Shown piece after piece: positions 1 to 52,481 of a DNA stretch of 52,481 nucleotides. The stretch spans positions 1 to 52,481 of the IMG/VR virus record IMGVR_UViG_3300033067_000224, one strand, 5' to 3'. The DNA is from a virus (Duplodnaviria; Caudoviricetes). The notes beneath the pieces were generated by a model that was not told the DNA's origin, did no database searches, and saw nothing but the letters and a program-made list of their open reading frames with translations. The stretch's first letter is position 1, and each line of letters begins with the position of its first letter. The position numbers were made by a program, and so were the translations under genes.

Positions 1-1
1 C

Positions 2-316
2 GGAGCAGACCTGCACGGAGCAAACCTGCGCGAAGGTATGACCCTTGTTGGAGATCGCCCACTTTTGGCGTTTGGACCTATTGGTTCACGAGCTGATTAC
101 CTCCAGGCTTGGATCACTAGCAAGGGGCTAATGATCCGCGCAGGGTGCTTCTTCGGCACGCGCACAGAGTTTGAAGATAGGGTGGCTAAAACCCACAATA
201 GCAATAAACACGGTAAGGAGTACGAAGCAGCCCTAGTGCTCATAGATAAGCATGCGGAGCTGTGGGCACCCCCAACACAAACCTCCTCCGGTGAGCCCCG
301 AAAGGAGCCGACATGA
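2..316 (+). CDS. Pentapeptide-repeat protein, C-terminal part (5' truncated by window edge)
   Basis: Frame is open from base 2 and reads GADLHGANLREG (A-D/N-L-x-x pentapeptide units), then IRAGCFFGT..EF..V..TH...H.KEY, a C-terminal domain typical of phage pentapeptide-repeat proteins. Confidence 0.7.
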   Translation, partial: GADLHGANLREGMTLVGDRPLLAFGPIGSRADYLQAWITSKGLMIRAGCFFGTRTEFEDRVAKTHNSNKHGKEYEAALVLIDKHAELWAPPTQTSSGEPRKEPT

Positions 317-708
317 CCAACTACACCGAACTCGAAAGGCTTGCCTACATCAGCGGGCAACCCGGCCTCGCAGACCTGTACGACAAGGCTGCCGTGCTCG
401 AAGGAATCGACCTCGACGAGATCACGGAGAAAGCGTACAAGAAGGGTTACAGACAGGGTAAGAAGGATGCCTCAGACGACGAACTGCTGGAGGAAATCGC
501 CGGGCTGAAGGCCCAGGTGGAAACCTTGAACACCGCACTGTCAGCGATGTACACCTCCTACTCTAATTTCCTGAAGTGGCTGCAGACGGATCCGGCGAAG
601 CAGATCGCCACCCGCAGGGAAGCGATACGAAACATGGAACGACAAATTCTGAGCTGGAGGGCGCCACGATTATCCACAACCAAAGCACCTGTGGATAACC
701 CTGGCTAA
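313..708 (+). CDS. Hypothetical protein (coiled-coil)
   Basis: 131-aa ORF; AAGGAG RBS upstream; ATGA overlap with the previous stop. Confidence 0.75.
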   Translation: MTNYTELERLAYISGQPGLADLYDKAAVLEGIDLDEITEKAYKKGYRQGKKDASDDELLEEIAGLKAQVETLNTALSAMYTSYSNFLKWLQTDPAKQIATRREAIRNMERQILSWRAPRLSTTKAPVDNPG

Positions 709-768
709 TTTACAAATGAAGCGTTATGTTAAGTTCAAAAACTGCAGCAGAACAACAAGTTATCCACA
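670..768. promoter_or_regulatory. Cluster of three perfect DnaA boxes
   Basis: TTATCCACA 670-678, TGTGGATAA 690-698 (inverted) and TTATCCACA 760-768; a degenerate TATGGACAA at 774-782. Confidence 0.6.
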
Positions 769-798
769 TTTTCTATGGACAACATTTTTCCGAAATTA

Positions 799-816
799 TC
801 TAACATCTAAGTTAGA
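799..816 (+). promoter_or_regulatory. 18-bp repeated motif, copy 1 (TCTAACATCTAAGTTAGA)
   Basis: Intergenic; identical over 20 bp to the reverse complement of 38793-38812. Confidence 0.75.
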
Positions 817-845
817 ATTTGCTGCATCTAACAACGACATCTAAG

Positions 846-1556
846 ATGAACACACCGCAAGCTACCAGCTGGTCATTCAGCCGTCTCGCCGACTTCACCC
901 GCTGTAAGCTGGCGTTCAAGATCAAACACATTGACCGAGTGCCAGAGCCAGAGCGTCCGCTCCCCAAAGGCAAGACCGAACACGGCAACGATAGGGGGAC
1001 AAGAGTCCACGACAACATCGAGGGCTTCATCCGTGGCGAACACGACGATCTGTGCCCCGAGGCTGAGAAACACTACGGCGCATTCATCGACCTGCTGCGC
1101 ACGATGTACGCAGACAAGATGGTCGAGCTCGAAGGTGAATGGGCGTTCGACAAAGAGTGGGCACCAGCTGACTGGAAGGAAGGCTGGCTCCGTCTGAAGC
1201 TCGACGTCCTGATCCACCTCTCCACCACCCAGGCATATGTCATCGATTGGAAGACCGGCAGGCACTTCGGGAATGAAGTGACCCACGGCAACCAGCTGAA
1301 CCTCTACGCCATGTGCACCTTCTTGCGCTACCCGCAGCTCGAAGAAATCTGGGTGGCCGACTACTACATCGACCACGGGCATGAGACCGAGCGCCAATTC
1401 ACACGAGAGCAGGCGCTGAAGTACATGCGGACATTCGACAAACAAGGGAACGCGATCACGAACTGTGTGTCGTTCCCACCTAACGCCAACCGATTTAGTT
1501 GCCAGTGGTGTCCTTGGATGGACACAGGCCACTGCACCGTGGGCGTCAAGAAATAA
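846..1556 (+). CDS. PD-(D/E)XK Cas4-like exonuclease
   Basis: WSFSRL...C at the N-terminus, RGT.VH, LKLDV..IDWKTG, QL.LYA, and C-terminal C.WC.....C; ATG at 846 preferred over TTG at 819. Confidence 0.85.
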   Translation: MNTPQATSWSFSRLADFTRCKLAFKIKHIDRVPEPERPLPKGKTEHGNDRGTRVHDNIEGFIRGEHDDLCPEAEKHYGAFIDLLRTMYADKMVELEGEWAFDKEWAPADWKEGWLRLKLDVLIHLSTTQAYVIDWKTGRHFGNEVTHGNQLNLYAMCTFLRYPQLEEIWVADYYIDHGHETERQFTREQALKYMRTFDKQGNAITNCVSFPPNANRFSCQWCPWMDTGHCTVGVKK

Positions 1557-1812
1557 CTGAAGCCCCTCCGAGAGATAGGAGGACGTTGATCCGATCTGTT
1601 GGATGGTGCGTCTGAGAACAGAGCGGACCTTTACAGGGGTATCTCGAATGCATAACGCGCGCGCTGTAGAGGACATCCTTCAACCTTGCGTCGGGCAGGG
1701 AACGCATAACCCGACAAATTAGAGCAGCAGCACTCCAAACGTGCGGTGGCTGTGCTGGGCGTAACCGACGCGCCCACCTTTCCTATCAACCTAATTTCCT
1801 AGTAACCTAGCT

Positions 1813-1947
1813 ATGAACTACCAACGCATTTACACCCTGCTTGCCGTACGTGGACACTTCAACGCAAGTCAGACGACCCAGGAGATCGCTACCTCCGCTA
1901 ATAACACCCCATCAACGATTCGCCGGTGGTTGAAAGTGGCAGCATGA
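1813..1947 (+). CDS. Small helix-turn-helix protein (44 aa; absent from the ORF track)
   Basis: Hand translation MNYQRIYTLLAVRGHFNASQTTQEIATSANNTPSTIRRWLKVAA; HTH-like T.QEIA......STIRRWL; stop overlaps the next start as ATGA (1944-1947). Confidence 0.65.
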   Translation: MNYQRIYTLLAVRGHFNASQTTQEIATSANNTPSTIRRWLKVAA

Positions 1948-2195
1948 AGCTCACGACCGAAAAACCAACCCAGGAAACAAAATACCGCGTTGTTGTGCTG
2001 GACGTGGAGGGCTACGAAATCAGCGATCGACCAGCTACCAATCTCAAAGAAGCCAAGGCGGAAATGGCATACGTACTCAGCGATGAGTACGCCCAAGCTG
2101 CGGAGACTACTCACGAAATCATGGGCACCCATAAAGCCGAAGTGCGCAATGCTAAAGAGGAATGCCTTCTTGACGCCTATTTCATCCGAGGATAA
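1944..2195 (+). CDS. Hypothetical protein
   Basis: ATG at 1944 is coupled to the upstream stop; in frame with track ORF 1926..2195. Confidence 0.7.
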   Translation: MKLTTEKPTQETKYRVVVLDVEGYEISDRPATNLKEAKAEMAYVLSDEYAQAAETTHEIMGTHKAEVRNAKEECLLDAYFIRG

Positions 2196-2198
2196 AAC

Positions 2199-2618
2199 AT
2201 GGATACTAAAGAACACCAAGCCGAGCGGCACTTAGTGCAAAAACGCCGCCGAGCCAAAGTCGGCGAGGGGGGTCCGACGAGAAAACTTAAGGAGATCATT
2301 GAGGCTTCCGCCAAGGAACATTTTGATGCGAAGACAGTAGCCGATATTAATATCTTCTTGCCCCCACCTGTATGGAGGCGGTGTAGATGCGATGTGCATC
2401 TGATCGACGGCAATATGCGGGTGGACGGTCGCTTAGTCTCGTTCGGCTCCTGGGCCTGCGTTTCAGAACTAATCAAATACCACCGTGTCACATGGGGTAA
2501 CGATTGGCCCGTCCCCGATATGAGCCCCATTTATGAAACTAGGCGGACTCGCACCAGGGCGAACTTGGGTGTACTGCATAGGCCATCCGGAGGAGCCGAC
2601 ACTCCGATCGCTTCTTAG
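2199..2618 (+). CDS. Hypothetical protein
   Basis: 139-aa ORF with GAGGA RBS; fills the gap between co-oriented genes. Confidence 0.6.
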   Translation: MDTKEHQAERHLVQKRRRAKVGEGGPTRKLKEIIEASAKEHFDAKTVADINIFLPPPVWRRCRCDVHLIDGNMRVDGRLVSFGSWACVSELIKYHRVTWGNDWPVPDMSPIYETRRTRTRANLGVLHRPSGGADTPIAS

Positions 2619-2626
2619 GAGGGACT

Positions 2627-2959
2627 ATGCGGATCATCATCGAGACCCAAGACAAAAAGACGATCGCCAGGATCAACGAGATCCTGCCGCAGTTTATGGA
2701 GTTCATCGCCAACCAGGGGCGACCAGAACCCCACCGGGCTGTTATGCCCACCCCCCCCGGCCATGTGTTCGAACTCGACGAACGCTACCTGTCGACCAGG
2801 ACGATCAACGCCCTAAAGATGGAGGGCATCTACGACCTCCGCAAGCTCGTCAGGTACTCAGCGGCTGAGCTGCGGCGCAAGCCCCGGTTCGGATCGAAAG
2901 CGATCATGGAGATCAACGACCTACTGAACGGTAACGGGATGAAACTGCAAGATGATTAA
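2627..2959 (+). CDS. RNA polymerase alpha-subunit C-terminal-domain-like protein
   Basis: LSTRTINALKMEGIYDLRKLVRYSAAELRRKPRFGSKAIMEINDLL matches the RpoA CTD pattern (L.VR..NCL....I..I.DL....E.EL.K..N.G.KS..EI...L); AGGAGG RBS. Confidence 0.85.
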   Translation: MRIIIETQDKKTIARINEILPQFMEFIANQGRPEPHRAVMPTPPGHVFELDERYLSTRTINALKMEGIYDLRKLVRYSAAELRRKPRFGSKAIMEINDLLNGNGMKLQDD

Positions 2960-4325
2960 ACCCTACGCACACCAGCTTCAGTCTCTGAAACACAACGACA
3001 AGACACCCATCGTTTTTGACTGCAGTGACCCTGGAACTGGGAAGACTATGGTGCGCATCCTGGCGTTCGCAAAACGCCGTGCTGCAGGGAGTGGATGTCT
3101 GTTGGTACTCGCCCCACGATCCCTACTACGTACTGTGTGGGTGAACGACATCGCCAAATTCGCTCCACATCTCACAGTCAGTGTCGCAGATGCTTCAAAC
3201 CGAGATAAAGCATTCGCCGCAAACGTAGATGTGTACATTACAAACACCGATGCAACCAAGTGGCTATCAACCAAAAAAGCACCGTTCTTCGCCAGATTCA
3301 GTGAGCTCGTGGTCGATGAGTCGACTGCGTACAAACACCACACCAGCTTCAGGAGCAAAGCGCTCGCCAAGATCGCCAAGTATTTCGACTACCGCTGCTG
3401 CATGACGGGCACCCCCAACGGCAACAGTATCACCGACGTATGGCACCAGGTGTTCATCCTCGATGATGGCGAACGCCTCGGCAAGAGCTTCTACGCCTTC
3501 AGAGACAGCGTCTGCGCCCCCAAGCAGGTGGGGCCGAATGCGAACGCGATGAAGTGGACAGACAAGGAAGGCGCCGAGGAAGCTGTCTATGGCCTGCTGT
3601 CTGACATCGTAATCAGACACAAGTTCGAAGACTGCGTCGGCATACCTCCGAACCACACATACTCCCTGGAATATGACCTCAGCCCGAAGCAGCTCAAGGC
3701 TTACGCCGAGCTTGAATCGACTCAGCTCCTGACCCTACAGAAACAGGAGATCCTGGCCATCAACGCCGCTGCGGTGGCGACGAAGCTCCTGCAGGTGGCG
3801 AGTGGGTCAGTGTATGGCAGCACTGGCAAGCACGTGACCGTTGATACCACCCGCTACGAGCTCGTGCTCGATCTGGTAGAACAGCGACAGCACAGCTTCG
3901 TGCTGTTCCTCTGGAAACACCAGCGGAACGCTCTAGTAGCTGAGGCTCAGAAGCGTGGTGTCACCCATGCGGTGCTCGATGGCGACACCTCAGACGCTGA
4001 CCGTGAGCAGCTGGTCAATGCCTACCAGGCTGGCAAGTACCAGGTGCTCTTCGGCCACCCAAAGACCGTGGCGCATGGGGTCACGCTGACTAGGGGGACG
4101 GCCACGATCTGGGCATCACCCACCTACGACCTGGAGCTGTTTGCCCAGGGCAGTAAACGGCAGCACCGCATAGGGCAGACGCAAAAGACCGAAACTATCG
4201 TCATCGTGGCGAAAGGCACGATCGAGGAGAAGGTCTGGGAGATCCTGGAGGGCAAGAACAAGCGGATGCGCAATCTTCTTGACCTCTTCGGCACGTTGAA
4301 CAAGGAGGAAACATGCCAGCAGTGA
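2952..4325 (+). CDS. SNF2-family (SF2) helicase
   Basis: PYAHQ Q-motif, DPGTGKT Walker A, VVDES Walker B, MTGTP motif III, HGVTLT motif V, RQHRIGQ motif VI. Confidence 0.92.
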   Translation: MIKPYAHQLQSLKHNDKTPIVFDCSDPGTGKTMVRILAFAKRRAAGSGCLLVLAPRSLLRTVWVNDIAKFAPHLTVSVADASNRDKAFAANVDVYITNTDATKWLSTKKAPFFARFSELVVDESTAYKHHTSFRSKALAKIAKYFDYRCCMTGTPNGNSITDVWHQVFILDDGERLGKSFYAFRDSVCAPKQVGPNANAMKWTDKEGAEEAVYGLLSDIVIRHKFEDCVGIPPNHTYSLEYDLSPKQLKAYAELESTQLLTLQKQEILAINAAAVATKLLQVASGSVYGSTGKHVTVDTTRYELVLDLVEQRQHSFVLFLWKHQRNALVAEAQKRGVTHAVLDGDTSDADREQLVNAYQAGKYQVLFGHPKTVAHGVTLTRGTATIWASPTYDLELFAQGSKRQHRIGQTQKTETIVIVAKGTIEEKVWEILEGKNKRMRNLLDLFGTLNKEETCQQ

Positions 4326-4555
4326 AGGTAGCGCACGACGTGCAGCTCGCGTTCGATCAGATCAACCGTGAGCTGGCAAAACGGGAAGCGAGGTGGTTGG
4401 CCGAGTGGGAAGCCATCATCTGCCCCTACGAGAAGGTACGAATGTACTGCTCCGATGCGAAGCGTGCGGAACGCAAGAGGATGTACGACAAGTGGCACAA
4501 GGTAAAGGACAAGCTCGATACTGCTCGGGCGAAGAAACAGAAGGAGATGGTATGA
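4313..4555 (+). CDS. Hypothetical protein
   Basis: 80 aa; AAGGAGG RBS; overlaps both neighbours in operon fashion. Confidence 0.7.
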   Translation: MPAVKVAHDVQLAFDQINRELAKREARWLAEWEAIICPYEKVRMYCSDAKRAERKRMYDKWHKVKDKLDTARAKKQKEMV

Positions 4556-4755
4556 ATGCACTGGAGACATTGGCAGACTATCGTGAGGCTGAACAAGCTG
4601 CTTTTAGAAAGCAGAATAAAGCCTTGAGGAGAACCATGATTTTGAAGTTGTACGCCGCAGAAGAGTTTGCTGAATTTTTCGACGACAACCGCAACATGTT
4701 TTGTGAAATCGTTAATCTACTACTGGAACGCGAAAATGCCCCCACACACCCCTGA
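4552..4755 (+). CDS. Hypothetical protein
   Basis: MNALETLADY...; ATGA coupling at 4552-4555 and AAGGAG RBS (the track start at 4393 is too far upstream). Confidence 0.65.
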   Translation: MNALETLADYREAEQAAFRKQNKALRRTMILKLYAAEEFAEFFDDNRNMFCEIVNLLLERENAPTHP

Positions 4756-7678
4756 CTGGTCCCGCCTCGTCTCGATTGACTTCGAAACGTACTACGACCA
4801 GGACTACACCCTCAAGAAACTCTCCACATCTGAGTACATCCGTGACCCACGGTTCAAAGCTCAGATGATGGGGATCAAGATCGGAAATGGAAAAACGAGG
4901 ATCATCCCCCATGCGAAAATCGCGCAGGAGCTCAGCAAGATCAATTGGGCGACCCATAGCCTCCTCTGTCACAACACTGCTTTCGACGGCTTCATCCTTA
5001 GCCACCACTATGGGGTTGTGCCCGCCTACTACTACGACACCCTCAGCATGGCGCGGGGGCTCCACAGTAACGAGATTGGGGCGGGCCTCGATGAAGTCAG
5101 CGTCTTCTATGGCGGTCACGGGAAGCTGGAAGGGCTAGAGAACACCTGCGGCGTTTTAGATTGGAGCAAGGAGCTGTTCGCTGCTACTGCGGTCTACTGT
5201 GCGAACGACGTGGACGAGATGGTCCGTGTTTTTAAGCTCATGCTCCCGCAAATGCCAAGCGATGAAATGGACCTCATCAACCTCACCTGCCGCATGTTCT
5301 GCGACCCGGTGCTGAGGGTCGACATCCCACGGGTGGAGGCTGAACTCAAGCGCGAGCTCGATCGGCGCGAGGAGCTTCTAACATCTATCGTAGATCTTGA
5401 CTGCTATGACCCTAAAAAGCTGCTCAAGGGCAAAGAGCGTCAACTGGTCGGCAAAGAGCGCGACATGCTCATGGTCAAGCGGATCATCGGTTCCGCCGAG
5501 TGTTTCGCTGATCTACTCAGAGATGAAGACATCGAGCCTCCGGTAAAGATCAGCCCTGCGTGGATGAAGCTGCCCCGAGAAGAGCGCGAGAGCGAAGAGG
5601 GCTTGAAGCGCAAATACACATATGCGTTCGCCAAGGACGATCACAAGTTCACTGATCTGCCCAACAAGACGGAGGACTGGGGGTTCGACCTGAACAACCC
5701 AGACCACGTCGAAGCGATGGTAGAAAAACAAGAGCGCATCCAGGCGCTGGTTGACAGCCGGATCATCACGAAGTCCACGACGAATGTGACTCGAGCTGAG
5801 CGTTTCCTGAAAGCAGGAGCTGACGGGATGCCGCTGCCGGTGGGGTATGCGTACTACCGGGCACACACGGGGCGCTACGGTGGCACGAACAAGATGAACT
5901 TTCAGAACCTCCCGCGTGGTGGGGAGCTGCGGCTGTCGATCTTGGCACCGAAGGGGCACATGATCGCTGTCGTTGACTCCGGCCAGATCGAAGCACGGGT
6001 GAACGCCTGGCTGTGGGGGCAAAACGACCTGCTCGATGCATTCCGCGCCGCTGACAACGGCACTGGACGTGATGCCTATTGCAACTTCGCTGACCACATC
6101 TACGGACGTGAGATCACGAAGACCGACGCGGTCGAGAGACAAGTCGGCAAGGTTGCAGTGCTGGGCCTGGGCTACCAAATGGGTGCCGCGAAGTTCCAGA
6201 CGACTCTGGCCAAGAGCAAGATCTACTTCGAGCTCGACCGCTGCAAGGAGATCGTCACCACGTACCGCGAGGTGAACAACCGGATTGCAAACGGCTGGCG
6301 GTTCTGTGACCGGATCATCAACGATATGTTCGCTGGACGTACCGGGCACCATGGGCCAATCGCCTGGGAGAAGGAAACAATCTTTCTGCCAAACGGCATG
6401 AGGTTGAAATACCCAGACCTCAAGAAGACGATGGGCGACAACGACTATCCTGAGTGGACGTACCAGTCAAAGGACATCAGAAAGAAGATGTATGGAGGTT
6501 TGCTCTGTCTCGGCGCGAGCACGCAAGTGCTTACTGATCGCGGATGGCTGTCTATCATCGAAGTTAGACGGCGTGATAAACTATGGGATGGAATTAACTG
6601 GGTTGACCATTCAGGCTTAGTTTTTCAAGGGGTCAAAGAGACCATCGATTTTGGCGGCGTCGACATGACTCCCGAGCATGAAGTGCTGGTCGACGGTGAC
6701 TGGCATGCAGCACAGGACACAACATACAATGAAGCTACATCATCGTTCACGCGACATCACCGGACTCCGGATGGGTATGATGACCGCAACGAAACCATTG
6801 GGCAGCGACGGAAAAAAGACTCTCTGGTACATAGCTTGCGACTGCGGGCAAACAAGAATACTGCCCGCCTCCGAGTTCTTGAAGGGCAGCACAAAGAGTT
6901 GCGGGTGCTCGACTGGAAAGTTTCTATCCGCCGCACATACGACCCACGGGATGTCACGGCACCCAGCATTTCATGTCTGGCGGGGCATGTTGGATCGATG
7001 CAGGTTACCGACACATCAGTCGTGGGCGAGATACGGAGGACGCGGCATAACGGTGTGCGAACGCTGGAAAAAGTTCGCCGCGTTCTGGGAGGACATGGGC
7101 GAGACTTACCAGAAGGGTCTGGACCTGGATCGGATCGACAACATGCAGGGATACAGCCCAGAAAACTGCAGATGGACAGATCGAAAAACAAACACTCGCA
7201 ACACCAGGGTCGGGGTAGTAATAGATACGCCTCTCGGCGCGATGCGCTTGTGGGAAGCAGCCGAGGTATCAGGGATTGGAAATACAACTCTGCTGTATCG
7301 CAGGAACGCAGGTTGGCCGGCGCACCGGATGTTCGACAAACCGGACCCAACGAACAGGCTGTCTTCGACCTCGTAGATGCTGGGCCTCTAAAACGTTTCA
7401 CAGTGCGCGGGGCTGACGGCAAACCATTTCTCGTTCATAACTGCGAGAACGTAATCCAAGCCTTGGCCCGAATAGTCGTCATGTGGCAGATGCTGCAGGT
7501 CGACAAGAAGTACCGCGTCGTAATGACGACGCACGATGAGTTTGCGTGTGTCGTGAAAAAATCTCAGGCTGAAAAGTGCCTGGAGCTCATGACCCAATGG
7601 ATGAAGACACCACCCGACTGGTGCCCAGACTTACCACTTAACTCTGAAGGAAAGGTTGACGTAAATTACAGCAAGTGA
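4736..7678 (+). CDS. Family A DNA polymerase (3'-5' exonuclease + polymerase) containing an intein
   Basis: IDFETYY (ExoI), HNTAFD (ExoII), YCANDV (ExoIII), HTGRYGG, NFQNLPR, VDSGQIEARV (motif A), RQVGKVAVLGLGYQMG (motif B), THDE (motif C); ATG at 4736 preferred over TTG at 4667. Confidence 0.95.
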   Translation: MPPHTPDWSRLVSIDFETYYDQDYTLKKLSTSEYIRDPRFKAQMMGIKIGNGKTRIIPHAKIAQELSKINWATHSLLCHNTAFDGFILSHHYGVVPAYYYDTLSMARGLHSNEIGAGLDEVSVFYGGHGKLEGLENTCGVLDWSKELFAATAVYCANDVDEMVRVFKLMLPQMPSDEMDLINLTCRMFCDPVLRVDIPRVEAELKRELDRREELLTSIVDLDCYDPKKLLKGKERQLVGKERDMLMVKRIIGSAECFADLLRDEDIEPPVKISPAWMKLPREERESEEGLKRKYTYAFAKDDHKFTDLPNKTEDWGFDLNNPDHVEAMVEKQERIQALVDSRIITKSTTNVTRAERFLKAGADGMPLPVGYAYYRAHTGRYGGTNKMNFQNLPRGGELRLSILAPKGHMIAVVDSGQIEARVNAWLWGQNDLLDAFRAADNGTGRDAYCNFADHIYGREITKTDAVERQVGKVAVLGLGYQMGAAKFQTTLAKSKIYFELDRCKEIVTTYREVNNRIANGWRFCDRIINDMFAGRTGHHGPIAWEKETIFLPNGMRLKYPDLKKTMGDNDYPEWTYQSKDIRKKMYGGLLCLGASTQVLTDRGWLSIIEVRRRDKLWDGINWVDHSGLVFQGVKETIDFGGVDMTPEHEVLVDGDWHAAQDTTYNEATSSFTRHHRTPDGYDDRNETIGQRRKKDSLVHSLRLRANKNTARLRVLEGQHKELRVLDWKVSIRRTYDPRDVTAPSISCLAGHVGSMQVTDTSVVGEIRRTRHNGVRTLEKVRRVLGGHGRDLPEGSGPGSDRQHAGIQPRKLQMDRSKNKHSQHQGRGSNRYASRRDALVGSSRGIRDWKYNSAVSQERRLAGAPDVRQTGPNEQAVFDLVDAGPLKRFTVRGADGKPFLVHNCENVIQALARIVVMWQMLQVDKKYRVVMTTHDEFACVVKKSQAEKCLELMTQWMKTPPDWCPDLPLNSEGKVDVNYSK
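5377..5394 (+). promoter_or_regulatory. 18-bp motif copy (TCTAACATCTATCGTAGA), inside the polymerase gene
   Basis: Matches the consensus; uses CTA/ACA/GTA codons in a GC3-rich gene. Confidence 0.55.
6506..7441 (+). mobile_element. Intein (312 aa) in the DNA polymerase
   Basis: Block A CLGASTQVLTDRGW, block B MTPEHEVLV, block F VFDLVDAGPLKRFTV, block G FLVHN followed by a +1 Cys; removal restores YGGLL-CENVIQALAR, the conserved phage PolA YGG.L.EN..QA.AR motif. Confidence 0.95.
6729..7376 (+). CDS. HNH-type homing endonuclease nested in the intein, in the +1 frame
   Basis: CDCG...KSCGC, W..M..RC......YGGRGITVCERW..F..F..DMG, LDRIDN..GYSPENCRW...N.RN and a C-terminal HTH-like segment; ATG at 6729 with AGGA at 6714-6717. 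Confidence 0.9.
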   Translation: MKLHHRSRDITGLRMGMMTATKPLGSDGKKTLWYIACDCGQTRILPASEFLKGSTKSCGCSTGKFLSAAHTTHGMSRHPAFHVWRGMLDRCRLPTHQSWARYGGRGITVCERWKKFAAFWEDMGETYQKGLDLDRIDNMQGYSPENCRWTDRKTNTRNTRVGVVIDTPLGAMRLWEAAEVSGIGNTTLLYRRNAGWPAHRMFDKPDPTNRLSSTS

Positions 7679-7708
7679 TCTAGCATCTAACCAAGACAGT
7701 ATTACAAT
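7679..7708 (+). promoter_or_regulatory. 18-bp motif copy (TCTAGCATCTAACCAAGA) followed by a -10-like TACAAT
   Basis: Motif at 7679-7696 directly after the pol stop; TACAAT at 7703-7708, upstream of the RBS GAGGA. Confidence 0.6.
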
Positions 7709-7724
7709 CTCGAGGAACCACACC

Positions 7725-8153
7725 ATGTCCGAAGTTGCCGAACGACCGAAAACTAAAACCGCCATGCCCCTGACTCTTGGCCAAGCAGCCGACAAGATAT
7801 TCGACCTGCGCGAGAAGAAGCGCAAGATCGAAGCAGACCTCAAAGAGGTCGAGGCCGACATCTCACATCTGACCGAGACGATCTTCGGCTTGCTCGAAGA
7901 GCAAGACACCCGCAAGGCCGAAGGCAAGAAGGCCAGCATCTCCGTGAACTACGCGATCAACCCATCTACCAAGAATTGGGACGACACCGCGAAGTTCATC
8001 ATCAACGGCAAACGTGGCGACAAGTACGCCTTCGCCCACCTCCTCTACAAACGCATCGTGGCGCCAGCCTATCGCGAGTTGCGTAGCCTTGGGATGGTCA
8101 TCCCTGGGCAAGAAGATTTCACCAACAGGACTCTGTCCATCACCAAGCTCTGA
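7725..8153 (+). CDS. Phage protein of the replication module (N-terminal coiled coil)
   Basis: 142 aa with GAGGA RBS, between pol and the SSB-like gene; contains a motif copy at 7861-7878 (TCTCACATCTGACCGAGA). Confidence 0.8.
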   Translation: MSEVAERPKTKTAMPLTLGQAADKIFDLREKKRKIEADLKEVEADISHLTETIFGLLEEQDTRKAEGKKASISVNYAINPSTKNWDDTAKFIINGKRGDKYAFAHLLYKRIVAPAYRELRSLGMVIPGQEDFTNRTLSITKL

Positions 8154-8158
8154 ACACC

Positions 8159-8932
8159 ATGGCAACTAAGAAAATCTCCACCGCCGTCGCTACCGTTAAG
8201 CCGACGAACACCAGCGTTGTCTCCATCCAGGAGCAACTGAAGAACATGCTCGCTGCCCAGATGGGCAAGACCCAGAGCAGCGCTAAGAAAGTCAAGTACG
8301 ACACTTCGACCTTCACGCTCCCCTCTGGCGCCATGTTCCAAGCGCCCATGAAGGTCGTGATCCTCGACTTCAACACCCACCACACGTTTTACGAGGGTGA
8401 GTTCAAGAAGGGCGAGATCACCCCCGTCATCTGCGCAGCGCTCGGGGATGTACCCACTGAGATGGTGCCTTACAGCTCCATCGAATCGCCCCAGTGCGGG
8501 GACTGCAGCAGCTGCTGGGCGAATGAGTTCGGCAGCAAAGGCGCAGGCAAGGCGTGCAAACAAGTGCGTCAGATCGCCTTCCTCGCTGAAGACGCAGATG
8601 GCAACATCGACCCGAACGGTCCGATCAACGTGATGCAGACCAACGTGACTGCGAACAAGGTGTTCGACGCCTATGTCAAGTCCGTCGGGTCGATCTACCA
8701 GGCGCCGTTGATTGGCGTCGTTACCACCCTCGGGATCAGCAACACTGAAAAGTGGCCGTCGGTCACTTACGCCTTCAACGGTCTGAACGACGACCTCGAA
8801 GCGTGCTTCAGCCGTCTGGCTGAGGCGCGTGCCATGTTGACTGAGCAAGTGCAGATCTCCGCGCCAGCTCCTGCAGTACCCGCCAAGGCAGTAACCCGTG
8901 GCAAGCCCGTTGCCGCAGGCGCTCGCCGCTGA
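8159..8932 (+). CDS. Putative ssDNA-binding/recombination protein with a Cys cluster
   Basis: P.IC...QCGDCSSCWANEFGS.G.GKACK pattern recalled from phage SSB-like proteins next to PolA; function inferred. Confidence 0.6.
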   Translation: MATKKISTAVATVKPTNTSVVSIQEQLKNMLAAQMGKTQSSAKKVKYDTSTFTLPSGAMFQAPMKVVILDFNTHHTFYEGEFKKGEITPVICAALGDVPTEMVPYSSIESPQCGDCSSCWANEFGSKGAGKACKQVRQIAFLAEDADGNIDPNGPINVMQTNVTANKVFDAYVKSVGSIYQAPLIGVVTTLGISNTEKWPSVTYAFNGLNDDLEACFSRLAEARAMLTEQVQISAPAPAVPAKAVTRGKPVAAGARR

Positions 8933-8933
8933 A

Positions 8934-8951
8934 TCTAACATCTAAAATAGA
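8934..8951 (+). promoter_or_regulatory. 18-bp motif copy (TCTAACATCTAAAATAGA)
   Basis: Intergenic, immediately after a stop; followed by hairpin CCGGCAG-ACAA-CTGCCGG (8976-8993). Confidence 0.7.
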
Positions 8952-9025
8952 TGATTGTTTGATATCTAAAATTCCCCGGCAGACAACTGCCGGATTCCAC
9001 ACCAGCCTAACTTTTAAGGAACATT

Positions 9026-9514
9026 ATGGCTACCACTAAAAAACTGAAAATCAAGTCGATGACTGCTGCAGAGAAGAAGGTCGCGCTTGCCGACCTGAAG
9101 ACTGCGGCTAAGGCCCAGGAGGCTGCGGTCAAGGAGAGCGAGGCCGGAGTCAAGAAGGCCCAGAAAGAGCTCGACGTCCAGAGCAAAGAGATCAAGGCTG
9201 CGATGGCAGCGGTAACAGCGAAGAAGAACAAGGCCAAGACCGAAGCCGACGCCATCGTGGCCGCCGCCGCGAAGGTCGAGGCTGCCGAGCTCAAGGCGCT
9301 GGAAAAGAAAGCCACAGCACTGTCGAACGCTTTTGACTCTCTGGCAGCTAAGGCTGTCAAGGCTAAAGATGCAGCCCAAGCCGGTGTGGCGAAGATCGCT
9401 ACCCGTATCGCTGAGATCGAAGCGCTGCCACTGACGGTAGTAGAGAAGGCAAAGCCTGCGGCGAAGAAGGTCACCAAGGTCGCTGCCCCTGAGCCCGAAG
9501 CAGCTGAGGCGTAA
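9026..9514 (+). CDS. Ala/Lys-rich coiled-coil, histone H1-like protein
   Basis: Dominated by A, K and E; AKPAAKK tail; TAAGGA RBS. Confidence 0.75.
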   Translation: MATTKKLKIKSMTAAEKKVALADLKTAAKAQEAAVKESEAGVKKAQKELDVQSKEIKAAMAAVTAKKNKAKTEADAIVAAAAKVEAAELKALEKKATALSNAFDSLAAKAVKAKDAAQAGVAKIATRIAEIEALPLTVVEKAKPAAKKVTKVAAPEPEAAEA

Positions 9515-10060
9515 ATGAAGCACGTAATGCTGGACGTAGAGACGCTCGGAACGTCCGCAGACGCTTGCATCATCTCGATAGGAGCCGTCAAGTTCGACTT
9601 AGGGTCGACGGCCCTTGACGACGCTGGCTTTTATGCCAGCATCTCGATCGAGAGTAACTTGGAAGCCAAGCGGCGGGTCCAGGAATCGACGCTGCTGTGG
9701 TGGTTCAACCAGAGCATCGCCGCCCAGGCGGTGTTCCACGAACCGAAACAGACGCTGCACGGTGCGCTGGTGGACTTAGCAGAGTGGCTGGGCGAGGGCG
9801 AATCGTTCATGTGGAGCAACGGAGCAGACTTCGATCTGCCGATGGTGGCCCATGCGTATACCTCCCTCGGGATGGACGTGCCCTGGGCGTTCTGGCGCAG
9901 CCGGTGCCTCCGCACGTACAAGAACCTGCCGGGGGCTGCGGGTGCTGGGCCATCGTTCACAGGGACTGCCCACAACGCCCTGGCTGATGCTGTGCACCAG
10001 GCACGAACGGTTCAGGCCATCCACGCCAAGGTGTTCAAGAAAGTGAAGACGACAGCATGA
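9515..10060 (+). CDS. DEDDh 3'-5' exonuclease (RNase AS / ExoVIII-like)
   Basis: HVMLDVETLG, WSNGADFD, PW.FW...C.RT, HNALADA. Confidence 0.9.
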   Translation: MKHVMLDVETLGTSADACIISIGAVKFDLGSTALDDAGFYASISIESNLEAKRRVQESTLLWWFNQSIAAQAVFHEPKQTLHGALVDLAEWLGEGESFMWSNGADFDLPMVAHAYTSLGMDVPWAFWRSRCLRTYKNLPGAAGAGPSFTGTAHNALADAVHQARTVQAIHAKVFKKVKTTA

Positions 10061-10194
10061 GCGATGAAGACCTATTCATCGTACTGACCATCGCAGCTGT
10101 CTGCGGTGGACACGCCTACCACGCCACGGAAGTGGCGCGGGTTGTGCTGGGGAAGATCAAGAACGAACTGAAAGAGATGAAAAATGTGCAATGA
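10057..10194 (+). CDS. Small hypothetical protein (45 aa; absent from the ORF track)
   Basis: MSDEDLFIVLTIAAVCGGHAYHATEVARVVLGKIKNELKEMKNVQ; ATGA-coupled and fills the gap. Confidence 0.55.
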   Translation: MSDEDLFIVLTIAAVCGGHAYHATEVARVVLGKIKNELKEMKNVQ

Positions 10195-10549
10195 AGTAGA
10201 TGACTTGTTGGCAGAACGTGATGAACGGTATGGGGAGTTCGACGAGCTGGCAGATATCAGTCAGAACCTGAAGGTGATTATCGGTAGCAGTGGAAACTGG
10301 AATGAACTGGCCGCCGACCAGCAGGAATCCCTGGAAATGATCGCACACAAAATCGCCAGGATCCTCAACGGTGACCCGAACTATATCGACTCGTGGGTCG
10401 ACATCGCCGGGTATGCCCAGCTCGTTGTTCAGCGGCTTAAGCGTGACACTGAAGAGGCTGAGACGGAGGCAAAGCCCGTCAGCCTGAAGAAGATCAAGAA
10501 GGCATTCAAGATCTTGCGCCAGGCAGGCATTCTGAACCAAACTGCCTGA
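10184..10549 (+). CDS. DUF6378-like helical protein
   Basis: LLAER..RYG.F ... HKIARILNGDP.Y.DSWVDIAGYAQL signature. Confidence 0.75.
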   Translation: MCNEVDDLLAERDERYGEFDELADISQNLKVIIGSSGNWNELAADQQESLEMIAHKIARILNGDPNYIDSWVDIAGYAQLVVQRLKRDTEEAETEAKPVSLKKIKKAFKILRQAGILNQTA

Positions 10550-10956
10550 TGGCCCGTCAACCAGAGAACACTTTCATCGCGTCGATCCACCGACTCCTGC
10601 CGGGGGAGGTGTACCGGCAGAAAAACCACAACCCGTACAACTCGGGTATCCCGGATTGTTGGTACAGTGGCGCTGAAGGTGATCTGTGGGTGGAGTACAA
10701 GTACATCGAGCTCCCCAAGCGCGACGACACTGTCATACCTATCAATCTGTCCGAGCTCCAAAAGAACTGGATCAGATGTAGGGAGGCGGAGGGGCGGCGT
10801 CTCGGGGTGATCGTCGGGTGTAAAGAAGGCGGTGTCTGGTTCCCAGGTGAGTCGTGGAGCCTACCGGTCACGAAAGCTACATTCTGTGGTCAGCTTTCTA
10901 ATCGCCAGGCCCTGGCTCAAATCATCTACGAGCGAACTATGCTGAAAGCTATGTAA
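10549..10956 (+). CDS. VRR-NUC / Holliday-junction-resolvase-like PD-(D/E)XK nuclease
   Basis: PE..F, GIPD.W, WVEYK, LS.LQ..W motifs. Confidence 0.8.
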   Translation: MARQPENTFIASIHRLLPGEVYRQKNHNPYNSGIPDCWYSGAEGDLWVEYKYIELPKRDDTVIPINLSELQKNWIRCREAEGRRLGVIVGCKEGGVWFPGESWSLPVTKATFCGQLSNRQALAQIIYERTMLKAM

Positions 10957-11003
10957 CATGCACCTTTTGCGCGACTGCGAGGGTTGCGCACTGGAGTATT
11001 AAC

Positions 11004-11387
11004 ATGAAACACGATGAATCCGGGCTCTTCGACGCCCTCGAGAAGGCCCTGAAGGCCGCCACTGAACCGCTCGACGCCGGGAGGTTGTTCGACATGGCCG
11101 AGATCAAGGAGTGCGCGTCCACGCTGCGACGGGTATCGGACTACCTAGGCAACATGTGGAGGAAGAACCTTTTGGTCCGCACGCCGGCGCCGAAGGACAT
11201 CGAGAGCAAGTGCCTGTGGATGTATGAATGGAAGGGGAGCCGAGATCCAAAGGTCTACGACAACGCGCTGCTCTACACACCCAGGGTGCTCGTCGATAAG
11301 CCGACGGTCTATGTGACCGAAGAGGGCACGACGATCACTTTGGAATTTCCGTCACTGACGATAGTCGTGAAACAGAAAACGAAATAA
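11004..11387 (+). CDS. Hypothetical protein (possible winged HTH)
   Basis: 127 aa; GGAG RBS; RRVSDYLGNMWRKNLLVR resembles a wHTH recognition helix plus wing. Confidence 0.7.
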   Translation: MKHDESGLFDALEKALKAATEPLDAGRLFDMAEIKECASTLRRVSDYLGNMWRKNLLVRTPAPKDIESKCLWMYEWKGSRDPKVYDNALLYTPRVLVDKPTVYVTEEGTTITLEFPSLTIVVKQKTK

Positions 11388-11391
11388 CCGC

Positions 11392-11419
11392 AGAGCCCGC
11401 TTCGTCGGGCTTTGTTTTG
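11392..11419 (+). terminator. Intrinsic terminator
   Basis: AGAGCCCG-CTTCGT-CGGGCTTT followed by GTTTT. Confidence 0.6.
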
Positions 11420-11427
11420 ACTGAGTA

Positions 11428-11445
11428 TCTAACATCTGATGAAGA
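11428..11445 (+). promoter_or_regulatory. 18-bp motif copy (TCTAACATCTGATGAAGA) overlapping the ligase start codon
   Basis: 17/18 identical to the reverse complement of 23455-23472. Confidence 0.7.
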
Positions 11446-12323
11446 CAAATCAATTTCGCCCGATGCTCGCATGTAACGCCGAGCTCGACAAACTGAAGTA
11501 CCCGCTGATGGCCTCGCCCAAGCTCGACGGAGTGAGGTGTTGCATTGTGGACGGTAAAGCGCTGAGTAGGACGCTCAAACCCATCCAAAATTCCTATATA
11601 AATCAACGTCTTAGCCGATCTGCACTCGACGGATTAGATGGGGAGCTCATCGTCGGGCATCCGGCGAGCAAGTCTTGCTACCGAGACACAGTATCCGGCG
11701 TGATGAGCGTTGATGGACTTCCTGACTTCACGTTCTACGTCTTCGATATCCACGACCACGATCGTGGTTTCCAGGAACGGTATGCAGAACTCGGACGTCG
11801 TATCAAGGATGAGTTCTGTGTCCGTCGCCTCCCGCACGCCATCGTGCACGACGAGGCGGAGCTGCTGACCTACGAAGCACAACAGATCACCGAAGGATAC
11901 GAGGGTGTGATCCTGCGTGGCATGGACTCACCCTACAAGTTCGGCAGGTCCACCGTGAAGGAAGGATTCATGCTTAAGGTCAAGCGTTTCGTTGACAACG
12001 ACGCGGAGATCATCGGCTTTGAAGAGGAAATGTTCAATGGAAACGAAGCCACGACAAACGAGCTCGGTCGCACCCAGCGAAGCAGCCACGCTGCGGGCAA
12101 AGTGGGCAAAGGAACATTGGGGGCGTTTCTTGTCCGCGATGCCACCACGGGAGTCGAATTTTCAGTGGGTACAGGGCTCACAGCCGAAGAGCGGGCACTG
12201 TGCTGGCGAGACCGGCACGCACTCGTTGGTGAACTGATTAAGTACAAGTCGTTCGAGGTGGGGGTCAAGGATCGACCCAGACACCCCGTTTTTCTGGGGT
12301 TTAGAGACAGGAGTGACACGTGA
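11439..12323 (+). CDS. ATP-dependent DNA ligase
   Basis: PMLA, SPKLDGVRC (motif I), LDGEL, FYVFD, YEGVIL, YKFGRST, LKVK, and OB-fold VGTG...PRHPVF.GFR. Confidence 0.95.
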   Translation: MKTNQFRPMLACNAELDKLKYPLMASPKLDGVRCCIVDGKALSRTLKPIQNSYINQRLSRSALDGLDGELIVGHPASKSCYRDTVSGVMSVDGLPDFTFYVFDIHDHDRGFQERYAELGRRIKDEFCVRRLPHAIVHDEAELLTYEAQQITEGYEGVILRGMDSPYKFGRSTVKEGFMLKVKRFVDNDAEIIGFEEEMFNGNEATTNELGRTQRSSHAAGKVGKGTLGAFLVRDATTGVEFSVGTGLTAEERALCWRDRHALVGELIKYKSFEVGVKDRPRHPVFLGFRDRSDT

Positions 12324-12997
12324 TTAAGGTGCTCAACCACGGACACGTCCGTCTCGTGGAATCCATGGGGTCCGACCTCTCTATCGTACGCAATGCTAGA
12401 GTCAGCTATGACGCAGAGTGGCGCACCGGCGAGGATGCAGGCAAGGACGAGAAGCTCATCGACTATCTGGTGAAGAACCGACACACATCTCCGCTGGAGT
12501 GCGTGCAATTCACCTTCGATGTGAAGGCACCGATCTTTGTGTTCAGACAGTGGTTCCGGCACAGGACCATCAGCGTGAACGAAATATCGGCGAGGTACTC
12601 AGAACTGCCCGAGGAGTATTACATCCCCGAGGTGAGCCAGATCACGACCCAGGCCAAGGACAACAAGCAGATGCGGACGTATGACATTCATCCGGAAGCC
12701 GAAAGGTTTCAAGACGTCATCTCCAGTGCATGTGCAGATGCCTTCGGCTGGTATCGGCTGATGATCAAGCACGGCGTCCCGCGTGAACTCGCCAGGGGCG
12801 TGTTGCCGGTGAACACGTTCAGCCATGCGTTCATCACGACCGACCTCCATAACCTGTCGCACTTCCTGAAGCTGCGGCTGCACGAGCACAGCCAGTACGA
12901 GATCAGGGTTTACGCCCAGGCCATGCTCGAGCTGATCGAGCCTATCGTTCCAGTAACGGTGGCTGCGTTGAAGAAGTACACCCTAAACGAACTCTGA
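12320..12997 (+). CDS. thyX: FAD-dependent thymidylate synthase
   Basis: ARVSY, HTSPLE, RQWFRHRTISVNEISARY (RHRx7S motif), ELARGVLP, LR...HSQYEIR. Confidence 0.95.
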   Translation: MIKVLNHGHVRLVESMGSDLSIVRNARVSYDAEWRTGEDAGKDEKLIDYLVKNRHTSPLECVQFTFDVKAPIFVFRQWFRHRTISVNEISARYSELPEEYYIPEVSQITTQAKDNKQMRTYDIHPEAERFQDVISSACADAFGWYRLMIKHGVPRELARGVLPVNTFSHAFITTDLHNLSHFLKLRLHEHSQYEIRVYAQAMLELIEPIVPVTVAALKKYTLNEL

Positions 12998-13052
12998 ACT
13001 TACCTTAAATCCACCCTGAATTTGCCTTGAATCCAAGGTAAGTTCACCCCAA

Positions 13053-13083
13053 GAAGCCCGCCTCGTGCGGGCTTCGTCGTTTC
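13053..13083 (+). terminator. Hairpin / probable intrinsic terminator
   Basis: GAAGCCCGC-CTCGT-GCGGGCTTC followed by GTCGTTT. Confidence 0.55.
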
Positions 13084-13098
13084 TAAAGGAGAAATGTC

Positions 13099-13323
13099 AT
13101 GTCTTTCAAACCAGAAGTCCGCACCGGCACAGACCCAAAGTTCTATGGCAACGCTCTGGCGTTCGCCACCGAGGCTGAGGCCCTGGCCAACGCCAAGGAC
13201 TTGTACCACCGCTGGACGCTCTGCGTTGATTACCGGGCCGTCGAGAGTGACGAGCCGGTCAACTATACGTACCACGATGGTGTGCTCGAGCCGGTGGGTG
13301 CGAAACAGCAGGAGCCTGCTTGA
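13099..13323 (+). CDS. Hypothetical protein
   Basis: 74 aa with a strong AAGGAG RBS. Confidence 0.75.
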   Translation: MSFKPEVRTGTDPKFYGNALAFATEAEALANAKDLYHRWTLCVDYRAVESDEPVNYTYHDGVLEPVGAKQQEPA

Positions 13324-14069
13324 TGCACACCTACCACATGACCCGGATCAGCACGAACATGAAAACCGGACCGATCCCCGTCACGACGTCCAGCAGATCG
13401 ACGTGCCCGACCACTTGCCCGCTCAAGGAGAACGGCTGCTACCCGGAGTACGGGCCGCTGAAGCTGCACTGGGACAAGGTCTCTGAGGGCCGGCGAGGCG
13501 GCACCCTGGAAGAGCTCTGTATCCAGATCAGGAGCCTACCCAAACACCAGCTGTGGCGCTACGGCCAGGCCGGGGATCTGCCGGGGGATGGCACCCTGAT
13601 CGATTTCGAGGGGCTCCTGCAGCTCGTGGCCGCAAACAAAGGCCGCAAGGGCTTCGGGTACACCCACTACGACCCGACGATCCCAGAGAACGCCGGGGCC
13701 ATAGCCGGAGCCACAGCCGAGGGGTTCACCATCAACCTCTCAGCCAACAGCCTGGAGCACGCGGACCAGCTGGTTGATCTGGGCGTGGGTCCAGTCGTGG
13801 TCATCCTCCCGGCTGACGCCACAGCGTCGACGTGCACCCCAAAGGGGCGCATGGTGGCGATCTGCCCAGCATCAGCCGGGGCGAACATCACTTGTGCCAC
13901 TTGTGCCATCTGTGCCCACCCGACGCGCAAGGCCATCATCGGATTCCCGGCGCATGGGTCGGGGGCAAAGAAAGCGCAGGCCATTTTCTTCACTAGGAAG
14001 CTAGAATCCTCGCCCCCTAGCAAACTACCAAACGAAGGAACCTATGAAAGTAGTCGTATTAAGACTTAA
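13323..14069 (+). CDS. Cys-rich phage protein (Gp88-like, possible Fe-S / radical-SAM-like fold)
   Basis: SxNxKTG, TCPTTCPLKENGCY, R...AGD, GYTH, FTINLSAN, ICPA...TCATC.IC, IIGFPAHG. Confidence 0.6.
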   Translation: MHTYHMTRISTNMKTGPIPVTTSSRSTCPTTCPLKENGCYPEYGPLKLHWDKVSEGRRGGTLEELCIQIRSLPKHQLWRYGQAGDLPGDGTLIDFEGLLQLVAANKGRKGFGYTHYDPTIPENAGAIAGATAEGFTINLSANSLEHADQLVDLGVGPVVVILPADATASTCTPKGRMVAICPASAGANITCATCAICAHPTRKAIIGFPAHGSGAKKAQAIFFTRKLESSPPSKLPNEGTYESSRIKT

Positions 14070-14170
14070 TGCATTAAGAGGGAAAACCCTGTGGATGGCC
14101 CAGTGCGTAGCGGCTGAGCAGAGGGCCTTGGAACAGCCGAATACTGTGGGCTCTGCGGGCCAACGCGGTC

Positions 14171-14470
14171 GTGTTCAAGGCCACCGGGACTGATGTGCTG
14201 GCCGTGCTCGGCCATACCCAGCCTGAGACTGCGAAGGTGAACACCTCGGGCTACTACAACCCCTCAGACCTCATACCGGGAGTGAACGGAACGAAGATGA
14301 ACAAGATTCTTGAGGACGCCGGTCTACAGTCTAAGATAGACGGGCGTTGGATATCTACTAAGATCGGCCTCAAGTACAGCCGAATCTGTGGCGCCGGGTT
14401 GTTCGACTACCGGCTCCAGTGGACAAGAGACGTACTTAACCAAGTCGCCCTCGCGGGCATCAAATACTAA
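14171..14470 (+). pseudogene. Antirepressor C-terminal (KilA-C-like) fragment, possibly frameshifted from the ORF starting at 14044
   Basis: (ALRANAV)VFKATGTDVL...YYNPSDL...KMNKILEDAGLQ.KIDGRW..T..G..Y...LQW; no good start codon in this frame, while an RBS-bearing ORF at 14044-14193 runs into it out of frame. Confidence 0.45.
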
Positions 14471-14482
14471 GGACCAAATACC

Positions 14483-15463
14483 ATGGCACACGAACTCACT
14501 CTCGTAAACGGACAGTATGGCTACGCACAAGTGGCTGGATCAGAAAAGCCCTGGCACGGGCTTGGACAAGAGGTCGACCCGAACGCCGATGCACAGACAT
14601 GGCGCAAGGCCGCTGGGCTGGACTGGGAGGCACTGCGGTCGCCTGTGCTCTACGGTGACACGCAGGCTCAGATGAACCGCATATTCAGCGACCGCCAAGT
14701 CCTGTACCGCAGCGACACAGGCCACCCGCTGTCCATCGTCTCCTCCGACTACAACATCGTCCAGCCCGAGGCTGTCGTGGGCTTCTTCAGCGATCTGGCC
14801 AAGACCGGAGGCTTCAGCATCGAGACGGTCGGCTCCCTGAAGCAGGGACGAAAGATCTGGGCGCTGGGCCGGGTCGGCGAGAACGTCAAGATCCTCGACG
14901 ATGAAGTGGCACCCTACCTGCTCCTGGCCACAAGCTACGACGGCACCATGGCGACCACGGCGAAGTTCACGACCGTGCGCGTGGTGTGCAACAACACGCT
15001 GCAGGCCAGCCTGAAGAACTCAGCAGGCAAGACCCAGGTGTCGATCCCGCACTCAGTGTCGTTCGACCCCGCCAGGGTGAAGGCTGACCTGGGCATCGCC
15101 ACGGACTCGTGGGGCTTGTTTAAGCTCAAGGCTGAGCGCATGGCCAGCCACAAGATCAGCGACTTCGCAGCAGACGCCTGGGTGCAGGAGCTGCTCGAGC
15201 CAGCCACACAGCACATGACCGACGATCAGGTGCGCAAGACTCGAGGCTACCAGCGCATCATGGACCTGTTCCACGGTGGTCAGATCGGCGCAGGCCAGGA
15301 CGCCATCGATGGCACAGTGTGGGGGCTGCTGCAGGCGACCACGCAGTACGTCGACCACGAGAAGGGGCGTACACCCGATGGCCGCATCGACGCTGCCTGG
15401 TTCGGTCCTGGGGCGAAGTTCAAAGAGCGTGCGTTCGAGCTGGCTGCGCTGGTGGCAGCATAG
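14483..15463 (+). CDS. DUF932 / TIGR03299-family phage-plasmid protein
   Basis: MAHEL, PWHGLG, AGLDW, YNIVQP, ETVGSL..GRKIW, YLLLATSYDG, RVVCNNTL, GT.WG...A.T.Y.DH. Confidence 0.9.
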   Translation: MAHELTLVNGQYGYAQVAGSEKPWHGLGQEVDPNADAQTWRKAAGLDWEALRSPVLYGDTQAQMNRIFSDRQVLYRSDTGHPLSIVSSDYNIVQPEAVVGFFSDLAKTGGFSIETVGSLKQGRKIWALGRVGENVKILDDEVAPYLLLATSYDGTMATTAKFTTVRVVCNNTLQASLKNSAGKTQVSIPHSVSFDPARVKADLGIATDSWGLFKLKAERMASHKISDFAADAWVQELLEPATQHMTDDQVRKTRGYQRIMDLFHGGQIGAGQDAIDGTVWGLLQATTQYVDHEKGRTPDGRIDAAWFGPGAKFKERAFELAALVAA

Positions 15464-15472
15464 GAGACCAGA

Positions 15473-15748
15473 ATGGCCACATACAACATAGCCGCCACGT
15501 ACTACGCGGGCGCGAGCGCGAATATCGAACTGCCTGAAGGCAAGACTTGGGCCGATGTGAAGCACTGGTACATCAAGTGGGACACCCTCTTTATCCAGTG
15601 GGAGAACAGCAGGGAGTACCAGGGGTTCGACCTGAACTCTGACACTGAGGACGTTGTCGACTGGAAACGCCCCACGTCAGCTTCCATCTACGAAGTCAAC
15701 GAAGAGACTGGTGAGACCGACTACGACAAAGAAGTGGCCTCCTGCTAA
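15473..15748 (+). CDS. Hypothetical acidic protein
   Basis: 91 aa with AGGAG RBS. Confidence 0.75.
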   Translation: MATYNIAATYYAGASANIELPEGKTWADVKHWYIKWDTLFIQWENSREYQGFDLNSDTEDVVDWKRPTSASIYEVNEETGETDYDKEVASC

Positions 15749-15795
15749 TTCCAACCCGCGCCTTCGGGCGCATTTTCTTTTGAGGAACTTTCCTG

Positions 15796-15996
15796 ATGCA
15801 ACTCTATCGAATCAACTACACGAACAAACCGAGCACTGACCAGATGACCGAGTGGGCTGGATCACAGACCGATGCAGCCAAGGTACGTGCTAAGCTACGC
15901 AGCGGCGGGTTCACCGTGAATGACACGAAGACCGTCGACGTACCAACTTCGAAGGGGCCACTGCTCGAGTGGCTCAACACAAATGTGAAACAGTGA
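15796..15996 (+). CDS. Hypothetical protein, paralog A
   Basis: MQLYRINY...WAGSQTDAAK.RAKLR...TVDVPTSKGPLLEWLN; GAGGA RBS. Confidence 0.8.
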   Translation: MQLYRINYTNKPSTDQMTEWAGSQTDAAKVRAKLRSGGFTVNDTKTVDVPTSKGPLLEWLNTNVKQ

Positions 15997-16087
15997 TGCA
16001 GACAAACTTTCTACTCGGTGCGCTCAAGCTGACAGCGGAAGCGCACATGGCGCCTTCGGGCGCATTTTCTTTTGAGGAACTTTCCCG

Positions 16088-16288
16088 ATGCAACTCTATC
16101 GAATCAACTACGCGGACATGAACACGAACGCGATCGCCTGCGTGTGGGCCAGCTCACAAACTGATGCAGCCAAGACACGTGCTAAGCTACGCGGCGACGG
16201 GCACAAGGTCGGTGAGACTCTGACCGTCGACGTACCAACTTCGAAGGGGCCACTGCTTGAGTGGCTCAACGCAAATATGAAACAGTGA
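16088..16288 (+). CDS. Hypothetical protein, paralog B
   Basis: Same length and termini as paralog A. Confidence 0.8.
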   Translation: MQLYRINYADMNTNAIACVWASSQTDAAKTRAKLRGDGHKVGETLTVDVPTSKGPLLEWLNANMKQ

Positions 16289-16557
16289 TGCAAACAAACT
16301 TTCTACTTGGTGCACTCAGGCTGACAACTGAAGCGCACATGGCACTCAAGCGCCAACCTTACGACCTTCTCGCGCGTCACGCAGTCAACGACTACGGCCA
16401 CGTCACCGAGAAGGAACGCGAAGCGAACGATCTGAGTATGCACACCGCCGGGGCGATTAAGTCTCGGTACAAAGTCGACCCGCGTGATCCACGATCACGT
16501 AACGTCCTCATCGTCACTGCCGCTGACTGGTCAGAGACGGTGATAAAACTGGAGTGA
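16288..16557 (+). CDS. Small phage/plasmid protein (L.RH...D.G......EAN motif)
   Basis: MQTNFLLGALRLT...LLARHAVNDYGHV..KEREAND..I.SRY...LIVTAADWSETVI; TGATG coupling. Confidence 0.7.
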   Translation: MQTNFLLGALRLTTEAHMALKRQPYDLLARHAVNDYGHVTEKEREANDLSMHTAGAIKSRYKVDPRDPRSRNVLIVTAADWSETVIKLE

Positions 16558-16584
16558 AAACGACCGGCCACTGAGCCGGTTTTT
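16557..16584. terminator. Terminator at the end of the + arm (possibly bidirectional)
   Basis: AAAA-CG-ACCGGC-CACTGA-GCCGGT-TTTT. Confidence 0.65.
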
Positions 16585-16785
16585 GCTATTATTTTTGACT
16601 GCTGGGTATGGGGTGCGGGGAAAGGGTCAGAAAGGCTGATTTTTCGGGAATTTCTGAAAAAGTGGCTCTTCATTTAAAAACAACCCTGCGAATTTTGGAT
16701 GGGTACAATGGCGAAGTCTAAAGTGTTATAGCGAAAAGTGAAAATGGGACCGATCTGTGGCCTGGATACCCCTTATATATACTTA

Positions 16786-16815
16786 TACTACTACTACTAC
16801 TACTACTACTACTAC
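16786..16815. repeat. (TAC)10 microsatellite in the AT-rich convergence gap
   Basis: Ten perfect TAC units flanked by inverted TATATATAC/GTATATATA arms. Confidence 0.95.
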
Positions 16816-16940
16816 AAGGTATATATATAGAAGGGTAGGGAATATAGAGGGTTTTATATAGAGGGTATAGAGCCAAAAAAGTAGCTATCGAAAAATGAGT
16901 AAATCACCGCCAAAATTCGATCACTTTTCTATAGCAAATT

Positions 16941-19900
16941 TCAGCCGCCCGCGAGCTGCTTCACAACAGGCAGTGACTGCTTGACTGCATGTCCGACTTC
17001 ACCAGTGATGATGTCTTTGCCAACACCAGCGATGTGGTCGACCGTCGGGCCAGCAAGAGTGCCTGCAACATTTCCGCCGAGCATGTCAGTGATGAACGAT
17101 GATGTACCACCGATGCCTGAGCGGTTAATGCCGTGGCTGATCCAATCGACGAGTGTCCAGTTCGCCATGTACCCAGGCATCGACCCACCACCGGTCACCA
17201 TCGCCTTCATCATGTCCGACACGATCATGATCGGCACACCGTGCAGTAGTCGTGCGGCTGCGCTGAAGTTCCCATGCTCCGCTTCGTGCATTGCGTAACG
17301 CATCGTCGTCTCTTGGAACGCATACGTGAACGACTTGAACTGGTAGAACATTGCAAAGTGCGGGTCGCTCGCGCGTGTCGGCCTCAACCCTGCATTCGGT
17401 GACACGATCGCACGGTTGACCCAGCGGTTGACTGCGAAGTGCGTGGGCTCGAGCAACTTCTGTGCGACGGCCACGTCCTTTATCTTTTTCATCTTCATCA
17501 GCTCAGCAGCACTGACGACCAGCTGACCCTGGTCATTGATGAATATGTCACTCTTCTTCAGCCCGAGCTCACGCAGCCACCGAGCGCTGTGCTCTGGCAC
17601 TGCGTTGTTGTAGTCCCGCACGATTGCTTTGCGCGCTGCGTCGGTCGCAACGATGCGCATGTCACGGTCCCACTGTGTAATGCCGATGGCCTTGAAGAAC
17701 ACGTGGTTGATGTGCCGGGTCAGACCTGATGAATACTCCGACGAATGGACCTCGCCCATCTCTTCGTTCTCCATGTCGCTGTTGATCACCCCGGACGCCA
17801 GCGCAGCCTTCTCCATGTCGTCTGGGTCTCTCATCCCGAACGGATTGCCCAGGAACAAATCCTTCCAGTTGTTCCACAGTCCGGTGAACCCGCGCTTGTA
17901 TGCGTTGAACATGTCTTCCCATTCCCCGCCAGCCACGCGGATGCCGTTCGCATCGAGCATCGAGCTGAAGATCATCAGTGGCAGCAGGCGCACGATCTGG
18001 TAAGTCATGGCCCCAGCCTGGAGCTGCCGGGCTGTAGCCGAGATATCCTTGCCCAAGGAGCCCTCCATAGCCCCGCTGGCTCGTTTTAAGTCCTCCATCC
18101 GACGCTCCACCCACTCCTCGCGCTTCGAGGGCTCTACGGCCTTATTTTCAGCCTCCGTGGCCAGCTCTGAGCGGATGGGGCCATCCTTCTCGTACTTGAT
18201 CACTGTGCCGTCCTCCGAGATGAACCGCACGTCGCCCTTCTTTGCCAGCATGTCTTTGAGGCCAATCCCGTCCTCATCGAACGTGCGGGTGTACTCCGCA
18301 GCCCGCACGCCCTGGCTGATGTACTGGGTCATCGTCCCGATCACATCCTTGCTCAAGTATGGGGCCACATCCTCATCCGCCAGCCACTCCAGCGTACGCT
18401 CGTTCATTGACGCAAAGAATGGACTGAGCACGCCGTCCTCGCGCAACGCCTTGAGCTTGTGGTCGCTCACCCCCAGCCGATCAATCAGACTCTGGTGGAT
18501 CATCTCGGCCACGTCGCGCTCGGTGACGATGCCCGACTCACCAGCCTGGATCGCTCCGGCCTTGATCGTCGTCATCAGCTTGCCGTGCTTCGCCAGCAGC
18601 ATGTTGACGAACGACTCCCTACCGTTGATGAGCTTCTCGATCTCGTACACGCGCGGCCAGTATTTACCGTCGGCACCCAGCTGCTCACCGATGTCGAGCC
18701 CAGCCTGCTTCGCGTAGGTTCTGTACTCCGTCAACACGCCCTGCAGATTCTTCTTCGCCTTGCGCAAAATTTCAGTCGTCGGCTCCGTGTGGCTGTTCAA
18801 CGCCTCGGCCAGAGTCTCAAGGTCTCGCTTCAGGTTCGCACCCTGCAGCGGCTTGAGCGCCACGCGAATCCGGTTGCTATAGTAGTTGCGTTTGAACCGC
18901 GTGCGGTTTATCACCCCATCCTGACCCTTCACCTGCTCGGTGTCGGCGCCATAGGCTGGGTTCGAGTACCACATGCGCCCTAGCAGCTGAGCCGTCTTGC
19001 TCTCGCTGTTCCTGAAGTTCAGGTGGTTCGCCATCACCTCGGTGTACAGCGCCTGCGCCTGCTTGTCGTACTTCGCCAGCATCTTCTGGCGCCACTCGCC
19101 CTGGCTCATGATCTTCTCGATCGCCCGACCAGCAGCGCTCATCTCCTTGAGCTGGCCCTGGTCAAACGCGGTGAAGATCGCCAGTGCCTTCTCGCTGTCG
19201 CGCACGGCACCGAACACACGGCGCATCAGCGCCTGGACTTTTTCAAAGAAAGTCTTCGGCGCGTGGTCGATGTCCAGCAGCCCGAGCTTCCAGAATTGGA
19301 ACGCATAAGCCACGCGCTCCTCCGGGTCGTCCTCCATGCTCTTCAGCGCTGCGTCCTCACCCTTGAGCAGCTCCTTCACCCGGTCGTAGATCTTCGGGTC
19401 GCTCATCGCGCTGTGCAGCAGCTCCTTCGTCTTCTCCATCCCCTTGGCGTTCAGGATCGTGTTAAAGAATGCGTGCACAGACTCGTGGTACGCCAGCCGC
19501 ATGATGGTCAACGGGTTCGCTGTGCTGATGCGGGCGATGTTCGTGAGCGTGTCGAAGTCAGCCTTCCCGCCCTTCATGTCTGGGAACACGTCTTGCAGGA
19601 TCAGCTTCACCTTGTCGCTGACATTGCGCTCGAAATACTTGATCGCCGAAGTCACCTCGATGTGCTTCGGTGGCGCCATGGTGGCCAGCTTGGCGAACTG
19701 GTTCGCGGATTCTGCCTCGGTCTGACGGGCGATGGTTTCGGCGTTCCGCTTCACCGACCCCTGCGGCCCGAGCTTCGCCTCCAGGTGTTTGTCTGCTGCC
19801 GTCACCTCCTCAGCCGTCTTCACCAGCCGCCGCAGGCTGTCGATCATGTCCTGCAGCTCATCGCTCTGGTCAGTTTTAGCCCGCTCCCGGACCCTCTCCA

Positions 19901-22900
19901 GCTGCTTCGCCGCCCAGGTACCGATAGCTGCTGCACGCTCGGTGGTGTAGTCGGCAGGTGGGTTTTTGAGGTATTCCTGGTGCTTGGATATGGCCGCTCC
20001 GAGGGTATTCTGGCTACCTACCCCATCCGAAGCGGCTTTCGTCGCTCCAGGAGCCTGTATTGAGCTGCTAGGGGTATGTTTTCCGAGGTTTTCCACCTTC
20101 TGCTGCAGATAAGCGAGCGTTTTCGGTGCCCTTGTGGCTAGTTCAGCTCTGCCAGTACCGAGCCCGTCTGCCGGGATGACGACCTTGCCCTTGTGTGCCT
20201 CGATCTTGGCGAAATCTTCGTCGATCTTGGCTTTGTTCGCCTCGAACGTGGCATCTGACCAAAAGGCGTTTTCGCCCATATGTGGTGCAGCCTTCGTGCG
20301 TACCCCCACAGAGTTCGGCTCACCGCGCATGGCAGCGGCCTGTCCGCCCAGGCCAGTACGTCGGTCGTTGTCCCCGAACACAAACAGGGTGTCTGGCTCT
20401 GCACGGACCATATCACGGGTGATATTAGCGCGGCGCTCGGCGGTAGGCGCTACCTTGCTAGGCTCCTTTGTTTCTACCTGTCTAGGTTCCTTGGTCCCTA
20501 CCATCTGCCACGCCGAATAGTGATCGGTCGTGTACGCTTCGGTGTACCCCCCGTCGATCAGAGCCTGCCGCAACACCCCCTCCCCCTCAGCGTTATGGGC
20601 TCGGGTGGCGTTCGCACCACTGTCTGTACGTACAGTAGCCCCACGGTCGAGGGCCATCTTCACGTGCTCGATGATCTGGTTTACTCCGGTAAACCCTCGG
20701 CCTCTGCCTGGCACGCTCACCACCACGACCTTGCCGGTCATGTCTGCGTCATTCTTCGGGCTGAAGCGCTTGCCCTCAGCCTGAGCAGCCCTGCCGAGAT
20801 CTCCGGCGTAGCCCTCTGGGCTGATGGGGGCGATGATCCGGTCAGCACCCAGCAGCTTCGCCGTTTCCTTCGGTTGGTGGGCACCCGGCGCCTTGGGCGG
20901 GGTCTTGAGTAGCGGGGGGGATACCCTGGGGGATACCTCGCTAGGTTCCTTGGTCTCTACCTGTCTAGGTTCTTTTTTGGGAGCACCGAGCTCTCTGACG
21001 GCAGTCATCGTGTCTTTCTCGCCACGCTTCTCGCCGTCGAATTTCGCACCCAGGTTAGGCACAGTGAGTACCCCCTGGTTCTTGTCAACCAGCCCCCGCA
21101 GGAACCGCTTCATGCCACCTTTAGGCACGAACGACGTAGCCACAGGTGCCAGCTTCGACCGCTCCAGCAGCGCTCTGCCCCCAGGCTTAACAGCCTCGTC
21201 CAACTTCTCGGCCTTCTTCTGGTCGTTGTACCCAGACAAGAAGTTCACCAGCTTACGCACCTGCCCCACATCCAGCACAGGTGGCAGCCTTGGAGTCTTC
21301 GGGTCCGGCAGGGCGGCGCGCATGATCTCGGCGGCCACGGCTGAGCGCAGATGCTTGAACATCGCCTGATCATCAGGGTGAGCGTTCGCAATGTTCCTGG
21401 GGGTCAGCAGCGCAGCCAGCGGGAAGGCGTACTGGGTGCCCCCTACCCCCCAGTGGCCTGCCTCTTTAGGCTCGGCGGCTTTATCACTGAGGACTTTTCC
21501 AACGTTCGCTGCCTCGTCGGTCTCGGCCTCCGTCGCGTGGAGCTCACGCCACAACTCCCCCAGCTCTTTGCTGTACCCGTAGCTGTCGTCTGTGGAGGGG
21601 CGGCGCATGCTGCGCACATAGCCGAAGATCCTCTCGAGGCCCGCTTCGCGGTTCGCTGCGTAGTCCCGCCACAGCTGCTCGGCTACTTTCCCAGCCTTGT
21701 TGACGGCAGCACCGACGGTGAGCGCCTTCGGCAGGTGGTCAGCGGCTGCGCGCATCACGCTGGACATCAGCTTCAGGTGCTTGCGCTCTTCCTCTCTGGT
21801 GCGTGAGCCCTGGTCGATGGCCATCGCCTCATCGACGGCCTCTTCACCCTGGACATCCTTCTCATCCTGGGAGAGCTCGGCATTCTTCTCCTCCTCGGCC
21901 TTGGCGTTGATCAGCCCCTGGTTGTGGACCTCCTCAGAGCTGGCCGCGCCGCGCTTGTGCATGGCGCCATACGCCTTGCTGCGTTTGTACTCCGCGTAGC
22001 TGGTCCCGCCCACATCCAGCGACGGAGGCAGGTCACCCAGGCCTGCCTGCGCCCAGCCGTTCTCGACCTCAGTCTTTCCGGCTTTGCGGTAGGACATTTC
22101 TCTGCCGACGTTGTAGTCCTTGTCTGGCCCCAGGCTCGTGACGCGGTCACCGAAATCGTCGGTAAAAGTCTTCGTGCTTGACTTCGTCGGCGCCCAGCGA
22201 GTCCCAAAGTCATCCACGGTCCCACCAACAGGCTCACCCTTCGTGTCTGCGGGGCTAAACTCTTCCCGCTCGCCCTTGGCGTTCATAATCCACGGCAGGC
22301 CCTTAGTCAGACCCCCCATGTGCAGCGCAGTAATGCCCTGCTTCAGCGCGTCGAGGTAGCTGTCGTACTGCGCGTTCGGCGAGCCACTCCCGGTGTCGTT
22401 CTCTCGTTTGTCGTCAGTATGGGCATTCTCCTGCTCCCTTACCCACTTCACCAGCTTGTACGCCGGTATGGCGACCTCACCTGTGTTCGAGTGCCGGCTC
22501 TTAAAGTGGATGATGTTCATCCCGGCCTTGACCTTGGCCTGCTCCGCCTTGTCGTCTCCGGCAGTCACCCAGGCCGAATTTAAGTGCGCCGCACCCTTCT
22601 TGGCCATGTCGTTGAGCTCAGCCAGGTTCATCTGCAGGTAGTCGCGGTCTGTCGGTTGTTCGGCTACCACGGCATAGCGCTGGCTGAAGAAGTGGTTGAC
22701 GTAGTCCTTGAGGTCGGCGTTCGGGTTCTTGGCCGCGAACTCCTGATAGCCAGGGATGTTCCTCGCCAAGGACTCACGGGCGGTCTCCACAGCGCTCTTG
22801 ACGATGGGCACCATCGCAGCCATGCGCGCCCCGAGGTCTGGTATGGCTGCCAGCTCGCTGTACTTGCTCGACTTCTTGGCCACACTCAGCACAGCGTCAA

Positions 22901-25760
22901 GATCACCTCGTGTCTGGTTCAGCTCGGCGTTCTGGTCAATGCTCAACTTCTCACCGCTAGGGCTGAGGGATTCGCGCTTGCCCAGGACAGAGCTGATGTA
23001 AGCACGTGCGCGCTCAGCTACATTGAGGTTACTGATGGCATGGGCGACCTCGCCGGGGACTTCAGCCTTCCCCTCCTGCTCCATGTACCGCATCATCAGC
23101 TTCAGCCGCTGGTCGTCGGGCACGCCCGAGTCGTCGAGGATCTTCTTCGCGTTCGTAGCTCCGGCAGCCTCCATCGGGTCTTTCGAAGCGGGGTTGCCCA
23201 TGGAGTACCTGTCACGCTGCTCTGGCCCGAGCCGCTCGGTAGCCTTCGCTACGAGCTGCTGAACATGCCCGAGGGTCTGTTCCTGGGTCTGCCCCTCGCC
23301 AGGGTAGATCAGCTTCGGCAACCGGCCATCGTCATTCTCTTTCCACGCATCAGAAAACTTCACCATCGACCCGCGCTTGTCACCACTGACGTGGAACACG
23401 AGAGAGTCCCGGTCCATGCTCTTTTCGAGCTGTCGCTGGTCGAAGGCGCTTACTTCTTCGTCAGATGTTAGATCACGAACGTCAGCAGCTGACTGCTCGG
23501 TGTCGTGCGTTCCCTCCGTGTCCGTCGCCTGGGTCTTGCTGCCATAGCTGTCGTTCTCGTCGATCGGGTCGTCCCTAACGCCCTCCAGGCGCGGCATGAG
23601 TGTCTTGCCCAAGTAGCTCTCCATCGCATCGACGACGGGCTTGGTGAGCAGCGCGTTTATCTTCATGCGGCTGAAGATCGCCTTACCATCGCTAAACGCC
23701 TCCATATTGTCGAGCAGGTCGTTGCGGTCTTTGTTAGAGCTGAGATTAATACCTTTGGCAAGCAGCTGAGTCTCTACATCGGCTGGCACCAGCTTGGCGA
23801 ATTCTTCGGCTGCAGCGTCGCGGGTGTCGTGCTGGACTTTCAGAGCAGAGCTGTTCGTGGCCCCCAGGTAGGACGATGCAGCTTGGACGATACCCTTGAG
23901 GGCCATCGTGCTGCCAGTGATGCGGTTGATGTCGGTCAGGACATCTATTGCCTTCGTCCCCACAGTCTGCACGAGCTGTTCAGCCAGGCGCTCAGCCCGG
24001 CGCCCTTCGGCAGGCGTGGGGTTGTCGACCGTAGCGGCAGCGGTCAGCTCCTGGGCAAGACCTCTGACGATACCCACGGCCTGGGGGTCGCCTTGTCGGA
24101 CCCTGGATGGCTCCAGGGCACCCTCGGCGTCCACCTCGTAGCCGTGCTCATCGGTATAGGCGTTCCACAGCTTGTTCGCCACCAGCTCAGCACGGGTGTT
24201 GAAGAGCTTGGCCTTGTTCTGTGCCTGCTCGAGCCTGGCCTTGTTCGCAGCCGCGCGCTCGTTGATCGTCTTGCCGGTCACTCCCTGCTCAGGCTCACCC
24301 GTCGTGAACATGTCGGGGGTGAGGTCGAACGTGAACTCTTTCGGGTCGATGACCCTGCTGGGGGTGGACTCAACCTCCTCGGCTTCGGCCCACCTCTCCA
24401 CAGAACCTTCTGGTATCGGAAATGTGTCGCTCAGACGCTGCTGCCCGTCGGGACGCTCCGCGTTGTTCTTCATCCGAGCGAGCTCTGCATTCGTGATGTG
24501 CAACTTCTGCATCACAAACTTGGCGGCGTCGAGGAATTCAGGGGCACCGAGATTCTTGATGGCGTTGAGCGGGTCGTCGACAGGGATACCACTTACCTTC
24601 TGCAGGTGTTCTTCGGCCTCTTTCCCTTTGAGCTTGCTGAGTTCTTCTACCAGCACACTCTTCTGCCGCGCAGCAGCCTCCGGTATTTTTGCCGGGTCTT
24701 CTGTGTGCCCCTCCAACGCTTGCACGAGTGCCTCGGCTTCGGTGCGTCTACTGAACCGACTTACCCCACCGTTGAGTTCCTCAAGGATAGTCTTCGGCTT
24801 CTCATCCGGGGCGTTCAGGTCTATCACGTCGCCGTTCTTGCCGTCGCCTTCGGTGCGCCCCCGACTCCACATCTTCTCACCATAGTGCCCGACCGCACCC
24901 ATGCCGCCGCCACCGATAGCACCGCCCAGCCCGCTGTTGATCAGCTCGGACATGTCACCGGAGGTGTCGCGCTCAGGGTTCAGCTGGCTGTGCGCCCGCT
25001 GCTGGCTGTACTGTTGCCCCGTCTCTGTCAACCCCTCACCGATTGCTTCGCCCAGGAGCTTCGCGCTCGTAGGCATCCGCCCGAGAACCTTACCGGCTAC
25101 GCCTGACAACTGCCCGACGGGCAGCAGCTGCGGCAGAGTGTCGAGCACCGCAGCTCGGTAGCCGTGCTTCGAGACTTCATCCCTAATGTCCTGGGCCGAC
25201 CGCTGCATCGCTACCGGGTCGTCAGCAATCTCGTTGTACGCCTCGCCCGTCAGGAGGTTCTTATTCTGGCGGTACATCTCCAGCGGAGCGGCACCGCGCA
25301 GTCCCCAGGCTATGGCCTGAGCTGCTGGGTGAGGGATCAGCCCGGCGATGCCAGAGGCCAGCCCCATAGCCGAGCCTGTGGCCATCTGATCGATGGACGA
25401 CCCAGCCGCTTGCCCGAGCTGTCCGGCGACGTAGCTGGCTGCGTCACCCAGGCCGTGCACATCCTCGTAGCGGCTAGGTGCGGTGGCGAACACCTCCCCC
25501 TGGTCTCTCAGTGAGCGGATTCTGGCGCGCAGCAGGGCGGCTTTCTCCAGGCTCTGACGGTCGGCTGCGGCCCGCAGTAGGGACTCTTCGTCGCCGAGCA
25601 GATTCCTCTCGTTCGAGATGCGGGATCCCCGGAACGAGTTCGTGAATGAATTGCCCCCGGCAGCTTCGGCCTGGAGGGTGGCGAGGATGTTCGCCTCATC
25701 ATCGGGAACGAGGGTGACCCCGTCATAAGGGTCGTAGTCGCGCAGAGAAGAGTATCCCAT
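16941..25760 (-). CDS. Giant (2939 aa) internal virion / DNA-ejection protein with accessory enzymatic domains
   Basis: Last gene of the structural arm, with AAGGA RBS; HExxH (YHESVH) at about 19475-19490; FVFGDN..G.GGQA macro-like domain at about 20090-20440; C-terminal FYQFKSF and hydrophobic tail typical of podovirus ejection proteins; motif copy at 23455-23472. Confidence 0.8.
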   Translation of the reverse strand: MGYSSLRDYDPYDGVTLVPDDEANILATLQAEAAGGNSFTNSFRGSRISNERNLLGDEESLLRAAADRQSLEKAALLRARIRSLRDQGEVFATAPSRYEDVHGLGDAASYVAGQLGQAAGSSIDQMATGSAMGLASGIAGLIPHPAAQAIAWGLRGAAPLEMYRQNKNLLTGEAYNEIADDPVAMQRSAQDIRDEVSKHGYRAAVLDTLPQLLPVGQLSGVAGKVLGRMPTSAKLLGEAIGEGLTETGQQYSQQRAHSQLNPERDTSGDMSELINSGLGGAIGGGGMGAVGHYGEKMWSRGRTEGDGKNGDVIDLNAPDEKPKTILEELNGGVSRFSRRTEAEALVQALEGHTEDPAKIPEAAARQKSVLVEELSKLKGKEAEEHLQKVSGIPVDDPLNAIKNLGAPEFLDAAKFVMQKLHITNAELARMKNNAERPDGQQRLSDTFPIPEGSVERWAEAEEVESTPSRVIDPKEFTFDLTPDMFTTGEPEQGVTGKTINERAAANKARLEQAQNKAKLFNTRAELVANKLWNAYTDEHGYEVDAEGALEPSRVRQGDPQAVGIVRGLAQELTAAATVDNPTPAEGRRAERLAEQLVQTVGTKAIDVLTDINRITGSTMALKGIVQAASSYLGATNSSALKVQHDTRDAAAEEFAKLVPADVETQLLAKGINLSSNKDRNDLLDNMEAFSDGKAIFSRMKINALLTKPVVDAMESYLGKTLMPRLEGVRDDPIDENDSYGSKTQATDTEGTHDTEQSAADVRDLTSDEEVSAFDQRQLEKSMDRDSLVFHVSGDKRGSMVKFSDAWKENDDGRLPKLIYPGEGQTQEQTLGHVQQLVAKATERLGPEQRDRYSMGNPASKDPMEAAGATNAKKILDDSGVPDDQRLKLMMRYMEQEGKAEVPGEVAHAISNLNVAERARAYISSVLGKRESLSPSGEKLSIDQNAELNQTRGDLDAVLSVAKKSSKYSELAAIPDLGARMAAMVPIVKSAVETARESLARNIPGYQEFAAKNPNADLKDYVNHFFSQRYAVVAEQPTDRDYLQMNLAELNDMAKKGAAHLNSAWVTAGDDKAEQAKVKAGMNIIHFKSRHSNTGEVAIPAYKLVKWVREQENAHTDDKRENDTGSGSPNAQYDSYLDALKQGITALHMGGLTKGLPWIMNAKGEREEFSPADTKGEPVGGTVDDFGTRWAPTKSSTKTFTDDFGDRVTSLGPDKDYNVGREMSYRKAGKTEVENGWAQAGLGDLPPSLDVGGTSYAEYKRSKAYGAMHKRGAASSEEVHNQGLINAKAEEEKNAELSQDEKDVQGEEAVDEAMAIDQGSRTREEERKHLKLMSSVMRAAADHLPKALTVGAAVNKAGKVAEQLWRDYAANREAGLERIFGYVRSMRRPSTDDSYGYSKELGELWRELHATEAETDEAANVGKVLSDKAAEPKEAGHWGVGGTQYAFPLAALLTPRNIANAHPDDQAMFKHLRSAVAAEIMRAALPDPKTPRLPPVLDVGQVRKLVNFLSGYNDQKKAEKLDEAVKPGGRALLERSKLAPVATSFVPKGGMKRFLRGLVDKNQGVLTVPNLGAKFDGEKRGEKDTMTAVRELGAPKKEPRQVETKEPSEVSPRVSPPLLKTPPKAPGAHQPKETAKLLGADRIIAPISPEGYAGDLGRAAQAEGKRFSPKNDADMTGKVVVVSVPGRGRGFTGVNQIIEHVKMALDRGATVRTDSGANATRAHNAEGEGVLRQALIDGGYTEAYTTDHYSAWQMVGTKEPRQVETKEPSKVAPTAERRANITRDMVRAEPDTLFVFGDNDRRTGLGGQAAAMRGEPNSVGVRTKAAPHMGENAFWSDATFEANKAKIDEDFAKIEAHKGKVVIPADGLGTGRAELATRAPKTLAYLQQKVENLGKHTPSSSIQAPGATKAASDGVGSQNTLGAAISKHQEYLKNPPADYTTERAAAIGTWAAKQLERVRERAKTDQSDELQDMIDSLRRLVKTAEEVTAADKHLEAKLGPQGSVKRNAETIARQTEAESANQFAKLATMAPPKHIEVTSAIKYFERNVSDKVKLILQDVFPDMKGGKADFDTLTNIARISTANPLTIMRLAYHESVHAFFNTILNAKGMEKTKELLHSAMSDPKIYDRVKELLKGEDAALKSMEDDPEERVAYAFQFWKLGLLDIDHAPKTFFEKVQALMRRVFGAVRDSEKALAIFTAFDQGQLKEMSAAGRAIEKIMSQGEWRQKMLAKYDKQAQALYTEVMANHLNFRNSESKTAQLLGRMWYSNPAYGADTEQVKGQDGVINRTRFKRNYYSNRIRVALKPLQGANLKRDLETLAEALNSHTEPTTEILRKAKKNLQGVLTEYRTYAKQAGLDIGEQLGADGKYWPRVYEIEKLINGRESFVNMLLAKHGKLMTTIKAGAIQAGESGIVTERDVAEMIHQSLIDRLGVSDHKLKALREDGVLSPFFASMNERTLEWLADEDVAPYLSKDVIGTMTQYISQGVRAAEYTRTFDEDGIGLKDMLAKKGDVRFISEDGTVIKYEKDGPIRSELATEAENKAVEPSKREEWVERRMEDLKRASGAMEGSLGKDISATARQLQAGAMTYQIVRLLPLMIFSSMLDANGIRVAGGEWEDMFNAYKRGFTGLWNNWKDLFLGNPFGMRDPDDMEKAALASGVINSDMENEEMGEVHSSEYSSGLTRHINHVFFKAIGITQWDRDMRIVATDAARKAIVRDYNNAVPEHSARWLRELGLKKSDIFINDQGQLVVSAAELMKMKKIKDVAVAQKLLEPTHFAVNRWVNRAIVSPNAGLRPTRASDPHFAMFYQFKSFTYAFQETTMRYAMHEAEHGNFSAAARLLHGVPIMIVSDMMKAMVTGGGSMPGYMANWTLVDWISHGINRSGIGGTSSFITDMLGGNVAGTLAGPTVDHIAGVGKDIITGEVGHAVKQSLPVVKQLAGG

Positions 25761-25771
25761 TTATCTGTCCT

Positions 25772-28700
25772 TTATTTAACAGGCAGCCCGGCGTTCTTTC
25801 TTGCCAGATCCTGCGCACGCTTGATCACATCGTCACCAGACGCCGCTGGGATGTACCTGCCATCTCCGTACGCAAAATCATTTCGGCTGATCCCACCGCC
25901 GGTTGTGAGCCCACCCCACCAGCCCAACTTCTCAGGCGTCACCGATGGATTTGGCCCAGTCGGCATGGGCTCGTCCCCGGCTATGCTGGCCCAGATACTG
26001 CTGTTCCGCCCCCTAGTGGCCTTCTGCTGGGCGTAGGTGAGCCGGGTGTCGAGAATTGCTTCGTGCTGCATCTTCGCCAAAGTCGGGGCGTCCACGATCT
26101 TCCCACCGGTCAGTTCGAGCAGTCGGTTCGCGGCCATCTCGGCCCCATTGGGGATCTCGTTTCCCGTCTCAGCGTCGATCACCTTCCCTTTGAATAGTTT
26201 GGTCATGTGCTCCGCTTCAGCGGCTTTGCGGGTTTCGTCGGCAGCGGCCTGCTCGGATAAAGTCTTCGCCGCCATCACCGCCCCACTGCGCATCAGAAGG
26301 TCTACAGCTGCGTCGGGGTTACCCTTGGTACGGTTCAGCGCGTCGGTGATCATCGCTGCCTCGCGCTGTTTTACCTCATACGGCAGCCTGGCCGCAGCGA
26401 GGGTACGCTGGCTGTTTATGTCTGCCGCTCTCAGTGTCGTCTCGTTGTCCATCGCGTGTGCGCGAAGCGTCGTGTTTGCGGTGGTCGCATCCCGCACCCG
26501 CGAAGCCTCACCCTCGGCGTACGACTTCTCAACCCCTTGGAGCATAGCTCCGGCGTCGTCGACGACCTTCAGGGCGGCGAGCTTGCGTGGGTCATTGTCT
26601 GCAAGCGACCTCATGCTCAACACGTTCTGCGCCTCCTTGACCCTGGCGTCGATGTCGCGCAGCGCCTGGTTCTTGGCGATCTCACGGTTACCCGCCATGC
26701 CAGCCTCGTGGTACGCTCGTGCCTCTTCCGCATCCTGTGCAGCCCGCTGATCACGAAACGCTGTGGCATTGACCTTGGCGGTGGTGATGTCCGTAGCCCG
26801 CTGAGTCGGATCTGTGCTCGCCGGGGTGAACACCGCGCCGCCTCCACCAAGGAACATCCCGACTGCTTCACCGGGCTTGGCGTACTCGACACTCCCCCTG
26901 GGGGTGAACTCGTTGCCGTCGTTTCCGATGAACTTCGCGCCTTCTTTCACGTTACCGCCGCTGTAAGTCGTGCGCCCGAGGGCGTCGATTGTCTTGTAGA
27001 TGTTGCCCGTGTCGCGTAGGGACTTCGGCACGGTAGGGAGCGCCCCACCTGGGTCGCGCATGCTCTGGGCGTCAACGTAGCTGCGCAGATCACTCCGCCT
27101 GCCGTCGTCGATCTTCTGTGTGAGTTCAGGGCTGGCTACCGGATCCACATCCCGGTAGACACCCCTGGCGGCATCGGCCTGGACCCTCGCGTCGGCGTTA
27201 GCCGCCTGCTGGTTGAGTGCGGCGATCTTGGCGAACCCGTCATTCTTGCTGAGGGCGTTGCGGATGTTCTCCCCGCGCTGCTCCTTGGCCTGGAGCCCAC
27301 CCTCTATGGCTCCGTAGTCTGCCGCAGTCAGGTTGAAGTCCCGCATCCGACGCTGCTTCAACGCCTCGCCATCAGCCCCCTCACTAGCCCTCAACCCCCT
27401 ACCTTTCCCCACAGCCTTCGCATCAGCCTCTGCGACTGTCATGCCCTTATCTGCCAGCACCTGCTCCCGCAATGTGCGCAGGTGACCCCTGAGCCCTGGC
27501 TGCGCGTCCAGCATGTCGTTACTCACCACAAACTCGCCCGGCTCGTACTTCGCAGGAATCTTGTCGCCCTCGCCGGTGCCAGGCACATCCCCACCCATGC
27601 CCGTCTGCAGGGTGCCGCCGTTGCGCAGACCGAAGCCTCCGGCGCCGAAGTGTCCGCGCAGGGCTCTGTCGTACATGTTCCTGCGGTTCTCTAGCCGTGC
27701 GCGGTCCTGCGCTGCGTAGGGGTCAGGCTGAGGCGCTATGTACCCGGTGGTCGCGGGCTGCACACCACGAGCTGCGTACCCTGGCATACCCATGGCAGCG
27801 TTCTGTACGCTCGCTCTGTCATTCATCTGGGCGAACTTCTGCTCCTGAGTGTCCCTCAGAGACCGTTCCCTGTCTTGGACCGCGAATGCACGATCCTGTG
27901 CGGCGTTCTGAAACCTGAACGCACGCTCATTCTCAGCAGCAGCCCGGTCATTAGCAGCGAAGCCCCTATCCTCCCCGGCCCACTGCAACTTCTTCTGCCT
28001 CTCCAGCATGCCCTGGTTGTAGGTATTCAGCGCCTGCTGTGCGGCCATCGCCTCTTCCCCCGGCATAGGGGCTCTAGGCGTCGTCTGTGCCACCTTCGCC
28101 TGGGCCATCGCGTGGGCATCATCAGCCGCTTGCGCAGACATCTGGTACCGCTGCTGGTCGACTGGGGACAACCACTTCGTCTGGCCCGCGCTCTCGGCAA
28201 ACCCACCAGGTGTAAAGCCATTAAACGCGTGCAGCTCCCCACCATTACGCAGCCCGACCCTGGCAGGGACTTCCCCGCCATTTTTCATGTGCCACATGCT
28301 GCTGAGCAGGTTACTGTCCGCACCGTACATGCTCGCAGCCTTCGTAGCGTCGTAGCCATAGCGCTGGGTATCAGCCTGGGTACCAATCTGGTACCTCTGT
28401 GTCAGATCGTTCATCCGAGCGATATCCGCCTGGTTGTTAAACCCATAGCGCTGGGTGCCCGCTTGGGTGTCGAAGCCATAGCGCTGGGTGTCAGCCTGGG
28501 TACCAATCTGGTACCGCTGCGTCAGATCGTTCATCCGAGACGTGGCAGACTGTGCGTCCACCCCGTAGCGGTGGGATGCCGCGCTGGTATCGTACCCGTA
28601 GCGCTGGGTGTCAGCACCGAGCCTGGCGTTCGCCGACTGAGCGTCGATGCCATAGCGGCTGGTGGCGTCCCCCATGCGCGCTGTAGCTGACTGGGTGTCG

Positions 28701-28846
28701 ATGCCATAGCGGCTGGTGGCGTCTCTACGCAGCGCGTCCTCGTGCTCGTTCATCGCGCGCAGCCCCCCAACGCTGATTCCCCTCGGGATAGTCCCGAAGG
28801 CCCCACCGAAGGCCATGCGCAGTGTCGGTTTCTTGCAGTTCTTCAT
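25772..28846 (-). CDS. Internal virion / DNA-transfer protein with RYG repeats
   Basis: Start MKNCKK at 28846 has an AGGAG RBS (the track start overlaps the upstream gene); GDVPGTGEGDKIPAKYEPGEFVV motif as seen in tape-measure/transfer proteins; repeated xNGG motifs. Confidence 0.7.
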   Translation of the reverse strand: MKNCKKPTLRMAFGGAFGTIPRGISVGGLRAMNEHEDALRRDATSRYGIDTQSATARMGDATSRYGIDAQSANARLGADTQRYGYDTSAASHRYGVDAQSATSRMNDLTQRYQIGTQADTQRYGFDTQAGTQRYGFNNQADIARMNDLTQRYQIGTQADTQRYGYDATKAASMYGADSNLLSSMWHMKNGGEVPARVGLRNGGELHAFNGFTPGGFAESAGQTKWLSPVDQQRYQMSAQAADDAHAMAQAKVAQTTPRAPMPGEEAMAAQQALNTYNQGMLERQKKLQWAGEDRGFAANDRAAAENERAFRFQNAAQDRAFAVQDRERSLRDTQEQKFAQMNDRASVQNAAMGMPGYAARGVQPATTGYIAPQPDPYAAQDRARLENRRNMYDRALRGHFGAGGFGLRNGGTLQTGMGGDVPGTGEGDKIPAKYEPGEFVVSNDMLDAQPGLRGHLRTLREQVLADKGMTVAEADAKAVGKGRGLRASEGADGEALKQRRMRDFNLTAADYGAIEGGLQAKEQRGENIRNALSKNDGFAKIAALNQQAANADARVQADAARGVYRDVDPVASPELTQKIDDGRRSDLRSYVDAQSMRDPGGALPTVPKSLRDTGNIYKTIDALGRTTYSGGNVKEGAKFIGNDGNEFTPRGSVEYAKPGEAVGMFLGGGGAVFTPASTDPTQRATDITTAKVNATAFRDQRAAQDAEEARAYHEAGMAGNREIAKNQALRDIDARVKEAQNVLSMRSLADNDPRKLAALKVVDDAGAMLQGVEKSYAEGEASRVRDATTANTTLRAHAMDNETTLRAADINSQRTLAAARLPYEVKQREAAMITDALNRTKGNPDAAVDLLMRSGAVMAAKTLSEQAAADETRKAAEAEHMTKLFKGKVIDAETGNEIPNGAEMAANRLLELTGGKIVDAPTLAKMQHEAILDTRLTYAQQKATRGRNSSIWASIAGDEPMPTGPNPSVTPEKLGWWGGLTTGGGISRNDFAYGDGRYIPAASGDDVIKRAQDLARKNAGLPVK
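28340..28725 (-). repeat. Intragenic coding repeats T(S/Q)RY(G/Q)xD(T/A)Q, including a near-exact duplication at 120-bp offset
   Basis: About 10 RYG/RYQ units; GCCATAGCGCTGGGT.TCAGCCTGGGTACCAATCTGGTACC..GTCAGATCGTTCATCCGAG at about 28354 and 28474. Confidence 0.85.
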
Positions 28847-28866
28847 GCTTAATCTCCTGGTAATTT

Positions 28867-30747
28867 TTACGCTGCGCCCGCGCCGGGGTCGTTCGGCATA
28901 TCCGCTTTGTCGATTGCGTCGAAGTTGTAGTTCGCGCTCTGGTTGTCGCTCGCGGACACCGACCCAGAAGCACCGAGGCTGTAATGCGTCTGGCTCATAA
29001 TCGAGCTGAGCAGCTGCGAATAAACCTGCGCCGTGACCTTCGAGGCATCCATCGACATCGACCGGCTGGTCTGCAGTAGATCCGCGTTCATCTTCGACAC
29101 ATTGGCTACCGTACTCGCCGCCTGGATATGAGCCTGTGCTTCTGCCGCCCACAGGCTCGCGGTGACGGTGTTGAACGAGCCGACAGCGCTCGCATAGATC
29201 GACTCGGACTGGGCTATGGCGCTTGCCGCCTGGGCCTCAGCACTGGCACGAGTCCCTTCTGCGTCCACCACGGCTTTGTAAGCCTCGACCCTCAACCGAT
29301 TGGCGTCCTGCCTAGCGCGATACGCCTCGATCTCAGCAGACTTCGCCTTCGTCTTCGCCTCTGTCTCTGCTGCGTACCCCTGCACCTCAGCCTGGTAGGC
29401 TTTGACGCGCTCGGAAAATATCTGCATCTCCGCGCCTTTGGCCTGGGTCTGCGCGAGGTATGCCTGGGCCTCTGCGCTGAACGCGGATACGTCCGCCTCG
29501 AAAGCCTTCAGCTTCAGCTCCTCCATCTTCCCAACGGCAACTGTCGCATCCACTTCGGCTTTGTACGCCTCGAGCAACGCGTTGTTCGCACCGAGCTCTG
29601 CGACATACTGCTCAACGATGGCTTTGTTCACATCGGCCTTGGCCTGCTCTGCGCCGATCTCAGATGCGTACGCCCGTGCCTTCGCCTCGTAAGCCTGGAT
29701 CTCGGCCTGGTAAAGTGATACGCCGATCTTTCGGGTTTCCTCAGCAGCGAGGTACCCTTTAAGCAGCGCGTCATATATCTGCAGCGCAGCCTCATTAGCC
29801 TGCCGTACTGCTTCCAGCACGCGCTGCCTGCACGACGTTTCATACTGGACGAACACCTGCTCTACGGGGGTGATGAGCTCCAGAGCTTTCTGAACGTTCG
29901 ACAGCTCGAGCTCTGCCTGCTTAATGGCGATGTCCCGGCTGAGGGTGTTCATCTTGAGCACGGAGTCGCTACGTACCGCCATCAGCTTGGCCTGGGCCAG
30001 CCCTGTGGGGGTGTAGAACCCGCGCGCGGCGTCCTGGCGGATCACGTCGGCCTCAGCCGCACGGGCCGCCGTCATCTCTCGGTCACGCGCCCGGCTCCAG
30101 ATGGCAGACTCGATAGCCGGTGGGAGCCCAGTGCCGCCAGTCTCTATGCGGGTCTTCAGCATATCGATATGCGACTGGAGCAGCGCGGTAGTCGCCGCTG
30201 TGGGCGCTTCTTCGTACCGCTCTATAGACCCAGGCAGCGAGGGGGCTGCGAAAAACGTCTTAACGTACTCCGGTCTGGCCGCATCGAATGCCCTGATCGT
30301 AATGTCCGCGAGGTTCCCACGGGTCCGTGGGGCCAGTGTCGGCATCCCGCCTATCGTGGGGATGTGGAAGTCCACGTTGTTGGCGGGCCTATGCCCTGTG
30401 AACGGCGTCATCGCACCAGGCGCAGTGCCGAAATTAGCAGGGGGGCCGCCACTAATAACGAGTGGCTCCGGGTTGGGTATAGCATCCAGCTCTGGCCGGT
30501 CGCCGTACTCTGGCGGAGTCGGTTTGAACTCCGAGGGCTTCTCCGGCCTGTCCAGGGGCGGTGCAGCCGACAAGTCTATGTCGACAGAAATGGTCCCCGC
30601 CGAGGCAAGGATAGCAGCCGCCGCGTCGCTGAGCTGAGTGACGATGGTATCGAGATTTGCCATCGCACGGATGGAGTTCGCCTCCGACAACGTCAACTTT
30701 TCGCCGAGTGCGTTAAGTATTAGGGGTACGCTGGAAACGTTCGACAT
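28867..30747 (-). CDS. Virion structural protein (long Ala/Tyr-periodic coiled coil)
   Basis: 626 aa; Pro-rich N-terminus then periodic Y/F..E..A repeats; AGGAG RBS. Confidence 0.75.
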   Translation of the reverse strand: MSNVSSVPLILNALGEKLTLSEANSIRAMANLDTIVTQLSDAAAAILASAGTISVDIDLSAAPPLDRPEKPSEFKPTPPEYGDRPELDAIPNPEPLVISGGPPANFGTAPGAMTPFTGHRPANNVDFHIPTIGGMPTLAPRTRGNLADITIRAFDAARPEYVKTFFAAPSLPGSIERYEEAPTAATTALLQSHIDMLKTRIETGGTGLPPAIESAIWSRARDREMTAARAAEADVIRQDAARGFYTPTGLAQAKLMAVRSDSVLKMNTLSRDIAIKQAELELSNVQKALELITPVEQVFVQYETSCRQRVLEAVRQANEAALQIYDALLKGYLAAEETRKIGVSLYQAEIQAYEAKARAYASEIGAEQAKADVNKAIVEQYVAELGANNALLEAYKAEVDATVAVGKMEELKLKAFEADVSAFSAEAQAYLAQTQAKGAEMQIFSERVKAYQAEVQGYAAETEAKTKAKSAEIEAYRARQDANRLRVEAYKAVVDAEGTRASAEAQAASAIAQSESIYASAVGSFNTVTASLWAAEAQAHIQAASTVANVSKMNADLLQTSRSMSMDASKVTAQVYSQLLSSIMSQTHYSLGASGSVSASDNQSANYNFDAIDKADMPNDPGAGAA

Positions 30748-30755
30748 GTTCTCTC

Positions 30756-32435
30756 CTAGATGATCCCTACTGCGTAGGTGTCCTTCACGACCCGGGTGAT
30801 GCCGTTCTTCGCTACGAGCAGCGCGTCAGACAGCTGCCCGTTCGGCGCCGTGCGCAGCACATAATCCCCAAGGTCATTTGTCACTACGTAGAACCAGTTC
30901 CCTACGGACGTCCCGTCCATAACGACGTTGCCCCCCACGTTCAGCGCCTTGCCCACGACCAGGCTGCTGACGATCGGCTCGGGTATGCCGTAGGTCTCAT
31001 AATTCACCGTCGCGTGGTACCCGACGGACCATGCCAGTCGGACATAGGAACCGGTGTCGTAGTCCAAATACCAGTAGAGCTTGTTCGCGGCGTCGATGTC
31101 AGTGATGCTGATCGTGCGTAACCACTCGTATACGGTAGTCGGCATGATCCCCTGGAACACGATAAGCGGCTGCTTGATGATCGAGGAGAAGTTCTGCCGG
31201 CTAAAGACGCCTGTCCAGGCTGGTGTCTTCCCCGCGATGCTTGTAGCGTTATCCAGCTCAAAGTAGTTGAACTTGTACTCAACACGCCCTGACGTGGAGA
31301 TTGGCCCCATCTCACTGTTCGCGGGGCCGTACTCATAGGCGCTGTGGGGGCTGACGTTCCGCGCTGATCCGGTCTTAGCGGTCTGCTTGAGTGTGATGTG
31401 CAGGGTATCGAACTTCGCTTCTCCCGTGCGAGGCACGCCGTCTTTGAACCCAGACCGGACGATCTCTGCGCTCGGGCCTTCTGCCAGACTCGTGACTGTG
31501 AACACCGTGGGCGCGGCATCAGGCAGCAGCGAGACATCTTTCAGGGCCACTGTCTCGCCAAGCACAGCGCAGGATGTTGTGAACGTCCTAGCCGCTGTGC
31601 TCACGCTCAGGTACTTACTGAAATTCACAACCCCCACCGTTTTGACCATAGCGGTCCCGAGCACTCGGATGTATTCGATCTTTCTGACCTTACCGTCGCT
31701 GAATCTGGCTTTTGCTTCGTGGATGCGGAGGGTCGTAGCGCTCGGAAAATCTGCTACCAGGATGCGCTTGCCATACACCCGCATGCCGTAGATCTGACCG
31801 TTGAGGATAGGGTAAGCCTCACCGTCGTGATAGATGGCCCCGGACATAGTGTCGAATGGCTTAGCCGACCAGTTCGGATTGCGGATCTCCGGTGCCTCGG
31901 GGTCGTTGGAGTTCTCCAGCGTATCCTCCGGCTCAGGGGTAATATCCCCTCCCCCGGTGCTGTCCCAGGAGAAGTATGCCCCGAAGCCCCCTCGGCGCCT
32001 GCGGTTCCCAGCAGCTTTTCTGGCGACCTTATGATTGGCAAACCCGTTAAGGTCAAAACGAAACTTGTAGAGCAGCTGTTTCTCGAGGTCTGGCTCCTCA
32101 GTCAGTCCACCGCTGCGAGTACGCTTCATCAGCGTTATCAGGAATCCCTCCATCATCGCCGGTGGTTCCTTCACTGGCTTTTCGCTCACACGGATCGTCA
32201 CGTGGTCAGTCCCGCCCTGGGACTGGATGTGCATGACATCGCCGTTGTCGAATGTGAATGTGGCATTCGCTGTGGGGCCGGGCGCTGAGTTGGCAGTGTT
32301 CACAACGTAGTTGCTGTACGCCTGTCGGAACTGCGCCATGCGTTTGCCAGCTAGATTCGGGTCGCCCTCGATATGCTCGACCTTCTTCCTGGCCATACCA
32401 GTGTTGTCGTCGATGAATTCACCGAGGAAGCTCAT
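30756..32435 (-). CDS. Hypothetical virion/tail protein
   Basis: 559 aa, ATGA-coupled within the structural operon. Confidence 0.7.
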   Translation of the reverse strand: MSFLGEFIDDNTGMARKKVEHIEGDPNLAGKRMAQFRQAYSNYVVNTANSAPGPTANATFTFDNGDVMHIQSQGGTDHVTIRVSEKPVKEPPAMMEGFLITLMKRTRSGGLTEEPDLEKQLLYKFRFDLNGFANHKVARKAAGNRRRRGGFGAYFSWDSTGGGDITPEPEDTLENSNDPEAPEIRNPNWSAKPFDTMSGAIYHDGEAYPILNGQIYGMRVYGKRILVADFPSATTLRIHEAKARFSDGKVRKIEYIRVLGTAMVKTVGVVNFSKYLSVSTAARTFTTSCAVLGETVALKDVSLLPDAAPTVFTVTSLAEGPSAEIVRSGFKDGVPRTGEAKFDTLHITLKQTAKTGSARNVSPHSAYEYGPANSEMGPISTSGRVEYKFNYFELDNATSIAGKTPAWTGVFSRQNFSSIIKQPLIVFQGIMPTTVYEWLRTISITDIDAANKLYWYLDYDTGSYVRLAWSVGYHATVNYETYGIPEPIVSSLVVGKALNVGGNVVMDGTSVGNWFYVVTNDLGDYVLRTAPNGQLSDALLVAKNGITRVVKDTYAVGII

Positions 32436-35400
32436 CTCTGAATCTTTCGGGCCATCTCTGTCGTGGTGAACTCAACACCATCCAGGTCGAAGTCCTGGCC
32501 CTGGGACTCCAGCGAGAAAGTGAAGTAGCGGGTTTTGAACCCGCGACCGAATGTGATCCGCGCGGTCTCCATGTGGGCACCGTCGAGCGTGTAGTCGTAA
32601 GACCCCCCGGCCTCGTCTGTCACGGTGATGACGAACTGTCCATTCCCACGCATGCCCAGGTAGGCGTACTGCATCGTGGCCAGCTTGTTGCCATACGGCT
32701 GGATGACCCCTGTGGTGATCCTGGCCTTAACATCGCGGCCTGCATCGTCGTCACCATCGAGCCAGTACAAGCCCTGATCGTTGGCCCCGATGTAGCGCTC
32801 GCCCAGCTTAGCGAAGCTGTTGAAGTTGAAGTTCGAATACTGGGTCACTGCGGCGTTGCGCGTGTTCATGGCCCAAGTCGTGTAGGCTGGGGAGGCAAAG
32901 AACGCCTTGAACCGCACGTCATCCTGGACGACCGCCTGGAACAGAAGGGTCTGTGCGGGCACATCGGCCAGGGCGACATCCTCGCTCACAGTGACATACA
33001 GCAGGACTTCCAGCGCAGGCGCGTCGTGGAAGGCTGTGGTGTCAGTGACCGTGGTCCTGAATTCGGCCACGGCCTCAGCTGTGCCGTGGAACCCAGCGCC
33101 ATCGGCAGCAGCCAGGTGCCACGCTGGAGTCGCCGTACCTGAAGCCGCCAGCGCCTCCGTCAGGCTGAGCGCATGGCGCGTGGCTGGTGGGGCGGTTGTC
33201 AAGCTGATGCCATCGAGCACAGTCTGGTGCATGAGGCGCTGGGCATCATCGGCGACGCCGACGGCAGCCCTGAGCAGGACACCCCAGACCGCGCCCATCG
33301 TGCTCGTGACCGTAAGGGCCTCGGTCAGTGGGTAAGTCGCACGAGTCACACCCGGCAGGCTGTCAGCCAGGGCCAGCACCTCGGTCACTTTGAACGAGTT
33401 CAGCACGGCTGCGGCTGAGTCTGTCACACCGAGCCGCACGGATACGCCCTTTGTGCCCTGGGCTATGGCAACATCGTTGACATAGAACACCTGTGCGTGC
33501 CTGTGGGCCTGCGTCGTGTGGATCGAGTCGTAGAAGGCGGCTGCCTCTGGGATGCCTTCCCCTCCCGTGGCCGCCGCTGGCAGCACAGCCAGTGCGTACC
33601 CTGTAGTCGGCCCCTCAACAGACGGCTTACCGATGATGCTCGGCGGTATGACCACATGGCTGAATGGCAGTGTGGCACCACTGACGGTGGACGCAGACTT
33701 TACCTGTCCGGGCACTAGGCTGTAGTAGGAAGCCAGCACAGCCGCACCGTAGCTGAACGCCGTTTCTGCGAATTTTCCGGTAGGTACTTTTAAGGTTGCG
33801 CCAGAGTAGCGCGCAGTGCGGGTTATCCTAATTTCTTCGACGTAGAAGAACCCGCAGTTTCTGTCTGGGTACCCGCCCAGGTGCACATCAGCCTCTGAGT
33901 ACGCTGGCCTTCTGGTGATTGTGGTCGTAGCCCCAACGCCATCGACATACAGCGTTATGTCGTTTCCTTTGCGCACTACAGCAATGTGGTGCCAGCGTTG
34001 ACCTTCGCCCCAGAACGGGTACAGCGTTCCGATTGCAACGTCCTGAATTGCGGAACTATTCCATTGCCTCCACTGCAGAATACCGGAGTTTCTCGATGTG
34101 GATGGGTTCTCGTAGGGAACGTGTTCGAGAACCCACCCCTTGTTACCCTGCTGATAATTATTCCCTGCGATGACGTAGGTGTTGTTCTTCCCGCTGACCC
34201 ACATCTCGATAGTGAAGTCACCAGAAGATAAATCGAACTCTGCTCCGTACCCCGCCCGGACACCAAAACCGCCAGCGGAGCCGTTGTAGAGCGCTCCCCC
34301 GTACAGACCGGACGAAGACACGTAGCTCCCAGGCGCTGTGACCAGTGCGTGGCCCTTTGCATCCCGGATGTTATAAATGGTGCCGTGTGGCTCGTCAAAG
34401 TGGCACAGCAGCACCACATCTGACCAGAAGGGATCGCCATCGGCCCCTGAGCCGGATGGTAAGAACGCTGTCGTCGGTGGGACGTACAGGCCAGAGTTTG
34501 TATAGCGCGCAAAGCCGTTCGTGACGCGGAAATCTTCCAAGTACCCTTGGAAATACTCACCGGGTTGAGCGCCGTCCTCGGCGCTTGCCCCGACGATGAT
34601 CCCGATGTCCCACGACCGAAACTCGCCATTGTTGTACATCCGGTCGCCATCGCGGTTGGGTGTTTTGTTCGTCGTGACAATATCGCCGCCAGTTCCGTTC
34701 ACACATACCCTGTAATCGTTGCCGTATCGACATACGGACACGAACGCCCACGCATTTACGGTCAACGGATACGGACCGTCGATGAACGTGTCCGAGTTCG
34801 TCGCAGAGTCGTAGAACCCGAAACGGATAGCGCCTGTCGCCGTCATCCAGATGGCGTAGCTCCTTCTGGTCCCGCCCCACTTGTTAAGGATCGACGAGGC
34901 TTGTATCCGTGTTGGATGTATCCAAAACTCTATGGTGAAGTCACCGTCGATGAAGTCGAGATTGCGAGCAGGCCATAACACCAGCTTGGCTGAAGATCCG
35001 TTGAAGTAGATGCTCGTGTCGTGGTAGTTGTGCTGTGCATCGGAATAAACGACATCCGACTGGTTGAACACCCTACGGCCTTTTGCATCGGCTACGGCTT
35101 TGGAGCCTATAGGACCACTCCCAGTGATTAAGAGAACAGTCTTTCCCCACTGACCATCAGCCTCAGCAGGCGTTATTCTTGACCCAAGCGCTTCGCCAGG
35201 GCTGAAGCTGTACGCAAGCTGGCACATCACCCCACGGGATGACGGTGGGTTGTAGAACGGAGTCAGGGAGGGGACGAAATCGCTGGAGTCGTAGTGGGCA
35301 TAGTTGTTCGAGAACCCGATGGAGTCTAGGTAGAAAGTACCACGTGCAGCGTTGCTACCGAAGCCGGTTAGCGAGATCGCGCCTGTGCTCACGGCCTCCG

Positions 35401-36598
35401 CGAATTTGTTGCCCCCAAGGTAGTACCGAATGATGTTGGCTTTGCGGCAAATAGCAACGTGAACCCACGTAGCGAGCGCGAACGTGGGCGAGTCCCCTAT
35501 GCCGGTGCGCAGTGCGTTTGTCGTCGCATATAAGGAGAGTCCGCTCCCGATCAGAAACCCGGTGTCAGCAGATACTGTTGCGAGGTTTAACCAGAACTCC
35601 AGTGTAAAGTTTGTGTACGCAGCCACGCTCCCTGCGCCACTGGGCAGCATCAGCGCTACCCCCGCCGGGAAGAATATGGACGTCGCACCAAACTTCGATG
35701 TTGTCCCTGAGTTTGCTATCCCGTAGGGCAGGAATATGGCGCTATCCGGGTCGAAGAAGTGCGAACCTTTATCCTCTTTCGCCCATGCAAAACCTGCCTC
35801 ATCGTCACAGCTTAGTGACCAAGTGGTGCTGGTATCGCCATACTTGAACCCGGCGTAGAGCAGACTGGTTATCTCAGCCCTTCCAGGGAGTAATGCCGTC
35901 GCATAGCCAAACGGAGGGGCGGCGGTTGTGGTGCCTTCTGGCGTAACCAGTTGCCCTGGGGGTGTGAAGTTCGCTGTGTATCTGGCAGTACCTTTTGTGA
36001 TACGCAGGTCGTCGATGTACCCCGCGTAGTATCGAGGGCCGAACGTTGCATCGTTGCCTATCGTCAAACCCTTTGATACCGAGGCGAACGCTGTGGACGT
36101 AGTCGCTGTCGCCACCTGGGCCCCATCGAGAAACATCCTGTGGACATCCCCCGATTTTGTCCACGCTAAGTGGTGCCACGCATCGTCACGGTATGCCGAG
36201 GTATTAGCAACCATAAACGCCGTGCTGGTAGAGTAGGCTGCCCAGTAGATAGTCAGTGGTGAGCTGCTATTGCCGTTGAGCATGAAGGTCCAACCGCCTG
36301 TGTACGGAGAACCGCCCCACTCTCTGCCGATGAGCGTTGCGTGGCTTGCAGTAGAGCTGGTGTTGAACCACAGCTCAATCGTCATATCCCCAGAACCAAA
36401 GTCGAAATCGGTGCTGGTCGGTATCGTCAGGTAGTCGCCAGTACCGTCGAGGTACAGACTCGACCCGCCGTACTTGCTCTGGGCCGTACTTATCTGCGCA
36501 TTACCATAAGCCGTAACGGTCTTTGGCGATGCGCTCGCGTCAGTAATAGTCGTGCTGCCATTACTTCCGTCGAACGGAAGGATAAGTACGTCGGTCAT
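32432..36598 (-). CDS. Tail protein with four LamG / ConA-like lectin-glucanase domains
   Basis: Four units of the type LL.FDG...YGG.S.YF.G...DFTIE.W...W.H.A..R.G....Y.DG...DDLRIT.G.ARY..NF.PP; C-terminal domain TWAMNT...Y.NF.F.S. Confidence 0.85.
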   Translation of the reverse strand: MTDVLILPFDGSNGSTTITDASASPKTVTAYGNAQISTAQSKYGGSSLYLDGTGDYLTIPTSTDFDFGSGDMTIELWFNTSSTASHATLIGREWGGSPYTGGWTFMLNGNSSSPLTIYWAAYSTSTAFMVANTSAYRDDAWHHLAWTKSGDVHRMFLDGAQVATATTSTAFASVSKGLTIGNDATFGPRYYAGYIDDLRITKGTARYTANFTPPGQLVTPEGTTTAAPPFGYATALLPGRAEITSLLYAGFKYGDTSTTWSLSCDDEAGFAWAKEDKGSHFFDPDSAIFLPYGIANSGTTSKFGATSIFFPAGVALMLPSGAGSVAAYTNFTLEFWLNLATVSADTGFLIGSGLSLYATTNALRTGIGDSPTFALATWVHVAICRKANIIRYYLGGNKFAEAVSTGAISLTGFGSNAARGTFYLDSIGFSNNYAHYDSSDFVPSLTPFYNPPSSRGVMCQLAYSFSPGEALGSRITPAEADGQWGKTVLLITGSGPIGSKAVADAKGRRVFNQSDVVYSDAQHNYHDTSIYFNGSSAKLVLWPARNLDFIDGDFTIEFWIHPTRIQASSILNKWGGTRRSYAIWMTATGAIRFGFYDSATNSDTFIDGPYPLTVNAWAFVSVCRYGNDYRVCVNGTGGDIVTTNKTPNRDGDRMYNNGEFRSWDIGIIVGASAEDGAQPGEYFQGYLEDFRVTNGFARYTNSGLYVPPTTAFLPSGSGADGDPFWSDVVLLCHFDEPHGTIYNIRDAKGHALVTAPGSYVSSSGLYGGALYNGSAGGFGVRAGYGAEFDLSSGDFTIEMWVSGKNNTYVIAGNNYQQGNKGWVLEHVPYENPSTSRNSGILQWRQWNSSAIQDVAIGTLYPFWGEGQRWHHIAVVRKGNDITLYVDGVGATTTITRRPAYSEADVHLGGYPDRNCGFFYVEEIRITRTARYSGATLKVPTGKFAETAFSYGAAVLASYYSLVPGQVKSASTVSGATLPFSHVVIPPSIIGKPSVEGPTTGYALAVLPAAATGGEGIPEAAAFYDSIHTTQAHRHAQVFYVNDVAIAQGTKGVSVRLGVTDSAAAVLNSFKVTEVLALADSLPGVTRATYPLTEALTVTSTMGAVWGVLLRAAVGVADDAQRLMHQTVLDGISLTTAPPATRHALSLTEALAASGTATPAWHLAAADGAGFHGTAEAVAEFRTTVTDTTAFHDAPALEVLLYVTVSEDVALADVPAQTLLFQAVVQDDVRFKAFFASPAYTTWAMNTRNAAVTQYSNFNFNSFAKLGERYIGANDQGLYWLDGDDDAGRDVKARITTGVIQPYGNKLATMQYAYLGMRGNGQFVITVTDEAGGSYDYTLDGAHMETARITFGRGFKTRYFTFSLESQGQDFDLDGVEFTTTEMARKIQR

Positions 36599-36611
36599 GG
36601 GCTCGATCCGT

Positions 36612-37040
36612 TTACGGGTTCGTCTTGCGTACTGTGCTTGCTGTCAAGCTGAACGTGTCGGTGATCGTGCTCACGTCCTGGCCGAAGTCAACGCACGCCA
36701 CCAGCTCATCGGCACTAGAAGCACCACCACGCGATTTATAGTAGACCGCGTAACGGGCTGTTATGGTCGATGCCGGCCACGTAGCCGCACCCAGGGAGAT
36801 GTCTACCCTGTCGTTCGTCGTGTCTGTCGATCCCACCGCCGCCGTAATCGTGGCACCGCCTGCCGTGTACCCCGTGCCAGAAACCTCGTTCGTCACATCG
36901 CTGCGCCGAGTCCAAGTATCTTTATTTGGGGTCGCTGTCGCGGTCAACAGCATCACTTTGAACGCATCGGCGTTGTAGTTGATGTTGCCCATCGCTTCAT
37001 CGCGCAAGGCGCTGTTGAATGCAAATCCACTTGATGCCAT
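36612..37040 (-). CDS. Virion/tail-associated protein
   Basis: FKVMLL...EVSGTGYTAGG...TW..STITARYAV.Y...LV..VDFG.D, a common phage structural family. Confidence 0.75.
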   Translation of the reverse strand: MASSGFAFNSALRDEAMGNINYNADAFKVMLLTATATPNKDTWTRRSDVTNEVSGTGYTAGGATITAAVGSTDTTNDRVDISLGAATWPASTITARYAVYYKSRGGASSADELVACVDFGQDVSTITDTFSLTASTVRKTNP

Positions 37041-37050
37041 GCTCTACTCC

Positions 37051-37560
37051 TTAAGCGTCTGCGGCTGTGAGTACGTATGTCACCAGCAGCTCGTCGTCGG
37101 TGTCCACCGTTTTGGCCGTAGTGAAGCGAGCTGCGCTGAAGAGCGTGCCGCTGGTGCCACTCTTGGTGCTGCTGGAGACTAGGAATGCTCCATAGATCGT
37201 CTTCGTCGCATTGAACGTAAAGCTCGCGCGAGCCGCGCCGTTGGTGAGTGATTTGGTTGTAGCCGCCACCGTAGTCCACGTAGGGCGTGTCGCCGAGGTG
37301 TACGCTGTGGTTTCAGTGGCCAGCCCAGCGATAGTCGCAGCAGTCACTCCAGCGACTGGCGTGTAGTTGCCTTCGAACAGCCCGATGTACCAGCCGGTCA
37401 GCGCCGAGGTCTGCCCGAACGCTGCGTTGAGCGCGTAGTTCAGCCCCTGGTCAACGACAAGGTTGTCGAACTCGAATTCGTCGATCACCTCGCCTTTGCG
37501 GATGATCTGCCCAATGTATTTGCCTGACATTGCCAGACGTGTCTCGCTATCACATTTCAT
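37051..37560 (-). CDS. Virion/tail-associated protein
   Basis: NLVV.QG.NY.L...WYIGL...Y...TRP.W...I.GAFL...G.LFSAARF; start at 37560 next to the upstream stop. Confidence 0.75.
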   Translation of the reverse strand: MKCDSETRLAMSGKYIGQIIRKGEVIDEFEFDNLVVDQGLNYALNAAFGQTSALTGWYIGLFEGNYTPVAGVTAATIAGLATETTAYTSATRPTWTTVAATTKSLTNGAARASFTFNATKTIYGAFLVSSSTKSGTSGTLFSAARFTTAKTVDTDDELLVTYVLTAADA

Positions 37561-37561
37561 T

Positions 37562-38785
37562 TCAAATACCCCTAAATCTGACAATCTCCGCATCAACAAA
37601 ATCACCGAACCGTGCGGAGCCGGTGGGTGATCCGGGGTGAGAGGCCACCCCTACAAACTGGTTCATGCCGTCCTGGGCGCGCACCATCACGCTCATGGAC
37701 TCGGCTTTTGGAAACTCGAAAATCTTGTTGGTGAGGTTGATCACCTGCCCGCCTGGCATGCCTACGCACACGCCACCGTCGGTGATGAACAACACGCCGA
37801 CGCCGGGCTCGTCGCCCTTGAGGACTTCTGCCATGTCGATCGGTTGAGGCGCCTGCTTCGGAGCACGGTGGGTGGACACACGGGTGAGCTGGGCCTCGTC
37901 GAACGGGCCAGCCATGAAGAACACGCCGGTCTGGGTGCCGATGAACACCCCGTTGCTGACGTTCGCAAGGAACGTGATCTCGGACTCCAGCATCTTGTAG
38001 CCACCGATGGCATCCACCAGCTCATACTGGTAGGGGTCAGTCGCCCAGAGGGTGCTGCCGTCGGCGATCAGGATGCGCCCGAGCAGGTAGGCAAGAGGGC
38101 CGGAACCCGCTGGTGGGATCTTGTTTAGTGTGCGTAGGGGCACGCCGGCTATGGCATCCGGATACACATTGACGGAGCCGATAACCCCCTCAGCCGCGAG
38201 GAGGAGCTCTTCGCCCCCAGGGGCGGTCATGTAGACCGAAGCGGTGTGCCCCGGGAGCGTCGGGATTGCTGAGACCGCGATGGCATTGCCGTAGACGATC
38301 CTGGTGTCCACGATGCCGCCCTCCAGCCCATCAGAGCTCCTGCGGTAGGCGATCGCCACCATCCTGGCGCCAGTGGTCGTGCCTCCTATGGGGGCGGCAA
38401 AGAACCCAGAGACCAGCGGAACACCCCACGGTTGTGCCGCTCCCTGGGAGGTAAATGTCAGCGCCTGGGTGCGGGATTTGGCGTAGATGCGGTCGGCGAC
38501 ACGCACGTAGTGCAGCGCATCATCGCCCACGCCATGGGCGACGATCTCCATCGCCATGGACGCCGAAAACCGGCACAGGTCGCCGTCTTTGACGACGTAG
38601 CCCTCGGTATCGGACACGGTAAAAAGGCTGTGGAACCCGCCTGCGGAGATGAGGGCAGTGCCCCGGCGCCGACGCAGTTTCCCAGCGTTGTCGATGTCGG
38701 TGTTTGTCGCGGCGGTGAGGGCACCTAGCGGGATCGCCTCTTGCGCTACCTTATTTGCGAGCCCTGAGAACTGCTTGATGTCCAT
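37562..38785 (-). CDS. Tail tubular / nozzle-like protein (beta-propeller-type)
   Basis: F.GL.N....L..A.N.DID..G.LRRR.G N-terminus typical of podovirus tail stabilisation/tubular-B proteins. Confidence 0.65.
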   Translation of the reverse strand: MDIKQFSGLANKVAQEAIPLGALTAATNTDIDNAGKLRRRRGTALISAGGFHSLFTVSDTEGYVVKDGDLCRFSASMAMEIVAHGVGDDALHYVRVADRIYAKSRTQALTFTSQGAAQPWGVPLVSGFFAAPIGGTTTGARMVAIAYRRSSDGLEGGIVDTRIVYGNAIAVSAIPTLPGHTASVYMTAPGGEELLLAAEGVIGSVNVYPDAIAGVPLRTLNKIPPAGSGPLAYLLGRILIADGSTLWATDPYQYELVDAIGGYKMLESEITFLANVSNGVFIGTQTGVFFMAGPFDEAQLTRVSTHRAPKQAPQPIDMAEVLKGDEPGVGVLFITDGGVCVGMPGGQVINLTNKIFEFPKAESMSVMVRAQDGMNQFVGVASHPGSPTGSARFGDFVDAEIVRFRGI

Positions 38786-38792
38786 CTGTTAG

Positions 38793-38812
38793 ATTCTAAC
38801 TTAGATGTTAGA
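38793..38812 (-). promoter_or_regulatory. 18-bp motif copy (TCTAACATCTAAGTTAGA)
   Basis: At a gene junction; 20/20 identical to 799-818 on the opposite strand. Confidence 0.75.
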
Positions 38813-39290
38813 CGACTGCGAACATATCGGCGATCGTCGCACGGGTAGAAACTGCAGCGTCAATGCGGGCCATTTCGGCAGCCAGCTCAGTACGCACAGC
38901 AGCGGCAATATCTGCAGCATTCGGCCCGCTGCTACCACCACTCGTGGAGTACCCGATCGCAATACCGGGTGTTTGGCGATTAATGCGGATCTTGTAGCTG
39001 CCTGCAGGGTCTGTGAAGGGGTCAGCCGCGCCCTGCCCCACCAGAATTCCGTTCGTCACGGTCAGTGTGTGGTTTGCGGATTGAGGCACGATCAGCCACC
39101 CGTTCTGCATAAATAGGTACAGCGGAATCTCCGTGATCTCCCCACCGACGGTGCTGAAGGCAAGCAGGCACTCAGCGTTTCCGGCAAGAATCCAGTCTTT
39201 CCAACGGGAGTGGAGGTCGACGAGATCGAGCGTCACCATGCCCGTAGGCAAGGTGATTCGCTTGGTCGCGCCGTTGAATGAATAAGTCAC
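38808..39290 (-). CDS. Hypothetical virion protein
   Basis: 160 aa in the structural operon. Confidence 0.75.
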   Translation of the reverse strand: MTYSFNGATKRITLPTGMVTLDLVDLHSRWKDWILAGNAECLLAFSTVGGEITEIPLYLFMQNGWLIVPQSANHTLTVTNGILVGQGAADPFTDPAGSYKIRINRQTPGIAIGYSTSGGSSGPNAADIAAAVRTELAAEMARIDAAVSTRATIADMFAVV

Positions 39291-39302
39291 AGGATTCGGT
39301 CT

Positions 39303-40640
39303 TTATGGGTTTGCGTACCACCGCTCCAGCCCAGGCGTAAAGACTAGCTTGGCCCCCGCCGTGGTGAGGGTCGTCGTCACCGTCGCAATCTTGGCACCTG
39401 ACTTCCCGAGCGCAACTCCTGTCAAAGGTAGGTCTGTGGAGTAGGTGTACGCGAAGCTGGTGTTGGCAGTGGCAGCACCTTTCATCTGCGCGGAGCTTGA
39501 GTCAAGCAGTGGGGTTGCTCCCGGGGTGCCGTAATCCGACGTTGCGAACACCCAGAAGTAACTGTCAGCGTCGCCTGTGAGGTAGCTGTCGAACTCGCAG
39601 GCCACGGCCACAGACAGCGGGTACGTTCGGTAAGCCTGGGTATCGTCCTGCTCGCTGATGTTGTTCAGACTGCTTGCGTTAGGCGTCGTGATGTGCACCC
39701 CTCCAGCGGTCTGGTAGATCGTTTTGAGTGTGGTGCCGTCCATGCGCACCAGAGCGGCTGTTACGTTGCCGTTCTTCGCGTTGGTACCATCGGCGTCGAT
39801 GTCACTTGTCTTGCGCAACTGGCGCTGTACCCAGGAGTAAATCTCGGTGTACGTCTTGTTGTTGCCGACGATCAGAACGTGGTAGTTATACGGCCCACCA
39901 GTCTGCCCCGACACTGACTGCGCGGCGGCGTACCACCGGATGGACATGCCCGTGTACGCATCAACTGCGGTGTCATCCGCCGTCACTCCCGCATCCACGC
40001 TGTGCGTGATCGGGAAGTTGTACTTCTTGTAGGTCAGGCTTGAGTAGCCGATGTCAGCGTTGCTGCTCTCGTCGTATGTCTTGCCCTGCTCCCGCAAGAA
40101 CACTTTGAAGTAGCTGCGGTAGTCGTAGTCTGGTGTGCCATCCCCGTTGGTATCAGAGTAAATCTGGACCAGTTCGTTGACGCCGAACGTAGTGGACAAG
40201 TTGACGTGGGTAAAGCTGCCTGCAGTGGCAGTTGTGCTTGAGGACTGCACGTAGTACGGGGCACCCGAGATGACCGCACCGAGAGTAACGATACACGCGT
40301 ACATCGCTGTCACAGCGCCTGCTGTGTTGACGTAAGCCACGCCGCAGTCCCGAATCATCTTGAGCGTCGTGGTATCAGCGAAGGTCCAGCCGTTGACCAA
40401 TTCCATCGACTCATCGTGGATCATTTCTCGGATCGGCAAGGGTACGGAAATCAAGACGCTGCTGGCCTTGATGACCTCCTTCAGCTTGCTGAACAGGCAC
40501 TGGCCTGTGACTCCATCCTTGGCCACCAGCGCACCGCCAGCAACAAGCTGGATGGTCTTGGCAGTAGTGTCAATGCGCAGCATGTTTGTTGCGCTGTTGA
40601 CGCTGTACGTCAGGTTATCTGGATCAATAATCTTCGCCAT
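39303..40640 (-). CDS. Hypothetical virion protein (Thr/Ser-rich, beta-rich)
   Basis: 445 aa with AGGAG RBS; C-terminus ERWYANP resembles that of the neighbouring gene (DKWYSNP). Confidence 0.8.
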   Translation of the reverse strand: MAKIIDPDNLTYSVNSATNMLRIDTTAKTIQLVAGGALVAKDGVTGQCLFSKLKEVIKASSVLISVPLPIREMIHDESMELVNGWTFADTTTLKMIRDCGVAYVNTAGAVTAMYACIVTLGAVISGAPYYVQSSSTTATAGSFTHVNLSTTFGVNELVQIYSDTNGDGTPDYDYRSYFKVFLREQGKTYDESSNADIGYSSLTYKKYNFPITHSVDAGVTADDTAVDAYTGMSIRWYAAAQSVSGQTGGPYNYHVLIVGNNKTYTEIYSWVQRQLRKTSDIDADGTNAKNGNVTAALVRMDGTTLKTIYQTAGGVHITTPNASSLNNISEQDDTQAYRTYPLSVAVACEFDSYLTGDADSYFWVFATSDYGTPGATPLLDSSSAQMKGAATANTSFAYTYSTDLPLTGVALGKSGAKIATVTTTLTTAGAKLVFTPGLERWYANP

Positions 40641-40649
40641 GTCTCTCTC

Positions 40650-41054
40650 CTAAACCGGGTTGCTGTACCACTTGTCAGCTTCCTGCTGCACGGGCAACGT
40701 CTGTGCGCCCAACGTCGATGTGTAGCTGAACTCTTTAATCTTGTACGCCGTGTTGACGATGCGGATAGTCACGGTGTTGTTTGGGCTACCTGCTGCGTAG
40801 ACTGACCACGTGAGCACGTGGTTCGCGTCGCACGTTTCTACCCCTGCGGCCTCTGTGGCATCAGGCAGGTAGACACGAATCTCTGAACCAGCGTTGACCC
40901 CGCTAAAGGTCACTGTCGTCGTGCCAACTGGGTCGGTCGCCAGCAGTTGCTTGGACAGGCTCACCAAGTGGTTGACGTTGAATCGCCCGCGTGTTGCTGG
41001 GTATTCCAGCGTCCCGCCGAGCGCAACCACAGAATCGAAGTACATCACGTTCAT
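40650..41054 (-). CDS. Hypothetical virion protein (Ig-like)
   Basis: 134 aa; TVTFSGVNAGSEIRVY; ATGA-coupled. Confidence 0.75.
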   Translation of the reverse strand: MNVMYFDSVVALGGTLEYPATRGRFNVNHLVSLSKQLLATDPVGTTTVTFSGVNAGSEIRVYLPDATEAAGVETCDANHVLTWSVYAAGSPNNTVTIRIVNTAYKIKEFSYTSTLGAQTLPVQQEADKWYSNPV

Positions 41055-43249
41055 GTGATGACGATCTCAGGGTCGATGATTGCCCCACGAGTATCCGCGC
41101 TGCATGTCGTGTGGATGCGCACGTAGATGCCGACTTCAGTTCCAGCTTTTACGGAAACCGGGGTTGTAACGCTGAAGTATTTAGGGTTCCACGTCTGGCC
41201 GTTCCACGACGTTGACGACCATGACGATGTGCCGTCCGTCGATAACGCAGCAGCATCCGGGTCGTAAGTATCCATTGTGCGTGGGACATCGTCTGTGCCA
41301 ATGTAGTCCACCAGGATACTGATGTCCTGTTTCGTCCAGGTGAGATTGGATTCAAGCAAGAAGTTCAAGCGGAATGTGCGAACACCTTCGGTTAAGTCAG
41401 CATTCGCTGGAACTGCCTTCCCGATGCGTGGCAGGTCCGCAGTTGAATGCTTACCGATATTCGCTGTAGCCGCTGTGGTGGTTGCAAAAATGCTCCATGC
41501 TGTTGTGCCATCGTGCAGCCGCGCGTTTAGCGTGGGCCTGCCTTTGGCTTGTACCCACTCTATATACATCTTTCCTGGGTGGTCTATGACAAATTCTCTG
41601 TATCCATACTGAGAAGCGATGAGTACCCCTGCCGTCCCGACTTCCAGGAACCCCGCTCCGAGGCTCATGTACGTTGGACCTAGCACAGTTATGCCGCCGA
41701 ATGAGCAGTTGCGGGCAAATAGCGCCTGCCCAATAGATGGTGCCCCAACACCAGTTGAGATTAGCCTACTGCCAGAAACAAAACCAGTAAATACGCATGA
41801 ATCTAGCAGTACGCGCTGTGATCCGCTTCCCGTATTTGGGGAGGTAGTATGTGCCCAGGCAGACGACGCGGCTGTAAGTAAAAACTCACAATTTACAAAG
41901 TCTCCGCGCGTCGCAACATTGCTCCCTTGATAGATAACACCATACGACCCCGCTGATGGTACTTGACCCGGATGCACAATTCGGCAGTTTTTCATCACCG
42001 AACTTACACCTGCAGTAGAAGTGACGTTGGCCGCTGCAAATTGCGCAGCGCAAGATGACTGTGGCCCCGGCGACGCTGTCGGTGTGCCCGGGCAATACAA
42101 GTCGATATTGTCAAAACGCATCGGAGAGCCGTACTGCACAGATGTTGTGATTGTTGTCGGCCCGTACCCAGTTGCCTCCAGCACTAGATTACGCTGTCCG
42201 CTGCTGTACTGTTTAGCATTTATGTGCGCAAACGTTGCCACAAGTGACGCCCACGTCTTTGTGCTATTCGACGTATGCGCCTCAGTGATCTTGAGTACAG
42301 GGCTCGATCCATCGGACCACACGCTGCTGTCGTCTATGTCAAAACGCACCGGCGATCCTGCGGACCCCATCGCTGCCGTCGTCCATGTGACATTAGAGTT
42401 TGTCGCCAGAGTGATCGTCTTTCCGGAACGCACTTTAACGATGTCACCTGCTGCCATGCTGCCGCAGTACGGCACCGCCGCAGCCCATATACCATAACCT
42501 CCGACTGCCACGCCGCTTTTCCAAGCTGTGACTACCGGATTGAACAGGTATCCCCAGCATCCGCCTGTACCGCCTGAGAACGCGATCGTGCCGCTGCTGC
42601 TTACGTTGTTTAGCGTGTGCGTGATAGCCGTGCCAGTATGCGCAGCGGCCTGCCTGGTCATGATCTCGCATGTACCAGCCGCTGCGCCAGTCGATGGCCC
42701 GCGCGCATAGAGGTGGTTGCGTAGCTGTGACAGCGTGGTGAATGTTGCCGGACCTGTGATCGTCGTTGTGCTTGCGTTGATCGCCGCAGCCAGTGCATCG
42801 GCTGCTGTAGTTGCGGATGCGCCCCACGTCGGAGACAGTGTTACGCCACACACGGCAATGCTGCCTGTTGTCGGTGCGCCAGTGAATACGATGGATGCAG
42901 TAGATGGCGTACCAGCTGTTGACGCTGTACCATCTCCGTCCTGCGCCGATCCCCACACGGGCACGGCTTCTGGCGACCCTGCGCCTGTAGCTGTTATCGT
43001 CGTTGCTGCCGATATTGTCCGTGCTGCGCTCATGATGACCGATGTCACCACGTCAGATGCGTTGTAGGTAACGGACGAGATGTAGGTTTCTGCTGATATG
43101 CCTGTGCCGGTCAGGAACATGCCGGGCTTGATGACACCGGTAAATGATCCTGGTGTCGTCAAGGTGAGCGTTGTACTTGACCCAGATGTACCCGCGCTGA
43201 ATGATCCTGTGGCACCGTATGCACCGTGGTCGCAATACTTTGTACTCAT
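41051..43249 (-). CDS. Putative tail spike / receptor-binding protein (Thr/Gly/Ser-rich, beta-helix-like centre)
   Basis: 732 aa; AAGDIVKVRSG followed by beta-helix-like repeats (NC.I, NC.F, SC.F); visibly more A/T-ending codons than its neighbours. Confidence 0.6.
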   Translation of the reverse strand: MSTKYCDHGAYGATGSFSAGTSGSSTTLTLTTPGSFTGVIKPGMFLTGTGISAETYISSVTYNASDVVTSVIMSAARTISAATTITATGAGSPEAVPVWGSAQDGDGTASTAGTPSTASIVFTGAPTTGSIAVCGVTLSPTWGASATTAADALAAAINASTTTITGPATFTTLSQLRNHLYARGPSTGAAAGTCEIMTRQAAAHTGTAITHTLNNVSSSGTIAFSGGTGGCWGYLFNPVVTAWKSGVAVGGYGIWAAAVPYCGSMAAGDIVKVRSGKTITLATNSNVTWTTAAMGSAGSPVRFDIDDSSVWSDGSSPVLKITEAHTSNSTKTWASLVATFAHINAKQYSSGQRNLVLEATGYGPTTITTSVQYGSPMRFDNIDLYCPGTPTASPGPQSSCAAQFAAANVTSTAGVSSVMKNCRIVHPGQVPSAGSYGVIYQGSNVATRGDFVNCEFLLTAASSAWAHTTSPNTGSGSQRVLLDSCVFTGFVSGSRLISTGVGAPSIGQALFARNCSFGGITVLGPTYMSLGAGFLEVGTAGVLIASQYGYREFVIDHPGKMYIEWVQAKGRPTLNARLHDGTTAWSIFATTTAATANIGKHSTADLPRIGKAVPANADLTEGVRTFRLNFLLESNLTWTKQDISILVDYIGTDDVPRTMDTYDPDAAALSTDGTSSWSSTSWNGQTWNPKYFSVTTPVSVKAGTEVGIYVRIHTTCSADTRGAIIDPEIVIT

Positions 43250-43635
43250 GCCCTTATCTCCTGCGCACGGCCAGTGCCAAGCAATCCCGCAGCTTCAAGC
43301 GTCTGGAGCGCATCAACCACGCGAGGGTCATCCAAATCCACGCTAGTCCCGTCGGGGTCTGGTGTCGCCCAGTCCAACATCCTGACGAACATCTCGACCT
43401 GCACATTGGTTTTTGCAGCGGTCAGGATGCCATGGAACTCATCTCCGATGCGCCCAATGAATGCCAACTTGGTCAACCTGCGCGGACCCTGCGCCACTGG
43501 TGCGGTGGCGTCAGTAACGATAGGTGTGTGCATGTGGGTGGCGAAGCCTATTCCATCCCACTCGATTGGGGCATCAGCAGCGTAGCGGTACACGTCAACA
43601 CCGTCTGAAATTCGGGTTACTTGGTAGATGGTCAT
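43246..43635 (-). CDS. Hypothetical protein (possible tail-fibre chaperone)
   Basis: LTKLAF..R....E...VDL.DP.V...L..LEAAGLL...RA.EI pattern. Confidence 0.7.
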   Translation of the reverse strand: MTIYQVTRISDGVDVYRYAADAPIEWDGIGFATHMHTPIVTDATAPVAQGPRRLTKLAFIGRIGDEFHGILTAAKTNVQVEMFVRMLDWATPDPDGTSVDLDDPRVVDALQTLEAAGLLGTGRAQEIRA

Positions 43636-44157
43636 CTATGCCTCCGTCACGCCGGTGAGCACGCCTGAGCTGTACGCCAGGGTGCGGGTTTTCGTTTGGG
43701 CGCCGGCACCGTCGAAGAAGTCGATGCTGGTGAGCGTCTGGCCCGTGCGGTTGAGGACGCGACGCTCGGCAAGCTGGGTCTTGGCTGCGTCGAGGTACAG
43801 GAGCACTTCACTCAGAACGCCCTGCGCCCAGACGAGGGTTTTGCCAGGGTAGTTTCCAGCCATCGGACCTGGTGGCCCTGCTGGCCCCTGTTCTGCCGTC
43901 TCGATGAGCTGGGTATCGGGCGCCGTCACGACGATCGTCTGTGTCACCAGGTCTGTGATAACCTCAGTCACCGTCGAGTCTGTGATGACAGTCGATGCCG
44001 GGGAGTCGTCGGTGATTATGGCCGCAGTTTCAGTGTCAACCACCGTAACGACTGCGGCTGTGTCGACGACCGTTATGTCTGATTCACGGATAATGGTGAT
44101 ACCGACGGTAGCGTCGATCAGCACCTCGGGTACTGATGACTCTACGACATCAGTCAC
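43636..44157 (-). CDS. Virion protein with a short collagen-like GPAGPPGP
   Basis: 173 aa; V/T-rich N-terminus. Confidence 0.7.
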   Translation of the reverse strand: MTDVVESSVPEVLIDATVGITIIRESDITVVDTAAVVTVVDTETAAIITDDSPASTVITDSTVTEVITDLVTQTIVVTAPDTQLIETAEQGPAGPPGPMAGNYPGKTLVWAQGVLSEVLLYLDAAKTQLAERRVLNRTGQTLTSIDFFDGAGAQTKTRTLAYSSGVLTGVTEA

Positions 44158-44506
44158 GTGTCACCTCTTGGGTCACTGCCACGGGGCCGAACAGGAGCCT
44201 GCGAACGTCCCCGTTGGCGAGGACTATCTCGAGGTCGTAGACCCCGGAGGTCCAGGTTATAGCTGCAGTGTCTGCGTCAGAGATGTACAGCTCGATGGTC
44301 CCAGCGGCGCCCCCAAGGGTGATGCCGTCGTTCTCTGTCGTAAGGGTGATCAGTGGGGCAGCATCGTCTATGACCCCGCGTATCTGCATCCGCGCTGTGC
44401 ATCCTGTGAGGTCTACAGGCACAGCTGGTGTGCCAGCCTTCCACGTAAGCAGCTTGCGGAACGTGGCGCCCTGCTCGATCAGTAGTTTGAGTTTCCCTGC
44501 TGACAT
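44150..44506 (-). CDS. Tail-attachment (BppU-like) protein
   Basis: IEQGATF...PVDLTG.TARMQIR...G.YDLE......RL..G...V...VT. Confidence 0.75.
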   Translation of the reverse strand: MSAGKLKLLIEQGATFRKLLTWKAGTPAVPVDLTGCTARMQIRGVIDDAAPLITLTTENDGITLGGAAGTIELYISDADTAAITWTSGVYDLEIVLANGDVRRLLFGPVAVTQEVTRD

Positions 44507-45144
44507 CAGATACCCCCGTATGCAACTGTGGACACCGGACGCCGCAGCCGCTCTTGTTCTACGCGGGCGCGGGCACAGTACAGCTCGAATTCCTTGCGGT
44601 TCATCTCTGCGCGCCCTTTGTCGCCAGCGTCCGCGTCCTGAATGCTGTAGGCGCGGTACTTGACCCAGTGCAGGAGGGGGAGCACATGCTGGGCATCGAT
44701 CTCAAAGTCGTCGCCAGCGGCTATGTCCGCCGGGAGCCTGAACGTTCTGAGCTCGACCGTAGAGGCTACGTTCGGGACCGGCAGCGCGCGCAAGGCGTTG
44801 CGCTCGAGCCCAGAGATGAGCACCTTCAGCGGTCCTGTAGCTCCGTCGAACCACAACCCCATGTTTGCCATCTTCTCAGTAGCGACGATGGGGATCTCCT
44901 TGCCGGTGACTGAGTCGTGCGCGCTGCGGATCTTGAGGATGGCCGGGTCGATGGAGTACCAGACGATCCCGGATTTGATCTTCAACGTGTAACTGCGGGA
45001 GTCCTCGATGCCCTCGGTGAGCCGACAGAACTGCTTCTGTGCCTCGTCGATGTAGGTGTAGACGAAGTCGTCTGCCCAGAGATAGGGCAGCGCGTTGTCC
45101 GACACCTCAGTGCGGAACAGGGCGAGGAGCTCTGTGGTGTTCAT
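44506..45144 (-). CDS. Head-tail adaptor / tail tubular protein A-like
   Basis: L...FR..V.D...PYLW.D....YI.EAQ..FCR ... H...L.HW..YRAY...DA; start MNTTE at 45144 (TGATG coupling). Confidence 0.75.
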   Translation of the reverse strand: MNTTELLALFRTEVSDNALPYLWADDFVYTYIDEAQKQFCRLTEGIEDSRSYTLKIKSGIVWYSIDPAILKIRSAHDSVTGKEIPIVATEKMANMGLWFDGATGPLKVLISGLERNALRALPVPNVASTVELRTFRLPADIAAGDDFEIDAQHVLPLLHWVKYRAYSIQDADAGDKGRAEMNRKEFELYCARARVEQERLRRPVSTVAYGGI

Positions 45145-45521
45145 CAGACTCCAGCGCGGTCGAGGTTGAATTTGACCCACGTGGTGTCGCGCTCCTTGAC
45201 GCTGATTGACCCCCAGCCGAGCTGCTGTGCCAGCACTGCGCTATGGGGGACACCTGTGGCTGAGAAGTCCTCGCGGCGTCCGCGCAGGATGATCTTTTCG
45301 AACGCCGCGAACAGTGCCTGCTCGCGGTCGTCCTGGGTAACCGGTTCACCAGGGCCGTCACTCAGCACGGGCTCAGGGAGCTCCTGTGCAGGCACGACGC
45401 CCATGGAGATGAGATCTTTGTGCATCTGAGGCGGGCAGTACGTGGGTACGCCCTTCTTCAGGATGACTGAGCGACCGCAGGTAGACACCACGGTGATGTC
45501 TCGGGGTGCGATGTAATCCAT
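45144..45521 (-). CDS. Hypothetical virion-assembly protein
   Basis: 125 aa; DF.ATG.P....L...G.....ERD..W tail. Confidence 0.75.
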   Translation of the reverse strand: MDYIAPRDITVVSTCGRSVILKKGVPTYCPPQMHKDLISMGVVPAQELPEPVLSDGPGEPVTQDDREQALFAAFEKIILRGRREDFSATGVPHSAVLAQQLGWGSISVKERDTTWVKFNLDRAGV

Positions 45522-45543
45522 GGCAAGCTCTCTATGAAAGGAC

Positions 45544-45571
45544 GAGCAGGCCGGCTCTCACCGCCCTGCTC
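45544..45571 (-). terminator. Hairpin downstream of the capsid genes
   Basis: GAGCAGGGCGG-TGAGAG-CCGGCCTGCTC followed by GTCCTTT on the minus strand. Confidence 0.5.
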
Positions 45572-45584
45572 TGACAGTCTCCGT

Positions 45585-46028
45585 TTAGGAGATCTGAATT
45601 TCGCTGCTGCGGTTAGCGATGATGTACTCGATGCGTACGGTCATCACGCCGGTGGTGCACACATCGTCCGAGCTGAACGCCAGGCGAATGTTCTGGCCTG
45701 TGCCGATGTAACCGGTCGGGGTGATCGCCTGGTAGCCAGCGCCCTTCAGGTCCGTGGACGCGAGGTAGCGGGTGGCAGAGCCGGAGTCGCCGATGGTTAC
45801 GTCGTAACCAGCCGTGTCGAACGCGGTGTCGGTCGTGACACTTCCGCCGATCACCGTCGCGCCAGGAGGCAGCGGGATGATCTCGAAAATGCCAGCGGCT
45901 CCGCCAGCGTTGGCTGCACCGAAGTCAACAGTGTTGCCTGCGGTGTTCACCATCGTGTCGTTGAAGTTGAACGTGAACTCAGCCACCAGGGGGTACTGAG
46001 CAGTGCGGGATTTGATCTTGAGAGTCAT
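45585..46028 (-). CDS. Putative capsid decoration / minor capsid protein
   Basis: LPPGATVIGG.V....AFD.....IGD......Y; immediately follows the major capsid gene. Confidence 0.7.
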   Translation of the reverse strand: MTLKIKSRTAQYPLVAEFTFNFNDTMVNTAGNTVDFGAANAGGAAGIFEIIPLPPGATVIGGSVTTDTAFDTAGYDVTIGDSGSATRYLASTDLKGAGYQAITPTGYIGTGQNIRLAFSSDDVCTTGVMTVRIEYIIANRSSEIQIS

Positions 46029-46034
46029 GGTCTA

Positions 46035-46052
46035 TCTTCCTTAGATGTTAGA
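46035..46052 (-). promoter_or_regulatory. 18-bp motif copy (TCTAACATCTAAGGAAGA) covering the RBS of the decoration gene
   Basis: Begins right after the major capsid stop; its 3' part is TAAGGA. Confidence 0.7.
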
Positions 46053-47174
46053 TCAGCTGGCCACGTAGCAAGAGATCACACCGAAGTCTTCGACTGCGTT
46101 GTTCTCGTAGATGTTGCCAAACTTCGGCTTCAGGAAACCGAGGATCTTGCCGACGGCGATACCCTGGGAGTTGCCGTAGTCGAACTCTTCCTCGTTCCAG
46201 ATCGGAGCACCGATGTCCGCCATGCCGAGTGCCTGGGCACCGCAGAACAACATCTGGCAGCCGTTGATCGTGCCACCAGCACCGTACTTGCCCGAAGACA
46301 GGCCGGAGGTGTTGGGCACATGACGGAACTCATGCAGGTAAATGCCGTCGATCTTGACGGTGTCACCGCTGAAGAGCTTGTCGTTGACGCCAGAGTTCTG
46401 GCTGTAGCGCAGGTTGGCGTTGTAGTCCGCATCTTGCTTGAGCTTGGCCATGGCCTGGGGCGTCAAGAAGGCGTGGAACGTCTCTTGGCCACCTTCGCCA
46501 CCGACGCCGCGCATGTAGCGGTCTTTGGCGTAGGCCTTGAGCTGAACGAACGTCTTCCACTGGGGGAAGTCTGCAGCGCCGACATCAGCAGAGGTGTTCG
46601 TACCGGTAGCACTGGTGTGCAGCGTGCCGGTCGTAGCGTTCCAGCGGGTCACACGGCGAGTGGACGGAGCAGCGACGTCAGCGTTGAACTCCAGGTATTG
46701 GAGGTCAGAGCCGACACGGGTCGCGCCGTTGGGCTTGTAGGCGTAGCTGATACCAGCCAGCGTCTGGAACGCCATCTGGTCGATACGGTCTGCCAGCCAG
46801 TAAGCCAACACGTTCTTACTGTTCTCACGGAAGCTGACGATCGATTTTTGGTCGGCCATGCGACCTTCGTGACGGTTAGCGTGACGGAGCTGATCGATGC
46901 GGATGACTTGTTCGAAGGTTTGCATGCCTTCTTCGTTACCCAGCAGCGTGCGATCGCCTGCTACACCGTCGCCCTGCAGGTCTGCGAGCAAAGTGATGAC
47001 AGCGCGGGCGCCCTTCTCGGATTTCTTCAGCTCGGTGATGTGCTGAATCATTGAGTTGGAATCGGATCCAAGGAATTTGTTGATGAAGGACTGATTTCGG
47101 GCATTGCGCCACAGATCCATCGACCACAGGGTCTTTTGCTCGTTGGTGAGCAATCCAAAGTTGGTGAGCGCCAT
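46053..47174 (-). CDS. Major capsid protein, N4-gp56-like family
   Basis: MALTNFG, W..DLW..AR..SF..KF.G, ELKK..KG.....L.ADL.GDGV.GD..L.GNEE, IDQLRHA, W.EE.FDYGN..G, DFGVI; AGGAGG RBS before 47174. Confidence 0.9.
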   Translation of the reverse strand: MALTNFGLLTNEQKTLWSMDLWRNARNQSFINKFLGSDSNSMIQHITELKKSEKGARAVITLLADLQGDGVAGDRTLLGNEEGMQTFEQVIRIDQLRHANRHEGRMADQKSIVSFRENSKNVLAYWLADRIDQMAFQTLAGISYAYKPNGATRVGSDLQYLEFNADVAAPSTRRVTRWNATTGTLHTSATGTNTSADVGAADFPQWKTFVQLKAYAKDRYMRGVGGEGGQETFHAFLTPQAMAKLKQDADYNANLRYSQNSGVNDKLFSGDTVKIDGIYLHEFRHVPNTSGLSSGKYGAGGTINGCQMLFCGAQALGMADIGAPIWNEEEFDYGNSQGIAVGKILGFLKPKFGNIYENNAVEDFGVISCYVAS

Positions 47175-47297
47175 TCGGCACCTCCTATTACTAGACAACA
47201 TGAAACAAACTGGCTCGTTCGAGCCCCTTTGCCGCATGTCGTCGCAGCTAACGGAGGTGGAGATTTATGTCGGAAACCTACCTAAACCGATACCATT

Positions 47298-47326
47298 ACT
47301 ATAGCACGTCTTTGTTAGATGTGAGA
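47298..47326 (-). promoter_or_regulatory. Putative capsid promoter: extended -10 TGCTATAGT with a motif copy (TCTCACATCTAACAAAGA) over the -35/spacer
   Basis: -10 at 47298-47306 and motif at 47309-47326, directly after the lysis-cassette terminator. Confidence 0.6.
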
Positions 47327-47328
47327 TG

Positions 47329-47363
47329 AAAAAAGGGCCTAGCGATAAAAATCTGCTAGGCCC
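47329..47363 (-). terminator. Intrinsic terminator after the lysis cassette
   Basis: GGGCCTAGC-11 nt-GCTAGGCCC followed by a T6 run on the minus strand. Confidence 0.8.
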
Positions 47364-47400
47364 AACACCGGCCACACCGCCTGTGACCAGTCGAGGGGAA

Positions 47401-47823
47401 CTATTTCGCTGCGTCTTGATACGCCTTCTGGCAAGTAATCAAGGCGAGCCGGATGGTTTCTGCTCTGGAATTTTCCCAGACAAGAAACTGGCTATCCGGT
47501 CTGTAAAGCTCGGCCCCAGTACATCCTCGCCCAGCATCTCCAGCGCTGGCAGACGCGGGCACGGCTGGACGCTCGGGGCGGTCGCGCAGGCTGTCAGTAA
47601 GAGCAGCGACAGTGCGGGCAAGTTTGGCAGTTTCACGGCGTTTATCCTCTCTGAGTTTGTCCATACTGGCCTGGAGCTCGGCTTCTTTTGTGCGCTGTGC
47701 TGCTATTAAGTCGGCTCTCTGGGCGTCAAGGTTCGCCTGAATGTCCAGCGTACCGTGCTTGTATCCAAGTGCGTACCCGATAAACAGCGCAGATATGACG
47801 GCTAAAGGGGTAAACCATTGCAT
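47401..47823 (-). CDS. Rz-like inner-membrane spanin
   Basis: N-terminal TM segment, then coiled coil, P/A linker and two Cys; follows the endolysin. Confidence 0.85.
   Translation of the reverse strand: MQWFTPLAVISALFIGYALGYKHGTLDIQANLDAQRADLIAAQRTKEAELQASMDKLREDKRRETAKLARTVAALTDSLRDRPERPAVPASASAGDAGRGCTGAELYRPDSQFLVWENSRAETIRLALITCQKAYQDAAK
47439..47636 (-). CDS. Rz1-like outer-membrane lipoprotein spanin (embedded in Rz)
   Basis: Signal peptide with lipobox LLLTA-C; Pro-rich; GAGGA RBS; nested in a different frame of Rz. Confidence 0.8.
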   Translation of the reverse strand: MKLPNLPALSLLLLTACATAPSVQPCPRLPALEMLGEDVLGPSFTDRIASFLSGKIPEQKPSGSP

Positions 47824-48296
47824 CACTGCACCCCCGCAAGGCAGACCTGGCGCTCCATCTCCCGGCGCTTAGTCAGCCCTGATAGGGGTACTGAGACTCC
47901 GGCCACGGTAGCGCGGTTCCAGCGCGGTAGCTGGTCGCAGGCCTCTCTGTACTTTCCTGCTGCAAGAAGGCGAGCTGCAGTTGAGCGGGTGCTGTCGCAG
48001 GCGATGTGTTCTCCGACGTTAAACGCCGCATCGCTGAAGCTCGCCAGTACGTTGATCGGAAGCCCTGGCCTGCACGAGTCCAACCGCGATACGACATCTC
48101 CCATCTCCTTGTTCAACAACGCTTTACACTCAGCAACTGTATAAACCTTCGACTTGTCCACGTGCTTCGTGTGTCCTACGCAGACCGTAGCTATCCCAAC
48201 AGGGTCGAAGTACCAGCGGGTGAATATGCCCTCCGCCGGGATCGCCAACGCTGTGGCCAGTGATAACGCGGCTGCTTTGCGTTGTGCCGGGGTCAT
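47823..48296 (-). CDS. SAR-type endolysin (GH24 / T4-lysozyme family)
   Basis: Ala-rich N-terminal anchor then E-x8-D-x5-T (EGIFTRWYFDPVGIATVCVGHT), FNVG, GL..RR..ER..CL. Confidence 0.9.
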   Translation of the reverse strand: MTPAQRKAAALSLATALAIPAEGIFTRWYFDPVGIATVCVGHTKHVDKSKVYTVAECKALLNKEMGDVVSRLDSCRPGLPINVLASFSDAAFNVGEHIACDSTRSTAARLLAAGKYREACDQLPRWNRATVAGVSVPLSGLTKRREMERQVCLAGVQ

Positions 48297-48454
48297 TCAG
48301 TAGCCTCGATCTTCGCCTTTTGCTCTTTCCACTCTCTGCAGGAGCACAGCCGCGCTTCTTCAATCATCCGCTCGGTAGCCTCAATCCGTGCGACCAGCGT
48401 CTCGAACGTCTGGGCCATCGTCTCCATGATCGCCATGGTCATCTGTTCGTCCAT
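48293..48454 (-). CDS. Small hypothetical protein (53 aa; absent from the ORF track)
   Basis: MDEQMTMAIMETMAQTFETLVARIEATERMIEEARLCSCREWKEQKAKIEATE; stop overlaps the endolysin ATG (ATGA). Confidence 0.6.
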   Translation of the reverse strand: MDEQMTMAIMETMAQTFETLVARIEATERMIEEARLCSCREWKEQKAKIEATE

Positions 48455-48553
48455 CAAAACCTCACGTCAAGAAATACGACTGCGGCTAGGCCGGCAGCAG
48501 CGATGAGCGCAACTACCCCCTAGCCAGATCAGATCAACGAGGTCGTCGTTCAT
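48454..48553 (-). pseudogene. 32-aa single-TM membrane protein gene interrupted by an extra G in a G5 run
   Basis: MNDDLVDLIWLG continues in the shifted frame as VVALIAAAGLAAVVFLDVRF*; that stop overlaps the next ATG. Confidence 0.55.
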
Positions 48554-48554
48554 G

Positions 48555-48911
48555 TCATTTCGGGGGCTTGATGGCATACCAGATGCCGATCAGGATCGAT
48601 GTCGGTGGACCGAGCCACATGACGATGCGTCGCAGCCACTTGCCGAGCCACCCGACTGCGCGGAAGAACCCTTTGCCCGTCTGGATTATTTCGAGCAGTT
48701 CGACGGTCGCCTTGTTGTTGATGTCCAGCTTGCCTTCGATGCAGTCCATACGAGCTTTGCCGTCCGCCAGCTCCTCAAAGATCGAGTCCATCGTCTTCTG
48801 GACATCGAGCAGTTTGAAGCAGTCGTTCGGCGTGTGCCAGCCTTCACGACGCTCGCCCCGGCGCTGCTCCCCTGTAGCCTCAGTCACGATGGGTGGGATT
48901 TCAGGGGTCAT
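48555..48911 (-). CDS. Putative holin (C-terminal TM segment)
   Basis: Coiled coil, then amphipathic/hydrophobic FFRAVGWLGKWLRRIVMWLGPPTSILIGIWYAIK; first gene of the lysis cassette. Confidence 0.55.
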   Translation of the reverse strand: MTPEIPPIVTEATGEQRRGERREGWHTPNDCFKLLDVQKTMDSIFEELADGKARMDCIEGKLDINNKATVELLEIIQTGKGFFRAVGWLGKWLRRIVMWLGPPTSILIGIWYAIKPPK

Positions 48912-48932
48912 GGCAGCACCTCGGTTGTAGTT

Positions 48933-49862
48933 TTAGAGCTCGTCGCCGCGCAGACGTGCCAGGGTGTCGGCATCGATCTTGGCGAAGTCCTTCTGGCTCA
49001 GCTTCATAATCGACTGGGCGTCCAGCACCGCCCCCATCTTCTCGCTGTCGACGCCAACGGCACCCATGCGCGGCGGGGTTTTCGCCACGGCGTCGCGGGT
49101 CTTACCGACCGCGCTGGCCTTGCGCTCAGCCGCCACGTCCTTGTCGGAGACCTTCGGGGCCACGGTGGTGGCCAGCTCCTGCTTCGTCGTGCGTGGCTCC
49201 ACCAGGGCTTTGACGGCCTTCTGGAGGGACACCGTGGGGGTGTACCCCTTGAGCTTGTACGCCTCCATCAGATCGACGACTTCATCTGAGAGGTCGGCGT
49301 CGAAGGACTCGTGGTCAGGGTTCAGCGTCGGGAATGCTGCTTCGACGCGCTCAAGGGCGGTGTTGAATCGCACGCGCTCGGTGGCCCGGATCTCAGCCGC
49401 CTGGATCTTCAGGTCGCCCTTGTACTCAGTGATCTGGCGCTCGGTATGACGAATCTTCTGCATCAGCGCGGCAGCCTTGTCGATCTCCCCGTCGCTCAAG
49501 AGCCGTGTGTGCTCTTTCTCCATGGTCAAGATCGAGTTCTCAGCAGCTGTGAGCTCAGCGTTCATGTCCGCGATCTGACCGCCCTGCTGGTACTTCGCCA
49601 GCTGACGCTCCAGGTCTGCGCGCTTCTCGCGCTCTTTCTCGAGGATCGCCTTGTGCCGAGACTCAGGGATGCGCGCCTCGCGCTTCTTCTCGTCTTTCTC
49701 GGCCTTCTCCTCTTTGTCGTCGTCTAACTCAGATGTTAGATCGTCGGCTACTTTTTGAGCGTCCGGGTGCTCTACCTCGGGCTTAGGTTCTGGGAGCACA
49801 TCGCCTCGTTTGAGGGCTTCGGTGTCGGGCTCGAGCAGGGTGGTGTCGTTGATATCAGGCAT
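48933..49862 (-). CDS. Capsid scaffolding protein
   Basis: Acidic N-terminus, RIP.SR coiled coil, C-terminal MKLSQKDFAK....LARLRGD; lies between portal and capsid; contains a motif copy at 49723-49740. Confidence 0.8.
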   Translation of the reverse strand: MPDINDTTLLEPDTEALKRGDVLPEPKPEVEHPDAQKVADDLTSELDDDKEEKAEKDEKKREARIPESRHKAILEKEREKRADLERQLAKYQQGGQIADMNAELTAAENSILTMEKEHTRLLSDGEIDKAAALMQKIRHTERQITEYKGDLKIQAAEIRATERVRFNTALERVEAAFPTLNPDHESFDADLSDEVVDLMEAYKLKGYTPTVSLQKAVKALVEPRTTKQELATTVAPKVSDKDVAAERKASAVGKTRDAVAKTPPRMGAVGVDSEKMGAVLDAQSIMKLSQKDFAKIDADTLARLRGDEL

Positions 49863-49879
49863 GGTGTGTCAGTGGTGGG

Positions 49880-50266
49880 TTAAGCGGAGAGTTGTTGTTT
49901 CAGCGCATAGCCCATGAGGGGCCATATTTTTTGCACGGCGTTGGCGCGGGCGATTTTGCGGCCCACTTCTGCATCGAAGTTTTCTGGCGAGGCGCAGGCT
50001 GATTCGCCCGCCACGGTGAATCCGTTGCGCAGGACCATGACGCAGAATGTCAATAACTTTAGCTCACCATGCATACCTGTCAGTCTGGTAAGTTCGTCTT
50101 GCTCAGAGAATGCGGCTTGAACACCTTGCTCTGCCGTAAAGTAATACTCGCCTTCGATGTTCGCTTCGATGTCAGCGGGCGTGACGCGCGGGGCGGTCAG
50201 ACCTTTGGCCTGAATCTCTTGTTCGATGCCATCGTCGCAGGTCCGGGGGGAAGAGATGTGGTTCAT
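49880..50266 (-). CDS. N4 Gp49 / Sf6 gp66 family protein
   Basis: APRVTP.DIE..I..EYY, LTFCV.VLRNGFTV.GESACASPENFDAE.G.KIAR.NA..KIW.L.GY.LK. Confidence 0.9.
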   Translation of the reverse strand: MNHISSPRTCDDGIEQEIQAKGLTAPRVTPADIEANIEGEYYFTAEQGVQAAFSEQDELTRLTGMHGELKLLTFCVMVLRNGFTVAGESACASPENFDAEVGRKIARANAVQKIWPLMGYALKQQLSA

Positions 50267-50278
50267 AGTGTGTCGTGG

Positions 50279-52468
50279 TTAGGTGTTCGATCGTGGCGCG
50301 GGTTTCAACGCCGCCTGCGCCGCCTGTTGTTCCGCCTGGCGTCTGGCGTCCATGCGCTTCTGCGCCATGTCCTGCTGCTTGAGCATGAGCTCGTCCTGGC
50401 TCTGCTGTACCTTGAGCGCGTGCTCGCGCTCGGCTATAGACATCTTGTGCTGGGCGAGCTGCTCATCCATGCCCATCTTGTGCTCAGCGGTCTGGGCCTT
50501 CACCTGGACCTCAGCCATCTTCGCCTGCGCACTGCCGTCGTCTGGTTCACCATTCTGGAGCACCTCGGTCTTCGCCAGGGTCTCCTGGGTCTTCGCACCC
50601 TTGAGCTGGGCGTCGGCTGACTTCTGCTGGGCCTCGGCCTGGGTCTTGGCCAGCTCTGCCTGCATCCCAGCCTGCTGCAGCTGGGCCTGGGCCTGAGCCT
50701 CTGGGCTGTTCGCCATCGCCTGCATCTTCTGGATGATCTCCTTCTTGTGCTGCAGGCGGCTAGAGTCGATGAGCACCTCGTCAGGAATCTGGATGCCGGC
50801 CTCGCGCAGAGCCATGGCCTGCTCGAACTGACTGTCCTCGAGGGTTTCGCGCACGGGTATGGATGTGACGACCACGTCGTACTCACCGAGCGTCAGGTCG
50901 TTGATGATCTCCTGGTACGGAGACTCCGGTGGCTCCATGCCGGTCTCCGGCTCGGGGTTCGGCTGGTTGATGGCGAAGGTCTCTGTGTCACCCGTGGTGT
51001 GGTCGTGGGTGATCGACATCAGACGCGGTTCGGTGTAAAACTCCTGAACAAGGTCAAGAATGTTCCGCGCCAAGATACCATCGGTGCGCACGAGGTTGTC
51101 CAGGGGCTTGACGAGATTCGTCGATCCAGCCTTCTGCTTCGCCTGGATGGCTTTCGCAGCGACATCAGCCCGATCCATCCCCTGCATCGAATCAGAGATG
51201 CCTGAAATCGTCTTGATCGACTCTTCGGCCTTGTAGCTGATTCGGTCCAGGCCCTGCGGCACCTGGTTTGGAGCGATCTTCTGGACATCTTTGTCGGGGT
51301 CGCCGTTGACCTCAATAACCAGACCCGTTTGTGCACCCTTCTCCTCCAGTTCTTCCACAGTCATGTTCGTCAAGGCGCCTGCGCGCACTTTGTAGCCGCT
51401 GTTCGCCGTGGTGTTCACCACGTGCAGCTCCTGGGAGGTGACCTTATTCAGGAGCTCCTGGGGGCCGATCAGGTTCTCGACAAGACCAATAGTGCGTCCG
51501 CGACGGAAGTGAGGAAAATAGGGTACCACAGTGAAGTGCTTGTACGGCGACCAGTCGTCATGGAGTACGACGTTGTCAGCAACGACCGTCCACCGGATAC
51601 GACGTACGAGCTTGGGGACGACCTGTAAGCCATAGTTGTCGACGAAGAAGGCGATGCGGTCACGGTTGAACTCCTCTGGTACAGGGCGCATGTCGCCCGT
51701 CTGCGGGTCAAGGAAGTGTTTCTGCCGATCGATCTGGCGGTACTGCCGCTCGATGACCCGAATGTTCCTGACTGTCGTGGTGTCCCCGCCTGCCTCGGCG
51801 TAGGCTGTGTTCGTTGGGTCACCGAAGCGGTCCCGGTGCAGCATCATGCTGTCGAAGGAGTACGTGAGGCTTGAGCCCACTTTACTGCGCAGCTCGTCAG
51901 CGTCTTCTTTACTATAGAGCACAGCGATGTCATCAGCAGTGAGCCACTTACTGATGAACACCTCACTCCACTTGTCCGGGTCATAGTCTTCACCGTCAGG
52001 GTCCACGATGACGTTCTTCGGGTTCAGGTTTGAAATCGACACCTCGCCCTGCATACTGTCACCGTAGTCCAGGCGCACATCGAGGAAGCCACGCCCAGTA
52101 ATGATCCCGTCGGCGAACATCTCTGAGCGTTTCCAGTCGAGCTGGCAGTTGTCGCTGATCTGTTTGTAGACCTTGTTCAGGATGTCAGCAGTGTCTGGGT
52201 CCGAACCACCACGTGGGCGGAACGAGATCTCCGAGCGGTTGTTGATCTGCTCGCCCATCACGTTCGCTACTGTCGAGAGGATCTTGTTTATCGTCAGGGC
52301 TGGGCGCTGGACAGCTGCGAGCTTCGCGCGGTCCCCAGGCTCCCACTGATCACCAGCGAAGAAGCGCTCACACTTATCGGCCTTGTGGACATACTTCGCA
52401 TGCCCGACATCTCGGCAGTAGACGAACCGGCGCCAGGTTTTTAGAGCGAGTTCTGCGTTGACGGGCAT
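50279..52468 (-). CDS. Portal protein (P22/N4-like, with long C-terminal barrel)
   Basis: FF.GDQW, RPALTINKI, G.I.GRG, P.VPY, G.V..L..PQ..LNK, and a Q/A-rich C-terminal coiled coil; AGGAG RBS. Confidence 0.92.
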   Translation of the reverse strand: MPVNAELALKTWRRFVYCRDVGHAKYVHKADKCERFFAGDQWEPGDRAKLAAVQRPALTINKILSTVANVMGEQINNRSEISFRPRGGSDPDTADILNKVYKQISDNCQLDWKRSEMFADGIITGRGFLDVRLDYGDSMQGEVSISNLNPKNVIVDPDGEDYDPDKWSEVFISKWLTADDIAVLYSKEDADELRSKVGSSLTYSFDSMMLHRDRFGDPTNTAYAEAGGDTTTVRNIRVIERQYRQIDRQKHFLDPQTGDMRPVPEEFNRDRIAFFVDNYGLQVVPKLVRRIRWTVVADNVVLHDDWSPYKHFTVVPYFPHFRRGRTIGLVENLIGPQELLNKVTSQELHVVNTTANSGYKVRAGALTNMTVEELEEKGAQTGLVIEVNGDPDKDVQKIAPNQVPQGLDRISYKAEESIKTISGISDSMQGMDRADVAAKAIQAKQKAGSTNLVKPLDNLVRTDGILARNILDLVQEFYTEPRLMSITHDHTTGDTETFAINQPNPEPETGMEPPESPYQEIINDLTLGEYDVVVTSIPVRETLEDSQFEQAMALREAGIQIPDEVLIDSSRLQHKKEIIQKMQAMANSPEAQAQAQLQQAGMQAELAKTQAEAQQKSADAQLKGAKTQETLAKTEVLQNGEPDDGSAQAKMAEVQVKAQTAEHKMGMDEQLAQHKMSIAEREHALKVQQSQDELMLKQQDMAQKRMDARRQAEQQAAQAALKPAPRSNT

Positions 52469-52481
52469 TTACTTGTCTCCT

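Follow-up and report, generated by a model that had tools for sequence, protein, structure and literature searches.

The DNA polymerase gene of an uncultured phage, contained in the 52,481-nucleotide stretch analysed here (the window), very probably carries a mobile class-1 intein whose homing-nuclease gene is a separate +1 cistron in the middle of the intein and not an intein domain. In the mechanism we propose, ribosomes in the polymerase frame would make a precursor consisting of the N-extein, blocks A/B, a roughly 209-residue hydrophilic filler, blocks F/G and the C-extein, and the splicing halves would fold together, excise the whole insert and ligate YGGLL to CENVIQALAR. Other ribosomes would initiate within the same mRNA at ATG 6729, behind the AGGA, and produce a free 215-residue HNH-like DNA-binding nuclease that may cut or nick polymerase alleles lacking the intein, with repair copying the element in. 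Selection in the overlap would then act on the nuclease frame, and on the polymerase frame only by forbidding stop codons. The features of the locus are listed in Table 1.

Table 1. Features of the polymerase-intein locus (positions in the window).
Feature	Position	Strand	Basis or remark
Family-A DNA polymerase precursor ORF, intein included	4667..7678	+	1003 aa, single uninterrupted frame
N-extein, polymerase residues 1-613, last residues KKMYGGLL	4667..6505	+	Comparison with relatives
Predicted class-1 intein, 312 codons in the polymerase frame	6506..7441	+	Boundaries, catalytic residues, profile matches
N-terminal splicing region, blocks A and B, CLGASTQVLTDRGW ... MTPEHEVLV	6506..6715	+	N-block profile, E 1.2e-33
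AGGA Shine-Dalgarno-like core	6714..6717	+	11 nt upstream of nuclease ATG 6729
Overprinted +1 ORF, 215-aa HNH-like (I-HmuI-like) putative homing endonuclease	6729..7376	+	PHROG matches, homologue alignment
Polymerase-frame reading of the overlap, 209-aa Arg/Gly/Ser-rich hydrophilic linker	6731..7357	+	No family match
C-terminal splicing region, blocks F and G, VFDLVDAGPLKRFTVRGADGKPFLVHN	7355..7441	+	C-block profile, E 2.8e-16
C-extein, from the +1 Cys (CENVIQALAR...), includes polymerase motif C (THDE)	7442..7678	+	Comparison with relatives

The host ORF matches DNA_pol_A (PF00476, E 1.5e-15) and the DNA polymerase family phrog_17 (3.1e-67), and its likely true start is the ATG at 4736 (residue 24), since alignments with relatives begin only at residues 18-34. 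A first-pass annotation, made from the sequence alone, had described this ORF as unbroken with a complete splicing domain, and we find all of the class-1 residues and exactly the same boundaries: C1 (TGT, 6506-6508), T55-x-x-H58 (the TPEH of block B, at about 6667-6678), D288, and H311-N312 (7436-7441), followed by Cys as the +1 residue (7442-7444). C1, T55, H58, D288, H311 and N312 are invariant among 25 aligned members of the intein family; the +1 residue is Cys in most relatives as well and Ser in a few. The extein junction that the annotation expected upon excision matches the intein-less alleles found by tblastn in 7 of 9 related viral contigs (L002-L007 and L010), in which residue 613/614 is joined straight to 926/927 to give YGGLL-CEN(I/L)VQALAR or a close variant. 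The insertion is therefore exact, being in frame, sharply bounded and missing from the orthologous alleles at seven of the nine related polymerase loci.

The +1 ORF carries a CxC...CxC zinc motif, an LDRIDN...N...N motif and a C-terminal helix-turn-helix (HTH). A second in-frame ATG lies upstream at 6678 and is judged the less likely nuclease start. The ORF (6678/6729..7376) matches PHROG families named 'HNH endonuclease' at E values spanning 2.2e-55 to 5.3e-24, among them phrog_374 (2.2e-55), phrog_3377 (4.6e-45) and phrog_2081 (3.1e-33), and the best match of the nuclease profile to the sequence of a solved structure is a marginal one to I-HmuI (PDB 1u3e, E 0.031). The 25 families listed for 40 aligned nuclease members include no Pfam HNH model, and NCBIfam, in which the only HNH-clade proteins scanned were the window nuclease and that of L074, gave no match for the former. 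The designation HNH is thus putative, drawn from the PHROG names and the marginal I-HmuI match. The window copy retains 28 of 28 residues that are invariant in the 40-sequence alignment, including N146 and N158 of the HNH motif; HTH_8 matches the C-terminal HTH in 15 of the 40 members and HTH_psq in 13. The 'DH' of I-HmuI aligns with 'DR', such that Arg135 occupies the position of the general-base His in 40/40 sequences, and catalysis by the nuclease may therefore be unusual or absent. The earlier claim of an intact HNH endonuclease in +1 accordingly stands as regards the intact 215-residue ORF and its PHROG matches, with the qualification that no Pfam HNH model is among the families listed and that the catalytic His is Arg.

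Stand-alone homologues of the nuclease form a very large family of proteins of about 210-230 residues (7943 matches), with whose N-termini that of the window nuclease lines up. In a tree the intein-embedded copies are clades nested among the free-standing ones, and the embedded subclades follow insertion sites. Together with the mini-inteins described below, this is as expected if a free-standing gene had invaded a mini-intein out of frame, as the annotation had suggested.

We used N-terminal motifs alone to collect 61 related intein rows. An intact +1 nuclease ORF with an open host frame is present in 31 and an intact +2 ORF in 11, which form a sister lineage; 13 are mini-inteins. The nuclease is in frame in none of the 61, the reverse of the case, raised with the original claim, of homologues that are all in frame. 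The mini-inteins, of 120-180 aa, are made up of the two splicing parts, and some retain short remnants of the nuclease. L047 derives from the L043 type by deletion of the HNH, and L067 and L071 have one stop each. In the short related contig L077, splicing blocks and nuclease pieces lie in inconsistent frames. Among loci in bacterial assemblies, 10 of 16 have a like arrangement and none is in frame, and a profile of the host-frame middle alone is matched by 147 of the best 150 of 544 cluster representatives (counted at E up to 1e-30), with no in-frame nuclease among those 150; frame counts such as these are drawn from related sequences and are hence not independent events. The elements reside in family-A polymerases and SNF2/DEAD helicases of environmental phages, and Hamiltonella phage APSE-1, Caulobacter phages and Shewanella phage SFCi1 are among the members. 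The out-of-frame layout thus appears to be the inherited design of a large intein family and not a one-off accident.

Read in the polymerase frame, the middle of the intein (GRAVY -1.15, net charge +19) is as unrecognisable as had been stated. The nuclease stop codon at 7374-7376 falls within the C-terminal splicing region, the first 22 nt of which are shared with the 3′ end and stop of the nuclease gene, so that the reported overlap with block F is also found. Randomisation of synonymous nuclease codons, a check put forward with the original claim, leaves the polymerase frame of the window stop-free in 20 of 20,000 permutations, and the frames of L011 and L008 in 28 and 0 of 20,000 respectively. 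In a +1 overlap of this kind, a stop in the polymerase frame needs a T-ending codon before AA, AG or GA, and since each such codon has a C-ending synonym, an open host frame costs nothing at the protein level. T occupies the third position at 0 of 49 such 'risk' junctions in the window compared with 27 of 166 others (Fisher p 9e-4), and likewise at 0/53 in L011 and 0/64 in L008. The host frame is open in all 27 examples tested, for which 0-146 of 5,000 shuffles are open; ten free-standing homologues have 10-35 stops in the equivalent frame, and among 37 loci found via the nuclease the -1 frame is open only in the 4 that are intein-embedded. These data support the proposal that selection keeps the polymerase frame free of stops.

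The constraint within the overlap follows the nuclease, as predicted alongside the expectation that relatives would keep both frames open. Identity there is 0.54/0.38/0.37 in the nuclease frame and 0.26/0.15/0.14 in the host frame. Between L043 and L044 the ratio of nuclease-synonymous to host-synonymous changes is 48:20 in the overlap and 3:31 in the splicing blocks (p 2.6e-9), these being simple counts and not an overlap-aware dN/dS model. Constraint is therefore on the nuclease frame in the overlap and on the host frame in the splicing blocks. The idea that splicing discards the middle as a nonsense linker also fits: the host-frame middle is probably dispensable, a conclusion supported by the mini-inteins that lack it, by the HNH-deleted L047, and by a host-frame identity half that of the nuclease frame. 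The element also has the distribution of a mobile one, being sporadic across exteins; the intein is absent from the closest polymerases (89%, 76% and 74% identity) and present in more distant ones (61-64%). Conservation is higher in the nuclease than in the extein, with 55% identity between nucleases whose polymerases are only 33% identical.

The alternative that retains the most weight, and which we nonetheless regard as unlikely, is that the element is a domesticated or decaying relic, in which the intein still splices and the product of the +1 ORF is now DNA-binding only or inactive. The invariant Arg and the missing Pfam HNH model could be read in this way, and decay products do occur in the family (L067, L071, the 13 mini-inteins and L047). 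The Arg is, however, shared with thousands of free-standing homologues and is no lesion of the window copy, whose ORF is intact with every invariant residue in place. Substitutions favour the nuclease frame, and the sporadic distribution, the strong conservation of the nuclease relative to the polymerase and the association of embedded subclades with insertion sites all argue against a relic.

How such a nuclease might be translated is suggested by the sequence ahead of its start. The candidate Shine-Dalgarno (SD) sequence of the first-pass annotation is present, although weak, with a 4-nt core at a long spacing of 11 nt. Among close relatives, whose nuclease start codons are ATG or GTG, a GGAG, GAGG or AGGA core precedes the start in 19 of 21, compared with 43 of 425 background ATGs, the 21 being related sequences and not independent events. 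Independent expression of the nuclease, as had been proposed, is plausible because an SD core and start codon are common to most close relatives. The nuclease ORF is on the same strand and mRNA as the polymerase, and with the SD of the window weak and internal initiation itself a prediction, programmed frameshifting could instead make the nuclease within the precursor (+1 in and -1 out, or +1 and then the stop at 7376). We consider this very unlikely. The nuclease has its own start with an SD core ahead in most close relatives, its N-terminus corresponds to those of free-standing homologues, the unshifted frame is kept open by selection, and in the fractured relative L048 it is plainly a separate gene; we saw no slippery site or structured element, and there is no special RNA structure at the nuclease start (z 0.39).

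Less probable again is that there is no protein splicing, with the insert either staying in the polymerase as a tolerated loop or leaving as RNA. Out-of-frame HNH insertions without splicing domains do occur in phage methylases (PMC11855218), and the Pfam models for Hint and inteins, searched to E 1, give no match to the single intein sequence; NCBIfam gives none either, and the polymerase-frame translation of 6506-7441 has no Pfam or NCBIfam match and only two weak N-terminal matches (7.6e-4 and 3.6e-3). A search of both frames, advised in order to find Hint only at the ends of the polymerase frame and HNH only in +1, thus gave its second result through the PHROGs and failed to give the first through Pfam. 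Nevertheless, the class-1 residues are all present and invariant, the intein family profile matches the solved inteins NEQ068 (5oxw, E 1.6e-5) and PI-MtuI (Mtu RecA, E 2.6e-5) over the N-terminal part of the intein, and the mini-inteins have kept the two splicing parts. The insert interrupts a conserved polymerase motif that precedes motif C, and there is no Rfam intron within 6000-8000. We infer that 6506-7441 is a class-1 intein, and, since the host frame has no stop, that it is contiguous and would splice in cis.

Misassembly does not explain the frame arrangement: contigs from three further studies cover 6300-7456/7700 with 0 gaps, and one of them, X4, spans 6300-7700 unbroken with three substitutions, every one outside the intein. 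RNA libraries gave a single match, a 260-nt contig that could stem from DNA carry-over. Two compensating indels near 6720 and 7350 masking an ordinary intein with an in-frame HNH domain would be, a priori, the simplest account of a frame switch in a metagenome contig, and L077 has inconsistent frames, but with no gap in three studies, an open polymerase frame that would be a 0.1% accident were +1 the true frame, the same frame relation in 31 of 61 rows, isolate genomes and GenBank phages, and no in-frame nuclease in the 61 rows or the best 150 representatives, we regard this as wholly improbable.

The first-pass annotation knew of no standard class for this arrangement, but precedents exist. 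Two preprints (Gosselin, Arsenault & Gogarten, bioRxiv 10.1101/2025.01.02.630785; Phillips, DeSimone & Gogarten, bioRxiv 10.64898/2026.09.14.751524), both citing earlier work on out-of-frame intein nucleases by Gorbalenya (1998), describe non-canonical inteins whose homing endonuclease is encoded in a different frame or on the other strand. The cases in the portions available to us are an antisense LAGLIDADG, an antisense Vsr-like, a frame-3 endonuclease VII-like and a +2 LAGLIDADG in dnaX, the last with purifying selection that follows the nuclease frame; HNH is reported there only in frame, and the out-of-frame architecture is called rare. As in the window, the nuclease ORF of these inteins lies between the splicing blocks in another frame, the host frame is unbroken with an unrecognisable middle, and these inteins are proposed to have arisen when a free-standing nuclease gene invaded an intein. 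The window family differs from those described in these portions in that its nuclease is HNH-like and in +1 (or +2 in the sister lineage), and in that the family is large (544 cluster representatives) with none seen in frame. We did not find an HNH-like nuclease overprinted in +1/+2 of an intein in print, and this family adds to the printed cases of a kind already known.

A close parallel has been annotated in APSE-1, whose P45 contains a homologous 306-aa intein at the same YGGxx-C...HN-CEN site with the nested ORF P46; the nuclease profile matches the +1 frame of this intein (score 313) and there is no host-frame stop. P46 has been annotated since the original GenBank record, and RefSeq gives an 'HNH endonuclease' under the 'DNA polymerase'; the annotated P46 is the C-terminal 141 aa only, the full ORF probably beginning at a GTG. 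The APSE-1 DNA polymerase intein is presumably also listed in InBase. Like arrangements are present in Caulobacter phages GB2A, RW, RLK and KcrB and in Shewanella phage SFCi1, and the window nuclease is 46-52% identical to those of APSE-1, the Caulobacter phages and SFCi1. The intein has been differentially lost among APSE phages (PMC7313666), and the accessible parts of the literature searched on it contained no discussion of the out-of-frame nuclease.

The window nuclease also bears a marginal resemblance to I-HmuI, which is intron-encoded: GLVVDHKDGN...N..W....N aligns with GLxLDRID..N..W....N, and both have a modular DNA-binding tail, whereas the window nuclease has Arg for the general-base His and an extra N-terminal CxC...CxC module. 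When the Atlas was searched with homologue P0009, the leads obtained were I-HmuI_NUMOD-like and NUMOD1 clusters (scores 0.89-0.90). In fractured genes, split inteins have a free-standing endonuclease gene between them (Dassa et al. 2009, PMC2677866), and like the window nuclease that gene has its own translation signals and occupies the endonuclease insertion point of the intein. The nucleases in the portions of that study available to us are GIY-YIG and Vsr-like, not HNH; its model predicts contiguous intermediates and allows that HNH genes could fracture genes. The window host gene, with 0 stops, is not split into two ORFs. In contrast, L048 is fractured into a PolA-N plus intein-N ORF, an HNH-like ORF, and an intein-C plus PolA-C ORF that starts from an ATGA overlap, and its nuclease nests within the +1 embedded clade. 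The hidden HNH insertions of the ShiLan type in phage methylases (Arsenault et al. 2025, PMC11855218) are likewise out-of-frame ORFs in host genes with a stop-free frame; as far as the available text goes, they lack splicing domains, show no detectable ribosome-binding site and are believed to remain in the protein, whereas the window ORF is flanked by canonical intein blocks with an SD core ahead.

Taking the family as a whole, we lean somewhat towards the view that the window represents a large, old phage and prophage intein family in which the nuclease would never be an intein domain and always a separately translated gene overprinted in +1/+2. The codons of conserved splicing block B would supply the ribosome-binding site and start codon of this gene; in the CVQALAR-site subgroup the His-Glu-Val codons would provide GAGGT, and the Asn/Asp+Asp codons of 'LTNDGW' the ATG. 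Every stage would be seen side by side, namely empty site, mini-intein, contiguous overprinted intein, decaying nuclease, nuclease-deleted intein and HNH-fractured split intein, and out-of-frame coding, regarded in the recent literature as a rare accident, would instead be a layout stably maintained by selection from which split inteins continue to arise.

In the textbook intein the nuclease domain is nested in frame within the splicing domain. This family does the reverse: the best 150 of its 544 representatives include 147 with the signature of the overprint, and no nuclease was seen in frame in those 150 or in the 61 rows. There is a consequence for annotation, since gene callers overlook the nuclease and report a single long 'polymerase', as has happened with Shewanella phage SFCi1 and the Caulobacter phages. 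The family offers a natural system for asking how two genes share DNA when one frame need only stay open, how a selfish nuclease is translated from within an essential gene, and how a contiguous intein becomes a split one, as in L048, and its culturable members (the Caulobacter phages on CB15 and Shewanella phage SFCi1) make these ideas testable.

The window, a linear virus record from IMG/VR with a completeness of about 79%, has its replication module on the plus strand and its structural genes on the minus strand. Using the N-extein of its polymerase as a query retrieved nine related viral contigs, and in seven of these (L002-L007 and L010) polymerase residues 613/614 and 926/927 are contiguous, showing that 6506-7441 is an exact 312-codon insertion; the remaining two (L008, equivalent to L009) likewise have no insert at this site. 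The intein-less junction is YGGLL|CEN(I/L)VQALAR or a near variant, and five of the eight alleles read carry a native Cys. The insertion carries the class-1 intein residues C1, T55-x-x-H58, D288, H311-N312 and a +1 Cys, none of which varies among 25 aligned members of the family, and the profile of this alignment matches the solved inteins NEQ068 (E 1.6e-5) and Mtu RecA (2.6e-5). We infer that the window intein is removed by protein splicing.

The first-pass annotation had claimed that a nuclease gene is overprinted in the +1 frame inside this intein, and this is confirmed by the exact insertion, the PHROG matches of the +1 ORF and the open host (polymerase) frame. It had also anticipated that profile searches would find the nuclease in +1 and the splicing domain in the polymerase frame. 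The first part stands, with a nuclease match in +1 and no family matched by the polymerase-frame middle of the intein, but the single window intein sequence has no match to Pfam or NCBIfam models. A scan of viral contigs with that single sequence gave zero confirmed relatives; only extein, nuclease or three-intein alignment queries retrieved them. BlastN of 6300-7600 against GenBank phages gave no match, an Rfam scan of 6000-8000 found no intron (the sole match, an sRNA at E 0.47, is at chance level), and splicing-block and nuclease profiles searched against the six frames of the window found nothing beyond the known intein.

Coordinates of features in the window and in the fractured polymerase gene of viral contig L048
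Feature	Locus	Coordinates	Strand or frame	Remarks
DNA helicase	window	2952-4325		phrog_62, 2.4e-100; directly upstream of polymerase
Family-A DNA polymerase ORF	window	4667..7678	+	1003 aa; PF00476 1.5e-15, phrog_17 3.1e-67
Intein	window	6506-7441		
Overprinted nuclease ORF	window	6729 (or 6678) to 7376	+1 frame	PHROG 'HNH endonuclease' families, 2.2e-55 to 5.3e-24
Third long open frame	window	6757-7422	minus	221 aa
Giant ORF	window	16941-25760	minus	2939 aa; C-terminal part resembles virion structural protein (phrog_30152, 2e-81)
1388-aa ORF	window	32432-36598		neighbour of 2939-aa ORF; matches baseplate and virion-protein families
PolA-N + intein N-half	L048	1456-3255		ORF
HNH-like nuclease	L048	3242-3880		ORF; nested within +1 embedded clade
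Intein C-half (MKVYDILNAGPRRRF...FIVSN|C) + PolA-C	L048	3877-4185		ATG in ATGA overlap with nuclease stop

An artefact of assembly, in which two compensating indels displace an in-frame nuclease, is excluded. Across nine studies, 20 run rows contain at least part of the intein region. Three runs, each of a different study, yield contigs that cover this region without gaps, and one wastewater contig extends over all of 6300-7700 with three substitutions, none of them within the intein; stretches without coverage in sequencing runs X9 and X17 carry no information. The sole intra-intein difference among the runs compared is a minor C>T at 6765 in one low-depth contig of run X3, the remaining substitutions (7451, 7551 and 7586) all being in the C-extein. 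The RNA-library run X17 contributes one 260-nt contig (7078-7337), which is no proof of transcription.

Nor does chance explain the open polymerase frame. Permutation of synonymous codons in the nuclease ORF, a randomisation that had been proposed at the outset, left the polymerase frame open in only 20 of 20,000 trials. A host-frame stop in the +1 overlap arises only at a T-ending codon before AA, AG or GA, and T is found at none of the 49 such risk junctions in the window versus 27 of 166 elsewhere (p 9e-4). Ten free-standing homologues, including two of similar G+C, have 10-35 stops in the corresponding frame. The third long open frame, which runs antisense across nearly the whole overlap, is probably a by-product of codon bias from the two sense frames; full-length antisense frames are open in at most 113 of 20,000 shuffles.

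The arrangement extends well beyond the window. L011 encodes a distant family-A polymerase with an intein site three codons downstream (VEN|C...HN|CVQALAR), and L008 has an overprinted intein in an SNF2 helicase; T is absent from the third position at all risk junctions in both (0 of 53 and 0 of 64, respectively), and 28 and 0 of 20,000 shuffles are open. We scanned viral contigs with a search seeded by N-terminal splicing motifs only, which is blind to the nuclease frame, and recovered 60 loci; profile-based classification was applied to 61 rows including the window, nine of them exact duplicates. In 31 rows a full-size intein has an intact nuclease in +1 with no host-frame stops, and in 11 the nuclease is intact in +2 with the host frame open, most of these being inserted at motif B of the polymerase (HN|CGY(G/Q)xG). 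None of the 61 has an in-frame nuclease. The others comprise 13 mini-inteins 120-180 aa long, some of which retain pieces of a nuclease, two inteins with a single stop within the nuclease (L071 and the APSE-like viral contig L067), one fractured gene (L048) and one HNH-deleted derivative (L047), with two rows falling outside these classes: L077, a short contig with mixed frames, and L101, with a guessed start and two host-frame stops. All 27 examples tested had an open host frame, against 0-146 of 5,000 shuffles that kept it open. The inteins reside in family-A polymerases, where they use at least three sites, in SNF2 helicases and in one DEAD/ResIII helicase.

Bacterial assemblies show the same layout at 10 of 16 loci, isolates of Alicyclobacillus tolerans and Morganella morganii included, and an in-frame nuclease at none of the 16; L110, L113-L115 and L117 stand outside the classification. 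A three-intein host-frame profile matches 3036 cluster representatives with E ≤1e-3, of which 544 reach E ≤1e-30. Among the best 150 of these, none has an in-frame nuclease match, and 147 are matched even when the profile is restricted to the 'junk' middle (median E 4e-48). This frame is recognizable only because it is the shadow of a conserved gene held in a fixed frame relation.

Comparisons between relatives point to the nuclease frame as the one conserved in the overlap. For the pairs among the window, L011 and L008, nuclease-frame identities are 0.54, 0.38 and 0.37, against 0.26, 0.15 and 0.14 for the host frame over the same columns, and differences are most frequent at the third position of nuclease codons within the overlap and of host codons within the splicing blocks. 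In the gap-free pair L043/L044 (84.7% nucleotide identity), simple counts of nuclease-only versus host-only synonymous changes give 48:20 for the overlap but 3:31 for the splicing regions (p 2.6e-9), and a further two pairs agree in direction.

Internal initiation at the nuclease's own start is the best-supported route of expression, to judge from the SD cores and start codons of relatives. Of 21 close +1 relatives, 19 have GGAG, GAGG or AGGA within -18 to -5 of a start codon located where the nuclease profile begins, a count that leaves out the distant +1 group (four loci) and the +2 group; the background among out-of-frame ATGs of the upstream exteins is 43 of 425 (p ~1e-16, for related sequences). 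In the subgroup at the CVQALAR site the GAGGT core is formed by the His-Glu-Val codons of block B and the ATG by Asn/Asp and the next codon of 'LTNDGW', while the nucleases of the window and of L043/L044 start 12 codons later, preceded by AGGA or GAGGAG. A candidate start with an SD is present in only five of ten +2 loci, and the predicted RNA fold around the window's nuclease start is nothing special (z 0.39). The host-frame middle (209 aa, 32 Arg, GRAVY -1.15, net charge +19, 63% disorder-promoting residues) has a composition consistent with a flexible tether, which would bring the two splicing halves together.

The nuclease is one of a very large family whose members are free-standing proteins ~210-230 aa long (7943 matches among 8000 scored candidates, the closest at 64% identity), with whose N-termini its own, MKLHHRSRDITG, aligns. 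The 'HNH endonuclease' label has the support of the PHROG families and is nonetheless softer than assumed. Among solved structures the closest match is I-HmuI, at E 0.031; Pfam HNH models are absent from the 25 families listed for 40 aligned members, 13-15 of which are matched by HTH models; and opposite the general-base His of I-HmuI all 40 have an Arg (Arg135 in the window, 7131-7133), with His73, a CxC...CxC motif, N146 and N158 invariant as well. Catalysis in this very large 'HNH' PHROG family may be unusual or absent. Atlas neighbours of the homologue P0009 bear I-HmuI_NUMOD-like and NUMOD1 labels (scores 0.89-0.90) and are leads only. We therefore refer to an 'HNH-like putative homing endonuclease', for which the absent catalytic His is the main caveat.

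The distribution is sporadic. The closest polymerases (89%, 76%, 74%, 74%, 72% and 69% identity) are intein-less, and those of L043-L045, at 61-64% identity, have an intein at the same site, with N-terminal splicing blocks 73-75% identical and nucleases 64% identical to the window's; nucleases 55% identical reside in polymerases only 33% identical. In a tree of 67 nucleases, 24 +1 copies group with the fractured L048 in a single supported clade (SH-aLRT 97), itself nested within free-standing genes, another embedded clade has 13 +2 and five +1 copies, and a third group is a pair mixing +1 and +2; subclades follow host gene and site. This nesting supports the earlier proposal that a free-standing gene invaded a mini-intein out of frame, and the pattern fits a history in which a mini-intein would have captured a nuclease gene, the element spread by homing, frame or site occasionally changed, and the nuclease decayed or the gene fractured, although with midpoint rooting and a quick search the order of events is only inferred. 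The sites YGGLL|CEN (window 6506) and VEN|CVQALAR (L011:2088 and others) are three codons apart and hold homologous inteins, each before a Cys; nuclease subclades mix the two, hinting at short-range site jumps.

Several loci have further rearrangements. L048:1456-4185 is a true fractured polymerase gene of the same intein family. The mini-intein of L047:1498-4563, at the polymerase site of L043, resembles a clean in-frame deletion of an L043-type nuclease region (...ARHYRAP|PQPPVAGSQ...), and a second mini-intein lies at the motif-B site; an apparent 442-aa intein was rejected as the two joined by artefact. L008:1439-8444 has four inserts in two adjacent replication genes. The helicase just upstream of the polymerase contains the HNH-overprinted intein and, towards its N-terminus, an intein-like insert (CVSADTEYL...). 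The polymerase itself contains a mini-intein at the motif-B site (CIAEGELVL...LVLN|C) and, around residue 430, an insert of ~287 aa (CLPGESEVL...). Neither the N-terminal helicase insert nor the ~287-aa one has a Pfam match.

Named phages with the arrangement are Shewanella phage SFCi1, Caulobacter phages GB2A, RW, RLK and KcrB, and the Hamiltonella APSE phages, and 17 listed named-phage records have a nuclease match under a 'DNA polymerase' CDS. The intein of APSE-1 P45, 306 aa long and likewise at the CEN site, has a +1 nuclease of which P46 (AF157835.1 29132-29554) is only the last 141 codons; no stop interrupts the nuclease frame from ...GKVHHRAKDITG onwards, which makes a GTG the probable true start, as in the related locus L065.

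The suggestion that the arrangement has no known class does not hold, since the kind is already in print and database records of a homologous element exist since APSE-1. Gosselin et al. (bioRxiv 10.1101/2025.01.02.630785) describe actinophage inteins with antisense LAGLIDADG, antisense Vsr-like and frame-3 endonuclease VII-like nucleases, have HNH in frame only, and term the architectures rare; Phillips et al. (bioRxiv 10.64898/2026.09.14.751524) describe a +2 LAGLIDADG ORF in cyanobacterial dnaX inteins, with the nuclease frame under selection. Two other papers describe out-of-frame HNH inserts without splicing domains (Arsenault et al., PMC11855218) and split inteins with a free-standing GIY-YIG or Vsr-like gene between, HNH cases being predicted (Dassa et al., PMC2677866). 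We found no report of an out-of-frame HNH inside an intein in the searchable literature, a scope outside which subscription journals and supplements fall. Absent from that literature are the kind of nuclease, its reading frames, the built-in signals for its translation and, most of all, a family so large and so uniform.
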